Below are positions 1 through 50,414 of a stretch of 50,414 nt of DNA, in pieces. A program made the translations under genes and the position numbers. Location: positions 1-50,414 of the forward strand of contig JBHIAT010000004.1 of the NCBI GenBank assembly GCA_046758705.1, read 5' to 3'. The notes beneath the pieces are model-generated. The model made no database searches, was not told the origin of the DNA, and saw only the letters and a list, made by a program, of their open reading frames with translations. Numbering within the stretch: position 1 is the first letter of the stretch; every line of letters begins with the position of its first letter. The stretch comes from Candidatus Bipolaricaulia bacterium. Lineage in GTDB: Bacteria > Bipolaricaulota > Bipolaricaulia > JBHIAT01.

Positions 1-321
1 GCCGTGGCGCGTCCCATCGTGGAAGGCCTGTTAGGTCTGCCCTCCCAGGCGGCTTCAGCGTTCATCATGGGCTTCTTCCGCCGTGACTACGGCGCCGCCG
101 GGCTATACCAGCTCCAGCAAGCGGGCGGGCTGGATACCGTTCAGGTGCTGGTGAGCCTGGTGGTCATCACGCTGTTTGTGCCGTGCATCGCCAATCTCCT
201 GGTCATCATCAAGGAGCGCGGCTGGCGCACCGCCGCAACGATCGTGGCGTTTATCCTGCCGTATGCCATTTTGGTGGGCACGCTGGTGAATGCGCTGGCA
301 CGCGCCGTGCTGAGGGGGTAA
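1..321 (+). CDS. feoB: Ferrous iron transporter FeoB, C-terminal part (5' truncated by window edge)
   Basis: Hydrophobic ORF with GFFRRDYGAAGL and LFVPCIA...IIKE motifs typical of the FeoB C-terminal gate region; followed by a FeoA gene. Confidence 0.85.
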   Translation, partial: AVARPIVEGLLGLPSQAASAFIMGFFRRDYGAAGLYQLQQAGGLDTVQVLVSLVVITLFVPCIANLLVIIKERGWRTAATIVAFILPYAILVGTLVNALARAVLRG

Positions 322-324
322 CGC

Positions 325-765
325 ATGCGTTGTCCGATGTGCCACATGACGCTGGATGCCACGGCCCAGGCACAAGCCTGCCGAAGCTGCCCGCTCTACC
401 GCTGGACCCGAGGCTGTCGCCTGCGGTTGATCCACTGTCCCGGTTGTGGCTACCACAGCCTGCCCATCGAGGAGGTTGCCAAACCCCAAGCTCCTCCGGC
501 TGTCGAGCCGCTTCCCATGAAGGGCAGCGGTGTGGCTCGTCCCCTGAGCGAGCTGGCGGTGGGCGCGCAGGCGCGTTTGCTCAGCTTCGATGGGCTCAAT
601 GACAAGGATTTACAACGCCTGATGGCCTACGGATTGGTCCCGGGCGTGCGCCTCAAGGTGCTCCAGCGCGTGCCAGCCTATATCCTCAAGGTCCACGAAA
701 CCGAGCTGGCCGTGGAGGGCGCCCTGACAAAGGCCATTTATGTCCTGTCTGACACCGCCGTGTGA
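325..765 (+). CDS. feoA: FeoA family protein with N-terminal Cys-rich extension
   Basis: C-terminal LSEL..G...RLMAYGLVPGVRLKVLQ FeoA SH3-like pattern; N-terminal CPMC, CRSC, C, CPGC. Confidence 0.8.
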   Translation: MRCPMCHMTLDATAQAQACRSCPLYRWTRGCRLRLIHCPGCGYHSLPIEEVAKPQAPPAVEPLPMKGSGVARPLSELAVGAQARLLSFDGLNDKDLQRLMAYGLVPGVRLKVLQRVPAYILKVHETELAVEGALTKAIYVLSDTAV

Positions 766-825
766 TCAAAATCATCGGCTTGTCTGCCTCAGATCATCGC
801 ATAACGGCGGGAATCCCCCTACAAT
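761..825 (+). promoter_or_regulatory. Putative CRP/FNR-activated promoter of the DOMON-Rieske-cyt b operon
   Basis: Boxes TGTGA-TCAAAA-TCATC (761-776) and TCTGC-CTCAGA-TCATC (783-798) 22 bp apart; -10 TACAAT at 820-825. Confidence 0.6.
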
Positions 826-883
826 AACGGATGATATATAACTATAATGATCAGGGGAAGCCAGTGCTTGAGGAGGTCATTCG

Positions 884-1870
884 GTGTCGAAAAATAGTCC
901 CTACCTGCCCCTGCTGGCGTTGCTGATCGCGGTGATTGGGGCGGTGGTCCTGGCGTTTCAGTGGGAGTTATTCGGAGGGAGGATGGGAGCGATTCATGCG
1001 ACGATCGACGGTCGGATCGACACCGACGAATACCCGAACCATTATCGCGACGGATCGATCGATATGGATGTCTACTGGATGGTCCACGGCGCCCAGATTG
1101 CTTTTGGCCTGAAGAGCCCGGCGCAGGGCTGGATGTCAATCGGGTTCGATCCAGACGGGCCGCTCATGAATGGGGCGGACATCATCATCGGGTCCGTCGA
1201 TGAGCAGGGACAGCCCCATCTCGAGGACAGCTTCTCCAACAGCCCCACCACTCATGTCCCCGACGCTGAGCTGGGCGGGCGAGACGATATCCTGGCATAC
1301 GCCGGGTTCCGGGATGAGTCAGGCACCGTCATCGAGTTCAGGAGGCCTTTGGAGACGGGAGATCAATACGATAAGCCGATGCAGGCGGGGCGGACGAGTG
1401 TGGTCATGCTCGGCTACGCTCAGGACGCATCGCTGACGGCGTACCACGGCCGTACCCGATCGATCGTCCCTATCGATCTGGGGATCGGAGCCGAAGGCGG
1501 TGCGCGTATCAGCGAGCTCAAGGCCTACGAGATTTGGGTGGTCGCTGTGCTGTTTCTGCTGGCCCTCTTCGGCCTCCAGGGACTGGCCTCGATCCGGCTA
1601 GAAGGGACGGAGCTAGAGCCCGACACCCGAAAGCAGGCGGGCCAACCGCTGGGTGCCGTGCTCGCCATCGGCGTCATGACGGCCGCAGTGATCTCGCTTG
1701 CTGTACTGTTCGTCTATGGGCTCTATGTCTCGGCCGCCTCACTCGGCAGACTCGCCAGTTACGCGGCGATCGGGTTCTTCCTCATGGGGGTCATCATGCT
1801 CATCTATCGTGGCTACTTCATCGACGATGAGGTGCAGGTCGAGGGACGGGACGAGGAGATCCCGTGGTAG
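884..1870 (+). CDS. Membrane-anchored DOMON domain protein (putative haem b binding) with three C-terminal TM helices
   Basis: N-terminal TM; DOMON signature GWMSIGFD...LMNGADIIIG...EFRRPL...YHG with Met and His at the usual haem-ligand positions; RBS GAGGAGG before GTG. Confidence 0.7.
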   Translation: MSKNSPYLPLLALLIAVIGAVVLAFQWELFGGRMGAIHATIDGRIDTDEYPNHYRDGSIDMDVYWMVHGAQIAFGLKSPAQGWMSIGFDPDGPLMNGADIIIGSVDEQGQPHLEDSFSNSPTTHVPDAELGGRDDILAYAGFRDESGTVIEFRRPLETGDQYDKPMQAGRTSVVMLGYAQDASLTAYHGRTRSIVPIDLGIGAEGGARISELKAYEIWVVAVLFLLALFGLQGLASIRLEGTELEPDTRKQAGQPLGAVLAIGVMTAAVISLAVLFVYGLYVSAASLGRLASYAAIGFFLMGVIMLIYRGYFIDDEVQVEGRDEEIPW

Positions 1871-1915
1871 GGAAGAGAGAATGAAAGAAATAGATGGTTT
1901 TAGGAAAGGAGACGG

Positions 1916-2551
1916 GTGATTCAAATGGACTCGGAGTCGGAGAAGACAGCGCTGGAGGATCGGGGTCGTGGGAAGGTTAGGATCAGCCGTCGGCGGCTGG
2001 TGCAATGGTTGATGGGGTTGGGGGCTGGAAGCCTGATCGCCTCGGTCCTGTCGATTCTCCGGTTCCTCAAGCCCTCCGAGGGAGCCGGAGAGGTCGGAGC
2101 GCTGATCTCGTCCGGGGATCGGCTGGTCTTCGCCCAGGGAGCGAACCGAGGGACGGTCATCACCCGAGAGAGCCTGGCTCCCGGTGAAGCGGTGCTCGTC
2201 TTCCCACAGGGAAAGGAGCAGATCGGGGATGCCATCATCCTCCTGGCCCGGTTCGACCCCGAGGTGCTTGAGCCGCCCACCCGGCTGGAGTGGACGGCGG
2301 TGGGATTCGTCGGTTACAGCGCCCTGTGCACACACCTCGGCTGCACGGTCCTGAAGAAGCTTGAAGCGGGGTTCGGCAAGGAGGGGATCATCCATTGTCC
2401 GTGCCATGCAGGTTTCTACGATCCGAAGCGGGGAGCCACAGTGATCAGCGGGCCGCCCCCCCGGCCCTTGCCCCAACTTCCCATCCGGATCAACGGTAAA
2501 GGTGAGATCGTCGCCGACGGCGACTTTGAGGAATCGGTCGGGGTGTTGTAA
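1916..2551 (+). CDS. qcrA: Rieske 2Fe-2S subunit of a quinol:cytochrome c oxidoreductase
   Basis: Tat motif SRRRLV, box 1 CTHLGC, box 2 CPCHAGFY, GPPPRPLP motif. Confidence 0.92.
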   Translation: MIQMDSESEKTALEDRGRGKVRISRRRLVQWLMGLGAGSLIASVLSILRFLKPSEGAGEVGALISSGDRLVFAQGANRGTVITRESLAPGEAVLVFPQGKEQIGDAIILLARFDPEVLEPPTRLEWTAVGFVGYSALCTHLGCTVLKKLEAGFGKEGIIHCPCHAGFYDPKRGATVISGPPPRPLPQLPIRINGKGEIVADGDFEESVGVL

Positions 2552-2576
2552 TATGAGGTCTCGGAAGGAGGCATTG

Positions 2577-3839
2577 GTGAGCGCGCACGGAAGCAGTGAA
2601 TCCGGATGGTTCGACGCGCGGCTGAACCTGGACCGATTTTCCAGAAAATATCTCAGAAAAGCATTTCCTGTCCACTCCACCTTCTTCCTCGGGGAGATCG
2701 CGCTGTTCAGCTTCATCATCCTGGTGATCACCGGCCTGTATCTGGCGTTCCTGTACGAGCCGTCGACGCAGCTGGTCGAGTTCAACGGGGAGCAGGTTCC
2801 GGCAGCCTACGTGAGTGTCATGCGAATCAACGACACGCCGTTCGGCCTGATCGTCCGTCGGGTCCATCACTGGTCGGCCCACATCATGATCGTCGCTGCG
2901 ATCCTACACTTGATGCGGATCTTCTTCACCGGCACCTATAAGAGACCGCGAGAGCTCAACTGGGTGGTGGGGTTCCTGCTGTTGATGGTGACGGTGGTGG
3001 CCTCGTTTGTCGGTTACCTGCTGCCGTTTGACGAGTTCTCGGTTACGGCAACGACGATCGGTTACGGGATCACCCGGTCGGTCCCCTGGATCGGGCCGGC
3101 GTTTGCCGACTTCGTCTTCGCCGGCAAGTTCCCGGCCCCGGGCACGATCCCGAGGTTCTTCGCCTACCATGTGATCTTGATGCCGCTGATCATCATCGGC
3201 CTGTTGACGGTCCATATGCTCATCTTGCTCAAGCAAAAGCACAGCGAACCGCCCTATGCCCGGGCGAAGACCCAGGGGACGAAACTCATCGGGGTGCCGG
3301 CTTGGCCACAGCAGACGGCGTTGATGGCCGCGCTGTTTCTGTTTCTGGTCGGAGGGGTGTTGCTCATCTCCGGCTTCCTGCCCGTCCATCCGGTGGAGCT
3401 CTACGGTCCGCCGCGACCGGGCACGCCAGTGGTAAAGCCGGATTGGTACTTCCTGTGGGTCTTCGGGGTGTTGAAGTTGATCCCGGGATGGATGGAGTTC
3501 CGGTTCCTGGGGACGACCATTGGCCCCGAGGCGATTGGCGGGGTCCTATTCCCGGGACTGGTCATCCTGCTCTTGTTGCTCATCCCGTTCATCGATCGGG
3601 CGGACACCCCCAAGTACTATATGGATGACCCGCTGCGCATACCGCTGAGGACCGCGATCGGGATCGGGATGAGCGTCCTGTTGCTCGTCCTGTCGCTCGC
3701 CGGCTATAAGGAGGAAGTGGGGCTGTCTTCAACGGTGTTGCGGATCATCGCGGTCGTGGCCCCGGTCGCCGTTGGGCTGATCAGCTACGGGTTGCTTCGA
3801 GGACTGAAGCGCACCGGGAGGAAACACCAGGGGGGGTGA
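2577..3839 (+). CDS. qcrB: Cytochrome b subunit (unsplit) of the Rieske/cytochrome b complex
   Basis: RRVHHWSAH, LHLMRIFFTGTYKRPRELNW, GYLLP, RFFAYH and Qo motif PDWY. Start placed at GTG 2577 after AAGGAGG; ATG 2553 is an alternative. Confidence 0.92.
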   Translation: MSAHGSSESGWFDARLNLDRFSRKYLRKAFPVHSTFFLGEIALFSFIILVITGLYLAFLYEPSTQLVEFNGEQVPAAYVSVMRINDTPFGLIVRRVHHWSAHIMIVAAILHLMRIFFTGTYKRPRELNWVVGFLLLMVTVVASFVGYLLPFDEFSVTATTIGYGITRSVPWIGPAFADFVFAGKFPAPGTIPRFFAYHVILMPLIIIGLLTVHMLILLKQKHSEPPYARAKTQGTKLIGVPAWPQQTALMAALFLFLVGGVLLISGFLPVHPVELYGPPRPGTPVVKPDWYFLWVFGVLKLIPGWMEFRFLGTTIGPEAIGGVLFPGLVILLLLLIPFIDRADTPKYYMDDPLRIPLRTAIGIGMSVLLLVLSLAGYKEEVGLSSTVLRIIAVVAPVAVGLISYGLLRGLKRTGRKHQGG

Positions 3840-3846
3840 AACGCCG

Positions 3847-5385
3847 ATGCGAAGGAACCGGTCGATTGCGATCCTGATCCTGACATTGATGGCCAGCCTG
3901 CTCGCTTATCTCGCCGACCGAGGGATGCCGGAGACGCGGGTCAGGCGAGAGGTAGAGATTCTGTTTCAGGAGGAGTGCGCAGCCTGTCATGGCGATCGAC
4001 GCCAGGGAGGGCTCGGTCCGGCACTTATCCCACAACGGCTGGCGACGCGGGGCGACGAGGAGTTGAAACAGATTATCCTGAATGGCATCCCCGGCACCGC
4101 CATGCCCGTCTGGCTCGATGTGCTGACCCGGGAGAACGTCGAGGAGCTTGTCCGGTTCATCAAGGAGGTCCCCCCCTCACCGGAAGCGCTGCGCTGGGGG
4201 ATGATGGACATCTGGGGGTCGTTTGAGGTGCTCATCTTCGACGAGGAACTCCCCGAGCAACCGGCCTACGAGATTCGCAGCATCGAGGATCTGATGGTGG
4301 TCACCGAGCGGGACGTCGGCCATCTGTTCTTCGTCGACGGCCACGAGAATCGGTTTCTGGGCCGCATCCTGGACGCAGGCTACAAGACGAATACGATCGT
4401 CTACGACCCGACCGACGAACGCTGGCTCTACCTGATTGCCAGGAACGGCTGGGTCTACAAGGTGGATCTGTACACGCTCCAGCCGGTCCGCAAGGTCCGG
4501 GTGGGGATCGACTCCCGAGGGCTGGCGATCTCCGCCGACGGCCGTTACCTGATGGCCGGCAACTACATCCCCAACAGCGCGGTGGTTCTGACCGCTGAGA
4601 CGCTGGAACCGCTGAAGCTCATCCGCACGTTCGGGGTCGATCCGGACGGCGAAGCGGTCGAGTCCCGGGTGAACTACGTGGCCTACACGCCCGCCGGCCG
4701 GGGTCGGTTCGTCCTGGTGTTGGAGGAGGCCGGTCAGGTGTGGCTCGTCGAGCCGTCGGCGAACTTTCCGATCGTTGCCACCATCGAGCAGGTGGGCCGC
4801 ACGCTTCAAGGCGGTCTGCTCACCTCCGCTGGTCGGCAGCTTGTGGTCGCCTCCCAGGGCGACGATCGTCTGGTGGCGATCGACCTGGAGGCGGAGCAAA
4901 TCGTCGATCGGGTCCTGACCGGCCGCCACCCCTACCTGAACGCTGAGGCGATCGTCCGAAGCGACGACCGGACCCTCGTCTTCACCCCATCCATTGGGAG
5001 TGATTATCTAACGGTCTGGGATCTTGACACCTTTGAAGTGGTCAGGCGGATCGAGATGGGGGGACCCAGCCTGTTCGTCGCCGCCCATCCGGAGAGCCCC
5101 TATGTCTGGGCGGATGTCGCACTTGGCCCGAACAACGACCGCATTCAGGTCATCGACAAGCAAAGCCTGGAGGTGGTGCGGACGTTGCGGCCGGGGATGA
5201 GATCGGTCCATCCGGAGTTCACTGCCGACGGCCGGCACGTCTACGTGAGCATCTGGGGAGAAGATCGGGTGGTCGTCTACGACGCGGACACGTTCGAAGT
5301 CATCGTGGAGTTCACCCGGGTGCGTACCCCCACCGGGATATTCTCCGCTCGGGTGAGACAGATCTCCCGACTTACCGGCATTTGA
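3847..5385 (+). CDS. Cytochrome cd1 (NirS/NirN)-like protein: c-type haem domain plus d1-type beta-propeller
   Basis: Signal/anchor, CAACHG..RQGGLGPAL, GIPGTAMP (Met ligand), propeller motifs (SRGLAISADGRY, LEPLKLI, SLFVAAHPESPYVWAD, HPEFTADG, TPTGIF). Canonical histidines appear substituted, so nirS is not assigned. Confidence 0.8.
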   Translation: MRRNRSIAILILTLMASLLAYLADRGMPETRVRREVEILFQEECAACHGDRRQGGLGPALIPQRLATRGDEELKQIILNGIPGTAMPVWLDVLTRENVEELVRFIKEVPPSPEALRWGMMDIWGSFEVLIFDEELPEQPAYEIRSIEDLMVVTERDVGHLFFVDGHENRFLGRILDAGYKTNTIVYDPTDERWLYLIARNGWVYKVDLYTLQPVRKVRVGIDSRGLAISADGRYLMAGNYIPNSAVVLTAETLEPLKLIRTFGVDPDGEAVESRVNYVAYTPAGRGRFVLVLEEAGQVWLVEPSANFPIVATIEQVGRTLQGGLLTSAGRQLVVASQGDDRLVAIDLEAEQIVDRVLTGRHPYLNAEAIVRSDDRTLVFTPSIGSDYLTVWDLDTFEVVRRIEMGGPSLFVAAHPESPYVWADVALGPNNDRIQVIDKQSLEVVRTLRPGMRSVHPEFTADGRHVYVSIWGEDRVVVYDADTFEVIVEFTRVRTPTGIFSARVRQISRLTGI

Positions 5386-5394
5386 ACGTTAGCG

Positions 5395-6126
5395 TTACAG
5401 AACGTTCTCCTTGAGCGCGACGAGAGGGGGAGATGAGAGCCGCTCCAGCCTTTCGAAGTCGGGGATCTTAATCCCGTCGTTGTGTTTGAGAAGACCTCTA
5501 CGATACAATTGACTTAAGATGCGGATAGCCGTCTCCGGGGAGACACCGGCCATCTCGGCCAGCTCTCTGCGCGTGAGTTCAATCTCTACCTCCAGACCAT
5601 CTGCTTCCTGAATCCCGTAGGCCCGTGCCAGACGCACCAGCACTCCGATCACCCGTTCCTTACTACTTCCATAGGTGGTTTCCGTGAGTTTGGCCTCGTA
5701 CCCCTTGAGCTCTCTGCACAGTTTCTCGACCAGTTTGAACCCGACGTCCGGATGCCGGTGGATCAGGTTCAGGAAGTCGCCCCGCCTCACGAACTTGACG
5801 GTCGTCGGTTCCAGAGCCCGAGCATCCGCTTGGTGGTACATGTCGCCGAACAAACTCTCCTCTCCTAGCACCTCTCCCGAGTCGAGCAGCTTCAGGATCC
5901 GTCGTTTTCCCTTCACTGAGCGCTTGACCAACTTCACCCGTCCGCTACAGATGATGTACAGACCAACCGCTGGACTTCCCTCTGGGAAGATGAGCTCATC
6001 CTGGGCATAAGTGATGGTCTTGGTCTCATCGATAAAGGCGAAGAACTCACCATCGTCAAGGTCCGAAAAGATCCAGGAGCAGCCTTTCGGACTCGGACAT
6101 TTGTCACAGACGAGATGTGCTGTCAT
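5395..6126 (-). CDS. CRP/FNR family transcriptional regulator with N-terminal Cys motif
   Basis: CDKCPSPKGC N-terminus, cNMP-binding domain (GLYIICSGRVKL...GEVLGE), HTH LTRRELAEMAGVSPETAIRILS. Confidence 0.92.
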   Translation of the reverse strand: MTAHLVCDKCPSPKGCSWIFSDLDDGEFFAFIDETKTITYAQDELIFPEGSPAVGLYIICSGRVKLVKRSVKGKRRILKLLDSGEVLGEESLFGDMYHQADARALEPTTVKFVRRGDFLNLIHRHPDVGFKLVEKLCRELKGYEAKLTETTYGSSKERVIGVLVRLARAYGIQEADGLEVEIELTRRELAEMAGVSPETAIRILSQLYRRGLLKHNDGIKIPDFERLERLSSPPLVALKENVL

Positions 6127-6156
6127 CGATCTCCCTTCTCTTCTTGATCGCTGTTG

Positions 6157-6435
6157 TCAGAAATCCTCGTCGGGTTTGCTGATCAATCCCCAGTTGTATG
6201 TCTGCCTTGACCAGGGTTTGGCGCGCCCCTCCTCCTGACAGAAAGCAAAGTCGCCACACGTCGGGGAGGCGTAGATATCATGGTTGAGCACTCGCTTGAT
6301 CGCACTGCGAATGCGGCCTTGAAACGCTTCTGATGGGGCATCGTACTGGTCAGTGATCTCATCCAAAACGGCCTTGGTGAGGTGATCGAGCAGTCCCTCG
6401 ATGCCAACCCGGTCCCAGACTCTAAAACCGGCCAT
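6157..6435 (-). CDS. Small hypothetical protein
   Basis: 92-aa ORF with RBS AGGAAGGAG between two co-oriented CRP/FNR genes; no family recognised. Confidence 0.6.
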   Translation of the reverse strand: MAGFRVWDRVGIEGLLDHLTKAVLDEITDQYDAPSEAFQGRIRSAIKRVLNHDIYASPTCGDFAFCQEEGRAKPWSRQTYNWGLISKPDEDF

Positions 6436-6466
6436 CTTCGACCACTCCTTCCTTAGATAAGATTTT

Positions 6467-7168
6467 CTATCTCTGTCTCTCCAAGCCTTCTCGATCGCAG
6501 ATGATGATCCGGCGGCGCTCCAGAGAGATCAGCTTTTGTTCCTTCAGATGACCCAATGCCCGGATAGCCGTCTCTGGAGCCACGCCGATCAGCTCCGCAA
6601 GTTCTATCCGTTTTAGCTCCACCCCGATCGTTGCACCGGAGGGTCTCTCCACCCCGAACCGGTCCGCCAGATCGAGCAAAACTCGGGCAAGCTTCGTCTC
6701 GATCGACAGGTAAGCGGCAGCTTCGGCCAATTCATTCCAGGCGTTTCTGAGATCGTCGGCGAGCTGAGCCACGATTCTGGGGAGGATGGAGGGATACCGG
6801 GCGATGAAGCGCAGGAAGTCCTCCCGCTCGATAAATCCCAATCGGGAGGGTTCCAGGGTCTTGGCGCAGGTTGCGTAGGTGTCGTCGTCAAACAGGGTGT
6901 CCAGGCCCAGGGTCTCTCCAGGGCCAAGGATCTTTAAGATTCTCGGTTTTTCAGCCCGCAGCTCCCTCATCAACTTGACCTTTCCTTCCAGGACGATGTA
7001 GAGGCCAAAGCTCGGAGCTCTCTGCTGGAAGATGAGCTCTCCATCTCCATAGTCGATGGATCTGATGCTAGTGTTAAGCTCTTCCCAGCTGAGATCGGAG
7101 AAGAGATCGATATCGATCTGCTGTAGCTCTCTTCTTTGTTTAGTTTGGGCGTCACCCATTTCCATCAC
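6467..7168 (-). CDS. CRP/FNR family transcriptional regulator
   Basis: cNMP-binding domain and HTH LKRIELAELIGVAPETAIRALG; close paralogue of 9344-10048. The true start may be a few codons downstream. Confidence 0.92.
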   Translation of the reverse strand: MMEMGDAQTKQRRELQQIDIDLFSDLSWEELNTSIRSIDYGDGELIFQQRAPSFGLYIVLEGKVKLMRELRAEKPRILKILGPGETLGLDTLFDDDTYATCAKTLEPSRLGFIEREDFLRFIARYPSILPRIVAQLADDLRNAWNELAEAAAYLSIETKLARVLLDLADRFGVERPSGATIGVELKRIELAELIGVAPETAIRALGHLKEQKLISLERRRIIICDREGLERQR

Positions 7169-7240
7169 CTCCTCTTCCCGTTGTCGTTCACCGAAACTTT
7201 AATGTGGGTTCAATGAGGTAAGTGGTTGAAATGGAATGGG

Positions 7241-7642
7241 TTACTCCAGCTGCACGCTGAATAGTATCTGTCTATCTGGGGCTGATGGTGAAGCGCTCGC
7301 CGTGGCGAGTCTATTGGTCATTAAGGTGGGTATGGAAGCGTCAGGGTTCCCTGCCGCCAGCCTCCGCTGGATCTCGACCTTGAACTTGTCTGTTTCAGAG
7401 CTACAGAGACGAGGCTGATCGGAGCCGGGAACGGCATTCGTGATGCAATCGCAAGGAGAACACAGATGGCACCGTTCGGAATGACGGTGGTCTGGCTCTC
7501 CATGGGAGTGGCAACAGACGTGTTCCTGGGTTCCGCGGATAGGATAGGCGGAGGCAGAATAGAAGGGAAAAATGGGCAGGATCAGGATCACAAAGAGAAA
7601 CATCGCAATGATAGCGAACGTCTCCTGACGTAAATAGCGCAT
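7241..7642 (-). CDS. Small exported His/Cys-rich protein
   Basis: N-terminal hydrophobic signal followed by HVCCHSHGEPDHRHSERCHLCSPCDC; starts right after the stop of the upstream gene. Confidence 0.55.
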   Translation of the reverse strand: MRYLRQETFAIIAMFLFVILILPIFPFYSASAYPIRGTQEHVCCHSHGEPDHRHSERCHLCSPCDCITNAVPGSDQPRLCSSETDKFKVEIQRRLAAGNPDASIPTLMTNRLATASASPSAPDRQILFSVQLE

Positions 7643-7643
7643 T

Positions 7644-8156
7644 TTAGGAGCTCATTATGTTATAGTCCTTCGATTCTCCGAATGAACCGCTCCTCCATCC
7701 CGGCTGTGGGGTCTCTACCAGCTCATCCCAGATGGCGTGAATCTCCTTGCTGAGCTTCTTCATGAGTTTATACAGCATGGAAGGATGCGTTTTGAGGAAG
7801 GCGAGCAGTGCGTTGCGATCGACGAACCCCAGCTCCGTAGGCTCCACAGCCCTGGAATCGGTGGAGAAGGCTCCCCGATAGAAGATCTCCTCACCCAGGA
7901 TCTCCCCCGGTCCGAGGAACTTCAAGCGGATCTGCCTCCCATCCTGCAGTCCCTGTACCAGTTCGACTCTCCCCTTCCAGATGATAAAAAGACCGGGAGC
8001 TGGATAGCCAGCTTGGAAGATCATCTCTCCCTTTCTGTATTTGAGCGGCTCCATCAGCGTCAGCAGCTCATCAAACGCACGATCGCTGAGCCCGGAGAAG
8101 ACCCGGAGGAAACGCCTTTGCTGGCCATCTTGAAACGGTGGTTTACTCATACTCAT
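7644..8156 (-). CDS. Cyclic-nucleotide-binding domain protein (CRP/FNR-like, lacks HTH)
   Basis: VFSGLS...GEMIFQAG...GLFIIWKGRVEL...GPGEILGE and C-helix present; the ORF ends before any HTH. Start set at ATG 8156, downstream of the predicted promoter. Confidence 0.75.
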   Translation of the reverse strand: MSMSKPPFQDGQQRRFLRVFSGLSDRAFDELLTLMEPLKYRKGEMIFQAGYPAPGLFIIWKGRVELVQGLQDGRQIRLKFLGPGEILGEEIFYRGAFSTDSRAVEPTELGFVDRNALLAFLKTHPSMLYKLMKKLSKEIHAIWDELVETPQPGWRSGSFGESKDYNIMSS

Positions 8157-8214
8157 CCTCGGCCCCCGTACCCTTCCAATGCCGGGGCTCTCCTTTTTGT
8201 GGCTTGCATTATCT

Positions 8215-8301
8215 ATTCTAATGGGGTGAGGCAAAGTTTGCTATGATTTTAAGCAGTCCAAAGGATGCGTTTGATCATGAAAAGGTGTTGGATTTCTCAC
8301 A
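8215..8301 (-). promoter_or_regulatory. Putative CRP/FNR promoter, triple box (repeat copy 1)
   Basis: -10 TAGAAT (8215-8220, minus strand); boxes at 8242-8257, 8264-8279 and 8286-8301 (TGTTGGATTTCTCACA), each 22 bp apart. Confidence 0.7.
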
Positions 8302-8319
8302 CGCTTCCCTACAGAATAC

Positions 8320-8362
8320 AGGAGAGCCCCGGACTCTGCTCTGATGCCGGGACTCTCCTTTT
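8320..8362. terminator. Stem-loop, possible intrinsic terminator
   Basis: AGGAGAGCCCCGG ... CCGGGACTCTCCT inverted repeat just past the stop of 8375-9181. The T-run is on the plus strand, so orientation is uncertain. Confidence 0.45.
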
Positions 8363-8374
8363 CCGTTCCTATTC

Positions 8375-9181
8375 CTACCCCAACTTCAAGGCGATCCAGA
8401 CGAAGTTCGTACTCTGCAAATGTCCGGCATCCGTCCAGCCGTTCGGCGTCTCGTCCGGATCCCAGTACGCCAACGCCAGCTGGTACGTTTCTCCAATGAG
8501 GAACTGAAGATCTTGAGGATCGCCGGTCTGCAACGGTCTTGACATCTCAAAGATGTAGACCCCCGGTGTCCCGTTGCCGCCCGCTTGGCCTGTGTGGCTC
8601 CAGGCGCCGGTGAGCTTGTTGTCTTGGTCGTCATCGTGTCGATCGAATGGTGTGGTGGCATACTCATCGTCGAAGTTTGCGTCGGGATCGTTCCCCCCTG
8701 CGCCTCCGGTAGAGCTGGCCAACCCTCCGGTCAGGACGCCCGGCGAGGTCTCAAGCTCCCAGTGCCAGATATCGACCATCCCCAGACTGGTGGACAGGTT
8801 CACCCCGTCCGTGCCCATGTGGGGACCGGCGCCCGCATCGATGGCGAACTGCACCGCGATGTGGCCCGACAGGTGGTGGTTCCCAATGACGAGGTCGTAA
8901 TCGTCCTGGATCTTGAGCAGGATGAACACCTGGTCATCGTTGTAGGCGGCTCTCAGCTCGACATCGACGAACCGGGTGGGGGGGCCGAAGGCCGGCACCA
9001 TAGAGACGGCCGTCCCCGGTATCCCGATCCAGTCGCTGGTATCGCCGTCGACGGTGATATCCGTTCTGACTGCCTGAACGGATACTATCGGTTCCCCGTA
9101 TGTGAAAACCGGCCATAGGACAATGAGAAGCCCAACACTTAACAACAGCGGTATAGATACTCCCTTCGTTCTTCTTGACAA
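8375..9181 (-). CDS. Exported haem b-binding DOMON-like protein (ethylbenzene dehydrogenase gamma / EB_dh family)
   Basis: Signal peptide; ITVDG...W, VELRAAYN...FILL, AVQF...HMG, VDIWHW, FEMSRPLQT, LALAYWD...H. Start at TTG 9181 after AAGGAGGTG. Confidence 0.7.
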   Translation of the reverse strand: MSRRTKGVSIPLLLSVGLLIVLWPVFTYGEPIVSVQAVRTDITVDGDTSDWIGIPGTAVSMVPAFGPPTRFVDVELRAAYNDDQVFILLKIQDDYDLVIGNHHLSGHIAVQFAIDAGAGPHMGTDGVNLSTSLGMVDIWHWELETSPGVLTGGLASSTGGAGGNDPDANFDDEYATTPFDRHDDDQDNKLTGAWSHTGQAGGNGTPGVYIFEMSRPLQTGDPQDLQFLIGETYQLALAYWDPDETPNGWTDAGHLQSTNFVWIALKLG

Positions 9182-9237
9182 TCGATCCACCTCCTTGAGA
9201 TTTGGTCCAGGTCGCTTGGCCATGACCATCATTATCC

Positions 9238-9324
9238 ACTCTAATGGGGTAAAGCGAAGTTTGCTATGATTTTAAGCAGGTTGAGAAATGCGCTTAGTCA
9301 TAGAGAGCTGTTAGATTTCTCACA
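9238..9324 (-). promoter_or_regulatory. Putative CRP/FNR promoter, triple box (repeat copy 2)
   Basis: -10 TAGAGT (9238-9243); boxes at 9265-9280, 9287-9302 and 9309-9324 (TGTTAGATTTCTCACA); aligns along its length with 8215-8301. Confidence 0.7.
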
Positions 9325-9343
9325 CTTGTGAGCGATTAGGACT

Positions 9344-10048
9344 CTACATTTTCCCCGCTAAGCCGTTTCGATCGCTGATGATGATCTGCCGACCCTCTAA
9401 GGTGATCAACCCTCGCTCCTTCAGTTGGCCCAACGCTCGAACCAATGTCTCTGGAGCCACCCCGATCATCTCCGCGAGTTCTATCCGCTTCAACCTCACC
9501 CCGATCACTACCCCGGAACGTCCCTCCACCCCGAACCGTTCCGCCAGATCGAGCAGAACTCGGGCAAGTTTCTCCCTGACCGACAGATAAGCAGCCGCTT
9601 CAGCCAATTCGTTCCAGGCGTCTCTGAGATCGTCGGCGAGCTGAGCCACGATCCTGGGAAAGATGCAGGAATGCTGGACAATGAAGCGCAGGAACTCCTG
9701 CCGTTCGATAAATCCCAATCGGGAGGGTTCCAGGGTCTTGGCACAGGTTGCGTAGGTAGCGCTGTCGAACAGGATATCCAGACCTAGAACCTCTCCAGGG
9801 CCGAGGATCTTTAAGATCCTTGATTTCTCAGCCTGCAGCTCCCTCATCAACTTGACCTTTCCTTCCAAGATGATGTAGAGGCCAAAGCTCGGAGCTCCCT
9901 GCTGGAAGATGAGCTCTCTACGTCCATAGTCGATGGGTTTGATGGTGGTGTTGAGTTCTACCAGCTCTTCTCGGCTGAGATCAGAGAACAGGGCGATATT
10001 GACCTTCAGTTTCCTCCACTGTTCAGATTGAGAGCGGTCTATTTTCAT
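9344..10048 (-). CDS. CRP/FNR family transcriptional regulator
   Basis: cNMP domain and HTH LKRIELAEMIGVAPETLVRALG; paralogue of 6467-7168. Confidence 0.92.
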   Translation of the reverse strand: MKIDRSQSEQWRKLKVNIALFSDLSREELVELNTTIKPIDYGRRELIFQQGAPSFGLYIILEGKVKLMRELQAEKSRILKILGPGEVLGLDILFDSATYATCAKTLEPSRLGFIERQEFLRFIVQHSCIFPRIVAQLADDLRDAWNELAEAAAYLSVREKLARVLLDLAERFGVEGRSGVVIGVRLKRIELAEMIGVAPETLVRALGQLKERGLITLEGRQIIISDRNGLAGKM

Positions 10049-10114
10049 GCTATCTTCCTAGATTTTCCTACCCACTATATGGGGAGTCATCCCCTTTAAA
10101 ACCTTTATCATCTA

Positions 10115-10179
10115 AATTTAATGGGATGGAACAAGAGTTGCAATGATCTAGATCATCTCAGTCTGTTAGATTTCTCACA
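10115..10179 (-). promoter_or_regulatory. Putative CRP/FNR promoter for 9344-10048
   Basis: -10 TAAATT (10115-10120); boxes at 10142-10157 (contains perfect palindrome ATGATCTAGATCAT) and 10164-10179 (TGTTAGATTTCTCACA). Confidence 0.7.
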
Positions 10180-10200
10180 CTACGGGAAGATCGCCGCAGC

Positions 10201-10266
10201 AGTGAGTTATCTCACAGATGATTTGTGAGAAACCTCACCGATAATCGAGAACCAATGGGGTAGAAT
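10201..10266 (+). promoter_or_regulatory. Putative CRP/FNR promoter for the HEAT-repeat gene (divergent)
   Basis: Boxes AGTGAGTTATCTCACA (10201-10216) and TGTGAGAAACCTCACC (10224-10239); -10 TAGAAT at 10261-10266. Confidence 0.7.
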
Positions 10267-10290
10267 CCATACCAGGGATTGTGAGAAAGA

Positions 10291-10767
10291 ATGGTGAGTA
10301 GAACAGCGCTGTCTTGGGTGCTTGTGACGTTAGTCGTATTAACAGGCGTCGTTGCCGCACACGCGGATCACAACCCAGAGATCAACGATCTCATCGAGGC
10401 ATTGCGAGATACGGAATGGCGGGTTCGCCGGAACGCTGCCGAGGCGCTGGGAGGGATTGGCCCGGACGCCTGGGAGGCGGTGCCCGTACTGATCGAAGCG
10501 TTGCGAGATGAAAAGTTGGAGGTTCGCTATTACGCCGCTGGAGCGCTGTGGGAGATTAGTCCTGGCACCCAGGAGGCGGTGCCCGCGTTGGTCGAGGCAC
10601 TGCAGGATGTGAACGGGGACGTGCGCAGGTTCGCCGCTTGGTTGCTGGGAGAGATGGGCCCTGACGCCCAGGAGGCAGTCCCTGCCTTGACCGAAGCGCT
10701 TCAGGACGAGGACGAGAGCGTGCGCCAGGCAGCCGCCGGGGCGCTTGAGAAGATCAGGGGTAAGTGA
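10291..10767 (+). CDS. Exported HEAT-repeat (PBS lyase-like) protein
   Basis: Signal peptide (AHA/D) and four repeats of the type LIEALRD...VRRNAAEALG..G...EAVP.L. Confidence 0.8.
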   Translation: MVSRTALSWVLVTLVVLTGVVAAHADHNPEINDLIEALRDTEWRVRRNAAEALGGIGPDAWEAVPVLIEALRDEKLEVRYYAAGALWEISPGTQEAVPALVEALQDVNGDVRRFAAWLLGEMGPDAQEAVPALTEALQDEDESVRQAAAGALEKIRGK

Positions 10768-10821
10768 GGCTCCCTGTCCCTTAAGCAACCTGTTCGGACC
10801 ATCGATCTTCCTGGAATTTTC

Positions 10822-11619
10822 CTACTCACCGTGGGGGTTCACCCCCAGCAGTTCCTCTATGCGGTGTTCAGCGTTGTGCGTATCTCCTGCAGCGAGGAGG
10901 TCCAGGGCCTTCTGGGCTTCGATCTTTTCTATGTCGGAGGCCAGCTCTATGAAGTGAGTGAGATGGTGCTGCGTTTCCTGGATATCATGATCGCGGACGG
11001 CCGTGAGCGCCAGCTCCAGATGGAACTGAGCCAGGGACTTGCCCTCCTGCTCAGCCAGGACTCCGACCATCTCCGCCAGCAGGTGCTCTGCCTCGTGGGC
11101 CTCGCCTGCGGCCAGCAGCTCGAGCACCTCCTCCATCTGGTGCTCATGCGCGTGCTCGTGGATAAAGTCCAGGGCGTGCTGGACGTGGTGGGCGGCATCC
11201 TGAAGGTCGTCCACCTTGATGGACTCTATAGCCATAAGGTGGTGGGCCAGCTCCGGCGCCTCCAGCTCGAACTCGTGGGCGTGCTCGCCCTCTAAGCTGA
11301 CGATGTAGGCCGCGATCTTCTCCAGGTCGTCATCGCTCAACTGGGTTGTAGAAAAGGCAGGCATGGCGCCCCGGGGGGTGCGTGTCTGTCTAAAGACGGC
11401 CTCCCGGGAGTGACCCGGCAGGGCGGGGGCAAAGGCGCTGCCTTCAGCATCCAGACCGTGACATGCGGCGCAGCCGAACCTCAAGAACAGGGTCTTGCCC
11501 GCCTCGATCAAGGCCATGTCTATATCCTCCTCGGCAGCCTCCTCGGTGACGGTCGCAGCCCCTAATAACAACGCCCCAGTGATCATGATCGCTAGTGTGG
11601 CACTAATCCTTTTTCTCAT
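10822..11619 (-). CDS. Monohaem cytochrome c with duplicated His-rich helical C-terminal domain
   Basis: Signal peptide, CAACHG, MPAF Met ligand, LSDDDLEKIAAYI; His/Glu-rich tail with two similar repeats. Start at ATG 11619 after GGAAGGAG. Confidence 0.8.
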   Translation of the reverse strand: MRKRISATLAIMITGALLLGAATVTEEAAEEDIDMALIEAGKTLFLRFGCAACHGLDAEGSAFAPALPGHSREAVFRQTRTPRGAMPAFSTTQLSDDDLEKIAAYIVSLEGEHAHEFELEAPELAHHLMAIESIKVDDLQDAAHHVQHALDFIHEHAHEHQMEEVLELLAAGEAHEAEHLLAEMVGVLAEQEGKSLAQFHLELALTAVRDHDIQETQHHLTHFIELASDIEKIEAQKALDLLAAGDTHNAEHRIEELLGVNPHGE

Positions 11620-11657
11620 GGTGCTCACTCCTTCCCTTTTCATTGCCATCGTTATTG

Positions 11658-11744
11658 AATCTAACGGATCAAAGCAAAATTTTCAATGATTTCGAGCAAT
11701 TCAAGGGGTGCGCTTGGTCATGAGAGGATGTTAGATTTCTCACA
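11658..11744 (-). promoter_or_regulatory. Putative CRP/FNR promoter, triple box (repeat copy 3)
   Basis: -10 TAGATT (11658-11663); boxes at 11685-11700, 11707-11722 and 11729-11744 (TGTTAGATTTCTCACA). Confidence 0.7.
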
Positions 11745-11889
11745 CTCTGGGAGGATCGCCACGGCGCAGAGGACAAGGTGGCGCGGGAGCGTTATGGAAA
11801 AGAGCGATGAACGGGTTGTGAAGATTTCAGGTAGGTGTTAAACTACCAGCGAGAACCGGCTTCAAACCTTTATGGGAAGTGGACTTTAC

Positions 11890-12588
11890 TCAATCTGCTC
11901 CAAGATGAGATGACCGCCGACATCGATTGCCTGTCACGGTCTCCGCCTCCGCCTGAGCGGAGCCGAAGTAACTGTTCATAAAACCGATCCGATTCAACGG
12001 CCAGACTCTGAAGAACGGCTCACCGATGAAATCGTCCTTGGAGACAAACTCCCAGAAGCGGCTGTCCAGGCTGTTGGGGCTGTTATCTCCGAGGACGAAG
12101 TAGGAGTCCTCGGGGACGATCCACTCCTCAAATCCCATGATCCCGGCGTTGCAGTAATAGCGATCGAACGCCTCGCCGACCAGTTTCTCCCCGTTCACGC
12201 GGACATCACCATTCTCAATCTGGACCCGTTGACCCTCGGTAGCGATCAGCCGTTTGACGAGGCGGAGCCGTTGTCCATTCTCCTCCTTACGCCAGAAGAC
12301 GATGATGTCACCCGGATTTGGCTCCCGGAATCGATAGGAAATCTTGTCGACGAAGAAGCTGTCCCTGGCCCGAATAGTCGGAACCATCGATCCGGTCGGC
12401 ACATTCACCCGCACTGTGACGAACGTTATCACTAACCAGGCCAACGCTCCGGCGATGGCGATCACCTCGACCCATCCCAGGATTCCATCAAGTCGTTGTG
12501 TCGTGCTCACTCCCAGTCGGTTCAGGATCTGCGCTAAATAGGATTTCTTTCGCTCTTTATCGGGCCGTTGTGCCTTGGATTCAGCCAT
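11890..12588 (-). CDS. lepB: Signal peptidase I
   Basis: TM helix then VPTGSMVPT (catalytic Ser), LVKRLIA (catalytic Lys), YFVLGDNSPNSLDSRFW. Confidence 0.93.
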   Translation of the reverse strand: MAESKAQRPDKERKKSYLAQILNRLGVSTTQRLDGILGWVEVIAIAGALAWLVITFVTVRVNVPTGSMVPTIRARDSFFVDKISYRFREPNPGDIIVFWRKEENGQRLRLVKRLIATEGQRVQIENGDVRVNGEKLVGEAFDRYYCNAGIMGFEEWIVPEDSYFVLGDNSPNSLDSRFWEFVSKDDFIGEPFFRVWPLNRIGFMNSYFGSAQAEAETVTGNRCRRSSHLGAD

Positions 12589-12610
12589 TTTTCTACGAAG
12601 AGATCTTAAC

Positions 12611-12834
12611 TTACTCTGTCACGACTGGCAAGATGAGTACGAAGGTCGCCCCGTGGCCCGGTTGGCTCTCGGCCCAGATGCGCCCGCCGTGGGCCTCGAC
12701 CAGCGCCTTGGCGATCGCCAGGCCTAACCCCGAGCCACCAGCTCGTGGGGATCGAACGGCTTGGGTACGTAATCGTCTGCACCCAACTCCAGGCCGACCA
12801 CCCGATCGGTCGTCTCGGTGCGCGCGGTGAGCAT
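12611..12834 (-). pseudogene. Remnant of an OmpR-type response regulator joined to the C-terminal remnant of a histidine kinase
   Basis: One frame reads [35 protein letters not shown] (receiver); an overlapping frame reads [38 protein letters not shown] (HATPase G2 box). Confidence 0.85.
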
Positions 12835-12855
12835 GAGGTGTCACCGAATTTTCTC

Positions 12856-15126
<2,271 letters not shown>

Positions 15127-15161
15127 GGCATCCTTCACCTCTTATCGCTTCCGCTAAACTT

Positions 15162-15227
15162 ATTTTAACCAGGTTTTTAGGAAGAATCCTATGATTTGAA
15201 TCAGATTATAAAATGAGTTTGGTCAGG
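15162..15227 (-). promoter_or_regulatory. Putative CRP/FNR promoter of maeB
   Basis: -10 TAAAAT (15162-15167); boxes TATGA-TTTGAA-TCAGA (15190-15205) and AATGA-GTTTGG-TCAGG (15212-15227), 22 bp apart. Confidence 0.6.
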
Positions 15228-15230
15228 AAC

Positions 15231-17540
15231 CTAAACTTCAGGGGGGATGTTGGCAATTACTCCTCGTTTCAACTTCGACTTTGCTCCGGCGGCCACCACC
15301 TGGCCGAACGATATCCCTCCATCACCACAGGGCAGTTTCTCATTGGTATAGAAGCGATAACCGGCCGTCTCGACCTCCGCTTTGATCGCAGAAGCGATCC
15401 TATCGTTATAAGCGACGCCGCCGCTTAACGAGATCGTCGGTATCCGGTTTGCTTCGGCGGCCTCGATCGCGATCCTCGCCACCCCGCGTGCCAGGGCGTG
15501 TTGGGCGGTGGCGGCGACATCCTCAACCGCTCGCTTCCGTTTCAACCGGAGGATCTCCTCGAACAGGGCGGGCACGTTCAGCAGCTTTCGGCCCCCGTCC
15601 ACGTCAAAGTTTAGGGGGATATCGAGCGCGTTCCCCGCGACAGCGGCCGACTCCAGCTTCATGGCCGGTTCCCCCTCGTAAGTCCGCTCGTCACAGATGC
15701 CAAGCAGCGCGCTGACGGCATCGAGGAACCGACCGGCGCTGCTCGTCTCGAAGGTGTTGATGCCCGCTCTCAACTGTTGGAGCACCACCTCCAGCTCAGT
15801 TGTTCCATGACGAAATTCCACATGGCGGCTGAGGATGTCTCGAAGCTCGTCTCGGCTGTATTTTCTACTCGCGTAGAGGATCCCGGCGACCATTCTGGCC
15901 GGATACTGGGTTGCCACGTCCCCCCCTGGCATCGGCACGTTGCTCAGCCCGCCGACCTTGTCAAAGTCGGACCGGGTGGCGATGAGCACCTCTCCCCCCC
16001 ACACCCGTCCGTCGGCTCCGTACCCGATCCCATCCAAGGCAATGCCGACCGTTCTCTCCAGATCGTGTTCTCCCAGCACCGAGGCGATGTGAGCATGATG
16101 GTGTTGAACTGGGGTCACCTGACCCCCGAGTTCCTCAGCCAGCCGGGTCGTCATGAACTGTGGGTGCAGGTCGCAGGCGATATACTCTGGCATGCTTTGA
16201 CCGGTGATCCTGAGCAGATGTTCGATCGCTTGCTTCAAATAGTTGAAGGTCTCGACGTTGTCAACATCTCCGATATATTGGGACAGGTAGCACCTGCCGT
16301 CGGCGTAGACGGCGGCGGCCACATCCAGCTCCGGGCCCAACGCCAGGATCGACTCGCAGTCGAGGTCGAGGGCAACCTCGATGGGGGCAGGTGCCCAACC
16401 GCGGGAGCGGCGGATGAGCCTCCATCCCCCACCGCTCCATCGCATGACCGAATCGTCGCATCGGGCGACGATCCGCCGGTCGTGCAGTAGAAAATCGTCG
16501 GCGACCTCCTTCAGGCGTGCTTCGATCTCCTCGTTCTCGATCAGCACGGGCTCTCCTGGCATGTTGGCGCTGGTCATCACCAGCGGGAAATCAATCCGGT
16601 CGAACAGCAGATAGTGAAGGCCCGAGTAAGGCAACATGACGCCGAGGTTGTGCAGCCCCGGTACGATTGAGGACGCCAACGCTGATCCGTTTCGCCGGTT
16701 CAGGATCACGATGGGCCGTCGGAACGTCCGCATCATCTCCAGCTCCTCGTCGGAGATGATCGCGATCTCGGAGAGCATCTCCTCGGTGGCCATCAAAGCA
16801 AACGGCCGCATCGGTCGGTTCCGTCGCCTACGCAGCCTGCTGACCGCTCGTTCATCGGTAGCATCGCAGCTAAGATGGGTGCCACCAATGCCCTTGATGG
16901 CGACGATCCTTCCCTGCTTAAGCGCGCCCGCTGCTTCTCCGATCGGATCCTCACAGCCGTCGAAGTTAAAGGAAAGTTGGGGTCCACAGGTCTGGCAGGC
17001 GATCGTTTGAGCGTGGTAGCGGCGATCAAGTGGGTCGGTATACTCGGCTTCACAATCCGAGCACATCGGAAAATCGACCATCGAGGTTCGCTCCCGGTCG
17101 TAAGGCAATCGATCGATCACCGTAAACCGTGGGCCGCAGTTCACGCACGAGGTCGCCCAATAGTGATGGTAACGGGTGAAGTTCCTCACGTCATCGACGC
17201 ACTCAGCGCAGATGGCCGTATCTGGAGGGATGGTGCCGGACCCGGTCCCCCCCGATTCGGAGTCGAGGATCAAAAAGTCGGTCAATCGACCGTTCAATCG
17301 GATCGCGGCCACCTCCAACGACTCGATCTCGGACAAGGGAGGTTGCTTCACCTCCAGATCGTGCAGGAAGCAGTCGATGTCCTCGGGGTCGCCTTGGACG
17401 ATGATCTCAACTCCGGCGTCGCCCAGGTTCCGAACACTGCCCGCCAGGCCGTTGGCGATGGCGATGCGATAGATGAACGGACGAAATCCGACACCTTGCA
17501 CGATCCCGTTCACGGTGATCCGCTTCTGAACCTGATTCAT
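15231..17540 (-). CDS. hypF: Carbamoyltransferase HypF
   Basis: Acylphosphatase GIVQGVGFRPF, zinc fingers (CAEC, CVNCGPRF, CSDC, CQTCGP), KGIGG, QHHHAH, DGIGYG, GDGGISFGQ. Confidence 0.96.
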   Translation of the reverse strand: MNQVQKRITVNGIVQGVGFRPFIYRIAIANGLAGSVRNLGDAGVEIIVQGDPEDIDCFLHDLEVKQPPLSEIESLEVAAIRLNGRLTDFLILDSESGGTGSGTIPPDTAICAECVDDVRNFTRYHHYWATSCVNCGPRFTVIDRLPYDRERTSMVDFPMCSDCEAEYTDPLDRRYHAQTIACQTCGPQLSFNFDGCEDPIGEAAGALKQGRIVAIKGIGGTHLSCDATDERAVSRLRRRRNRPMRPFALMATEEMLSEIAIISDEELEMMRTFRRPIVILNRRNGSALASSIVPGLHNLGVMLPYSGLHYLLFDRIDFPLVMTSANMPGEPVLIENEEIEARLKEVADDFLLHDRRIVARCDDSVMRWSGGGWRLIRRSRGWAPAPIEVALDLDCESILALGPELDVAAAVYADGRCYLSQYIGDVDNVETFNYLKQAIEHLLRITGQSMPEYIACDLHPQFMTTRLAEELGGQVTPVQHHHAHIASVLGEHDLERTVGIALDGIGYGADGRVWGGEVLIATRSDFDKVGGLSNVPMPGGDVATQYPARMVAGILYASRKYSRDELRDILSRHVEFRHGTTELEVVLQQLRAGINTFETSSAGRFLDAVSALLGICDERTYEGEPAMKLESAAVAGNALDIPLNFDVDGGRKLLNVPALFEEILRLKRKRAVEDVAATAQHALARGVARIAIEAAEANRIPTISLSGGVAYNDRIASAIKAEVETAGYRFYTNEKLPCGDGGISFGQVVAAGAKSKLKRGVIANIPPEV

Positions 17541-17944
17541 CCGATATTGTCCCTGTCCTTCTCCGGTTCTGTTACATCCTCAACGACCAGGCTGACGAGC
17601 TGCAAATCTTTGCCCTCGGTGACCTCCACCGCACCCTCACACTTCGGACACGTTAAGATGGGCACGATAAAGTGGTATTCCAGATCCTTGTGGTATTCGA
17701 TCCCGCCGGAATAACCACATAGGGTGCATTCGATCCCGACCTTGACCTCCTCGACGATCAGCTCCGACCCTTCCAACACGGTGCGCTCCGTCAGAATCTC
17801 GTAGGCGCTCTGCAGCGCCGTCTCAGACAGGATGAGCAATTCCCCCTTTCTCAACCGGACTTCTCTGACCCGGTTGACCGGTTCCTCGGCCAACCGGTCC
17901 AGGAGGGTCCGGACGAGTTCGTTGGCCACCGAGAACTCATGCAT
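17537..17944 (-). CDS. hypA: Hydrogenase nickel chaperone HypA
   Basis: N-terminal MHE, CTLC and CPKC pairs, GKDLQL. Confidence 0.93.
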   Translation of the reverse strand: MHEFSVANELVRTLLDRLAEEPVNRVREVRLRKGELLILSETALQSAYEILTERTVLEGSELIVEEVKVGIECTLCGYSGGIEYHKDLEYHFIVPILTCPKCEGAVEVTEGKDLQLVSLVVEDVTEPEKDRDNIG

Positions 17945-17954
17945 GTTAACCCGC

Positions 17955-18611
17955 TTAACTAGAGATAATAGGGATCAAACTCAACCGTTCAATGATCTGA
18001 TCGATCCCCGTGCCGTGCTTCGCATCGGTCAGCACGGCGGTGCCATGGGGGTTAATCCGCCGATAATCATCGAGAATGATGTTGGGATCGACCTCGACGG
18101 CATCGGCCAGATCGATCTTGTTGATCACGACAAAGTCGGTTTGAGCGAAGATCTTGGGATGTTTGCGAACCATATCATCGCCCTCGGTGACGGAGATGAC
18201 CACGATATCTCGTTCGGCCCCTAACGGGAAATCTGCGGGACAGACCAGATTGCCGACGTTCTCGATGAACAGCACATCGAGCTCGTCCAACGGCAGGTTC
18301 TCCAGCGTATGCAACACCATATGGGCGTCCAGGTGGCACTCCGTCTTGGTGTTCAGATTGGCCGCGGGAATGCCCAGATCGGTGTAACGGCGGTAATCAT
18401 CGTCCCCGGCCACATCTCCGGCGATCGCTCCAAACCGGACCTCCTCTGCTAATCGTTCGACGATCCTTTCGATCAGTTCCGTCTTGCCGCTTCCGATGGC
18501 CCCCATCACGTTGAAGGCCCGCACTCCGCGTTTCTCTAATGACTGTCTCACTTCTGAGGCCATGCGCGCTAAAGCCTTGAAGATCGACGTATCGAGCCTG
18601 ATATCATGCAT
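17955..18611 (-). CDS. hypB: Hydrogenase nickel-incorporation GTPase HypB
   Basis: GAIGSGKT, ECHLDA, ENVGNLVCPADFPLG, VTEGDD...KHP, NKID. Start at ATG 18611. Confidence 0.94.
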   Translation of the reverse strand: MHDIRLDTSIFKALARMASEVRQSLEKRGVRAFNVMGAIGSGKTELIERIVERLAEEVRFGAIAGDVAGDDDYRRYTDLGIPAANLNTKTECHLDAHMVLHTLENLPLDELDVLFIENVGNLVCPADFPLGAERDIVVISVTEGDDMVRKHPKIFAQTDFVVINKIDLADAVEVDPNIILDDYRRINPHGTAVLTDAKHGTGIDQIIERLSLIPIISS

Positions 18612-18684
18612 CCATCGCACCTCTTTTCCTATTTCAGGATAAGCTCCCCCTGTGCAGGAAGCCATAGTACAAATCAGTTGAGAA

Positions 18685-18700
18685 GATGACTTATATCATA
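18685..18700. promoter_or_regulatory. Single CRP-type box upstream of hypB
   Basis: GATGA-CTTATA-TCATA; its spacing to the candidate -10 (TACTAT, 18664-18669) differs from the other promoters. Confidence 0.4.
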
Positions 18701-18724
18701 TCCCGTGAGAAGTGGGTGCCCTGG

Positions 18725-19456
18725 TTACAGGACATTCTCCTTAAGCGTGATGGGAGGGGTTCTTGACAGCCGTTCCAATCCTTCAGGATTCAGAACCTTG
18801 ATCCCGCCATTGAGCTTAAGAAGGCCCCTACGATGAAGTCGGCTCAAAATGCGGATGGCTGTCTCCGGGGAGACACCGGCCATCTCGGCCAGTTCCCTGC
18901 GTGTGAACTCGATCTCTATGACCAGGCCGTCCGCTTCCTGGATCCCGTAGGCTCGTGCCAGACGCACCAGTACGCTGACCACCCGCTCCATACCACTTCC
19001 ATAGGTGGTTTCCGTGAGTTTGGCCTCGTACCCCTTGAGCTCTCTGGAGAGTTTTTCAACCAGCTTGAACCCAACCTCTGGATGCCGACAGGTCAGGCTC
19101 AGGAAGTCGCCCCGCCTCACGAACTTGACGGCTGTCGGCTTCAGGGTTTCAGCATCGGCCTGGTGGTACGTGTCGCCGAACAGACTCTCCTCTCCCAGCA
19201 CCTCTCCCGAGTCGAGCAGCTTTAAGATCCGTTGTTTCCCCTTGACCGAGTGCTTGACCAACTTCACCCGTCCCGCACAGACAATGTACAGACCTACCGC
19301 CGCATCCCCCTGTCGGAAGATGAGCTCACCCGGTCCATAGGTTTCATCCTGGACCCCATGGAGCAATCCGAAGAACTCGTCGTCGTCAAGGTCCGAGAAG
19401 ATCCACGAGCAGCCTTTTGGACTCGGGCATTCGGCACACATGAGATGCGCTGTCAT
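18725..19456 (-). CDS. CRP/FNR family transcriptional regulator with N-terminal Cys motif
   Basis: CAECPSPKGC, cNMP domain, HTH FTRRELAEMAGVSPETAIRILS; close paralogue of 5395-6126. Confidence 0.92.
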   Translation of the reverse strand: MTAHLMCAECPSPKGCSWIFSDLDDDEFFGLLHGVQDETYGPGELIFRQGDAAVGLYIVCAGRVKLVKHSVKGKQRILKLLDSGEVLGEESLFGDTYHQADAETLKPTAVKFVRRGDFLSLTCRHPEVGFKLVEKLSRELKGYEAKLTETTYGSGMERVVSVLVRLARAYGIQEADGLVIEIEFTRRELAEMAGVSPETAIRILSRLHRRGLLKLNGGIKVLNPEGLERLSRTPPITLKENVL

Positions 19457-19493
19457 CGATCTTGATCTACCTCCTCGGCAACCCTGCGGACGT

Positions 19494-19509
19494 ATTGATC
19501 ATTGTCACA
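19494..19509. promoter_or_regulatory. CRP/FNR-type box in the divergent intergenic region
   Basis: ATTGA-TCATTG-TCACA between two divergent CRP/FNR genes. Confidence 0.45.
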
Positions 19510-19714
19510 TGGTCATTTTAACATATTTAGCCTATGAGCGCTGTTCTGTTTTTTTGCTATTGATATTGATATTGATAATATATTTCTGGTATATAATATT
19601 ACAGGACAGGCAATTGGACCTCATGAACGACCCTGGAGATCCATACGTTCCAGGGCCAACCAGATCGGGGTTGACCTGCTACTCAAGATCCCTGGGAGGT
19701 GAGGTGACCAGACT

Positions 19715-20410
19715 ATGGCCGAAGTCGATCGCTGTCTATACTGCGAGTTAGATGGCCGGTGCGTGTTACTTGATCTGAGCCGTCAGGAGTTCTCGTTCCG
19801 ACCTGAGGAGTTCACCAGGGTCCTTGACTACGAGACAGGAGAGACCATCCTCAAGGAGGATGCCCCTCTCTATGGTTACTACATCATCTGCAAGGGCAAG
19901 GTCAAGCTGGCCCGGCGCACCACGAGCGGGAAACGGTTCACCTTCGAGATTCTCGGACCCGGCGATATCTTAGGGATCAGCGCGCTGGCCCAGAATCGAC
20001 AATACCAGGCCTACGCCGAAGCCCTTGAGCCCACTCAGATCGGGTTCGTCGATCACCGCGATTTCGAACAGTTGCTTGCTAAGTACCCCGCTCTGTCCGC
20101 TGCGGTCTTGGCCAAGCTCGCCGAAGAGGTGCAAGAACTCCGTGACCGACTTTTCGAGGCCTCGCATAAAGGGGCGAAGCAGCGGCTCGCCTACCTGCTG
20201 CTCAAGCTGGGAGAGCGGTACGGTGTTCAAACACAAGACGGCATCGTCATCAACGTGCCGCTCTCGCGCACCGAGCTGGCCGACCTGATCGGCGTTGCCC
20301 GTGAGACCGTCAGCCTGAACATGAGTGCACTGGAACAGCGCGGGCTGATTATCTCGGAGAAGGGGCGGATCATCATCCGGGACGAACCCAACCTGCGGCA
20401 GATGTTGTGA
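19715..20410 (+). CDS. CRP/FNR family transcriptional regulator with N-terminal Cys motif
   Basis: CLYCELDGRC, YYIICKGKVKL, HTH LSRTELADLIGVARETVS. Confidence 0.92.
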   Translation: MAEVDRCLYCELDGRCVLLDLSRQEFSFRPEEFTRVLDYETGETILKEDAPLYGYYIICKGKVKLARRTTSGKRFTFEILGPGDILGISALAQNRQYQAYAEALEPTQIGFVDHRDFEQLLAKYPALSAAVLAKLAEEVQELRDRLFEASHKGAKQRLAYLLLKLGERYGVQTQDGIVINVPLSRTELADLIGVARETVSLNMSALEQRGLIISEKGRIIIRDEPNLRQML

Positions 20411-20499
20411 TTGTTTTAACTGTAACTGTAACAGCGCTCATCCGCCCCGGACCCGTGAACCGGCCAGTCGCTCATTCCATAGATGATTCGTGACAAACC

Positions 20500-20922
20500 T
20501 CACCGCACGATTCGTAAGGTCGATATGCCCCAGATCCCTGTCATAAACCCGGCAGAAACAAGACACCACAGGCAGATCGCGTCGATGACGGCCAGCTGGA
20601 GGTAGATCAGGTAGAAGGAGTACAGCGTTCCGACGAGGGCGAGGCCGAAGATGCCGAGTTGCAGTGTATCCCGATGTGCATCCGCGATCTGGCCCTCCCA
20701 GAGGCTCAGACCCAAGAGTATCAGATAGCTACCCATCCCCAGAGCGGCCACCGGAATCCCGATCACCTCGGCGTAGGGACTCGCGTCGACGAGGCCACAT
20801 CCCGCTCCGATGCACACGGCCTCCACCCGGGCGACGTGCGTATAAGTGAGGTATCCGGAATCGAGAATGCCGAGGGTGGCGAGAAACGGGATGGCTTTCT
20901 GGTACCATATCGATTGAGACAT
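20500..20922 (-). CDS. Vitamin K epoxide reductase (VKOR) family protein
   Basis: SGYLT, loop cysteines CIGAGC, SPYA..GIPVA.LG, active site CLWC in TM4. Confidence 0.9.
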   Translation of the reverse strand: MSQSIWYQKAIPFLATLGILDSGYLTYTHVARVEAVCIGAGCGLVDASPYAEVIGIPVAALGMGSYLILLGLSLWEGQIADAHRDTLQLGIFGLALVGTLYSFYLIYLQLAVIDAICLWCLVSAGFMTGIWGISTLRIVR

Positions 20923-20928
20923 GGGTGG

Positions 20929-21651
20929 TCAGAAACTTTCCCTTTCAGCGTTGGCCAGTTCGGCCTCGAGGATCTCCCGAAATGTAGACAAAGGTAGATC
21001 ACCTGCGGTGATGCGCCCGTTGATGAAGAAGGTGGGGGTGCCCTGGACGCCGAGGCGTTGGCCCTCCCGGAACTGCTCTTGGACTTGATCGGTGTACCTG
21101 CGAGTCCCCAGGCAGTTGTTGAACATCTGGGTATCCAACTGCAGTTCTTCGGCCAGGCGCTTGAGCGCCTGCTCGTCGAACGCCCCCCGTCGACGGATCG
21201 CTGCTCGGTGGAACAGCCGATCGTGATATGCCCAGAATGTTCCCTGCTCATGGGCACACATCGCCGCCTCGGCAGCCCGCACCGAGCCCTCGCCCAGGAA
21301 CGGAAAGTTGCGGAACACCCAACGCACCTTCCCCGTGTTGATATATGTTTCGAGCTGAGGTGCGGTATTCAGGGTGAAGTTGGCGCAGTGGGGGCACTGA
21401 AAGTCGGAGAACTCGATCACCGTCACGGGAGCATCAGGGGAGCCTTTAGCAAGATCTCCGCTTGTGTGTCCGACCTGGATTGAGGGGGGTGAGAGATCCT
21501 GAGATCGGGTGGCGGACCAATAACTGAGAGCGATCAGGCCACCGGCGACGACGATAGCAGCGGCGATCACCCCGCGAATTTTGGGGAAGCGGTTCTGGCC
21601 ACGGGGTTTTCTATCCCGCGCTTCTCTCTTCCCTTGCTTATTTTTCTCCAC
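20929..21651 (-). CDS. DsbA family thiol-disulfide oxidoreductase
   Basis: TM anchor, GSPDAPVTVIEFSDFQCPHC, cis-Pro loop GVQGTPTFFING. Confidence 0.9.
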   Translation of the reverse strand: MEKNKQGKREARDRKPRGQNRFPKIRGVIAAAIVVAGGLIALSYWSATRSQDLSPPSIQVGHTSGDLAKGSPDAPVTVIEFSDFQCPHCANFTLNTAPQLETYINTGKVRWVFRNFPFLGEGSVRAAEAAMCAHEQGTFWAYHDRLFHRAAIRRRGAFDEQALKRLAEELQLDTQMFNNCLGTRRYTDQVQEQFREGQRLGVQGTPTFFINGRITAGDLPLSTFREILEAELANAERESF

Positions 21652-21689
21652 GGCCCGTCCTTATTGATTTTCGGATCCACGAACGGTGC

Positions 21690-22640
21690 TTATGAGAGGG
21701 CATCGAACGGGATGCCGCGGTGAATTCCGAGATGACGGGCGATCGCCACCGCATCCTGGTACTCCCGTCTGGAGATCGGTCGCGCCAGCTCCGGGTGATC
21801 AAACGCCCGATACGCCGGACGGTACTGATCCATGAGGTTGACCCAGGAGTCTTGAGACAGCGCGGCGATGAACGCCAGCACCGCTCGCGTACCGGCCAGA
21901 CCCTCGGGCAACACCAGATGGCGGATCAGCAGGCCGCGTCTCGCCAGCCTGTCCATGACGGTCAGATCCCCGACCTGTCGGTGCATCTCCGCGATCGCTT
22001 TTCTGGCCACCTCCCAGTAAGCCCGGACGCCCGAATAGTCCATCGCGACCCGGGAGTCGCTGTACTTGAGGTCCGGCATGTAGATGTCGACGATTCCCGC
22101 AAGGAGCTTGAGCGCTTGAACGGAGTCGTAACCCGAAGTGTTGTAGACGATCGGCAGGCGAAGTCCTTGAGGGATCGCGAGTTCCAGCGCTTCCAGGATC
22201 TGAGCCACGACGTGGCTCGGCGTGACCAGATTGAGGTTGTGGCAGCCCATCTCCTGGATATCGAGGAAGATCTTGGTGAGCCGCTCAGGGCGGACCGCTT
22301 CCCCTTGGGTTGTCTGACTGATGTCATGGTTCTGACAGAAGACACAGCGCAGGTTGCAACCGGAGAAGAACACGGTCCCCGACCCGTGCCATCCCCGCAG
22401 CACCGATTCCTCGCCGAAGTGCGGAAAAGCGGAGTAGACGAGGGCATAACGGCCGACCCGGCATTCACCAGCCTGGTCGCCGAGGCGATCGGTGTGACAG
22501 ACCCGGGGGCAGAGGGTACAGGCGCTGAGACGTGCCTGAGCCTGCGCCACCCGCTCCCGCAGAATCCCTCGTTCGTAGAGGTCCAGATACACCGGATAAG
22601 TAGAGGCCAAAGAAGCGGGCTGTGTCGCGGCCATCTCCAC
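21690..22640 (-). CDS. Radical SAM protein, PflX-like
   Basis: CTLCPRVC, HFGEE...GSGTVFFSGCNLRCVFCQN..ISQ, HNLNLVTP, DIYMPDLKY, RHLVLP, MDQYRP. Confidence 0.88.
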   Translation of the reverse strand: MEMAATQPASLASTYPVYLDLYERGILRERVAQAQARLSACTLCPRVCHTDRLGDQAGECRVGRYALVYSAFPHFGEESVLRGWHGSGTVFFSGCNLRCVFCQNHDISQTTQGEAVRPERLTKIFLDIQEMGCHNLNLVTPSHVVAQILEALELAIPQGLRLPIVYNTSGYDSVQALKLLAGIVDIYMPDLKYSDSRVAMDYSGVRAYWEVARKAIAEMHRQVGDLTVMDRLARRGLLIRHLVLPEGLAGTRAVLAFIAALSQDSWVNLMDQYRPAYRAFDHPELARPISRREYQDAVAIARHLGIHRGIPFDALS

Positions 22641-22664
22641 CGTATGCTTAAGCGCCTAGTCCGT

Positions 22665-22967
22665 CTAATGCGCCCCGAAGTCGCTGATCAGTTCCCCGGT
22701 CTCCCGGGTCCAGTCGACCGCGCCGATCAACTGATCGACAAGATCAAGGTAGCACTTCCACGAGTCCTCCAAATACGCTCGCAGCGCATCGACCGCCTTG
22801 GCATCATCGCTCGTGACCATGAAGTGGGCCATTTGCCACGGTCCGGTCTGTAAGATCACCTTGTCCAAGGCCTGAGACATCAACTCGTGGTGGCGTCCTC
22901 GTTCCTCGCACTCTACCAACAGTTGGGCGGCGTGGGCCAGCGTGTCAACCTCACGTTGGATCTTCAT
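22665..22967 (-). CDS. Small hypothetical protein
   Basis: ~100-aa helical ORF with RBS AAGGAGG, co-oriented between pntB and the radical SAM gene. Confidence 0.6.
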   Translation of the reverse strand: MKIQREVDTLAHAAQLLVECEERGRHHELMSQALDKVILQTGPWQMAHFMVTSDDAKAVDALRAYLEDSWKCYLDLVDQLIGAVDWTRETGELISDFGAH

Positions 22968-23036
22968 GATCAAGATCCCTCCTTATCCAATCTGTTCCGA
23001 TCGGCTCAGCAGGTGAGCACCGCAGCGACGCAGGCA

Positions 23037-24461
23037 TCAGAGGCTCTTGATCTCGCTCACCACCTCGTCCAACGAGTCTTTGGCATCTCCGAACAGCATC
23101 ATCGTCTTCGGGTTGAAGAACAGCTCGTTATCGACACCAGCAAAGCCGGGATTCAGGCTGCGCTTGAGGAAGATAATGTGCCTGGCTTTGTCCACGTTCA
23201 GGATCGGCATGCCGTAGATGGGGCTGTCCGGCTCGGTTCGGGCAGCCGGGTTGACCACATCGTTGGCACCGACGACCAGGGCGACATCGGTGCGGTTGAA
23301 CTCGGGGTTGATGGCGTCCATGTCGTAGAGCTGAGGATAGGGCACGTTCGCCTCGGCGAGCAGCACGTTCATGTGTCCCGGCATTCTGCCGGCGACCGGG
23401 TGGATGGCGTACTTCACCTGCACGCCTCGCGCCTCCAGGAGGTCGGCGAGTTCCCGAACATCGTGTTGTGCCTGGGCCACCGCCATGCCGTAACCGGGCA
23501 CGATGATGACCGAGTCGGCGTAAGCCATGACGATGGCCGCGTCCTCGGCGGTGACCGACCGGACCGATTTCCCATCTGTGCTGGCGCCGGCCCCGACCAC
23601 CGGGGACTTCATATCGGCTGTACCGACCGCCCCGAACAGCACATTCGCCACGGAGCGGTTCATCGCCCGGGACATGATCGCGGTCAGGATCAGTCCGGAG
23701 GCCCCCACCAGCGCTCCGCTGATGATCAGGACCGTGTTCGCCACCACGAACCCGGCAGCGGAAGCCGCCAGCCCGGAGAAGGAGTTCAACAGCGAGATGA
23801 TCACCGGCATGTCCGCCCCGCCGATGGGGATGACCAACAGCACCCCCAGAACCAGGGAGACCCCCAGCAGGACGATGAAGATCGTCGAGTCCGGGGACGA
23901 CCCGACGAGGAAGCCTCCCATTCCCAGGATGCCGAGGAACAGGATTAGGTTAACGATTTTTTGGAGGGGATAGGTCACCGGCCTGCCGGTCAAGATCCCC
24001 TGTAACTTCCCGAAGGCGATCATACTGCCGGAGAAGGTGACCGCGCCGATCAACGTCCCCAACGAGATCGTGATCATGGTATCGGTTGGGATCGATGCGA
24101 CGATCTCACCCGATGTGAGCCGAGCGAACTCGGCAGATGCCACCAACGCCGAGGCTCCTCCGCCCAGGCCGTTGAAGACGCCCACCATCTGGGGCATGGC
24201 GGTCATCTTGATCAACCGAGCCGAGGCCGCTCCGATGGCCGAGCCGACGACGATTCCTGCCACGATCAATCCGTAGTTGAGGATCTCCCGATCGAGCAGG
24301 GTGACCACCACGGCGATGAGCATGCCCACGGCGGCCAGTTGATTTCCGGATCGAGCGGTGGCCGGGGAGCCAAGTCGCTTGAGGCCGAAGATGAACAGGG
24401 CGGAGGCCACCAGATACGCCAACGGAGTCAGGTAGGTTTCAACCGCGTCAGGCACTTTCAT
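23037..24461 (-). CDS. pntB: NAD(P) transhydrogenase subunit beta
   Basis: MTAMPQMV, PIGGADMPV, AMNRS, IVPGYGMAVAQAQH, HPVAGRMPGHMNVLLAEA. Confidence 0.97.
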   Translation of the reverse strand: MKVPDAVETYLTPLAYLVASALFIFGLKRLGSPATARSGNQLAAVGMLIAVVVTLLDREILNYGLIVAGIVVGSAIGAASARLIKMTAMPQMVGVFNGLGGGASALVASAEFARLTSGEIVASIPTDTMITISLGTLIGAVTFSGSMIAFGKLQGILTGRPVTYPLQKIVNLILFLGILGMGGFLVGSSPDSTIFIVLLGVSLVLGVLLVIPIGGADMPVIISLLNSFSGLAASAAGFVVANTVLIISGALVGASGLILTAIMSRAMNRSVANVLFGAVGTADMKSPVVGAGASTDGKSVRSVTAEDAAIVMAYADSVIIVPGYGMAVAQAQHDVRELADLLEARGVQVKYAIHPVAGRMPGHMNVLLAEANVPYPQLYDMDAINPEFNRTDVALVVGANDVVNPAARTEPDSPIYGMPILNVDKARHIIFLKRSLNPGFAGVDNELFFNPKTMMLFGDAKDSLDEVVSEIKSL

Positions 24462-24750
24462 CCTCCTGTTTCTTCTTCTTGAACATCTGCAGCATGCGAT
24501 CGGTCACCAGGAACCCACCGACGACGTTGACGGTGGCCAGGACTACCGCGATCAGGCCCAGGGTCGTGCTCAAATTCTTGTCCAGCGGTCCGGCGACCAC
24601 CAAAGCACCGATCAACGCGATCCCGGAGATGGCGTTGGAACCGGACATGAGCGGCGTGTGCAGCGTGGGCGGGATCTTGGTGATCACCTCAAAGCCGACG
24701 AACATGGCCAGAACAAAGATGAACAATCCAACCAGTATTCCTTCGAGCAT
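24448..24750 (-). CDS. pntA: NAD(P) transhydrogenase subunit alpha, membrane part (alpha-2)
   Basis: LHTPLMSGSNAISGI and NVVGGFLVTDRMLQMF motifs. Confidence 0.95.
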   Translation of the reverse strand: MLEGILVGLFIFVLAMFVGFEVITKIPPTLHTPLMSGSNAISGIALIGALVVAGPLDKNLSTTLGLIAVVLATVNVVGGFLVTDRMLQMFKKKKQEDESA

Positions 24751-24771
24751 AATCGAACACTCCCTTCAGTG

Positions 24772-24804
24772 ACTCAAACTCAAACTCGAACTCGAACTCA
24801 GACT
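24772..24804. repeat. Imperfect hexanucleotide tandem repeat (ACTCRR)x5.5
   Basis: ACTCAA ACTCAA ACTCGA ACTCGA ACTCAG ACT between pntA1 and pntA2. Confidence 0.75.
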
Positions 24805-24808
24805 TATC

Positions 24809-25948
24809 TCACATCTGCGCCGGCGCTTGCGGGATCTCTCCTGCGTGTGTGATGCAGGTCTCCCGAGTGATCTCATCTTCGAAGTCCAGATGCAGTTCAT
24901 TCTCCTGGATCAGGTGGAGCAGGAAACCGGAGATGTTTTTGGCGTACATCTGACTCGCATGGACCGGCATGGTGCTCGGCAGGTTCAGTGGGCCATGGAT
25001 GGTGACTCCATGGTGAATGACTTCGGTCCCGGGCTCGGTCAGCTCACAGTTGCCGCCCGCCTCCGCAGCCAGGTCGACGATCACCGATCCCGGTTTCATA
25101 TCGTTGACCATATCCTCAGTGATCAACACCGGAGCCGCTTTCCCCGGGACCAGCGCGGTGGTGATGACGGCATCGGCTTCCTGGACGTGCTGGTGGATCA
25201 ACTCTTGCTCCCGACGTTGCGATTCCTCGGAGATCTCCTTGGCGTAGCCTCCGGTGTCTTCGGTCTGCTCCTCTTCCAGTTCCACTGTGACGAAGGTCGC
25301 CCCCAGGCTTTCCACCTGCTCCTTGACCACCGGCCGGATGTCGAACGCCTCGACTATCGCACCCAGGCGTCTGGCGGTAGCGATCGCCTGTAGACCGGCC
25401 ACACCGGCTCCCAGAATGAACACCTTGGACGGAATGATCGTCCCCGCCGCCGTCATCATCATCGGGAAGAACTTTCCCAGTGAGCCGGCGGCGATGAGGG
25501 CAGCCTTGTAACCGGCGATCGTGCTCATCGATGACAGGGCATCCATCTCCTGGGCCCGGGTGATGCGGGGAAGGAGTTCCAGGCTGAAGCCGGTGATCTT
25601 TCTTTCGGCTAGCTGGTTCATCAGCTCCGGGTTGCCGCGCGCCTGGAGGAGCCCGATGAGGATTGCGCCCTGTTTCATCAGTTCCAGTTCATGCACGCCC
25701 AGGTCGTTGTTCAGGACCGGTGGCTGCACCTTGAGAACGACGTCCGCTTCACCGAGCAATGCGGTGGGATCGGAGGCTAGCTTAGCTCCGGCCTCCTCGT
25801 ACGCAGGGTCGGGGAAGAACGCGCCTTCCCCGGCCCCAGATTCGACCCAAATCTCGATTTCGGACTTCACCAACCGGGCGACGACCTCGGGGACCAACGC
25901 CACCCGTCTCTCGTCCGGAACGATCTCCTTGGGGACCGCGACCTTCAA
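24809..25948 (-). CDS. pntA: NAD(P) transhydrogenase subunit alpha, NAD-binding part (alpha-1)
   Basis: VPKEI...ERRVALVP, PRITRAQEMDALSS, GAGVAGLQA, GGYAKE, DLAAEAGGNCE; TTG start after AGGAGG. Confidence 0.96.
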   Translation of the reverse strand: MKVAVPKEIVPDERRVALVPEVVARLVKSEIEIWVESGAGEGAFFPDPAYEEAGAKLASDPTALLGEADVVLKVQPPVLNNDLGVHELELMKQGAILIGLLQARGNPELMNQLAERKITGFSLELLPRITRAQEMDALSSMSTIAGYKAALIAAGSLGKFFPMMMTAAGTIIPSKVFILGAGVAGLQAIATARRLGAIVEAFDIRPVVKEQVESLGATFVTVELEEEQTEDTGGYAKEISEESQRREQELIHQHVQEADAVITTALVPGKAAPVLITEDMVNDMKPGSVIVDLAAEAGGNCELTEPGTEVIHHGVTIHGPLNLPSTMPVHASQMYAKNISGFLLHLIQENELHLDFEDEITRETCITHAGEIPQAPAQM

Positions 25949-25987
25949 TTGTTCCTCCTGATTAACACTATATTATATTATACACAC

Positions 25988-26053
25988 ATTATAATTATCT
26001 ACCTGAAGGCAATGCTATGAACTACATCATCGAAATGGATGAGTCTCGTCATG
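25988..26053 (-). promoter_or_regulatory. Putative CRP/FNR promoter of the pnt operon
   Basis: -10 TATAAT (25988-25993); boxes TATGA-ACTACA-TCATC (26016-26031) and GATGA-GTCTCG-TCATG (26038-26053), 22 bp apart. Confidence 0.6.
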
Positions 26054-27494
26054 GTGGCAGGATCGCCGCGGCGGCGCGGGCACTGAGGTTGATGAACAGG
26101 TCTGGGTACAGGCCGACGAAAACCACGAACAACAACGCGATCAGAATCGCGATCCCAGGGCCGCGGGCGATCGAAAGCCGCTCCGTCTGCTCGGCCGGGT
26201 CTACGTACATGTACTTGATGACCCGGGCGAAGTAGTAAAGAGAGATCGTCGAATTCAGAAAGGCGAAGCCCGCAAGCCAGATGAGCCAACCGGTTCCGTT
26301 CACAGCAGCGTCGACCGCGCTCGAGAACAACACGAACTTGCTCGCAAACCCGGCGAACAGAGGGATACCCGTCAACGATAACATGAGTATCGCCATCGCA
26401 AACGCCATAGCCGGCGCTCTTTGGGACAGTCCCTTGTAGTCATCCAGGCGCTCACCGACCCCGGCAATGCTGAGTGTGGCGACGATCAGGAACGCCCCGG
26501 CGATCATGAACGCGTGGGTGATCGCATGGAAGATCCCTCCGGTCAATGCGTACTCTGTACCGACCGGGAAGGCGATCAGGATGTATCCGGCCTGGGCGAT
26601 GGAGGAGTAGGCCAACATCCGTTTGATGTTCAGCTGTTGGAGCGCGATCAGGTTACCGACGGTCATGGTGAGCACCGATAGGACGGCGATGGGATAGATC
26701 CATTCCAGCTTGACGGCCAACAGACCGACGAGGAAGATCTTGAACAGTGCGGCGAAGCCCATCGTCTTCGAGCCGGCGGTGAGCAGCGCGGAGACCGGGG
26801 TGGGCGAGCCTTCGTAGACGTCTGGAGCCCACATGTGGAAGGGGACGACCGTGATCTTGAATCCGAAACCGACGATCAACAACGCCAACCCCACATTGAA
26901 GATCAGTCCGAAGCTCTCTGCGTCCCCCTCAAGGCCGGCGGTCATGTCGGCGATAGCCGTCGTCCCGGACACGCCGTAGATCAGGGAGATACCGTACAGG
27001 GCGATCGCCGAGCTCAACGCGCCGATGATGAAGAACTTGGTCGCCGCCTCGGTGGAGGTCGCGTTCTTCTTCAAGTAACCGGCGAGCACATAGGTCGACA
27101 GGCTGGAGAGCTCAAACCCGATAAACAGCGCGATCAGATCGGCGGCGCTGGCCACCACCATCATCCCCGTCGTTGCCAGCAGAATCAGCGCATAATACTC
27201 GGACTGAGACTGATTCCTGTGGCCGCTGAGGTAATTCCCCGACCCGAGAACGATCAACAGCGTGACCCCCAGAAACAGGGCCTTGAAAACCAGGGCGAAC
27301 GGATCCAGCGTCACCATCCCGGAGAACAACCGCTCATCGGACGGCAGCCAGCTCAACGAGATGAGCGCCAGGGTGATCCCGGCCCCGGCGACGGGTTGCA
27401 ACCGGTGGCTCCGTTCCGGGAGGAACAGCAGGACCCCGGCGGTCAGGAACATAATGATCTCAGGAGATACGCCGATCAGATCAGATGGGTTCAT
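26049..27494 (-). CDS. nuoN: Complex I subunit N
   Basis: EAATKFF, FKITVVPFHMWAPDVYEGSP, KRMLAYSSIAQAGY, GFASKF. Confidence 0.95.
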   Translation of the reverse strand: MNPSDLIGVSPEIIMFLTAGVLLFLPERSHRLQPVAGAGITLALISLSWLPSDERLFSGMVTLDPFALVFKALFLGVTLLIVLGSGNYLSGHRNQSQSEYYALILLATTGMMVVASAADLIALFIGFELSSLSTYVLAGYLKKNATSTEAATKFFIIGALSSAIALYGISLIYGVSGTTAIADMTAGLEGDAESFGLIFNVGLALLIVGFGFKITVVPFHMWAPDVYEGSPTPVSALLTAGSKTMGFAALFKIFLVGLLAVKLEWIYPIAVLSVLTMTVGNLIALQQLNIKRMLAYSSIAQAGYILIAFPVGTEYALTGGIFHAITHAFMIAGAFLIVATLSIAGVGERLDDYKGLSQRAPAMAFAMAILMLSLTGIPLFAGFASKFVLFSSAVDAAVNGTGWLIWLAGFAFLNSTISLYYFARVIKYMYVDPAEQTERLSIARGPGIAILIALLFVVFVGLYPDLFINLSARAAAAILPP

Positions 27495-28957
27495 AGCATC
27501 GTTCCCAGGACAGCGTTCACCGAGGTATTGATGAAGTCGAGCACGACCGTCGGAGCCAATCCAAAGAACAGGATCATCAGGATCAGGATCATCATCGGCC
27601 AGAACTCATGCCCGTGCAGATCATGGGCCTCGACGGCGACGGTTGCGACCGGGCCGAAGATCGCCCGCTTTAACACCCACAGGTAGTAACCGGCGGTGAT
27701 GACCACCGTCAGGACCGGCAGGATAAACAGCAGACCGAAGACCTGATAGGTCGCTAGGAAGACCATGAACTCGGCGACGAACTGGACCATCCCTGGCAGG
27801 CCCAGGGAGGCCAGCGCCCCAGCGGTGATGATGAATCCGGCCTTGGGCATCGTCGTCGCCAGCCCACCGAGGGCCGGAATCTCCCTCGTCCCGACACTGT
27901 GGTGGATGCTGCCGACGATCATGAACAGGAGCGCCGAGATGAAGCCGTGGGCAAACATCATGTACACCGCTCCGGAGATGCCGAGTTCGATCAACCCGGC
28001 GATCCCCAGGAGGACGATCCCCATGTGGCTGACGCTGGAGTAGGCGACCAACCGCTTGAGATCCTGTTGAGCCAGGCAGATCAACGCCCCATAAATAATG
28101 CTCAGGATACCGATCGCGAGCATGATGGGACCGAACCACTCCGCCCCATCGGGTAGCAGCGGTACAGCGATCCGGATAAGGCCGTAGGAACCCATTTTCA
28201 ACAGCACGCCCGCCAGCAGGACCGATCCGCCAGTCGGGGCTTCGACATGGGCGTCGGGAAGCCACGTATGAACGGGAACGACCGGCATCTTCACCGCAAA
28301 CCCCACGAACAGGGCTGCGAACGTCAGGATCTGGAACGTTCGCGAGAACCCATCGCTCGCCGCGGCGATCTCGGTCAGATCGAAGGAGCCGACCCCCGCG
28401 TTGAAGTACAGGGCGATGATCCCGAGGAGCATGACCAGGCTCCCCAGGAACGTATACAAGAAGAACTTGATCGCCGCGTACTCCTTCCTCGGCCCGCCCC
28501 AGATGTTGATGATCAGGTACATCGGAACCAGGACCACTTCCCAGAAGACGTAAAACAGGAACAGGTCGATCGCCACGAATGTCCCGATCAGGCTGATATC
28601 GAGGAGCAGAAAAAACGAAAAATACGCTCTGATCCTATGCTCCAGATCCCAGGAGTAAATACAGACCAGGAAGGTGAGCAGAGTCGTCAACAGCACCATC
28701 GGTGTGCTGATGCCATCGACCCCTACCTTGTAGGAGATCCCCAGGGCTGGGATCCAGGCGTACTCTTCTACGTACTGCAGAGCGGACTCGTCGAAGTCGA
28801 CCGTGACATAGAGCGTGATAGCGATCAGCAACGGGATGAGCGACGTGATGAGTGCGATGTACTTCACAGATCTGGCGTCTCTCCCGAACGCGATGATCGC
28901 CAGGATCCCAACAAGCGGTACGAGCAACAAGATCGAGATAAGCGGAACGTTGGTCAT
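27491..28957 (-). CDS. nuoM: Complex I subunit M
   Basis: GVDGIS, FYVFWE, KFFLYT, VPVHTWLPDAHVEAPT, LLKMG, AYSSVSHMG. Confidence 0.96.
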   Translation of the reverse strand: MTNVPLISILLLVPLVGILAIIAFGRDARSVKYIALITSLIPLLIAITLYVTVDFDESALQYVEEYAWIPALGISYKVGVDGISTPMVLLTTLLTFLVCIYSWDLEHRIRAYFSFFLLLDISLIGTFVAIDLFLFYVFWEVVLVPMYLIINIWGGPRKEYAAIKFFLYTFLGSLVMLLGIIALYFNAGVGSFDLTEIAAASDGFSRTFQILTFAALFVGFAVKMPVVPVHTWLPDAHVEAPTGGSVLLAGVLLKMGSYGLIRIAVPLLPDGAEWFGPIMLAIGILSIIYGALICLAQQDLKRLVAYSSVSHMGIVLLGIAGLIELGISGAVYMMFAHGFISALLFMIVGSIHHSVGTREIPALGGLATTMPKAGFIITAGALASLGLPGMVQFVAEFMVFLATYQVFGLLFILPVLTVVITAGYYLWVLKRAIFGPVATVAVEAHDLHGHEFWPMMILILMILFFGLAPTVVLDFINTSVNAVLGTML

Positions 28958-30955
28958 CTACCATCCTCTCCTCACGATATAGAAGATCCACAGGGCAACC
29001 ATCCCGGCGACGACCCATGAGGCATAGTCTTGAACATACCCGGAGATCGTCCGCCTCAGGCCCCGGCCGCTCGCCAAGCTGACGCGGCCAATCCCGTTGA
29101 CCAGTCCGTCCACGACCCAGCGATCGAACCCGTCGATCACCAGGGAGATCCCGCGGGCGAGCCGTACCGCAGCGTTCACCGTCCCGTCGATGATCCGTCG
29201 GTCGAACCGATCCAACAGGAGCGCGACACCATAGACGGCGACGCGGGTGAGCCCGGCGTAAAGCTCACTCAGGTAATATCGATGAACCAGCAGCGTGTGC
29301 AGGGTTCTTCCGAGGCGGGTGGAATATCTGGACAGGTCGATCGTTTCGCGGTGATAGACCCAGTAGGCGAAGGCGATGCCGACTCCCGCCAGGGTAAGAG
29401 AAAGATAGGTCAACGGTCCGGTGAAGATCTCCGACAGGAGTTCGGTGGGGCCATGGAAATGGAGGTCTCCGAAATGGATCACATCGCCGAAACCACCGAA
29501 CAGGACGAACCCCGAGCCGAACGCCAGGACGGCCAGGACGGCCAACGGGACGGTCATGATCGGGGGGGATTCGTGGGGCGTTCCCTGATACCGGGGCCGG
29601 CCCCCGAAGGTCATGTACCAGAGCCTGAACATGTAGAAGGCGGTCAGTAACACGGTGACCACGCCAAACGCCCAAAGCAGGTAGAGGAGACCGCTGTGTT
29701 CGCCGGCCTCGAAGACCGCACCCAACAGTTCATCCTTGCTCCAGAACCCGCTGAACGGCGGAACTCCGGCGATCGACAGGGAGGCGATCAGCATCGTTAT
29801 CGAGGTGATCCTCATCCGGGGGTGGAGGGCGCCCATCTGCCTCAGGTCGGTCGTCCCGACCGCGTGCATCACCGATCCGGCACCCAGAAACAGCAGGGCT
29901 TTGAAAAATGCATGGTTCATCAGGTGAAACAGCCCAGCGGTGTAGCCGTTCGCGGCTCCGCCGACGGCTGCCATAGTCCCGCCCGCCCCGAGCCCCAGCA
30001 TCATGTAACCGAGCTGGGAGATGGTGGAGAATGCCAGGACGCGCTTGATGTCGTTGTTGACGAGTGCCATGGTCGCCGCCAACAGCGCGGTGAACCCGCC
30101 GACGGCCGCCACGGTGAGCATGACGGACTGATGTTGGATGAGCAGGGGATAAGACCGGGCAACCAGGTAGATGCCCGCCTTGACCATCGTCGCCGCATGG
30201 ATCAGCGCGGAGACGGTTGATGGACCCTCCATCGCATCCGGGAGCCAGACGTGAAGGGGAAACTGGGCACTCTTCCCCACCGCACCCAGGAAGATGAACA
30301 GACCCGAGATCCCCAGAATCCACAGCTGATCGGCTGAAACCTCCATGCTGAACAGCTCGCCGAAGTTCAGAGTCCTGAAGTTGAAGAACAGCAGGACAAT
30401 CCCGAACAGGAAGAACAGATCCCCCACTCGGGTCACCAAGAACGCCTTCATCGCGGCCGCGGAGGCTGCCGGTCGTTCATACCAGAACCCGATCAACAGG
30501 TAGGAGCACAGACCGACCAACTCCCAGAATATGAACAGTTCCAGGTAGTTGTTGGCCAACACCAGGCCGAGCATCACCCCGATGAACAGTGAGATTTCAG
30601 CGTAATACCTGGGTTTTCGCTTCCCCTCGCCATGCATATAGGCGATCGAGTAGATGACGACGAGCGTTCCGACCAGGGTCACAATCCCCAGCATCAGGGC
30701 AGTGAGGTTATCGATCAGGATGCCGACTTCGAATTTGAAGTCCCCGGATTCGAACCAGGTGATCGAACGCTCCACGGGTTCCTCACCGAGCACGTTGGCG
30801 ATCACCAAGACAGCCAGGACGAAGGCGATCAGGCTGCCCGCGATGGCAACCCAGCCACCTCCTTCCCACATCCTTCGTCCGGATGCCGTGATCAGGATGG
30901 CGGCAAGCAGCGGGAAGATCGGGATCAACCAGGCGTAATGAGTGATCTCGGCCAT
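28958..30955 (-). CDS. nuoL: Complex I subunit L
   Basis: WELVGLCSYLLIGFW, GKSAQFPLHVWLPDAMEGP, HAATMVKAG, HAFFKALLFL. Confidence 0.96.
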   Translation of the reverse strand: MAEITHYAWLIPIFPLLAAILITASGRRMWEGGGWVAIAGSLIAFVLAVLVIANVLGEEPVERSITWFESGDFKFEVGILIDNLTALMLGIVTLVGTLVVIYSIAYMHGEGKRKPRYYAEISLFIGVMLGLVLANNYLELFIFWELVGLCSYLLIGFWYERPAASAAAMKAFLVTRVGDLFFLFGIVLLFFNFRTLNFGELFSMEVSADQLWILGISGLFIFLGAVGKSAQFPLHVWLPDAMEGPSTVSALIHAATMVKAGIYLVARSYPLLIQHQSVMLTVAAVGGFTALLAATMALVNNDIKRVLAFSTISQLGYMMLGLGAGGTMAAVGGAANGYTAGLFHLMNHAFFKALLFLGAGSVMHAVGTTDLRQMGALHPRMRITSITMLIASLSIAGVPPFSGFWSKDELLGAVFEAGEHSGLLYLLWAFGVVTVLLTAFYMFRLWYMTFGGRPRYQGTPHESPPIMTVPLAVLAVLAFGSGFVLFGGFGDVIHFGDLHFHGPTELLSEIFTGPLTYLSLTLAGVGIAFAYWVYHRETIDLSRYSTRLGRTLHTLLVHRYYLSELYAGLTRVAVYGVALLLDRFDRRIIDGTVNAAVRLARGISLVIDGFDRWVVDGLVNGIGRVSLASGRGLRRTISGYVQDYASWVVAGMVALWIFYIVRRGW

Positions 30956-30956
30956 C

Positions 30957-31259
30957 TCACCACTTCATCAACCTCAACCGCGTCACGTCGATCGACCGCC
31001 TCAATCGGACCAGGTTGACCAGGATCGACAGCCCGACGGCGGTCTCCGCCGCGGCCAACGCGATCGAGAACATCGCAAACGCGTAACCAAGCGAATCGTC
31101 ATGAAAGCTGGCGAACGCAACCAGGTTGATGTTGGCCGCGTTGAGGAGCATCTCGATACACATCAGGATCTTGATCCCATTTCGCGAGGTCAAGATACCG
31201 TAAATGCCGATGGAAAACAGAATCGCACTGAACACCAGATATCCATACAGGGAGACCAT
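30957..31259 (-). CDS. nuoK: Complex I subunit K
   Basis: LMCIEMLLNAANINL, AAAETAVGL. Confidence 0.95.
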   Translation of the reverse strand: MVSLYGYLVFSAILFSIGIYGILTSRNGIKILMCIEMLLNAANINLVAFASFHDDSLGYAFAMFSIALAAAETAVGLSILVNLVRLRRSIDVTRLRLMKW

Positions 31260-31262
31260 GCG

Positions 31263-31502
31263 CTACTCCTCCTTGCGCGCCAGGAAGATGGCCCCGATCA
31301 GGGTGGCCAGCAGCAATACCGACAGGATCTCGAACGGGAACACATAGCGCTCGAAGATCGTCTCGCCGATCCCCGATATACGCTCCGTTCCCTCCGGCGA
31401 ACGATCCCAGGGCTCAACGCTGGTTAAGGAGAGGATCATCAGGCTGAGCAGCACGGCCACCAGCCCGATTCCGATCGTCTTGGTCATCCTATCTCGATTC
31501 AT
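31263..31502 (-). CDS. nuoJ: Complex I subunit J, C-terminal half (J2)
   Basis: IGETIFERYVFPFEILSVLLLATLIGAIFLA matches the NuoJ C-terminus. Confidence 0.85.
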   Translation of the reverse strand: MNRDRMTKTIGIGLVAVLLSLMILSLTSVEPWDRSPEGTERISGIGETIFERYVFPFEILSVLLLATLIGAIFLARKEE

Positions 31503-31503
31503 C

Positions 31504-31767
31504 TCATCTCCGTTCGTCCTCGTCTTCGGTCTCCGGAGGGGTTCGTTCGGTGAACATGATGGCGAACAGGATGAGGGTAACGATCGCGCCTGCGTAGATG
31601 AGGATCTGGATCATGGCCAGGAGCTCTGCTCCCAGAGTCAGGAACAGCCCGGCGACGCCCACGAACAGGCCGGCCAGCCACAGCGTGCTGTAGATCAGCT
31701 TCTCCGATCGAATCACCATGATGGCCGCTGCCAGGGTCGCCAGGGAGATCAGGATGAACGGGATCAT
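31504..31767 (-). CDS. nuoJ: Complex I subunit J, N-terminal half (J1)
   Basis: LGAELLAMIQILIYAGAIVTLILFAIM matches NuoJ TM3. Confidence 0.88.
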   Translation of the reverse strand: MIPFILISLATLAAAIMVIRSEKLIYSTLWLAGLFVGVAGLFLTLGAELLAMIQILIYAGAIVTLILFAIMFTERTPPETEDEDERR

Positions 31768-32234
31768 GAAACTTCACCCCCTCCTGTTTCTGTCTCGGAC
31801 TCGGAGGTGCCTAACCGGTTTGGAGGGTAACCGAAGCCCCGATCTTCCCGGGCGAGTTCGAACAGCTGGGTGTGTCGGATCGCCCCGGTGGGACAGGCCT
31901 CCTCACACAGCCCACAGTAGAGACACATAGCGATGTTCACCCGGGGGTGGCGCACCGCTGCGCCACGCGGGGTGACAATCGCGGTCTCCCGCGCCCCGTC
32001 TGGCGCCGTGGGCGTCCCCCAGGGAACCATCTCTAACGCTCCGTTGGGGCAGGCTTCGGCGCATATACCACATCCGACGCAGATCTCGGTGTCCAGATAG
32101 GGCCGTCCTCGAAACCGGTCCGGCAACTCGCGGCGTTCCTCGGGGTATTCGACGGTGACCGCCCGTCTGAAGAAGTTTCTCAGCGTCACCGACATTCCCT
32201 TAACCGCCCCCAGGGCCGGTATTCGCGCTTTCAT
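31764..32234 (-). CDS. nuoI: Complex I subunit I
   Basis: VTVEYPEE...RFRG and two 4Fe-4S motifs CVGCGICAEACP and CLYCGLCEEACP. Confidence 0.95.
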   Translation of the reverse strand: MKARIPALGAVKGMSVTLRNFFRRAVTVEYPEERRELPDRFRGRPYLDTEICVGCGICAEACPNGALEMVPWGTPTAPDGARETAIVTPRGAAVRHPRVNIAMCLYCGLCEEACPTGAIRHTQLFELAREDRGFGYPPNRLGTSESETETGGGEVS

Positions 32235-32237
32235 CTC

Positions 32238-33188
32238 TCAGATCCCTCCTGCGATAGCCCCGGTGATCGCCAGGTTGACCAGTGAGAGCGGAAACAGAAT
32301 CTTCCAGTTGATGTTCAGGAACTGATCGATCCGCACCCGGGGCAGGGAGTTCCAGATCCAGAAGACCAGGAATGACAGCAGCGCCGTCTTGATCAAGAAC
32401 CATAAGAGCGGCGGCAGGAGCGGACCGTGCCCGCCGCCGAAGTACAGGGTAACGGTAAGTGCCGCGATGAAGAAGACATTGGCGAACAGGGTGAGGAAGA
32501 AGAACGCGAACCGCATCCCACTGTACTCGGTGATATACCCGGCCACGAGCTCCGACTCCGCTTCCGGAAGGTCGAACGGGATGACCCCGATCTTGCCGAT
32601 CATCGCCACCAGGAAGGTAAACAGCCCGAGAGGCTGCAAGACGACGTACCACAGGCCGGCCTGTCCGGAGACGATCTCGGAGGTTTGGGCAGTGCCGGCG
32701 AGCAGGATCACCGCGACCGCCGAGATCAACAGCGGGATCTCGTAGCTGATGTCCATAGCGGCGGCCCGGAGCCCGCCGAGCATTGCGTACTTGTTATTGG
32801 ACGCCCAGCCAGCCACGATCTCCCCGAGGGGAGCGAGGGCGGCGAACGCGAAGATCAGGATCAGCCCGACGCGGACGTCGGTCACCACCACCCCGCCCCC
32901 GAACGGGATCGGGGAGAAGGCGATCAGGGCGGGGATGAATGTCAGGTAAGGCGCGAGGCGGAATCCCCACGTCTCGGCCGTCGCCGGGATGATATCCTCT
33001 TTGGTGAGCAGCTTGATCCCGTCGGCGACAAATTGCAAAACCCCGACCGGGCCCACCCGGTTCGGCCCCAGTCGTTGGCCGAAGTCGGCGAACAGCTTTC
33101 TGAAGATGTAGGTCAGCACCCCTCCCGCACTCAGGACGAGCATCAGGATAAAGATTGCGCCCAGGAAGGCTCGGATCGGTTGCGGCAT
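32238..33188 (-). CDS. nuoH: Complex I subunit H
   Basis: RLGPNRVGP.G.LQ..ADGIKLLTKE, GWASNNKYA, PFDLPEAESELVAGY..EYSG. Confidence 0.96.
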   Translation of the reverse strand: MPQPIRAFLGAIFILMLVLSAGGVLTYIFRKLFADFGQRLGPNRVGPVGVLQFVADGIKLLTKEDIIPATAETWGFRLAPYLTFIPALIAFSPIPFGGGVVVTDVRVGLILIFAFAALAPLGEIVAGWASNNKYAMLGGLRAAAMDISYEIPLLISAVAVILLAGTAQTSEIVSGQAGLWYVVLQPLGLFTFLVAMIGKIGVIPFDLPEAESELVAGYITEYSGMRFAFFFLTLFANVFFIAALTVTLYFGGGHGPLLPPLLWFLIKTALLSFLVFWIWNSLPRVRIDQFLNINWKILFPLSLVNLAITGAIAGGI

Positions 33189-33215
33189 CTTTGTCTTCGG
33201 CCTCCTCTCTGTGGG

Positions 33216-34340
33216 TTATCGGTCGACATCTCCCAGGACGAGGTCAATACTGCCATTGGTGGCGACCAGGTCGGGGATCAGCGCTCCGCGAACCATGTCG
33301 GGGAGGGCCGACAGGTTCTGGAACGAGGGCGAGCGGATCTTGACTCGATAGGGTCGGGTCGTGCCGTCGCCCACGATGTAGAAACCGATCTCTCCCCTCG
33401 GACCCTCAAGGTGTCCGTAGGTTTCCCCATCGGGCTTGACCAAGAGTTGCCATCCCTTCTCCAGGCCGAGGGCGATGACTGGGCCGTTCGGAAGTCGGTC
33501 CAGGGCCTGTCTGATGATCTTCACTGACTGACGAATCTCCTCCATGCGCACAATGAACCGGGCGTAGCAGTCTCCTGCGCCTTGAATCGGCACTTCAAAG
33601 TCCAGATCTCCATAGGCGAAGTACGGATCGTCCTTCCTGAGGTCGAACTTGACCCCGGAGGCTCTGAGATTGGGGCCGGTCGTACCCTGATCGATCGCAT
33701 CCTGCGGCTTGAGCACCCCCACACCACGTGTCCTAAGCAGGAACGTGTCGCTTTCCTTCAAGAAATCCTCGTACTCATCGACCTTTTTGAAGATCTCGTC
33801 CAGGACCGCCCGGACCTTCACCTCGAACCCCTCCGGCAGGTCGGCCTTCACCCCGCCGAACCGGTTGAAGTTGAGGTTCATGCGGGCGCCGGTGAGCATC
33901 TGGAACAGATCCAGAATCATCTCCCGCTCCCTGAACGTGTACCACAGGGCATTCAGCGCCCCGATATCCAACCCGAAGGTCCCGAGCCAGACGAGGTGGC
34001 TCTGGATCCGATCCAGCTCCAGCCCGATCACCCGGATGTAGTTCGCCCGCTCCGGGACCTCCAGATCGATCAGTTCCTCGACGGTCTTGACGTAGGCGGC
34101 CTCGTAGCTGAACGAGGCGACATAGTCCAGCCGGTTGGTGAGCGGGATGAAGTGGAGGTAGCGTCCCCGCTCCGCCAGCTTCTCCAGGCTGCGATGCAGG
34201 TAGCCGATGATCGGTTCGACGTCAAGGACGCGCTCTCCGTCGAGGGTGAGTTTCAGCCTGAGGACCCCGTGGGTACCGGGATGCTGAGGACCCATGTTCA
34301 GCAGCATCGTCTCTTGTGCTTGCGTCTCGGTTCCGGGCAT
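33216..34340 (-). CDS. nuoD: Complex I subunit D
   Basis: NMGPQHPGTHGVLRL, GYLHRSLEK, RLDY, EGPRGE, C-terminal GDVDR; no NiFe CxxC pairs. ATG 34340 overlaps the nuoC stop. Confidence 0.95.
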   Translation of the reverse strand: MPGTETQAQETMLLNMGPQHPGTHGVLRLKLTLDGERVLDVEPIIGYLHRSLEKLAERGRYLHFIPLTNRLDYVASFSYEAAYVKTVEELIDLEVPERANYIRVIGLELDRIQSHLVWLGTFGLDIGALNALWYTFREREMILDLFQMLTGARMNLNFNRFGGVKADLPEGFEVKVRAVLDEIFKKVDEYEDFLKESDTFLLRTRGVGVLKPQDAIDQGTTGPNLRASGVKFDLRKDDPYFAYGDLDFEVPIQGAGDCYARFIVRMEEIRQSVKIIRQALDRLPNGPVIALGLEKGWQLLVKPDGETYGHLEGPRGEIGFYIVGDGTTRPYRVKIRSPSFQNLSALPDMVRGALIPDLVATNGSIDLVLGDVDR

Positions 34341-34756
34341 CACCACCCCTCCTCCGCAGCAAAGCTCACTTGGTCGTTGCCGTCCGCCCCCTTCCGGACG
34401 TACTGCTCCCGTTCCAGAGGGTAATCCTTCCTCAGTGGATGGCCGACCCAGGGTTCGGGCAGCAGGATCCGGGTCAGGTGAGGATGGCCTTCGAATTGGA
34501 TCCCCACGAGATCGTAGGTCTCTCGCTCGAGCCAATCAGCACTCTTCCAGACGCCGACGACCGAGGGGACGGTCGGGTCCTCCCGGGAACACTCGGTCTT
34601 CAAGGCCAGGCCCCGGTTCTTCCCGTGAGACCACAGGTTGTAAACCACCTCGAAGTGGGAACGGTAATCGACCCCGGTGATGCAGGCCAAGTAATCGAAG
34701 CCCATCTCCTTGAGCTTCCGACACGTCTCAGGGAGATCCTCCCGATCGACCGTCAC
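34340..34756 (-). CDS. nuoC: Complex I subunit C (N-terminus short or uncertain)
   Basis: GFDYLACITGVDY, ADWLERETYDLVGIQFEGHP.L.RIL, GHPLRKDYP. Confidence 0.9.
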   Translation of the reverse strand: MTVDREDLPETCRKLKEMGFDYLACITGVDYRSHFEVVYNLWSHGKNRGLALKTECSREDPTVPSVVGVWKSADWLERETYDLVGIQFEGHPHLTRILLPEPWVGHPLRKDYPLEREQYVRKGADGNDQVSFAAEEGW

Positions 34757-34783
34757 GACTGAGCGATCGGCATCACCCGATCA

Positions 34784-35290
34784 CTATCCCTTACGTTCAC
34801 GTCCACGCTCCTCTCGGATCTTCTGCTGCAGTTTTCTCAGGCCGTCAATCAGCGCTTCCGGGGTGGGGGGGCAACCCGGGACGTAGATGTCGACGGGCAC
34901 GATGCGATCGACACCCATCACCACGCTGTATGCGCCCTGAAACGGCCCTCCGTTGATCGCACATCCCCCCATGGCGATCACATACTTCGGCTCGGCCATC
35001 TGCTCGTAGAGCGTTTTGATCCGGGGGGCCATCCGCTTGACGACGGTCCCGGCCACGATCATCAGGTCCGCCTGTCGCGGGGAGGGGCGGAACACCTCGG
35101 AGCCGAACCGCGCCAAGTCGTAGCGCGAGGTCTGCGCGGCGATCATCTCAAAGGCGCAACAGGCGAGCCCGAAGGTGAATGGCCACAACGAGTTGCGTCG
35201 GCCCCAGTTCAGCACCTCCAAGATGGCAGAGACGGTGGTGAGCCACAGCCCGCCCCGACCGTCCTTCTCCATACTTACTTCTCCAGCCAT
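34784..35290 (-). CDS. nuoB: Complex I subunit B
   Basis: [43 protein letters not shown]. Confidence 0.95.
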
Positions 35291-35634
35291 CGCAGCGCCC
35301 CCCTCCTCCAGGCGTAGCCCCATCCGATCAACAGGATCAGGATGAACAATATCATCTCGACGAAGCCCGTCCTTCCAAGTCGGTCGAACGCAAGTGCCCA
35401 CGGCAGCAGGAAGACGACCTCCACATCCATCACCAGGAAGATCAGTACGTACAGATAGTACTTGATCTCGATCGGGATCCGGGTATCCCCGATCGGACGC
35501 TCCCCGCACTCGTAGGGGGAGAGTTTTTCAGAGCTCGGACGTCTGGGAGTGAGCCGGTTGGCGAGATACAGGGCGGCGAAGATCGTGGCCCCTCCGAAGA
35601 CGGCCAGAAAAGCAACCGGTAAGTACTCGCTCAC
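35275..35634 (-). CDS. nuoA: Complex I subunit A
   Basis: [40 protein letters not shown] start overlaps the upstream stop (GTGA). Confidence 0.95.
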
Positions 35635-37220
35635 CGAGATTCCTCCCTTCCTGCGCGCAGAGCGCGATCGATAGCCCGGGCGGCCCGGTTTCCGTCTGCG
35701 ATCACCTCGATCATGCTCGACGGACCGCGGACGGCATCCCCTCCGGCATACACTCCGGGCCTGAAGGTCTCCCCCGTCTCCTCATCGACGATGATCTCTC
35801 CCCACTTCTTCGTCTCGACCCCGCTGTCTGCCCCCAGCCATCCTGACTCGACGTTCTGACCGATGGCGAAGACGACCGTATCCGCGGGTATGATGAACTC
35901 TGAGCCCTCGATCGGGATCGGCTTTCTTCTTCCGGATTCGTCGGGCTCGCCCAGTTCCATCCCGAGGCATTCCATGCCGGTGACCCGCTCCCGCTCATCC
36001 CCCAGGATCTTGATCGGTTGGGTGAGGAAGTGGATGGTAAGCCACCCCCGATCCTGGCCCAGCCGGGAGAAGACCTCGGACTTGAGCGCCCACGCCACCT
36101 CTTTGGCAACCGTCCGACGTCGCTCGTCGGTTAACCGCTCCATCCGCTCGGTCAGGCGCTCCAGCAGCTCGGTTCGCTTCTGCTGAGCGAACACCTGTCC
36201 GGTGTGGTGGAGCTCTTCCTGCGTCACCTCCTCGCCCAGCTCGACGACCTCAGCGGCGGTAGAGGGCATCTGCTCGGGGGTCCTGCGGTAGACGAAGTGA
36301 ATCTCCTTCCCCTGACGCAGCGCGGTGCGAAGTGTGTCCATCGCGACGTCCCCGCCGCCGATGATCGCAACCCGGTCGCCTGGAGCGGGCTCGTTCTGCT
36401 CAACGGCGTGCAGGTAATCCAGCCCGGTTATAGAACCGGCCAAATCCGCACCCGGGATGTTGAACTTCCACGAACCGACCGCTCCGACTGCGATGAAGAC
36501 GGCATCGTACGCCTCGAGCAGTCGATCGATGCAACCGTCCCCCCCGATCGGCTCGCCGGTCCGAATCTCTACCCCCAACCACTCCAGGATCGCGATCTCC
36601 TCTCTCAGGACCCGATGCGGTAGCCGGTACTCGGGCAGGATATTGAGCGTGCCGCCGGGCTTTTCGTCCTTTTCGTAAACCACGGTTTTGTACCCCCATC
36701 GAGTCAGGTGGTAAGCGGCGGCCAGGCTCGCCGGTCCGGAGCCGATGAGTGCCACCTGCAGCCCGTTAGGCTCCGGGATACGATAGTCAAGCTCCCGTTG
36801 GTCGACCCGATCTGTGATGTACCGTCTCAGCCTTGGGATCTCGATTGACTGTCCCTTCACCCCCTTCAGACAGACATCGACACACGGATGGAAGCAGATG
36901 CGACCGCAGGTGCCCGGCAGGGGATAGGTATCCATGATGATTTGAAGGCCCTGCTTCAGATCTCCCTCAACGATCTTCTGGATGTAGCCGGGGATGTCGA
37001 GATGGGCGGGGCAGGTCTTCACACACGGAGGGTCCTGGCACTGGAGACAGCGCCGTGCCTCGAGGAGCGCCTCCGCTTCGGAGTATCCCTCTATGATCTC
37101 GGGGAAGCCGCTGAGCCGCTCTTCGACCGGTAGTTTGGGAACCTCCACGTTCTCATAGTCGTACAGGCCGTTGAGTTCGGCCTCGAGCGTTACGTCATCC
37201 AGCCGATCGATCTCAGCCAT
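35631..37220 (-). CDS. GltD/SudA/NfnB-like FAD, Fe-S NAD(P)H oxidoreductase with 60-aa insertion
   Basis: EARRCLQCQDPPCVKTCP, CGRIC..PC...C, IGSGPASL, IIGGGDVAMD, YRR (NADPH-type), AGGDAVRGPS. Confidence 0.9.
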   Translation of the reverse strand: MAEIDRLDDVTLEAELNGLYDYENVEVPKLPVEERLSGFPEIIEGYSEAEALLEARRCLQCQDPPCVKTCPAHLDIPGYIQKIVEGDLKQGLQIIMDTYPLPGTCGRICFHPCVDVCLKGVKGQSIEIPRLRRYITDRVDQRELDYRIPEPNGLQVALIGSGPASLAAAYHLTRWGYKTVVYEKDEKPGGTLNILPEYRLPHRVLREEIAILEWLGVEIRTGEPIGGDGCIDRLLEAYDAVFIAVGAVGSWKFNIPGADLAGSITGLDYLHAVEQNEPAPGDRVAIIGGGDVAMDTLRTALRQGKEIHFVYRRTPEQMPSTAAEVVELGEEVTQEELHHTGQVFAQQKRTELLERLTERMERLTDERRRTVAKEVAWALKSEVFSRLGQDRGWLTIHFLTQPIKILGDERERVTGMECLGMELGEPDESGRRKPIPIEGSEFIIPADTVVFAIGQNVESGWLGADSGVETKKWGEIIVDEETGETFRPGVYAGGDAVRGPSSMIEVIADGNRAARAIDRALRAGREESR

Positions 37221-37260
37221 AGGGTTCCTTCCCGCGTGTGCCTTCTCACACTCCGGTTCG

Positions 37261-37325
37261 ATTTTACCTTCACCGGGGGAGTCAGGCTATGACCTGCGTC
37301 AGCGGGATGGAAGATCTTTCTCATA
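37261..37325 (-). promoter_or_regulatory. Putative CRP/FNR promoter of the flavoprotein-nuo operon
   Basis: -10 TAAAAT (37261-37266); boxes TATGA-CCTGCG-TCAGC (37288-37303) and weaker GAAGA-TCTTTC-TCATA (37310-37325), 22 bp apart. Confidence 0.55.
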
Positions 37326-37342
37326 CAACGTGGGAGGGATGA

Positions 37343-37930
37343 TTACACTACACGACACTCGGCCTCTGCGATCCGCCTGCCGAGCTTCAGAGCCCGTTCA
37401 TTCATCTCCCTGAAGCGCTCTGGCACCCGGGCGCGCACCGCTGCCCGCAGACTCTCCCAGGAGACGAGCGCCTCCAGACCGTTGATGATCCCCAGACTCA
37501 CCACATTGGCCACGATCCGGTTTCCGATCTGTGTGATGACCATCCCCAGAATCGGGAACCGGTAGAGTCGGATCCGTCCCCGAGGGCGAATCGGCTCCTG
37601 CTTCAGGACGGACGAATCGACGATGGCGGTCGCCCTATCGTTCAGGGTCGGGAAGTACCTGTCGAAAGCAGCCCGGGACAGACAGAGCAGCAGATCGGGG
37701 TCGGTCACCTCGGGGTGGGCAATCTTCCCGGTCGAGATGATCACCTCGGCGCGGCTTGCCCCCAATCGCGCCTCCGGACCGTAGCTCGGAGTCATGACCA
37801 CGTTCTTCCCGTCGCGCATCGCCGCCTCGCTCAGGATAAGGCCGGCCAGAATCATCCCCTGGCCGCCGGCACCGCTCAATCTTAACTGATAGGGACCCCG
37901 ATCACGGTTACGGTCGTGGGCTGCGATCAT
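37343..37930 (-). CDS. korC: 2-oxoacid:ferredoxin oxidoreductase gamma subunit
   Basis: LSGAGGQGMILAG, SYGPEARLGASRAEVIIS, ANVVSLG. Confidence 0.9.
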   Translation of the reverse strand: MIAAHDRNRDRGPYQLRLSGAGGQGMILAGLILSEAAMRDGKNVVMTPSYGPEARLGASRAEVIISTGKIAHPEVTDPDLLLCLSRAAFDRYFPTLNDRATAIVDSSVLKQEPIRPRGRIRLYRFPILGMVITQIGNRIVANVVSLGIINGLEALVSWESLRAAVRARVPERFREMNERALKLGRRIAEAECRVV

Positions 37931-38762
37931 CGCTTGGCTTTCCCTCTCCCGGCCTCATCTTACGGCACATCTGTCGGTACAGCTCCGTGTACTCGGGTCG
38001 GTCCTCACAGACGAACTCGCCGGTCACCCACCGGTCGCCCAGCTCCTCCACGGTCATCGACTCCGCCTCCTCCACGGGGACCGTCATCCGTTTGAACTCG
38101 TGGATCATCTGGTAAGGATCGGCGGGATGGTTCAACCGGCCGTAGTAAGTCGGACACGGGGTGAGGATATCGACGACCGAGAACCCTCGATGGGCGATCG
38201 CCCGCTCGATAAGCCGGGGGACTTCCTGAAAATCGAACGTGGTTGTCCGGGCCACATAGGTCGCTCCGGCGGCGATCACCAGCTTGACGATGTCAACGGA
38301 AGGTTCGATCCCGCCGTGGGGGGCGGTCACGCTCCGCTTCCCCATCGGGGTGGTCGGGGCGAGCTGCCCGCCGGTCATTCCGTAGATACTGTTGTTGTAG
38401 ATGACCGCGGTCAGATCGATGTTGCGGCGGGCAGCGTGGAGAAAGTGGTTGCCGCCGATCGCCAGTGCATCTCCGTCTCCCAGCGTCAGGATCACGGTCA
38501 GCTCCGGCCGAACGAGCTTGATTCCGGTGGCGAACGCGATTGCCCGCCCGTGGGTGGTGTGCATCGTGTTGAAGTCAAGCATGAACGCGGTTCTCCCCGA
38601 GCAGCCGATTCCGCCGACGATCACCACCCGATCCTGGTCCAGCCCGAGCTTGTCGATCGCGGCCACCAGCCCGTGGATGATGATTCCGTGGCCGCACCCC
38701 GGACACCAGGTGTGGGGGAGGGCCTTCGGCCTCAGGTAGATGTTGGAATATACGTTGGTCAT
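37908..38762 (-). CDS. korB: 2-oxoacid:ferredoxin oxidoreductase beta subunit
   Basis: WCPGCG, GIGCSG, HGRA, GDGD...IGGNH, NNSIYGMTGGQ..PTTP. Confidence 0.93.
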   Translation of the reverse strand: MTNVYSNIYLRPKALPHTWCPGCGHGIIIHGLVAAIDKLGLDQDRVVIVGGIGCSGRTAFMLDFNTMHTTHGRAIAFATGIKLVRPELTVILTLGDGDALAIGGNHFLHAARRNIDLTAVIYNNSIYGMTGGQLAPTTPMGKRSVTAPHGGIEPSVDIVKLVIAAGATYVARTTTFDFQEVPRLIERAIAHRGFSVVDILTPCPTYYGRLNHPADPYQMIHEFKRMTVPVEEAESMTVEELGDRWVTGEFVCEDRPEYTELYRQMCRKMRPGEGKPSDDRSPRP

Positions 38763-39877
38763 CCGATCCTCTGTCTCACCCGCTCATAGATCTGCTGGGG
38801 GGTGATCAGACTGCCATCGACCCGGCTCAGCGTCTCCACCTGCGCCCGGCCCTCCGCGGCCAGGCGCACCTCCCGCACCAGCTGTCCCAGGTTGAGCTCT
38901 GGAACCAGGATGTAATCCACGGCTTCGGCCCACTCCCGGACCCGATCGGTTGGAAACGGCCACAGGGTGTTCAAATCGACCAGCCCGACCGCCACTCCCT
39001 CGTCCCGCAACCGGAGGACCGCGCTCTCTGCAGCGCGGGCCGGCGTTCCGTAGCTGATGACCAAAGATCGTGCATCCTCGATCGAGTGTGTCTCATAGAG
39101 TGCGATCTCGGCGCGGTGATCCTCGACCTTGGCGACGATCCGTTTGAGCTGTCCTTCAGCGATCTGACCGTTGGCGTACCAACCCCATTCATCGTGGGCC
39201 ATGCCGGTGACGTTGAACCGAACCCCATCTCCAAAGTTCAGCATCGTCTCATCCCGGAACGGCGCGAACGCCTCCAGATCTTGGGGTCGCTTCCGAGAGA
39301 CGACCTCCAGTTCGTCGGGCTCGGGGACTTTGATGTTCTCCCACATATGGGCAAGGACGCCATCCAGCAGGAAGATCACCGGCGTCCGGTACCGTTCGGC
39401 GAAGTTGAACGCGGTGACGATCAACCGATAGACCTCCGAGACCGACGAGGCGGTCAGCACGATGATCGGATGGTCGCCATGGGTCCCCCAAATCGACTGC
39501 ATCACATCTCCCTGGGAGGGCTGGGTGGGCTGACCGGTGCTCGGGCCCCAACGCTGGGCGTCGACGATCACGCACGGGGTTTCGGTCATCGCTGCGTAAC
39601 CGATTCCCTCCTGCATCAGCGAGAAGCCGGGACCGCTGGTGGCGGTCATCGCCTTGGCACCGGCCCACGAGGCACCGATCACCGCTGCCAGCGAGCCGAT
39701 TTCATCCTCCATCTGGATGAACACACCGTCGACCCGGGGCAACTCTCGGGTCATGACCTCCATGATCTCGGAGGACGGGGTGATCGGGTAGCCGGCAAAG
39801 AACCGGCAGCCGGCGGCGAGCGCCCCGTAAGCACACGCCTCATCACCCTGAACCAACATCTGTCGCGGTTTGTCCAT
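38759..39877 (-). CDS. korA: 2-oxoacid:ferredoxin oxidoreductase alpha subunit
   Basis: FFAGYPITPSSE, QMEDEI, TATSGPGFSLMQE, GPSTGQPT, ELNLGQ; start ATG 39877. Confidence 0.93.
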   Translation of the reverse strand: MDKPRQMLVQGDEACAYGALAAGCRFFAGYPITPSSEIMEVMTRELPRVDGVFIQMEDEIGSLAAVIGASWAGAKAMTATSGPGFSLMQEGIGYAAMTETPCVIVDAQRWGPSTGQPTQPSQGDVMQSIWGTHGDHPIIVLTASSVSEVYRLIVTAFNFAERYRTPVIFLLDGVLAHMWENIKVPEPDELEVVSRKRPQDLEAFAPFRDETMLNFGDGVRFNVTGMAHDEWGWYANGQIAEGQLKRIVAKVEDHRAEIALYETHSIEDARSLVISYGTPARAAESAVLRLRDEGVAVGLVDLNTLWPFPTDRVREWAEAVDYILVPELNLGQLVREVRLAAEGRAQVETLSRVDGSLITPQQIYERVRQRIG

Positions 39878-40124
39878 GTTTCTCGCCTTTATCGATGAAG
39901 ATCGCGAAGTCGGGACACCAACGCTCGCAAATCCCGCAGAAGATGCATCGATCGATCTCGGTAACCCGGACGCGGCTCTCAGCGTCCAGAGCGAGAATGC
40001 CACTCGGACAGGCGTTCACACAGATCTCACAGCCCTTACACCATGCCGGGATGATCGTCAGACACGCCTCTCCCTGATAGTGACGTTGTTCTATCGTCGT
40101 AGCTGTTGCTTCAGATTCTCTCAT
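39843..40124 (-). CDS. korD: 2-oxoacid:ferredoxin oxidoreductase delta (ferredoxin) subunit
   Basis: WCKGCEICVNACP and CIFCGICERWCPDFAI. Confidence 0.9.
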   Translation of the reverse strand: MRESEATATTIEQRHYQGEACLTIIPAWCKGCEICVNACPSGILALDAESRVRVTEIDRCIFCGICERWCPDFAIFIDKGEKHGQTATDVGSG

Positions 40125-40156
40125 GGAGTCCGGCCGATCGGTTTATTTAGGGACGT

Positions 40157-40462
40157 TTACTTACGGATCAGGTCCGGAGGTTTGACGACCGGGCAGCTCA
40201 TCCCATCTTCCAGCAGGCAGCGGCATCCCTGACCGGCTTCCAGCAGGTTGTAGTCGAAGTAGTCGCAGACGGGGACGTCTCCGAGCATCTCCACCCGGCG
40301 ACCGGTCACCTGGCAGACAACGACCTCCCTATGCTCACTCCAATCGACGAGTTGGCCGCCGCACAGCTCACACCGTTCGTCCGGTACGCCGTAGGAGCGG
40401 TCGGCGTAGATGATCGCGCCGCACGCCTGACAGCGCAGCTTATAGTTAGGACCCTGATTCAT
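40157..40462 (-). CDS. Small Cys-rich putative metal-binding protein
   Basis: ATG 40462 after GGAGGTG; CQAC and CELC plus five further Cys in 101 aa. Confidence 0.7.
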   Translation of the reverse strand: MNQGPNYKLRCQACGAIIYADRSYGVPDERCELCGGQLVDWSEHREVVVCQVTGRRVEMLGDVPVCDYFDYNLLEAGQGCRCLLEDGMSCPVVKPPDLIRK

Positions 40463-40488
40463 CGCATTCACCTCCGTTACATCGGTCG

Positions 40489-41454
40489 TTACATCGGTTG
40501 TGTTGGAACCGCGCCGCAGCGGTTGAGAATTCGCTCCCAATCTCGGTCCACCTGGGCCTGGATCTCATCGACAAGATGTTCATTCCCAGGCTTAAATAGG
40601 TGGGCAAATCGTTTCTGAGGTTTCAACCAGGCAACGACATCGAGCTTCTCGATCGGCCAGTGGGTCAGCCTCCAGCGGCCGTCTTCGATCTCGTACAGCG
40701 GCCAGTAGCAGGTCTCCACCGCCAGCCGTGCCATCTTGACCGACTGGCTCGGCTCGAACCCCCAGCCCCGTTGGCAGGTAGACAGTACGTTAATGAACGC
40801 CGGGCCCTCGGCAGCAACTCCCTTCACCACCTTGTCCGCCAGATCCTGCCAGTGTGAGATGGACGCCTGAGCCACATAGGGGATGTGGTGAGCGACGGCG
40901 ATCTCGGTCAGGTCCTTGCGTCTCTGGATCTTGCCGAAGCTTTCCGCTCCCCGAGGCGCGGTGGTCGTGTGGGCCGCGAACGGGGTGGCGCCGGAGCGCT
41001 GGTTGCCGGTGTTCATGTACGCTTCGTTGTCATAGCAGACGTAGAGGAAGTTGTGACCGCGCTCTAACGCCCCGGAGAGCGACTGCAACCCGATGTCATA
41101 GGTGCCCCCGTCCCCGGCGAATACCACGAACCGGATCGGTTTTTCATCTCCATCCTTATCAAGCTTCCCCTTCTGTTTCAGAGCTCGATAGGCGGTCTCT
41201 ATGCCGCTCATCGTGGCGGCGGCGTTCTCGAAGGCGTTGTGAAGCCAGGGGACGTTCCAGACGGTGTTCGGGTATCGGGTGGTGGCGACCTCAAGACAGC
41301 CGGTAGCGGTGACCACCACCACCGGATCCTCGATGGTGTTCAAGACGGTTCGCACCACAATCGGAATCCCGCAGCCGCTGCACAGAGAGTGGCCGCTGAC
41401 GAACCGCTTCTCCCGTTCCTCACTCTGGGCCAGGGTCTTGATCGTCGGTATCAT
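40489..41454 (-). CDS. porB: Pyruvate:ferredoxin oxidoreductase beta subunit
   Basis: GHSLCSGCG, TGCLEV, FENAAA, GDGGTYDIGLQSLSG, DNEAYMNTGNQRS. Confidence 0.93.
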   Translation of the reverse strand: MIPTIKTLAQSEEREKRFVSGHSLCSGCGIPIVVRTVLNTIEDPVVVVTATGCLEVATTRYPNTVWNVPWLHNAFENAAATMSGIETAYRALKQKGKLDKDGDEKPIRFVVFAGDGGTYDIGLQSLSGALERGHNFLYVCYDNEAYMNTGNQRSGATPFAAHTTTAPRGAESFGKIQRRKDLTEIAVAHHIPYVAQASISHWQDLADKVVKGVAAEGPAFINVLSTCQRGWGFEPSQSVKMARLAVETCYWPLYEIEDGRWRLTHWPIEKLDVVAWLKPQKRFAHLFKPGNEHLVDEIQAQVDRDWERILNRCGAVPTQPM

Positions 41455-41472
41455 GGAGATCCAGTCCTCCTC

Positions 41473-42672
41473 TCATTCTCGCGAGCCAATATATCGCATG
41501 TTTAACTCCGGTCCCAAGGCCGAGGCCAGGGTCTCGTCCTGGAGTTCCTCGAAGACGGCCATGATCTGTTCAGGGGTGATATCCCGGCCACCGAGACCAT
41601 AGGTGTAATTGTACAACCTGGGCATCTGGGGCAGGTCGTACAAGGCGGAGCTCACCTCGAGGAACAGCGGCCCCGCGCTCCCGAACGATAGAGACCGATC
41701 CAGGATGGCGACGGCCGTCCTCCCCTGGAGGGCGGTGGCGATCTCCGCCCGCGGGAACGGCCGGAACAGCCGGAGCTTCAGCACCCCGACCCGCTCTCCA
41801 TCCCGGCGCAGGCGGTCGACCGCCTCCCTGGCCGTCCCGGCCGTCGAGCCGAGTACAATCACCACCCGGTCGGCGTCCTCCAGAGCATAGGCCTCGAAGC
41901 TCCCCTGATACTGCCTTCCCGAGATTCCGGCGTACGCATGTTGGATCTCGGGCAGAAGTTCGAAGACACGTTCGATCGCCTCGACCTGCTGAAGTTTGTG
42001 CTCGAAGTAGTAATCGGGCATGGCGAACGCGCCCTGGGTGGTGGGATGCTCGACATCCAGCAGCGCAGCGCGGGGCTGATGCTCGCCGACGAACCGCCGC
42101 ACCTGCTGATCATCCACCAGGGCCACCGGCTCTGCCGAATGGGTAATGGTGAAACCATCCTGCATCACCATGACCGGAAGCAGCACGTTCTCGGCGAGCT
42201 TTTGAGCGATGATGATGTGGTCGTAAGCCTCCTGGGCGTTCTCGGCAAACAGCTGGACGACCCCGGAGTCGCGGGCGGCCATGCTGTCCGAGTGATCACA
42301 GTGGATGTTGATCGGCCCGGAGAGGGCCCGGCTCCCGATAGCGATCACGATCGGTGCTCTCAGCGAAGCGGCGATGTAGACGATCTCGAGCATCAATGCC
42401 AGTCCCTGGGATCCGGTCGCGGTCATCACCCGGGCGCCGGCGAGCGACGCCCCGACCGCTGCGCTCATCGCGCTGTGTTCGCTTTCCACGTTGATAATCT
42501 CCGTATCACAGCGCCCGTCGGCGACGAACTGGGCGAAGACCTCGGCAATCGGCGTCTGAGGAGTGATCGGATAGACCGGTACCACATCTGGATCGATCTG
42601 GCGCATCGCATGGGCGACGGCCTCAGCCCCGGTGAGCACCTGAGCTTTGCGATCTACCTCCACCGTGCGCAT
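41473..42672 (-). CDS. porA: Pyruvate:ferredoxin oxidoreductase alpha subunit
   Basis: YPITPQT, VESEHSAMS, RALSGPINIHCDHSD, DGFTITH, GLGGRD. Confidence 0.93.
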   Translation of the reverse strand: MRTVEVDRKAQVLTGAEAVAHAMRQIDPDVVPVYPITPQTPIAEVFAQFVADGRCDTEIINVESEHSAMSAAVGASLAGARVMTATGSQGLALMLEIVYIAASLRAPIVIAIGSRALSGPINIHCDHSDSMAARDSGVVQLFAENAQEAYDHIIIAQKLAENVLLPVMVMQDGFTITHSAEPVALVDDQQVRRFVGEHQPRAALLDVEHPTTQGAFAMPDYYFEHKLQQVEAIERVFELLPEIQHAYAGISGRQYQGSFEAYALEDADRVVIVLGSTAGTAREAVDRLRRDGERVGVLKLRLFRPFPRAEIATALQGRTAVAILDRSLSFGSAGPLFLEVSSALYDLPQMPRLYNYTYGLGGRDITPEQIMAVFEELQDETLASALGPELNMRYIGSRE

Positions 42673-42684
42673 TGATCTCCCTCC

Positions 42685-43647
42685 TTATCCTGATACTGAA
42701 CTTGTCATCCGACCTTGAGGCGGGACCTGCTCCGCCTCGGGCACCATGGAGATTGACTCCACCGGGCAAACCTCAAAGCAGATACCACATCCCTTGCAAC
42801 TGTCGTAATCGAACCCTTGCATCATCTCCGACTCGATGATAACGGCTGGCTCCGGACAGTTGATCCAGCACAGCAAACAGTTGATACAGGTCCGTTCATC
42901 GTAGATCGGCTTCTCTCCGGTCCTCCAGGCTCCGGTCTTTGGCCGATCCTCGGAGAAGCCCAGCACCACCCCGGCGGTCGGCATCTCACGGTAGCTCATC
43001 AGCGTTGCCGTTCGTCTCCCTGTCGACGTCGACGTACTGGGTTGCTGTTCATGTCCATCCCGTCGTACTGTTACCTCTGTCTCAGAGTTCCCGTTTATCC
43101 AATCGTATCCCTGTCTCAGGGCCTCAAGGTTGACGATCACCGCCTGATCGCTGAGCTTGCCCGTCAGCATTTCCTGCATCGCTTCCTCCACCGACGTCAA
43201 CGGAACCGACTCAAGCGCCCGCACCAACGCACCGAGAACAGGCACGTTGGGAAAGCGATTGCCCGTCTCCTCAGCGATGCGGTCGGCATCCACCGTCCAG
43301 ATCCTCCCGACGTAGCCGGTGACCTCGCGCACCTGCTCGGGGGTCTGCAGGGTGTTGACCAGCAGCAGACCGTCCGCCTTGAGCCCGTCGGTCACCCCGA
43401 CGTCCTGGGAGTTCAGCAGGGTGTTGTCGATCACCACGACGATATCCGGTTGGTAGACCCCAGCGTGAACTTTGATCTCGGCCTCGTCGATTCGGTTGTA
43501 AACCTTCATCGGAGCGCCTCCTCGTTCCGGACCGTATTCCGGGAACGATTGGACGAACTTCCCGATCTTGAGCGCGGCAACTGCCAGCACCTGGGAGACG
43601 GTCTTCGCGCCCTGTCCTCCACGACTGTGCCATCGAATCTCTAGCAT
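42685..43647 (-). CDS. porC: Pyruvate:ferredoxin oxidoreductase fused gamma-delta subunit
   Basis: EIRWHSRGGQGAKT and FPEYGPERGGAP (gamma); low-complexity linker; TGAWR...P, CINCLLCWINCP, CKGCGICFEVCP (delta). Start ATG 43647; 43668 is an alternative. Confidence 0.9.
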   Translation of the reverse strand: MLEIRWHSRGGQGAKTVSQVLAVAALKIGKFVQSFPEYGPERGGAPMKVYNRIDEAEIKVHAGVYQPDIVVVIDNTLLNSQDVGVTDGLKADGLLLVNTLQTPEQVREVTGYVGRIWTVDADRIAEETGNRFPNVPVLGALVRALESVPLTSVEEAMQEMLTGKLSDQAVIVNLEALRQGYDWINGNSETEVTVRRDGHEQQPSTSTSTGRRTATLMSYREMPTAGVVLGFSEDRPKTGAWRTGEKPIYDERTCINCLLCWINCPEPAVIIESEMMQGFDYDSCKGCGICFEVCPVESISMVPEAEQVPPQGRMTSSVSG

Positions 43648-43680
43648 CGTTTCTCCTCCGTTCTCCATTTCCTCTTAGAC

Positions 43681-45297
43681 CTAAGCTTCGTTGAGCCAGC
43701 GGTCGATGCCCCATGCAGCGATCTTCCCGTGGCGAACCGCCTCGACCACCGTCGCACCGCCGTTGATGCAATCTCCGCCGGCGAAGTACCGGGGGTTGGT
43801 CATCTGGCCCGTCTCGGGATCGATCTTGATCAGACCGGACTCCAGTTCAACGTTCGCTATCGATTCCAGAAATTTGGTCCGCCGGCGCTGTCCGATGGCC
43901 TTGATGACAGTGTCGATCTCCAGGACAAACTCGGTGCCCTCCACAGGTTCCGGTCTGGGACGGCCGGAACGATCCGGGGTGCCCAGCTTCATGTGGATGC
44001 ATTCGACCGCCTGGACTCGGCGATCGCCGATGAATTTCACCGGGTTGGTCAGCCAGTAAAAGTGAACCCCCTCGTCACGGGCCTCCTCCACCTCATGACG
44101 ATAGGCTGGCATCTCCTTATTCGTTCTGCGGTACAGGATGATCACTTCCTGGGCGCCCAACCTGACGGACTCTCTGGCGACATCGATCGCCGTGTTGCCT
44201 CCGCCGATGACCGCCACCCGCCGACCCACCTTCAGCTTGTCCCACTCCCCCTGCTTCAGCATCTCGATGAACTCGAGCGAGTAATAAACACCTTCCAGCT
44301 CATCTCCGGGGTAACGGACGTCGATGTCCTCCCCGAGACCGATCCCCAGGAAGATCGCTTCGTGACGCCGCTCCAGTTCCTCGATCGGGATCTCCACCCC
44401 GATCCGGGTGTTCATCTCAAACCTCACACCGAGCTCTTGGATCCTCTCGACTTCCTGGGGGATCGGGTCGTACCACTGGCGGTAAGGGGCGATCCCGTAG
44501 GTAATCAGACCACCGAAGTCCGGATAGGCATCATAGACGGTCACCCGATAGCCCCGCTGGGCGAGCTCTGCGGCACAGGAGAGTCCGGCAGGGCCGGCGC
44601 CGATCACCCCGACGCTTTCCTTGCGCTTTCGAGTTGGGATCGGGGAAATGTACGGGATCCCCCGACTCAGGACCCAGTCGGTGGCATACCGCTGCAACCT
44701 CCCAATGGCCACCGGTCTGCGACCCTCCTCCTTGAGCACGCAGACACCCTCGCACAGTTCCTCCACTGGACAGACGCGCGCACAGCTCCCCCCCAGGATG
44801 TTGGCAGAGAAGATCGTCCGAGCCGATGCCTCGGGATCGCCGAGGCGGATCTCTTGGATGAATTTGGGGATATCGATCTGGGCGGGACAGGCTTCAACAC
44901 ACGGAGCCGGTGCATAGGGACCGCCGCATTCCAGGCACTTGCTTGCCTCGACGACCGCCTGTTCATCGGTGTAAACTGGATAGAGTTCGGCGAATCGCTC
45001 CGCCGGCTCCAAAACCGCAGTCGATGTCGATCTCCGTTCCATCGTTCCTCCTTCCAATCCCCTGGCTTCGATGCTCTTTGTGTCTGTGGTTGTGATCTGC
45101 CAGACCTTGACGTTTCCTACCTGACGATAGTCGATCATCCCCCTTGCTTTGAGAACCTCAAGGTACTTAGAGGCGGTATGACGTGTGATGCTCAACTCAG
45201 CCGCGATCTCCTGAATGTACATGCCGGTCTCAGATCCCCGAAGCGCGTTCAGGATTCGGGGCTCAATCTCCTGTGAGAATCCCTTCATCGTCCTCAC
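43681..45297 (-). CDS. Winged-HTH domain fused to a GltD/PreT-like FAD, Fe-S NAD(P)H oxidoreductase
   Basis: N-terminal GMYIQEIAAELSITRHTASKYLEVL...G HTH; then CLEC...PCVEACP, CARVCPVEELCEGVC, IGAGPAGL, IGGGNTAID, YRR, AGGDCINGG. Confidence 0.88.
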   Translation of the reverse strand: MRTMKGFSQEIEPRILNALRGSETGMYIQEIAAELSITRHTASKYLEVLKARGMIDYRQVGNVKVWQITTTDTKSIEARGLEGGTMERRSTSTAVLEPAERFAELYPVYTDEQAVVEASKCLECGGPYAPAPCVEACPAQIDIPKFIQEIRLGDPEASARTIFSANILGGSCARVCPVEELCEGVCVLKEEGRRPVAIGRLQRYATDWVLSRGIPYISPIPTRKRKESVGVIGAGPAGLSCAAELAQRGYRVTVYDAYPDFGGLITYGIAPYRQWYDPIPQEVERIQELGVRFEMNTRIGVEIPIEELERRHEAIFLGIGLGEDIDVRYPGDELEGVYYSLEFIEMLKQGEWDKLKVGRRVAVIGGGNTAIDVARESVRLGAQEVIILYRRTNKEMPAYRHEVEEARDEGVHFYWLTNPVKFIGDRRVQAVECIHMKLGTPDRSGRPRPEPVEGTEFVLEIDTVIKAIGQRRRTKFLESIANVELESGLIKIDPETGQMTNPRYFAGGDCINGGATVVEAVRHGKIAAWGIDRWLNEA

Positions 45298-45330
45298 GCC
45301 TCCTTAAGTTCGAGATTCGGTGATCATATT

Positions 45331-45345
45331 TGGTAACCATTACCA
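45331..45345. promoter_or_regulatory. Inverted repeat, candidate repressor operator
   Basis: TGGTAA-CCA-TTACCA between the predicted -10 and the RBS of the HTH-fused gene. Confidence 0.45.
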
Positions 45346-45358
45346 GTCTCCAATGCTT

Positions 45359-45446
45359 ATTTTACGGGAAGGATCGCCGATTGTCTGTGATCTAAGTCAT
45401 AAATTGAGTGTGAGTTTTCTAACTGATTGACATGATGTAAATCACA
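45359..45446 (-). promoter_or_regulatory. Putative CRP/FNR promoter of the por/kor operon, triple box
   Basis: -10 TAAAAT (45359-45364); boxes TGTGATCTAAGTCATA (45386-45401), TGTGAGTTTTCTAACT (45409-45424), CATGATGTAAATCACA (45431-45446). Confidence 0.72.
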
Positions 45447-45541
45447 GGAGACTGGGAGTGGATGCACCTAGCCCTCACGTGTAGGCGTTTTCAAACCCCA
45501 TGTCGCCAGGACCAAGATCGCGGCGATGCTCGTTGCCATTT

Positions 45542-46339
45542 TCATACCGCCAGATCGCGGCGCTCGAACGCGATCAGCGCCACCGCCAACAACACGACGG
45601 TCAGCCCGATCAACACCGCCACGTGCCCGGGGTTCAGCCCGTTCTTCAGCGGCTCGGCACTAGAATAGTAGTAGAACGGTGACAACTTGCGGAACGGTTC
45701 TAGGGTTTCCACTAACGTTGCAAGCGAGTTAAGGAAGTAGGTGGCCACACCGAGCGTGCTTGCCACGCCGATGCTTAACCCCCGTTTGCCCGTGATGCAG
45801 CCGAGCGTCAACGCCAACGTGCCAAACGCCAGTCCTAACAGCACACTGCTCAATGTCATCTCCACTAACCGCCCGAGGCCGATCTCCATCTCAGCGGCTA
45901 TTGTGCCTACCACCAGCCCCAGCCAGAAGATAAACGCCAGCACCAACGTGGCCCCGATCATCGCCACGAACTTCTCCAACGCCACCTTTGAGCGCGGCAG
46001 CGGGTTGGAGAGCAGCAGATCGAGCGTACCCCGTTCCTCTTCTCCAGCGATCGCGCCGCTGCCCATCCCAATAGTAAAGATCATGAACAACAGCGGCATC
46101 ATCAGGGAGAACAGTTCGGCATTGAGATAGCCCTCCGGTGAGGTGAGATCGGAGATGTCACCCACAATGGCTTTCATAAACTCCGGCGCTTGCTCGAAGA
46201 TGTCGCTGAACTCCGGATTATCCCGGATGGTCGGATAGAAAAGGGTCGTGTACAGAGCCAGTCCAACCAAGCCAATCCCCCACCACAACAGGGCACGGCG
46301 CCGATCTTGCAACGTCTTCAACAGCACGTTACGCAGCAT
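45542..46339 (-). CDS. ABC-2 type transporter permease
   Basis: AIAGEEERGTLDLLLSNPLPRS and LSPFYYY motifs, six TM segments; start ATG 46339. Confidence 0.9.
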   Translation of the reverse strand: MLRNVLLKTLQDRRRALLWWGIGLVGLALYTTLFYPTIRDNPEFSDIFEQAPEFMKAIVGDISDLTSPEGYLNAELFSLMMPLLFMIFTIGMGSGAIAGEEERGTLDLLLSNPLPRSKVALEKFVAMIGATLVLAFIFWLGLVVGTIAAEMEIGLGRLVEMTLSSVLLGLAFGTLALTLGCITGKRGLSIGVASTLGVATYFLNSLATLVETLEPFRKLSPFYYYSSAEPLKNGLNPGHVAVLIGLTVVLLAVALIAFERRDLAV

Positions 46340-47240
46340 GACCCTCACCTTCGCTTCCGCTGTAGTAGGCCAGGAAGATCTCTTCCAGGCTCGGTTCATG
46401 GTTGATCACATTGACCACCTCAAACTGTGCCGCGGCCTTGATCATAGCATCCAGCGCACCCATGACGGTGCAGCGCAGCACACCATCTTCCACGGTCACG
46501 TCGCGCACACCGTCCACACCGGTGAATGCCTGTTTCGGCACAGGGTTAGCAAAATGAATCTCCAGCTGACGCAATGCACGGGCCTTCAGCGTTGCGACGT
46601 CCTCTACAGCGATCAACTCTCCCTCGCGGATGATCCCCACGCGATCGCATACCCGTTCCACCTCGGGCAGGTTGTGCGACGACAGGAACACCGTCCGCCC
46701 CTCCGCCTTGACCTCGGCGAGTAAGCGGTAGAATTCCTGCTGCATCAGCGGATCCAGGCCGCTGGTCGGTTCGTCGAAGATCAGCAGTTCCGGCCGGTGC
46801 ATGAACACCTGAATCAGTCCGATCTTCTGCTTGTTGCCGCGTGACAGAGAGCGGATCGGTCGCGAGAGATCGCACTCCAGTCGTGCCGCCAACTCCTCGA
46901 CGAACTTCCACTCCACACCACCACGCAAATAGCTCATGTGACGCAGCAACTCGGCACCGGTCAGGTTCTCGTACAGCGCCAGTTCGCCGGGCAGGTAGCC
47001 GATGCGTCTACGGATCTCGCGACTGTGCTGGCGGGAATCCAGATCGAAGATGGACACACGGCCACGCGTGGGGCGGATGAGGTCGAGCAGTATGCGGATA
47101 GTGGTCGTCTTGCCGGCGCCGTTGGGGCCGAGATAGCCGAACACCTCGCCGGTCCGGACATCGAGGTTGACATCGAGCACACCACGCTGCTTGCCGTAGA
47201 ACTTCGTCAGCTCCTCCACCACGATGACGGACATGTCCAT
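46329..47240 (-). CDS. ABC transporter ATP-binding protein
   Basis: Walker A GPNGAGKTT, signature LSRGNKQK, Walker B LLIFDEPTSGLD, SSH. Confidence 0.95.
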   Translation of the reverse strand: MDMSVIVVEELTKFYGKQRGVLDVNLDVRTGEVFGYLGPNGAGKTTTIRILLDLIRPTRGRVSIFDLDSRQHSREIRRRIGYLPGELALYENLTGAELLRHMSYLRGGVEWKFVEELAARLECDLSRPIRSLSRGNKQKIGLIQVFMHRPELLIFDEPTSGLDPLMQQEFYRLLAEVKAEGRTVFLSSHNLPEVERVCDRVGIIREGELIAVEDVATLKARALRQLEIHFANPVPKQAFTGVDGVRDVTVEDGVLRCTVMGALDAMIKAAAQFEVVNVINHEPSLEEIFLAYYSGSEGEGHAA

Positions 47241-47309
47241 GAGCCTCCTTCTTTTCCCCGACAGGAAGTATACCCCGTGGATGTTAAAAAATTGTTAACT
47301 GGTGAAAAA

Positions 47310-48830
47310 CTAAAGCTTGCTCATCGTAGCTGCAAGCTCTCGCACCTTGCTCTCTATCTCACGTCCCAAGCGCAACCCTGCATGTGCCTCTGCTGCAAGA
47401 TATCTTACGAAGAACCCGGGGCTGCCCTCGAGCAAAGATTCTCCTAAACCCGCGTCGCCATATCTCTCCACGATCTTCTCCGCCATGTGGGCTCCAAACC
47501 AATAGACGGGGCCGTTCGATTTGAGTCCCTGGCTGAGCAGCTCCTCTGCCCTCTCCGGATCCTTGTGTTGGTAAATCGCCTCGAAGCACTCCTGGAGCAT
47601 CTGAGCACCCCGATTTACGCTTTTTTCGAGATCAACAGGAGGATGAGCGGGAGCGAGGTACGTCGCTGTACCCTCCAGGAGGATGTAGCTGATGACCTCA
47701 TAGAATTTTCGATCTGCTTCATCATCAAATGAAAAATGGGTCAGATCCTCAAATGATCTCACTTTTCCTTCTCGGGTAGGATCAGTCGGACACACCTGAA
47801 GTTGGAATCGGTGGAACGTCTCGTGGGTCAACGTGGTGAGCAGGCGATCATAGTCGTCTTTGAAATGCTCGATGTTGATCCCTCCGGTGGTGGCGGTGGC
47901 CCAGCCGGAGATGCCCCAACCGACGGTGAAGCTCACCCGATCTTGGAAAGCAGCTTGTCGCATCTCATCGGGTGCATACTGCGCAATCGTCCCCAGGATC
48001 TGATTCTTGATCTCCTCCGCATGGGCGTCAAGCTCGTTGACCAGTATCTCATAATCCTGTTGGTGAAGGGCGATATCGGCAAAATCGAAAAAATTCTGGG
48101 ACGTGAGCCATTTCCAGATCATATCAAGCGGTGCGCGGCTGGCGGCATGATATAGAAGATTCGTCAGCCCGTCTTGGGTGAGCCAGGGCTTGGGGAGGTA
48201 TCCTAAGTTTTCGCGGTGCTTGATCATTTCGGTGTAGGGGGCCAGGGCGGCGACGGCGGCGGCATCCTCCCGGGAGATCCGCTCTTGGCGAAACAGCCGT
48301 AGTACGGCGCGGATCCCAGAGAGATCCAGCTCCAAGTCCCATCTCTCCGGCCGGTTTTTCAGGGTCATTGAGGGGAAGAACTGTCCCTTAAATCCGATTG
48401 GGTAGGCTGGATTCACCTGCTTCAACGCTTCATGGTTTTCAGCTCTCACCCGCGAAAGCAACGCAGCCACCTGGGTGAGCGAAGGAAAGTCGGCAGGGAC
48501 GGGGATCTCTCCCTCGGTCAACGGCTCCGGCAACATCCCGTAGAAACTCCCCCCCCACTCGTTCTGGAGTTTTCCATAGTCCTTTAATCTCTCGATCTCT
48601 GTTGGATCACGGAGTTCGACAAGCTGGTTGAACAGGAAACGGGCATCCTCGATCGAGACCAGCTTCTGAAGTTGGGCGAGGTCATCGAGGCCTCCGGCCT
48701 GAGCCGCGTGGGCTTCCAGCATCGGCCAATCCCATGGGCCGGTAAAATCAAACCCGTATCTGTCCTTTGCTCGTTGCAGGGAAATCATTGAGATCGTTCT
48801 CTCGCTCTTCAGTGTACCATAAGCAGGCAC
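47310..48830 (-). CDS. Putative zinc-dependent protease (gluzincin-like)
   Basis: HETFH followed by LLEGTATY third-ligand motif; start codon uncertain. Confidence 0.6.
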   Translation of the reverse strand: MPAYGTLKSERTISMISLQRAKDRYGFDFTGPWDWPMLEAHAAQAGGLDDLAQLQKLVSIEDARFLFNQLVELRDPTEIERLKDYGKLQNEWGGSFYGMLPEPLTEGEIPVPADFPSLTQVAALLSRVRAENHEALKQVNPAYPIGFKGQFFPSMTLKNRPERWDLELDLSGIRAVLRLFRQERISREDAAAVAALAPYTEMIKHRENLGYLPKPWLTQDGLTNLLYHAASRAPLDMIWKWLTSQNFFDFADIALHQQDYEILVNELDAHAEEIKNQILGTIAQYAPDEMRQAAFQDRVSFTVGWGISGWATATTGGINIEHFKDDYDRLLTTLTHETFHRFQLQVCPTDPTREGKVRSFEDLTHFSFDDEADRKFYEVISYILLEGTATYLAPAHPPVDLEKSVNRGAQMLQECFEAIYQHKDPERAEELLSQGLKSNGPVYWFGAHMAEKIVERYGDAGLGESLLEGSPGFFVRYLAAEAHAGLRLGREIESKVRELAATMSKL

Positions 48831-48890
48831 CCTGACTCTACGTCGGGTAAGTCTTATTAAGTTTCTTCGCGAAGCCGTGCATCCGAAAAC

Positions 48891-48955
48891 AATCTAAAGG
48901 AGTGTGGTGAAGTTCGCCATGATGTCGATCAGCGCAAGAGATGCATTCTGTCAGT
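48891..48955 (-). promoter_or_regulatory. Putative CRP/FNR promoter of the zinc-protease-like gene
   Basis: -10 TAGATT (48891-48896); boxes CATGA-TGTCGA-TCAGC (48918-48933) and GATGC-ATTCTG-TCAGT (48940-48955), 22 bp apart. Confidence 0.5.
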
Positions 48956-49087
48956 CGAGGTGATGTTTCGCACTTCGGTGGGTTTGAGATTCTTTCCATA
49001 TACGATAAACTATATGCATCGCTAGGGATTACGCTGAGACGTTCGCAGGGTAGTCACACTCATATTGAGTCAGGAAGGGGACAGACC

Positions 49088-49153
49088 ATGAAGATTGGAT
49101 TGCAGATTACAAGTTTTGACTGGCCAGGTGGCCCGGCCGTTGCCGAATTCTAA
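49088..49153 (+). pseudogene. N-terminal stub resembling an LLM-class (F420-dependent) oxidoreductase
   Basis: RBS AGGAAGGGG, then MKIGLQITSFDWPGGPA, similar to LLM-class N-termini; stops after 21 codons, overlapping the SDR start. Confidence 0.5.
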
Positions 49154-49991
49154 TGTCGTATCCTGGTATGCAAGGAAAAACCCGCATAGTCACCGGCGCC
49201 AATTCAGGCATTGGCAAGGCCACTGCCCTGGGGTTGGCCAAACTGGGCGTCACCGTGGTGATGGTCTGTCGCAACCCAAGAAAAGGTGAGGCCGCTATGG
49301 CTGAAATCAAGGCGCAAAGCGGCAATGAGTCCGTTGACTTAATGATAGCGGACCTTTCATCGCAACAATCCATCCGTCAGCTCGTCGCAGACTTTACAGA
49401 CAGGTATCAACGCTTACACGTCTTGATTAATAACGCCGGGCTGCATCTCAGCCGGCGTTTTGTGACCGCAGATGGCATTGAAACTACGTTTGCTGTCAAC
49501 CATCTGGCTTCTTTCCTGCTCACCAATTTGCTGCTTGACGTGCTCAAGGCCAGTGCGCCGGCCCGGATTGTGAACGTCACTTCATCGGCACATAGTCGAA
49601 CCATGGACTTCGACAACCTGCAAGGCGAAAAGCAGTATAACGGTATGCAGACGTACACCCAATCGAAACTGGCCAACATCCTATTCACTTACGAACTGGC
49701 CCGGAGACTGGAGGGAACTGGTGTTACCGTGAATTGTCTGCATCCTGGCACCGTTAGATCGGGTTTGCAGCGCAATCTGCCGAGAATTTTTCGGCTATTA
49801 AGGCTATTCTTCGCGACCCCAGAGAAAGGGGCAGAAACATCGATCTATCTAGCGTCCTCTCCCGAGGTGGAGGGTGTCAGTGGAAAATACTTCTCAGACA
49901 AAAGGAGGCCCAATCATCCGAGGGTTCTTATGATCCGGCAACCGCCCAACGGCTATGGCAGATAAGCGCCGAACTGACAAAACTATCATGA
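49153..49991 (+). CDS. Short-chain dehydrogenase/reductase (retinol dehydrogenase-like), frameshifted near the C-terminus
   Basis: TGANSGIG, LINNAG, YTQSK, HPGTV; after GKYFSDK the family-like tail KEAQSSEGSYDPATAQRLWQISAELT continues in the -1 frame to TGA at 49991. Confidence 0.85.
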
Positions 49992-50186
49992 AGACAGAAC
50001 GGAAAATCGCTAGGGCGGCTTTTTCCAGAATAGACAAGTGATTCCGTGGTAGGAAGAGCGACGGGATATTTTGTCCGGAATCCTTCAGAAGCTGGGCAAA
50101 GATAGAGATCTTAATGCCTGGGTAGAAGGCAGTCCCCTGGTGGAAGTTGAGTTAGACGTCGGGTAATCAATAGGAGCCCGCTCCCG

Positions 50187-50414
50187 TTAGGGGGCAGGAG
50201 CAGTCACGGGTTGTCTTATAACCGTTCTCATTTTTTCGGGTGCTGCTCTGCGAGGATCGCTTAGATATACCTCGTGGTGTTTTCCTCTCAATTCGTAACC
50301 ATTTTCTTTGATGAAGCTGTGAAGTTTCTCCACCGTCGGACCTTCAGCAGAATATGGACCTATGTGCATGATCTGAGCCGATAACCCTTCGTGGAAAGCT
50401 TCAAATCTTATTTT
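50187..50414 (-). CDS. GyrI-like small-molecule-binding protein (5' truncated by window edge)
   Basis: FHEGLSAQIMHIGPYSAE...GKHHEVYLSDPRRAAPEKMRTVIRQPV. Confidence 0.85.
   Translation of the reverse strand, partial: KIRFEAFHEGLSAQIMHIGPYSAEGPTVEKLHSFIKENGYELRGKHHEVYLSDPRRAAPEKMRTVIRQPVTAPAP

Follow-up and report, generated by a model that had tools for sequence, protein, structure and literature searches.

A Cytochrome cd1 Homologue with Replaced Haem d1 Histidines Is Encoded Next to a DOMON-Rieske-Cytochrome b Module in Candidatus Bipolaricaulia

In the window, i.e., the whole analysed stretch of 50,414 nucleotides of contig JBHIAT010000004.1 (Candidatus Bipolaricaulia bacterium, assembly GCA_046758705.1), the protein P0001 combines the cytochrome cd1 fold with the replacement of all three histidines that hold or use haem d1 in NirS, and its gene directly follows those of a DOMON-domain protein, a Rieske protein, and a cytochrome b. 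The preferred reading, to which we assign a probability of about 0.45, is that P0001 belongs, in remodelled form, to the cytochrome cd1 superfamily (NirS/NirN/NirF) and would act as a lineage-specific acceptor or relay on the DOMON-Rieske-cytochrome b module. Cytochrome b and the Rieske protein would be the sites of quinol oxidation, and the electrons would leave via the Rieske cluster and then the haem-b DOMON protein, the putative conserved stand-in for cytochrome c1. The DOMON protein would pass them to the c haem of P0001, and from there they would reach the propeller pocket or another acceptor, e.g., the caa3-type oxidase of this genome. The pocket itself would have been rebuilt: the carboxylate-binding Arg residues persist, and other residues stand in for the distal His, for the His-Asp pair, and, in P0001 only, for the proximal His. 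A tetrapyrrole, if still bound, would not be ligated in the cd1 manner and would probably not be haem d1.

A more far-reaching version appears unlikely. P0001 and its His/Leu/Tyr relatives would then define a new functional class of the cd1 fold, in which a non-d1 tetrapyrrole sits on Tyr363 (in P0001 together with His361) in the conserved Arg cradle. In this organism, the cd1-type module would be firmly coupled to the DOMON-Rieske-cytochrome b complex, and the two would make up an undescribed quinol:acceptor oxidoreductase with a haem-b DOMON protein in the place of cytochrome c1. No description of a cd1-like gene accompanied by DOMON, Rieske, and cytochrome b genes was found among the papers covered by our search, which extended to non-subscription journals. 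FoxY (PMC10654088) was dismissed as irrelevant.

Domain Organisation and Integrity of P0001

The P0001 gene (3847..5385, plus strand) is an intact open reading frame for 512 amino acids, with a Shine-Dalgarno-like GGGGGGTGA situated 8 bases 5' of the start codon. The protein is composed of an N-terminal membrane anchor, a monohaem cytochrome c domain, and a cd1-type beta-propeller with eight blades. Pfam Cytochrom_D1 (PF02239) matches residues 146-501 with 256 bits over 363 of its 368 profile positions, and Pfam Cytochrome_CBB3 matches residues 35-105 with 47.7 bits. Strong relatives of solved structure are restricted to NirN 6RTD (E 1.6e-66), NirS (E 2.8e-42), and NirF (E 1e-37). In the AF2 model (pLDDT 93.3), a helix at residues 2-25 is followed by the strands of the propeller; by this helix P0001 is predicted to be tethered to the cytoplasmic membrane on its outer side.

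A Foldseek search with the model returned NirN as best match (TM 0.83/0.91, 31-32% identity), besides NirS chains (TM 0.72-0.77) and NirF (TM 0.63/0.85), and a search of the ESM Atlas only re-found the cd1 family. NirN, the dihydro-haem d1 dehydrogenase of P. aeruginosa (6RTD/6RTE), is thus the closest match in both sequence and structure and shares the plan of a monohaem cytochrome c domain joined to an eight-bladed propeller. Fold, domain order, and c-haem ligands are likewise shared with NirS (P. aeruginosa 1NIR/1BL9; Paracoccus 1QKS/1AOF), which is soluble, whereas P0001 is modelled as membrane-anchored. NirF (6TV2) has the same propeller but no cytochrome c domain; in some species it is reported to be membrane-anchored.

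The codons of the c-haem motif C44-A-A-C47-H48 (3976..3990, plus strand) and of the distal ligand Met86 (4102-4104, plus strand) were read directly, and the columns of C44, C47, H48, and Met86 are conserved in at least 90% of the 92 rows of the family alignment. The earlier note had described the CAACH motif and the Met ligand as intact, and they are; the cytochrome c domain looks like a working monohaem domain.

Across 3800-5400, the window is matched letter for letter by independently assembled contigs from three public runs, all of one study and possibly of the source sample itself; two of them cover the full span, and the third lacks approximately 20 bases of it. Due to this identity in three runs, the substitutions described below are not an assembly slip, and assembly error was rejected as the origin of the His replacements.

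Replacement of the Haem d1 Histidines

Pairwise HMMER alignments of P0001 were made with NirN 6RTD and with P. aeruginosa NirS, in which chain and mature numbering coincide. GYAVH182 of NirS is aligned with GYKTN182 of P0001, FLH327DG with TLQ321GG, and PH369PG with PY363LN. Thus, Asn182 (AAT, 4390..4392), aligned in this way against both NirS and NirN, occupies the site of NirS His182; Gln321-Gly322 (4807..4812; Gln321 is CAA at 4807-4809) replaces His327-Asp328; and Tyr363 (TAC, 4933-4935) is located at the site of NirS His369 and NirF His238, all on the plus strand. Tyr363 is part of the loop H361-P-Y363-L-N-A-E367 (4927..4947, plus strand), for which the alignments give the family form x-P-H-P-G-S-G. 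His361 (CAC, 4927-4929, plus strand), found in P0001 alone, is paired with a Thr two residues ahead of NirS His369 and not with His369 itself, and the nearest relatives of P0001 carry Lys at this position. At all three replaced sites, a single base change separates the codon from one for His.

According to the accessible portion of PMC7278500, His182 of NirS is the fifth ligand of haem d1, and His327 and His369 are the substrate-binding residues that coordinate nitrite. In the family alignment, column 182 is His in 87 of the 92 rows and Asn in P0001 only. His is found at column 363 in 83 rows and Tyr in 5, all of which belong to the P0001 subclade. Column 321 is more variable (His 61, Asp of the NirN type 21, Leu 4, and Gln 1 of 92 rows), and at column 322 Asp prevails (82 of the 92 rows), with Gly in 7. 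Gly365 and Gly367 of the family are replaced in P0001 alone.

These results agree with the earlier note, in which a cd1 homologue apparently without any of the three d1 or catalytic histidines had been recognised by eye: the codons at 4390, 4807, 4933, and 4927 are as it had read them, HMMER and MAFFT alignments as well as the three-run contigs bear out the loss, and the His at 4927, two residues off the third site, is not aligned with the catalytic one. One point of its wording needs correction: in NirN, the nearest relative of solved structure, the second site is itself occupied by Asp and not by His. NirN keeps His at columns 182 and 363, where P0001 has Asn and Tyr.

Due to the loss of the histidines by which haem d1 is held and used, P0001 is unlikely to be a nitrite reductase of the canonical kind. 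This was also the view of the earlier note, and it gains support from the fact that neither NirJ nor a sirohaem decarboxylase was found in the genome (see below). Matches to Cytochrom_D1 or NirS models are routinely tallied as nitrite reductases in metagenomic denitrification surveys; P0001 appears to be a well-folded and probably functional member of the cd1 family that would be unable to work as NirS.

Retained and Replaced Pocket Residues

Besides the replaced positions, the pocket of P0001 contains residues that are retained. Arg155 (4309-4311) and Arg199 (4441-4443) are aligned with NirS Arg156 and Arg198, which bind the acetate and propionate carboxylates of haem d1 (accessible portion of PMC7278500). 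Arg224 (4516-4518) closes the span of retained residues (4309..4518), and Tyr240 (4564-4566) is kept just past it, all on the plus strand; NirS Arg225 and Tyr245 are the respective equivalents. NirS Arg372 is replaced by Ala in P0001 and by Ser in most of the clade. Among the 62 columns conserved in at least 85% of the family, P0001 departs at 7, namely 182, 322, 324, 363, 365, 367, and 408, and by alignment with NirS all of these would lie in pocket loops. This confinement suggests that the pocket was remodelled rather than decayed, and together with the intact c-haem site it fits the idea, already put forward in the earlier note, of a repurposed cytochrome c plus propeller. If a tetrapyrrole is held, Tyr363, perhaps with His361, would be the obvious candidate ligand, the orientation of both residues toward the pocket being predicted from the alignment.

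A doubtful alternative to be weighed here is that P0001 is a pseudo-enzyme without cofactor, the propeller of which would serve as a scaffold or docking platform, with the membrane-anchored c-haem domain performing the redox function. Such a role is consistent with the intact c-haem site and with the loss of the equivalents of both iron-ligating His of NirF. According to the accessible portion of bioRxiv 10.1101/2020.01.13.904656, NirN and NirS share these two residues, and NirF no longer bound its tetrapyrrole when either was exchanged; P0001 has neither. The d1 pathway was not found in the 93.9%-complete genome, and His-less members have arisen repeatedly in the family (the four unrelated rows P0127, P0128, P0146, and P0159). 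However, Arg155, Arg199, Arg224, and Tyr240 are kept throughout the P0001 subclade, unlike in these four rows, in which they are lost. Furthermore, the concentration of the seven departures in pocket loops and the fixation of Tyr at the third site look like selection and not like drift. Both observations argue for the preferred reading of a remodelled pocket.

Haem d1 Biosynthesis Genes

Approximately 50 open reading frames of the window were scanned against Pfam and NCBIfam, and no haem d1 biosynthesis family was detected among them, as the earlier note had reported. The search was extended to the genome, a metagenome-assembled genome (MAG) of 319 contigs with 93.9% completeness and 4.7% contamination. 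The best match to NirJ reaches 203.8 bits (cut-off 515.45; a positive control, genome G189, yields 590.5 bits), no match to the sirohaem decarboxylase domain PF17805 occurs in the MAG, and none of its proteins is a propeller-only Cytochrom_D1 protein of the NirF type above 33 bits. Strong Cytochrom_D1 matches are restricted to contigs C4 and C84. Due to the completeness of 93.9% and the fragmentation into 319 contigs, the d1 genes are to be called not found rather than absent. NirN serves the d1 pathway, of which none was found here.

P0001 is not alone in occurring without a recognised d1 pathway: its His-complete paralogue on C84 belongs to the same genome, in which NirJ was not found. Moreover, NirJ was not found in any of the five Chloroflexota genomes examined that encode His-complete relatives. 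Since His-complete relatives occur in genomes without NirJ, the normal cofactor of the clade is itself uncertain, and the cofactor of the large Chloroflexi-type clade becomes a testable question.

Phylogeny and Distribution

A 90-row tree places P0001 in a group (SH-aLRT 91) with P0009, P0007, and the protein of locus L072, each of which reads His/Leu/Tyr at the three sites; the other members of the enclosing clade read His/His/His. P0001 is further contained in a 14-row set (support 98) inside a 60-row, mainly Chloroflexota-type clade. A NirN clade of 23 rows is split with support 100 from the 67 rows that include P0001. P0001 thus falls outside the NirN clade with its His/Asp/His state, and it carries TLQGGLL at the site of the NirN-type LDDFFF motif.

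The subclade comprises five further sequences with 52-60% identity to P0001 and is nested in the His-complete “Chloroflexi-type NirS-like” clade. Its other members, among them P0023 and P0382, keep the proximal His and read His/Leu/Tyr, whereas P0001 reads Asn/Gln/Tyr; within the subclade, the proximal His loss is therefore confined to this single sequence. The enclosing clade corresponds to the C2-NirS and C1-C2-NirS homologues of Schwartz et al. 2022 (PMC8756737), the accessible portion of which gives the equivalents of His182, His327, and His369 as conserved; P0001 nests among these homologues and has none of the three. Its Chloroflexi-type relatives are 40-55% identical, stem mostly from Chloroflexota MAGs, and are in some cases fused to a cupredoxin.

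Including the four His-less rows mentioned above, the histidine set has been lost several times within the cd1 family. Due to these repeated losses, nirS calls in Chloroflexota, Bipolaricaulota, and similar lineages need checks at the level of residues.

In the phylum, cd1-like genes were detected in 2 of 184 genomes. Besides the genome studied here, which holds both P0001 and the C84 copy, this concerns one of the 183 other genomes (G119, 35% identical); none of the 60 class relatives has such a gene. This near absence from the phylum could indicate that P0001 is a decaying paralogue, recently acquired, redundant with the canonical copy on C84, and heading for loss. Its end branch is the longest of the subclade (0.6), the three His replacements are each one base from a His codon, and the proximal His loss could be recent and deleterious. 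Of all the readings considered, we nevertheless hold this one to be the least probable. The 512-codon frame is intact and preceded by a Shine-Dalgarno-like sequence, the structure model is a high-confidence one, and 55 of the 62 conserved columns are kept. In addition, the His/Leu/Tyr state is old, since it is shared among relatives that are only 52-60% identical.

The DOMON-Rieske-Cytochrome b Module and Its Microsynteny

P0001 is preceded on the plus strand by three genes. The first (884..1870) encodes a DOMON-domain membrane protein of 328 amino acids (Pfam DOMON, 76.4 bits). It is followed by a Rieske [2Fe-2S] protein gene (1916..2551; Pfam Rieske), the product of which has a twin-arginine leader (RRRL) and CTHLGC/CPCH boxes and matches the NCBIfam QcrA-type model with 98 bits, below its cut-off. 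The third gene encodes cytochrome b (2577..3839; Pfam Cytochrom_B_N_2, Cytochrome_B, and Cytochrom_B_C), annotated in the database with 420 amino acids from GTG at 2577, with an in-frame ATG at 2553. Its match to the NCBIfam QcrB-type model (304.7 bits) is below the cut-off as well, and its relatives, including those of Bipolaricaulia/Acetothermia MAGs, are 55-66% identical. On their common strand, the stop of cytochrome b and the start of the P0001 gene are 8 bases apart, and the gene that follows P0001 runs in the opposite direction. This arrangement, by which the statement of the earlier note that P0001 is encoded with a Rieske/cytochrome b complex is confirmed, makes co-transcription of P0001 with the three genes very probable, and the 8-base distance makes it plausible that P0001 would accept electrons from the module.

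In the AF2 model of the DOMON protein (pLDDT 64.9 overall, mostly 65-89 in the beta-sandwich blocks), one N-terminal helix (7-33) and three C-terminal helices (214-241, 256-281, and 287-313) are predicted. Foldseek relates it to haem-b DOMON cytochromes, namely the cytochrome domain of pyranose dehydrogenase, EbdC (2ivf_C), and the CDH cytochrome domain, and Met95, His124, and His188 do not vary among the 4 sequences compared.

All 10 related loci, which belong to 9 further genomes of this phylum, contain the DOMON-Rieske-cytochrome b trio (cytochrome b 55-64% identical). None of the 10 has a cd1-like gene, and no c-type cytochrome is recognisable next downstream. As P0001 is lacking from these loci and, among the genomes searched, accompanies the trio in this one only, it looks like a lineage-specific add-on, and since the trio is conserved without a downstream c-type cytochrome, the DOMON protein is the conserved candidate for the role of cytochrome c1. 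These loci suggest a Rieske/cytochrome b complex in which electrons would exit by a haem-b DOMON subunit and to which differing acceptor modules could be attached. At one of these loci, L094, the second open reading frame downstream of the trio is short and contains a lone CxxCH.

The earlier note had suggested that P0001 might be the electron acceptor or scaffold replacing cytochrome c1. In its strict form, i.e., P0001 as the core cytochrome c1 equivalent that takes electrons straight from the Rieske cluster, this is decidedly unlikely, although the role as acceptor remains plausible. With cytochrome c1, cytochrome f, and QcrC, P0001 shares the single c haem, the single anchor, the outer-face location, and the position of its gene directly after cytochrome b. 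No other c-type cytochrome is encoded in the run from the DOMON gene to P0001, so that the operon's only c-type haem would be that of P0001. A multihaem c-type cytochrome also follows cytochrome b in two of the four other modules of this genome (C222 and C16), in case of C16 after a split-off C-terminal subunit of cytochrome b. However, P0001 is not conserved with its Rieske/cytochrome b module (0 of 10 loci), which speaks against the status of a c1-type subunit, and the DOMON protein with its haem-b cytochrome domain fold and invariant Met and His residues is available for this role. Moreover, the fold of cytochrome c1, cytochrome f, and QcrC is unrelated to that of P0001, which bears a propeller of 380 residues; similarity to actinobacterial QcrC is weak and sub-threshold (16 bits). 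A complex prediction of cytochrome b, the DOMON protein, and residues 1-130 of P0001 returned a score of 0.00 and is uninformative either way.

The association is likewise not found among the relatives of P0001. At the 51 loci of relatives with 32-49% identity, no Rieske, cytochrome b, or DOMON gene is located within 7 kb, and none of these loci adjoins Rieske/cytochrome b genes as P0001 does. A scan of genome contigs yielded no relative above 49% identity. The subclade's one locus with readable context, L072, was obtained by a motif-specific scan of metagenome contigs, and its protein is 55% identical to P0001. There, the P0001 relative is flanked by a GltD-like oxidoreductase on one side and by a periplasmic binding protein on the other. 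A cupredoxin/Fer4_5 membrane protein and a dihaem cytochrome c are encoded upstream, and a cytochrome b is found at a distance of 7 kb. L071, another candidate for a subclade locus, was discarded as a chance motif match. P0023 (MFQ6116755.1) and a cytochrome b with 66% identity (P0264, MFQ6116686.1) are proteins of a Candidatus Bipolaricaulia MAG and are encoded on different contigs; their nearby accession numbers are suggestive of shared synteny but are not evidence for it.

The single caa3-type oxidase of the genome, a possible downstream acceptor in the preferred reading, is encoded on contig C80. Its CtaD scores 738.8 bits (cut-off 670.75), and its CoxB has a C-terminal cytochrome c domain.

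Regulatory Genes and Operon Boundaries

Six genes of CRP/FNR-family regulators are located near the operon. The first of these (5395..6126, minus strand; Pfam cNMP_binding and HTH_Crp_2) is followed at up to 15 kb downstream by those at 6467-7168, 7644-8234, 9344-10048, 18725-19456, and 19715-20410. Among the CRP/FNR-family products, that of 7644-8234 matches Pfam cNMP_binding only, and in the three products scanned all NCBIfam matches of the CRP/FixK/FNR type are below the cut-off.

CRP/FNR-family regulators accompany nir genes in denitrifiers. Their presence here is consistent with a further reading, in which P0001 would be a reductase or oxidase of a small molecule (nitrite, NO, O2, hydroxylamine, or another one) that works on a haem ligated in another way, with Tyr363, His361, and Gln321 as new catalytic set and the operon as electron supply. 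In favour of this reading, the carboxylate-binding Arg residues are kept, and His361 was gained only where His182 was lost. It is nonetheless considered improbable. We know of no precedent for a cd1 reductase with a haem ligated so differently, and none was found in the literature searched. The nearest relatives carry Lys and not His at position 361, and the equivalents of both His327 and His369, to which the coordination of nitrite is attributed in the accessible portion of PMC7278500, are missing.

A scan for promoters and terminators yielded 4 promoter-like sites (1.1 expected), none of which precedes the operon, together with a weak terminator-like hairpin at 5460.

Residues at the Haem d1 Sites of P0001

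The cd1-like protein P0001 is encoded by an intact ORF of 512 codons (3847-5385, + strand), in which Asn182 (AAT, 4390), Gln321 (CAA, 4807), and Tyr363 (TAC, 4933) occupy sites 1, 2, and 3, respectively, and His361 (CAC) is found at 4927. In a HMMER alignment to P. aeruginosa NirS, whose chain numbers are the mature numbers of the literature, these residues are paired as Asn182 with His182, Gln321-Gly322 with His327-Asp, and Tyr363 with His369. The alignment to NirN agrees for sites 1 and 3, and the difference at site 2 is a feature of NirN itself, which has Asp instead of His there. Within the family alignment of 92 rows, His occurs in 87 rows at column 182 and in 83 at column 363, while at column 321 the counts are 61 for His and 21 for Asp. 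Logan contigs from three runs, all belonging to one hydrothermal-vent study that is possibly the source of the window, show no difference from the window over the gene. The lack of all three histidines, previously read by eye, is thus confirmed by codons, by both alignments, and by the Logan contigs. His361, which the earlier note had flagged for lying two residues from the third site, is indeed present, but pairs with the NirS Thr found two positions before His369 and not with His369. CAACH and the ligand Met86 of the c haem, described before as intact, fall in columns conserved in at least 90% of the 92 rows.

According to PMC7278500, haem d1 of NirS has His182 as its fifth ligand, the substrate is bound by His327 and His369, and Arg156, Arg198, and Arg372 hold the acetate and propionate groups. 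In NirF, the iron is ligated by the two equivalent histidines, exchange of either of which abolishes tetrapyrrole binding (bioRxiv 10.1101/2020.01.13.904656). Judged by its residues, the P0001 pocket cannot bind haem d1 in the manner of NirS, NirN, or NirF, and cannot coordinate nitrite in the manner of NirS. Since both the ligand and the substrate histidines are replaced, the claim that P0001 is not a nitrite reductase holds in the form that it is not a canonical NirS. P0001 is of practical value mainly as a warning for nirS gene counts.

Domains, Fold, and Relatives

Pfam assigns residues 35-105 to a cbb3-type monohaem cytochrome c domain and residues 146-501 to Cytochrom_D1 (256 bits); no NCBIfam model scored above its cut-off. 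Among solved structures, strong matches were restricted to three haem d1 propeller proteins, namely NirN (6RTD, E 1.6e-66), NirS of Pseudomonas and Paracoccus (E about 1e-42 to 1e-38), and NirF (E 1e-37). An AlphaFold2 model built from 92 aligned relatives (mean pLDDT 93.3) predicts a helix at the N terminus (residues 2-25), a cytochrome domain made of helices, and the propeller strands; in Foldseek, NirN is the top match (TM 0.83/0.91), with NirS and NirF next.

Among 5.8 billion proteins searched, 109 relatives were found at E <= 1e-10, and a full scan of cluster representatives yielded 112 at E <= 1e-30. In a maximum-likelihood tree of 90 rows, from which the partial rows P0023 and P0067 were left out, the NirN clade (His/Asp/His) stands apart from all other rows and canonical NirS forms a small distinct group. 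A clade of 60 rows, mostly Chloroflexota-type sequences, is almost entirely His/His/His and comprises the proteins that Schwartz et al. 2022 (PMC8756737) treat as Chloroflexi NirS. P0001 lies within this clade, grouped (SH-aLRT 91) with P0009, P0007, and the protein of the metagenome locus L072, all three of which read His/Leu/Tyr. P0023, which comes from a Candidatus Bipolaricaulia MAG, has this reading as well, and so has P0382, a full-length protein of its cluster. Loss of the distal His-Asp and the change of His to Tyr are therefore common to P0001 and these 52-60% identical sequences; loss of the proximal His, gain of His361, G365N, and G367E are found in P0001 alone. All three histidines were lost independently on the long branches of P0127, P0128, P0146, and P0159.

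Haem d1 Pathway

The window's genome (319 contigs, 93.9% complete) contains no NirJ above cut-off (best match 203.8 bits, cut-off 515) and no match to PF17805, the sirohaem decarboxylase family. The best NirJ match and a second radical-SAM gene resemble AhbD/NirJ2/TIGR04053-type enzymes, and one of the two is situated in a coproporphyrin-type haem operon. The positive control, a Hyphomicrobiales genome that carries a NirN-like gene, yielded NirJ at 590.5 bits. Nor was NirJ found at E <= 1e-30 in any of five Chloroflexota genomes with His-complete relatives, one of them a closed chromosome. The lack of haem d1 genes, noted before for the window, thus extends to NirJ and PF17805 genome-wide, but is not peculiar to the His-less P0001; as far as the search goes, it is real. 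P0001 is in this respect an entry point to the cofactor question of the NirJ-less, Chloroflexi-type cd1 clade.

The haem operon on contig C134 (127-9682) is complete, with HemA, HemB, HemL, HemC, HemD, HemE, a HemY-like oxidase, and ChdC, and holds a radical-SAM/SPASM gene that matches TIGR04053 above cut-off (470 bits) and is also AhbD-like. The whole Chloroflexi-type NirS-like clade may be independent of the known haem d1 pathway (loci L017-L021 and C84). A His-complete propeller of cd1 type, lacking the CxxCH domain, is encoded in open frames of about 700-800 aa by dozens of Patescibacteria/CPR genomes (loci L022-L067, e.g., L022 at 5759-8086, L023, L028, and L041). One such cluster is named a cytochrome b5 and Cytochrom_D1 fusion in the Atlas, and P0097 carries PF00173. 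NirJ was not found in three small genomes with this propeller type (G190-G192, of which G190 is labelled Gammaproteobacteria).

Remodelled Pocket or Decay

Apart from P0001, the only strong Cytochrom_D1 match in the genome is a 527-aa paralogue on contig C84 (9852-11435), 44% identical, with all three histidines and adjoined by a CopD-like fragment and genes of unknown function. Beside such a copy P0001 might be a decaying paralogue, which we consider highly improbable. P0001 departs from only 7 of the 62 columns conserved to at least 85%, compared with a family median of 2. Rows of canonical NirS reach 16, a consequence of the other clade's predominance in the alignment. The columns at which P0001 departs (182, 322, 324, 363, 365, 367, and 408) are all located in the loops that bear the three His sites. 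Arg155, Arg199, Arg224, and Tyr240, which align with NirS Arg156, Arg198, Arg225, and Tyr245, are retained in P0001 and its subclade, and most of them are gone in the four unrelated His-less rows. Loop-confined departures, retained Arg and Tyr residues, the intact frame, and the confident predicted fold together argue for a pocket of changed chemistry and not for a dying gene.

The DOMON-Rieske-Cytochrome b Module

P0001 is the last gene of a + strand run formed by a DOMON-domain membrane protein (884-1870), a Rieske protein with twin-arginine leader (1916-2551), and cytochrome b (2577-3839, or from an ATG at 2553). Eight bases separate the cytochrome b stop from the P0001 start, and the following gene is on the opposite strand. 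Upstream are FeoB, truncated in its 5' part by the window start, and a FeoA-domain gene (325-765), a position not conserved in relatives. The FeoA-domain protein has a Cys-rich, zinc-ribbon-like N-terminal extension of about 45 residues with three CxxC motifs.

A cd1-like gene occurs in 2 of 184 genomes of the phylum, namely the window's genome and one other, whose copy is 35% identical. Orthologous cytochrome b (55-64% identical) was detected in nine other genomes at ten loci (L090-L099), all with Rieske and DOMON genes directly upstream and none with a cd1-like gene or a c-type cytochrome attached to the trio. Cytochrome b is followed either by nothing or, depending on the locus, by a copper ATPase, by a Psr-like molybdoenzyme, or by another cytochrome b accompanied by multihaem cytochromes; short ORFs directly downstream have no family match and no CxxCH, and at L094 a short second downstream ORF has a lone CxxCH. 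Conversely, at 51 loci of more distant P0001 relatives no gene for Rieske, cytochrome b, or DOMON lies within 7 kb.

The DOMON model is a beta-sandwich surrounded by one N-terminal and three C-terminal helices; by Foldseek the sandwich resembles the haem b cytochrome domains of pyranose dehydrogenase, cellobiose dehydrogenase, and EbdC. Met95, His124, and His188 show no variation among four sequences. At several of the ten loci the DOMON gene is split into parts of about 210 aa (DOMON) and 120 aa (membrane). Owing to this fold and to the retention of the trio without cd1-like gene or c-type cytochrome, the DOMON protein is the conserved candidate for the cytochrome c1 role, and the trio may represent a Rieske/cytochrome b complex with a haem b DOMON subunit in that role. 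Judged by gene content, P0001 is an add-on to the module. The earlier suggestion that it replaces cytochrome c1 fails as stated, and a core c1 function for P0001, adjacent as it is to cytochrome b, is unlikely. Our literature search found no description, among the papers listed, of the trio, to whose working P0001 is a further entry point.

We favor, at a probability of roughly 45%, a relay from DOMON to P0001 with a remodelled pocket. Quinol would be oxidised by the cytochrome b-Rieske pair, and the high-potential electron would pass to the DOMON haem b and next to P0001, whose c haem is held at the surface of the membrane. It would then move into the remodelled pocket or to another acceptor such as the caa3-type oxidase, of which the genome has a single one. 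If the arginine cradle still holds a tetrapyrrole, Tyr363, fixed in the subclade, would be the natural candidate ligand; His361 probably faces the same side, being two residues away. A propeller that is a mere scaffold without cofactor, joined to a working c haem, would also agree with the conserved CAACH and Met86, and with the retained arginines in view is a less probable, still serious alternative. That the altered pocket makes P0001 a new small-molecule reductase is rather improbable, slightly more so than the c1 function.

Further Gene Neighborhoods

The only subclade member with readable context is the L072 protein (90% identical to P0007). Upstream of the His/Leu/Tyr cd1-like gene, its operon (681-13681, - strand) encodes a membrane protein with cupredoxin and Fer4_5 domains, then a dihaem cytochrome c, then a GltD-like NAD(P)H oxidoreductase; a frameshifted periplasmic binding protein follows downstream. 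Beyond these are a second GltD-like/ferredoxin fusion and, 7 kb away, a cytochrome b gene that appears frameshifted.

Five cytochrome b genes occur in the window's genome, and no two of them share a partner set. Besides the trio, these are a multihaem cytochrome (C222); Rieske, split b6 and subunit IV, and three multihaem cytochromes (C16); Rieske, with RnfC-like and RnfD-like genes following the Rieske and cytochrome b genes (C120); and DOMON with a pyridine-nucleotide-disulfide oxidoreductase flavoprotein, no Rieske gene being seen (C53).

Six CRP/FNR-family regulator genes occur in a 15-kb part of the window (5395-10048 and 18725-20410), with no catalytic molybdoenzyme subunit near the cluster. 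Situated among them are an EB_dh protein (DMSO-reductase gamma-like, haem b; 8375-9232), a HEAT-repeat protein (10291-10767), and a membrane cytochrome c (10822-11649).

Follow-up and report, generated by a model that had tools for sequence, protein, structure and literature searches.

A GltD/NfnB-type flavoprotein gene preceding nuoA as a candidate substitute for the NuoEFG head of complex I in Bipolaricaulia

A complex I operon without an NADH-oxidising head

From which donor does a complex I that lacks its NADH-oxidising head receive electrons? The question is raised by an operon of an uncultured hydrothermal-vent bacterium of the Bipolaricaulia (genome 93.9% complete), carried on the minus strand of a 50,414-nucleotide stretch of DNA that is here called the window. 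Here the gene of an iron-sulfur flavoprotein (FLAV) is followed by nuoA-B-C-D-H-I-J1-J2-K-L-M-N (Table 1). All twelve nuo ORFs match the expected Pfam families and supply all eleven core subunits, with nuoJ split into two ORFs and nuoH placed directly after nuoD. For nuoB and nuoD the longest ORFs are too long; the likelier starts (Table 1) are an ATG preceded by GAGGAGG and an ATG overlapping the nuoC stop (TGATG), respectively.

Table 1. Features of the complex I locus and its surroundings, with positions in the window
Feature	Position	Strand	Remarks
pntB	23037-24461	-	Pfam
pntAB	24448-24750	-	Pfam
pntAA	24809-25948	-	Pfam; NAD(P) transhydrogenase
pntAA-AB-B, whole	23037-25948	-	proton-translocating NAD(P) transhydrogenase
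nuoN	26049-27494	-	Pfam
nuoM	27491-28957	-	Pfam
nuoL	28958-30955	-	Pfam
nuoK	30957-31259	-	Pfam
nuoJ2	31263-31502	-	covers PF00499 positions 76-146
nuoJ1	31504-31767	-	covers PF00499 positions 1-66
nuoJ1 + nuoJ2	31263-31767	-	split nuoJ
nuoI	31764-32234	-	Pfam; 156 aa
nuoH	32238-33188	-	Pfam
nuoD	33216-34340	-	PF00346; 374 aa from ATG 34340
nuoC	34340-34756	-	PF00329; 138 aa
nuoB	34784-35290	-	PF01058; start taken at ATG 35290
nuoA	35275-35634	-	PF00507, 1.5e-35; GTG start
FLAV	35631-37220	-	529-aa NfnB/GltD-type Fe-S flavoprotein; PF14691 Fer4_20 1.5e-30, PF07992 4.3e-26
OFOR2 gamma	37343-37930	-
OFOR2 beta	37908-38762	-
OFOR2 alpha	38759-40003	-
OFOR2, whole	37343-40003	-
OFOR1 beta	40489-41454	-
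OFOR1 alpha	41473-42672	-
OFOR1 gamma-delta fusion	42685-43668	-
OFOR1, whole	40489-43668	-
both OFOR operons	37343-43668	-	2-oxoacid:ferredoxin oxidoreductase
second GltD/NfnB-like flavoprotein	43681-45297	-	N-terminal winged-helix domain (wHTH), residues 12-59

The core subunits appear equipped for electron transfer to quinone. NuoD passes two NCBIfam equivalog cut-offs (TIGR01962, 464 bits vs 459.35; NF004739, 462 vs 360), scores by which it would be of the quinone-reductase type. The N2 cysteines of NuoB (C44, C45, C110, and C140) are invariant among 10 orthologues, as are all eight cluster cysteines of NuoI. The latter subunit also has a loop in its middle that is specific to the clade, and its C-terminal tail is acidic. 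Its orthologues form a tight clade, in which identities of 54-64% are followed by a drop to 47% or less, in parallel with the FLAV subfamily, where identity falls sharply, from 51% or more to 46% or less.

The sequence-only reading had described this operon as nuoA-N without nuoE, nuoF, or nuoG and asked whether the missing genes lie elsewhere; both the description and the absence are borne out by the organism's own 93.9%-complete genome, in which neither NuoE (PF01257) nor NuoG (PF10588) has a match and the two matches to PF01512 (NuoF) are both of RnfC type. A canonical 14-subunit complex I with NuoE, NuoF, and NuoG is thus not encoded in the genome as assembled. FLAV would share with that canonical head the presumed job of taking hydride from a nicotinamide cofactor and passing single electrons to NuoI; the two are not homologous, however, and the canonical head uses FMN and NADH whereas FLAV is predicted to use FAD and NADPH. 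The genome further encodes Rnf and two FpoF/FrhB-family proteins, whose genes neighbour an OFOR and a sulfite-reductase-like gene instead of nuo. Genes for heme-copper oxidase subunit I and cytochrome b/Rieske show that the organism has a respiratory chain.

The flavoprotein and its link to nuoA

FLAV consists of an N-terminal two-[4Fe-4S] domain followed by FAD and NADP(H) Rossmann domains, to which are added two clade-specific parts, an N-terminal extension (residues 1-30) and a helical hairpin of about 65 residues (approximately 332-394). Seven cluster cysteines (C58, C61, C66, C70, C109, C113, and C117) are invariant and the eighth, C105, is kept in at least 90% of sequences, while the Y311-R312-R313 triplet is invariant in 58 sequences, so that the YRR motif recorded earlier is indeed present along with all eight cluster cysteines. 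In Thermotoga maritima NfnB (4ylf_B) the triplet is matched by the stretch vyrrt; the NADP phosphate is bound there by Tyr310/Arg311/Arg312 (bioRxiv 10.1101/717884). An AF2 model of FLAV (pLDDT 89.5, pTM 0.87) predicts the hairpin as helices 338-358 and 365-387 with pLDDT of about 80-88. Foldseek matched the model at probability 1.00 to 5jca_L, 4ylf_B, 5vj7_A, and 6s6s_E, the best matches being the NfnI large subunit 5jca_L (E 3e-44, 34% identity) and NfnB 4ylf_B. Residues 332-394 are skipped in the phmmer alignments to solved chains, and the hairpin is absent from all solved homologues in the Foldseek and phmmer comparison. Judged by its Fer4_20 domain, its Rossmann domains with YRR, and its modelled fold, FLAV is assigned to the Fe-S flavoproteins of GltD/NfnB/DPD type.

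The TGA stop of FLAV and the GTG start of nuoA share the tetranucleotide GTGA (35634-35631), as had been read from the sequence alone, with GGAAGGGAGGA just upstream of the overlap. This arrangement is conserved. FLAV orthologues lie directly before nuoA at 13 of the 15 loci with readable downstream DNA, namely in the window, in all 8 other FLAV genomes of the phylum (full-length orthologues, 51-64% identity), and on 4 metagenome contigs, an adjacency spanning five Bipolaricaulia families in addition to the metagenome contigs; the search for conserved adjacency proposed earlier was thus answered in the affirmative. Among 11 junctions measured, 8 have the two codons overlapping (7) or 5 nt apart (1), and the remaining 3 have gaps of 133-222 nt. 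The overlapping codons suggest stoichiometric co-production of the two proteins. In the 122-nt gap between FLAV and the OFOR gamma gene upstream, no sigma-70 consensus site was found, a scan that is uninformative either way.

Of the 184 genomes of the phylum, 9 encode FLAV and 17 nuoA; where nuoA is missing (167 genomes), FLAV is missing too. The nuo genes that accompany FLAV are of one type throughout, A-B-C-D-H-I-J-K-L-M-N, which 10 genomes of the phylum have, 9 of them with FLAV. The tenth, G108, encodes no FLAV in its 91%-complete genome, nor in the 250 nt that precede nuoA up to the contig end. A clade of hairpin-bearing paralogues is located away from nuo, on contig C32 of genome G110 and at metagenome locus L116.

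The surroundings of the operon, from which the earlier reading had omitted a second GltD-like gene, two OFOR operons, and pntAA-AB-B, fit an NADP(H) theme. The pntAA-AB-B genes begin 100 nt after nuoN and follow it in the same order in G109 and G110; five FLAV-linked operons could be read beyond their downstream end, and three have this arrangement. OFOR2, an operon with no delta subunit, also lies directly upstream of FLAV in G109, G110, and metagenome locus L117, which with the window makes 4 of the 12 loci whose upstream DNA could be read. The second GltD-like flavoprotein has no hairpin insertion, and its full architecture is kept in G109 and G110.

Comparable systems and competing explanations

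FpoF/FqoF, named as a substitute in the earlier reading, is a detachable F420H2-oxidising input module of the archaeal Fpo/Fqo complex, a single Fe-S flavoprotein that replaces NuoEFG on an 11-subunit core, as FLAV would do, albeit from an unrelated family (FrhB/FdhB). PRK13984-type fusions (about 625 aa, matching the NCBIfam model end to end) were detected in 16 of the 184 genomes of the phylum, each belonging to a family that lacks nuoA; in G168 such a fusion closes an Mbx-like operon with MnhB and NuoK-, NuoN-, NuoL-, NuoH-, NuoC-, and NuoD-like genes. Like FLAV plus NuoI, these proteins join an NfnB/GltD-like NAD(P)-flavoprotein to an Fe-S subunit in the NuoI position: residues 5-112 align with the NuoI of the window (40% identity, E 5e-25) and the remainder with FLAV (38% identity, E 5e-66), and the FLAV-like motifs CPAH, C-x-H-x-C, and RGP are shared. 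They differ in being one polypeptide, in belonging to an Mrp/Mbx-type complex and not to a true Nuo, and in having no hairpin insertion. Since FLAV matches only positions 150-480 of the PRK13984 model (NF010590; 293 bits vs cut-off 946) and NuoI separately matches positions 18-134, the two halves are separate genes in the window, 3.4 kb from each other; by these matches FLAV itself would not be such a fusion, as the N-terminal NuoI-like 2x[4Fe-4S] domain is not in its polypeptide. A sister relation of the FLAV and PRK13984-type groups was neither supported nor rejected by a quick tree. These natural fusions indicate that NfnB-like modules do work attached to NuoI-type subunits, and the same NuoI-like::GltD-like arrangement, mbx-like, is described for Thermotoga (T. 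maritima) by Degli Esposti 2015 (PMC4758237).

The large subunits of Nfn enzymes (4ylf_B and 5jca_L; Xfn 5vj7_A) have the same fold as FLAV (Foldseek E 3e-44 to 1e-40, TM 0.74 by query, 32-34% identity), and NfnB has in common with it the two-[4Fe-4S] N-terminal domain, the FAD/NADP(H) domains, and the YRR triplet. Unlike the solved Nfn chains, FLAV has the hairpin, the N-terminal extension, and its position before nuoA. Again unlike Nfn, it has no adjoining gene for an NfnA/small subunit (PF00175 + PF10418), such as an NfnAB transhydrogenase would have alongside, and none stands free in the genome, where the sole PF10418 (NfnA-like) match, on contig C109, is directly upstream of genes for the small and large subunits of a [NiFe]-hydrogenase and belongs to that operon. 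In Sulfurimonas and Sulfurovum, a nuo operon likewise encodes an NfnB homologue (Suden_1824), a flavoprotein that has YRR and cluster cysteines and is hypothesised to replace NuoF (bioRxiv 10.1101/717884); by the description given there, that operon keeps a NuoE-like and two NuoG genes with the flavoprotein gene in the nuoF slot, whereas here E, F, and G are missing and FLAV precedes nuoA.

Whether FLAV might serve another enzyme altogether was weighed against this background. As noted in the earlier reading, the usual partners are missing from the window, which contains no GltB or NfnA-type protein. The sole GltB-like gene of the genome, a 1513-aa ORF on contig C37, has no GltD gene beside it, and FLAV could in principle be the small (beta) subunit of a glutamate synthase serving this protein, a name that NCBIfam and the source annotations give to proteins of this kind (glutamate synthase small chain). 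That assignment is very improbable: FLAV scores below the TIGR01316, TIGR01317, and TIGR01318 cut-offs, i.e., every NCBIfam GltD/GltA cut-off (TIGR01316, 349 bits vs 472), is 32-34% identical to Nfn large subunits vs 28% to solved GltD, and does not co-occur with GltB, whose family is represented in 20 genomes of the phylum that lack FLAV and in just 3 of the 9 that have it. A GltB partner is thus neither adjacent nor co-occurring, and no cognate gltB is evident elsewhere. As OFOR2 is devoid of the ferredoxin-like delta subunit, FLAV, 122 nt downstream, could instead be its NADP-linked electron-acceptor subunit, forming a 2-oxoacid:NADP+ oxidoreductase, with the place before nuoA being secondary. 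Consistent with such a role are the same OFOR2-FLAV order in G109, G110, and L117 and the existence of GltD-like::OFOR delta fusions such as P0108 (source name: 2-oxoacid:acceptor oxidoreductase delta subunit), but OFOR2 is upstream at only 4 of 12 loci vs nuoA downstream at 13 of 15, and where OFOR2 is present, 122-209 nt separate it from FLAV, which in turn overlaps nuoA or ends 5 nt short of it. This role is therefore improbable.

Two further explanations concern the route of electrons into the complex itself. Complex I might be fed directly by reduced ferredoxin, with FLAV a soluble NfnB-like ferredoxin:NADP+ oxidoreductase (a homodimer or a protein acting by itself) that is only co-expressed and balances the ferredoxin and NADPH pools. 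Ferredoxin is the accepted donor for cyanobacterial NDH-1 and has been proposed for other headless, 11-subunit complexes (PMC9424855 and PMC6349859); two OFOR operons are directly upstream, the [4Fe-4S] clusters of NfnB form the ferredoxin-side branch in Nfn (bioRxiv 10.1101/717884), G108 has this nuo type without FLAV, and the unlinked paralogues mean that the FLAV subfamily can be encoded away from nuo. A general soluble enzyme would, however, be expected without nuo too, which is the case in 0 of 167 such genomes, and the tight junctions (7 of 11 overlapping, one more with a gap of 5 nt), as well as the NuoI-like::NfnB-like fusions of the same phylum, tell against mere co-expression, which would also leave the subfamily-specific hairpin and N-terminal extension no role. 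Direct feeding with a soluble FLAV is considered unlikely, though less so than the other rivals.

By analogy with Nfn, FLAV and Nuo could also constitute a quinone-linked electron-bifurcating or confurcating enzyme, in which the FAD would split the electron pair of NADPH between a high-potential branch, to Nuo and quinone with proton pumping, and a low-potential one, uphill to ferredoxin, PntAB and the OFORs balancing the three pools. In reverse, quinol and the proton-motive force would yield NADPH and reduced ferredoxin, as has been proposed for Sulfurimonas denitrificans, where the NfnB-like NuoF replacement is given a similar role (bioRxiv 10.1101/717884). The closest solved relatives of FLAV, 5jca_L, 4ylf_B, and 5vj7_A, are bifurcating Nfn large subunits, and ferredoxin-dependent OFORs adjoin it; on the other hand, the same fold serves as a simple electron conduit in GltD and dihydropyrimidine dehydrogenase, no second acceptor site is evident, and the sequence of FLAV does not tell which face meets NuoI. 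Bifurcation is accordingly rated as quite unlikely, if a shade less so than service to OFOR2.

A candidate NADP(H)-side module of headless complex I

The explanation that we judge to have somewhat better than an even chance is that in some Bipolaricaulia a complex I devoid of NuoEFG ('headless') has FLAV as a dedicated peripheral subunit, its module on the NADP(H) side. Sequence comparison makes FLAV credible as a replacement head, and from it we infer that FLAV binds the complex and takes NADPH as its substrate, as well as which way electrons flow and what PntAB contributes. The earlier proposal that the flavoprotein is the input module is supported in part: the three genomic checks named there, on the adjacency, the missing head, and the lack of another partner, all turned out in its favour. 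Direct ferredoxin feeding may apply instead. Counted against FLAV as the head were the FLAV-less G108, the unlinked paralogues, the three wide junctions, Rnf, and the two FpoF/FrhB-family proteins, together with the absence of the second subunit with which the nearest solved relatives, the large subunits of Nfn, operate. The idea of such an input module is also less new than the earlier reading assumed, related ideas having been put forward for the mbx-like gltD of Thermotoga and the NfnB-like "NuoF" of Sulfurimonas in the two sources cited above.

As a substitute head, FLAV would link the complex's chain of iron-sulfur clusters with the pool of NADP(H). NADPH would deliver hydride to the FAD of FLAV, from which single electrons would pass through its two [4Fe-4S] clusters and the two clusters of NuoI to N2 in NuoB, and from there to quinone bound by NuoD/NuoH, with proton pumping by the membrane subunits NuoL, M, and N; the flow may also run in reverse. 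Docking probably involves the parts specific to each clade: the N-terminal extension and hairpin on the side of FLAV, the loop and tail on that of NuoI. In the biology of the organism, the adjacent PntAB could turn NADH into NADPH for the complex, and the upstream OFOR and GltD-like genes could supply reducing power from 2-oxoacids.

The nuo array and the rest of its genome

The nuo operon lies on contig C4 of a 3.7-Mb metagenome-assembled genome (319 contigs, 93.9% complete, 4.7% contamination) whose nearest relatives in the genome set share only its class. The stretch is contained in three DNA sequencing runs, all of one hydrothermal-vent study, from which it may derive; no RNA run was listed as containing it. 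As the sequence-only reading had proposed, the operon encodes a headless complex I, that is, an 11-subunit Nuo core without NuoE, NuoF and NuoG, in which A-B-C-D-H-I-J-K-L-M-N were assigned by Pfam, nuoJ is split into two ORFs (PF00499 positions 1-66 and 76-146) and no gene lies between nuoD and nuoH. The genes nuoB and nuoD come out overlong if the longest ORFs are taken; their likely starts are the ATG codons at 35290 and 34340, each preceded by a GGAGG-like motif. The coupling to FLAV, the NfnB/GltD-type Fe-S flavoprotein encoded before nuoA, was confirmed: its TGA stop and the GTG start of nuoA overlap in the GTGA of 35634-35631, which a GGAGG-like stretch precedes. The operon is embedded in a longer array of same-strand genes, of which a second GltD-like gene, two 2-oxoacid:ferredoxin oxidoreductase operons (OFOR1 and OFOR2) and the pnt genes had been overlooked.

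Genes of the array around the nuo operon in the window
Feature	Coordinates	Strand	Remarks
pntAA, pntAB, pntB	23037-25948	-	proton-translocating transhydrogenase
nuoA, B, C, D, H, I, split nuoJ, K, L, M, N	35634-26049	-	by Pfam
FLAV	35631-37220	-	529 aa; Fer4_20 + Pyr_redox_2 domains
OFOR2 (alpha, beta, gamma)	37343-40003	-	without delta
OFOR1 (gamma-delta fusion, alpha, beta)	40489-43668	-
Second GltD/NfnB-like protein	43681-45297	-	N-terminal winged-helix domain

Gaps of 122 nt and 100 nt separate OFOR2 from FLAV and nuoN from pntAA, respectively. A promoter scan, which returned 4 sites overall vs 2.8 expected, placed no sigma-70-like site in the former and a match, TAGATA-18-TATAAT, in the latter. 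The order pntAA-pntAB-pntB directly 3' of nuoN recurs in two genomes of a family other than the window's, G109 (L082, 3-2132) and G110 (L162, 1306-4230). In both, a gene for a winged-helix GltD-like protein heads the OFOR2-FLAV-nuo-pnt array, and this 538-aa architecture is kept at 52% identity and 99% coverage. The winged helix of the window's protein (residues 12-59, E about 1e-6) is of the MarR_2/IclR/ArsR type. The protein may act as a regulator that senses redox state or NADPH, or as an OFOR partner of an unusual kind.

Elsewhere in this 93.9%-complete genome, no match was obtained for NuoE (PF01257) or for the N-terminal cluster of NuoG (PF10588). A NuoF on other contigs was considered and rejected, as the two proteins that match PF01512 are of the RnfC type. 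The gene of the first adjoins rnfD as well as cytochrome b and Rieske genes; the second, which has an RnfC_N domain, is solitary. A check of the genome for gltB and nfnA, advised in the sequence-only reading, located a GltB-like ORF of 1513 aa, alone on contig C37, and the sole NfnA/PyrK-type [2Fe-2S] protein, encoded on C109 before the small and large subunit genes of a [NiFe]-hydrogenase. This cluster (NAD_binding_1/DHODB_Fe-S protein, small subunit, large subunit; L161, 3092-6120) resembles an NADP-coupled group 3b hydrogenase. The remaining two Fer4_20 proteins are large HdrA/GltD-type flavoproteins encoded behind HdrC-like and HdrB-like (CCG) genes on C66 (15277-17650) and C16 (31392-34348), both clusters (L159/L160) being cut by contig ends; folD adjoins one of them, which suggests a methylene-THF-reductase-associated module. 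Two FrhB/FpoF-family Fe-S flavoproteins are also encoded, on C10 (L179, 829-3455) and C70 (L180, 32-2151), one gene immediately 5' of an OFOR gamma-alpha fusion and the other immediately 3' of a small nitrite/sulfite-reductase-like gene. The genome encodes a heme-copper oxidase subunit I and gave no match for MqnA (PF02621).

The FLAV subfamily

In a protein search FLAV fell into a tight subfamily of 32 clusters (51-64% identity, about 98% coverage). A sharp fall in identity sets these apart from ordinary GltD/NfnB-like proteins, which reach 46% at best. One close homologue carries the source name 'Candidatus Bipolaricaulia bacterium'. Matches in the ESM Atlas were generic glutamate-synthase-small-subunit clusters only, and a wider genome-contig search with exact 8-residue patterns, which proved too strict, gave no orthologue among 24 loci, all generic GltD-like at 29-39% identity. 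Two elements of the subfamily are missing from ordinary GltD/NfnB-like proteins: a conserved N-terminal extension with invariant Y20 and Y22, and an insertion of ~65 residues after the conserved EE 330-331, modelled as a two-helix hairpin (helices 338-358 and 365-387; AlphaFold2, pLDDT 89.5, pTM 0.87).

Among solved structures, FLAV comes closest to large subunits of Nfn-type transhydrogenases, headed by 5jca_L (E 3e-44, 34% identity) and including 4ylf_B, 5vj7_A and NfnABC/Stn chains, with GltD (28%) and dihydropyrimidine dehydrogenase ranking below them. Alignments to these chains are split into residues 58-331 and 395-524, and this break indicates that the hairpin has no counterpart in solved structures. 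The FLAV alignments show conservation of every cluster cysteine and of the Y311-R312-R313 triplet; the matching residues of the Thermotoga maritima protein bind the NADP phosphate, according to one preprint (bioRxiv 10.1101/717884).

A quick maximum-likelihood tree recovered the subfamily as a single clade (SH-aLRT 100), which divides into two old sub-clades; a small group of copies unlinked to nuo is nested inside one of these. Tandem FLAV copies, one from each sub-clade, precede nuoA in G091 (L079, contig C8, 959-4246) and in metagenome locus L114 (2-2466), a hint that the flavoprotein may be a heterodimer in certain lineages.

Linkage to nuoA and a fused counterpart

FLAV orthologues (E <= 1e-120) were found in 9 of 184 genomes of the phylum, the window's included, and span five families. 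All eight other genomes carry a copy directly 5' of nuoA, followed by B-C-D-H-I-J-K-L-M-N to the contig limits. A metagenome scan returned seven orthologous loci, one of them identical to contig G091:C8; FLAV is followed by nuo in four, L117 ends inside FLAV, and L116 shows no nuoA in the 260 nt of contig left beyond its copy. The second copy of G110, on C32, has as upstream same-strand neighbours a pair of genes assigned to no Pfam family and, farther out, an arginase gene. With this copy counted, FLAV stands directly before nuoA in 13 of 15 readable loci; the adjacency, for which the sequence-only reading had advised a search of other genomes, is conserved. Stop and start overlap or lie <=5 nt apart in 8 of 11 junctions, for which start sites were picked automatically, and are separated by 133-222 nt in the other three.

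Of the 184 genomes, 17 possess nuoA, and two operon types were distinguished. The window's type is present in ten, nine of which encode FLAV; the exception, G108, encodes none in the 250 nt between nuoA and the contig end. The second type, nuoA-B-H-J-K-L-M-N without C, D and I, was mapped in five genomes (L105 in G023, L106 on G091:C10, L107 in G092, L109 in G111 and L110 on G110:C9). Its genes are about 40% identical to the window's, and in G023 its neighbours are TerC, CorA, MFS and citrate-transporter genes and rpoB. No genome of the 184 that is without nuoA encodes FLAV. GltB does not follow the distribution of FLAV: it is present in 3 of the 9 genomes with FLAV and in 20 that lack FLAV. 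OFOR2 is found upstream of FLAV in 4 of 12 readable loci, and pnt downstream of nuo in 3 of 5.

A search among the longer relatives of NuoI turned up a fused counterpart of 623 aa, in which residues 20-115 can be aligned with NuoI and 170-619 with FLAV. It matches, over the full length, the NCBIfam model of a NuoI-like::GltD-like fusion, PRK13984. Among control genomes this model scored above cut-off in T. maritima only; within the phylum (E <= 1e-120) it was matched in 16 of 184 genomes, nearly whole in 13 and partially in 3, all from families f3 and f6, both of which are without nuoA. A Chloroflexota search (E <= 1e-110) gave a match in 1 of 301 sampled genomes, to the flavoprotein part only. 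In G168 the fusion (620 aa) closes an Mbx-like operon of MnhB/MbhE-like, NuoK-like, two antiporter-like, NuoH-like, NuoC-like and NuoD-like genes (L177, contig C25, 2550-13388); one of its halves matches NuoI of the window at 40% identity (E 5e-25), the other matches FLAV at 38% (E 5e-66). The fusion is followed by a gene for a pyridine-nucleotide-disulfide oxidoreductase of 448 aa, which has a dimerisation domain. This operon agrees with the account, in Degli Esposti 2015 (PMC4758237), of mbx-like operons of Thermotoga and proteobacteria in which a gltD-related flavoprotein reducing NAD(P)+ replaces NuoI. Proteins that are fused in one lineage and encoded by separate, operon-adjacent genes in another classically work in physical contact. 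When FLAV, the fused modules and NfnB-like proteins were placed in a quick tree, which included a misextracted ORF (L171) on a very long branch, the basal fork was not resolved and no sister pairing was supported.

Candidate routes of electron input

The electron source of many bacterial and archaeal 11-subunit complex I enzymes is a long-standing open question, and ferredoxin is customarily assumed, without evidence, to be the donor of headless forms. The proposal that FLAV is the input module is partly supported here, by adjacency, co-occurrence and the fused counterpart, and ferredoxin may instead feed the complex I core directly. A complex prediction of NuoI, NuoB, NuoC and FLAV was equalled in score by a control with NuoB replaced, so its score was not specific and counts neither for nor against binding. 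A bolder and less probable alternative is quinone-linked electron bifurcation by FLAV and Nuo, considered because the closest structural relatives of FLAV are bifurcating flavoproteins.

The best-supported reading remains FLAV as a putative NADP(H)-to-quinone wire at the side of the peripheral arm where NuoI lies. Briefly, FLAV would dock at that side, and electrons would pass from NADP(H) to FAD, through the two FLAV clusters and the two NuoI clusters to N2, and on to quinone. The adjacent PntAB would let NADH into this route in exchange for part of the proton-motive force, the products of the upstream OFOR and GltD-like genes would contribute reducing power from 2-oxoacid oxidation, and flow could also run in reverse.

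Archaeal Fpo has a detachable head, FpoF. An NfnB homologue has been hypothesised in place of NuoF in the complex I of Sulfurimonas (bioRxiv 10.1101/717884). Together with the Thermotoga-type fused subunit, these precedents reduce the novelty of the proposal. For some Acetothermia MAGs, the accessible part of Colman 2022 (PMC9586279) mentions a 'nearly complete' Nuo and nothing further. Searches of the main texts of the open-access literature gave no description, for Bipolaricaulota/Acetothermia, of a stand-alone, hairpin-bearing GltD/NfnB-like flavoprotein encoded before nuoA.

Taken together, translational coupling to nuoA, restriction to this nuo type and a fused counterpart in sister lineages make FLAV, an NADPH-type flavoprotein with docking-like insertions, a concrete and conserved single-gene candidate for the input of a headless complex I. 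If FLAV does bind, the result would be a proton-pumping respiratory NADPH:quinone oxidoreduction, a new entry of NADPH into respiration, and the neighbouring PntAB would account for NADH reaching that route.
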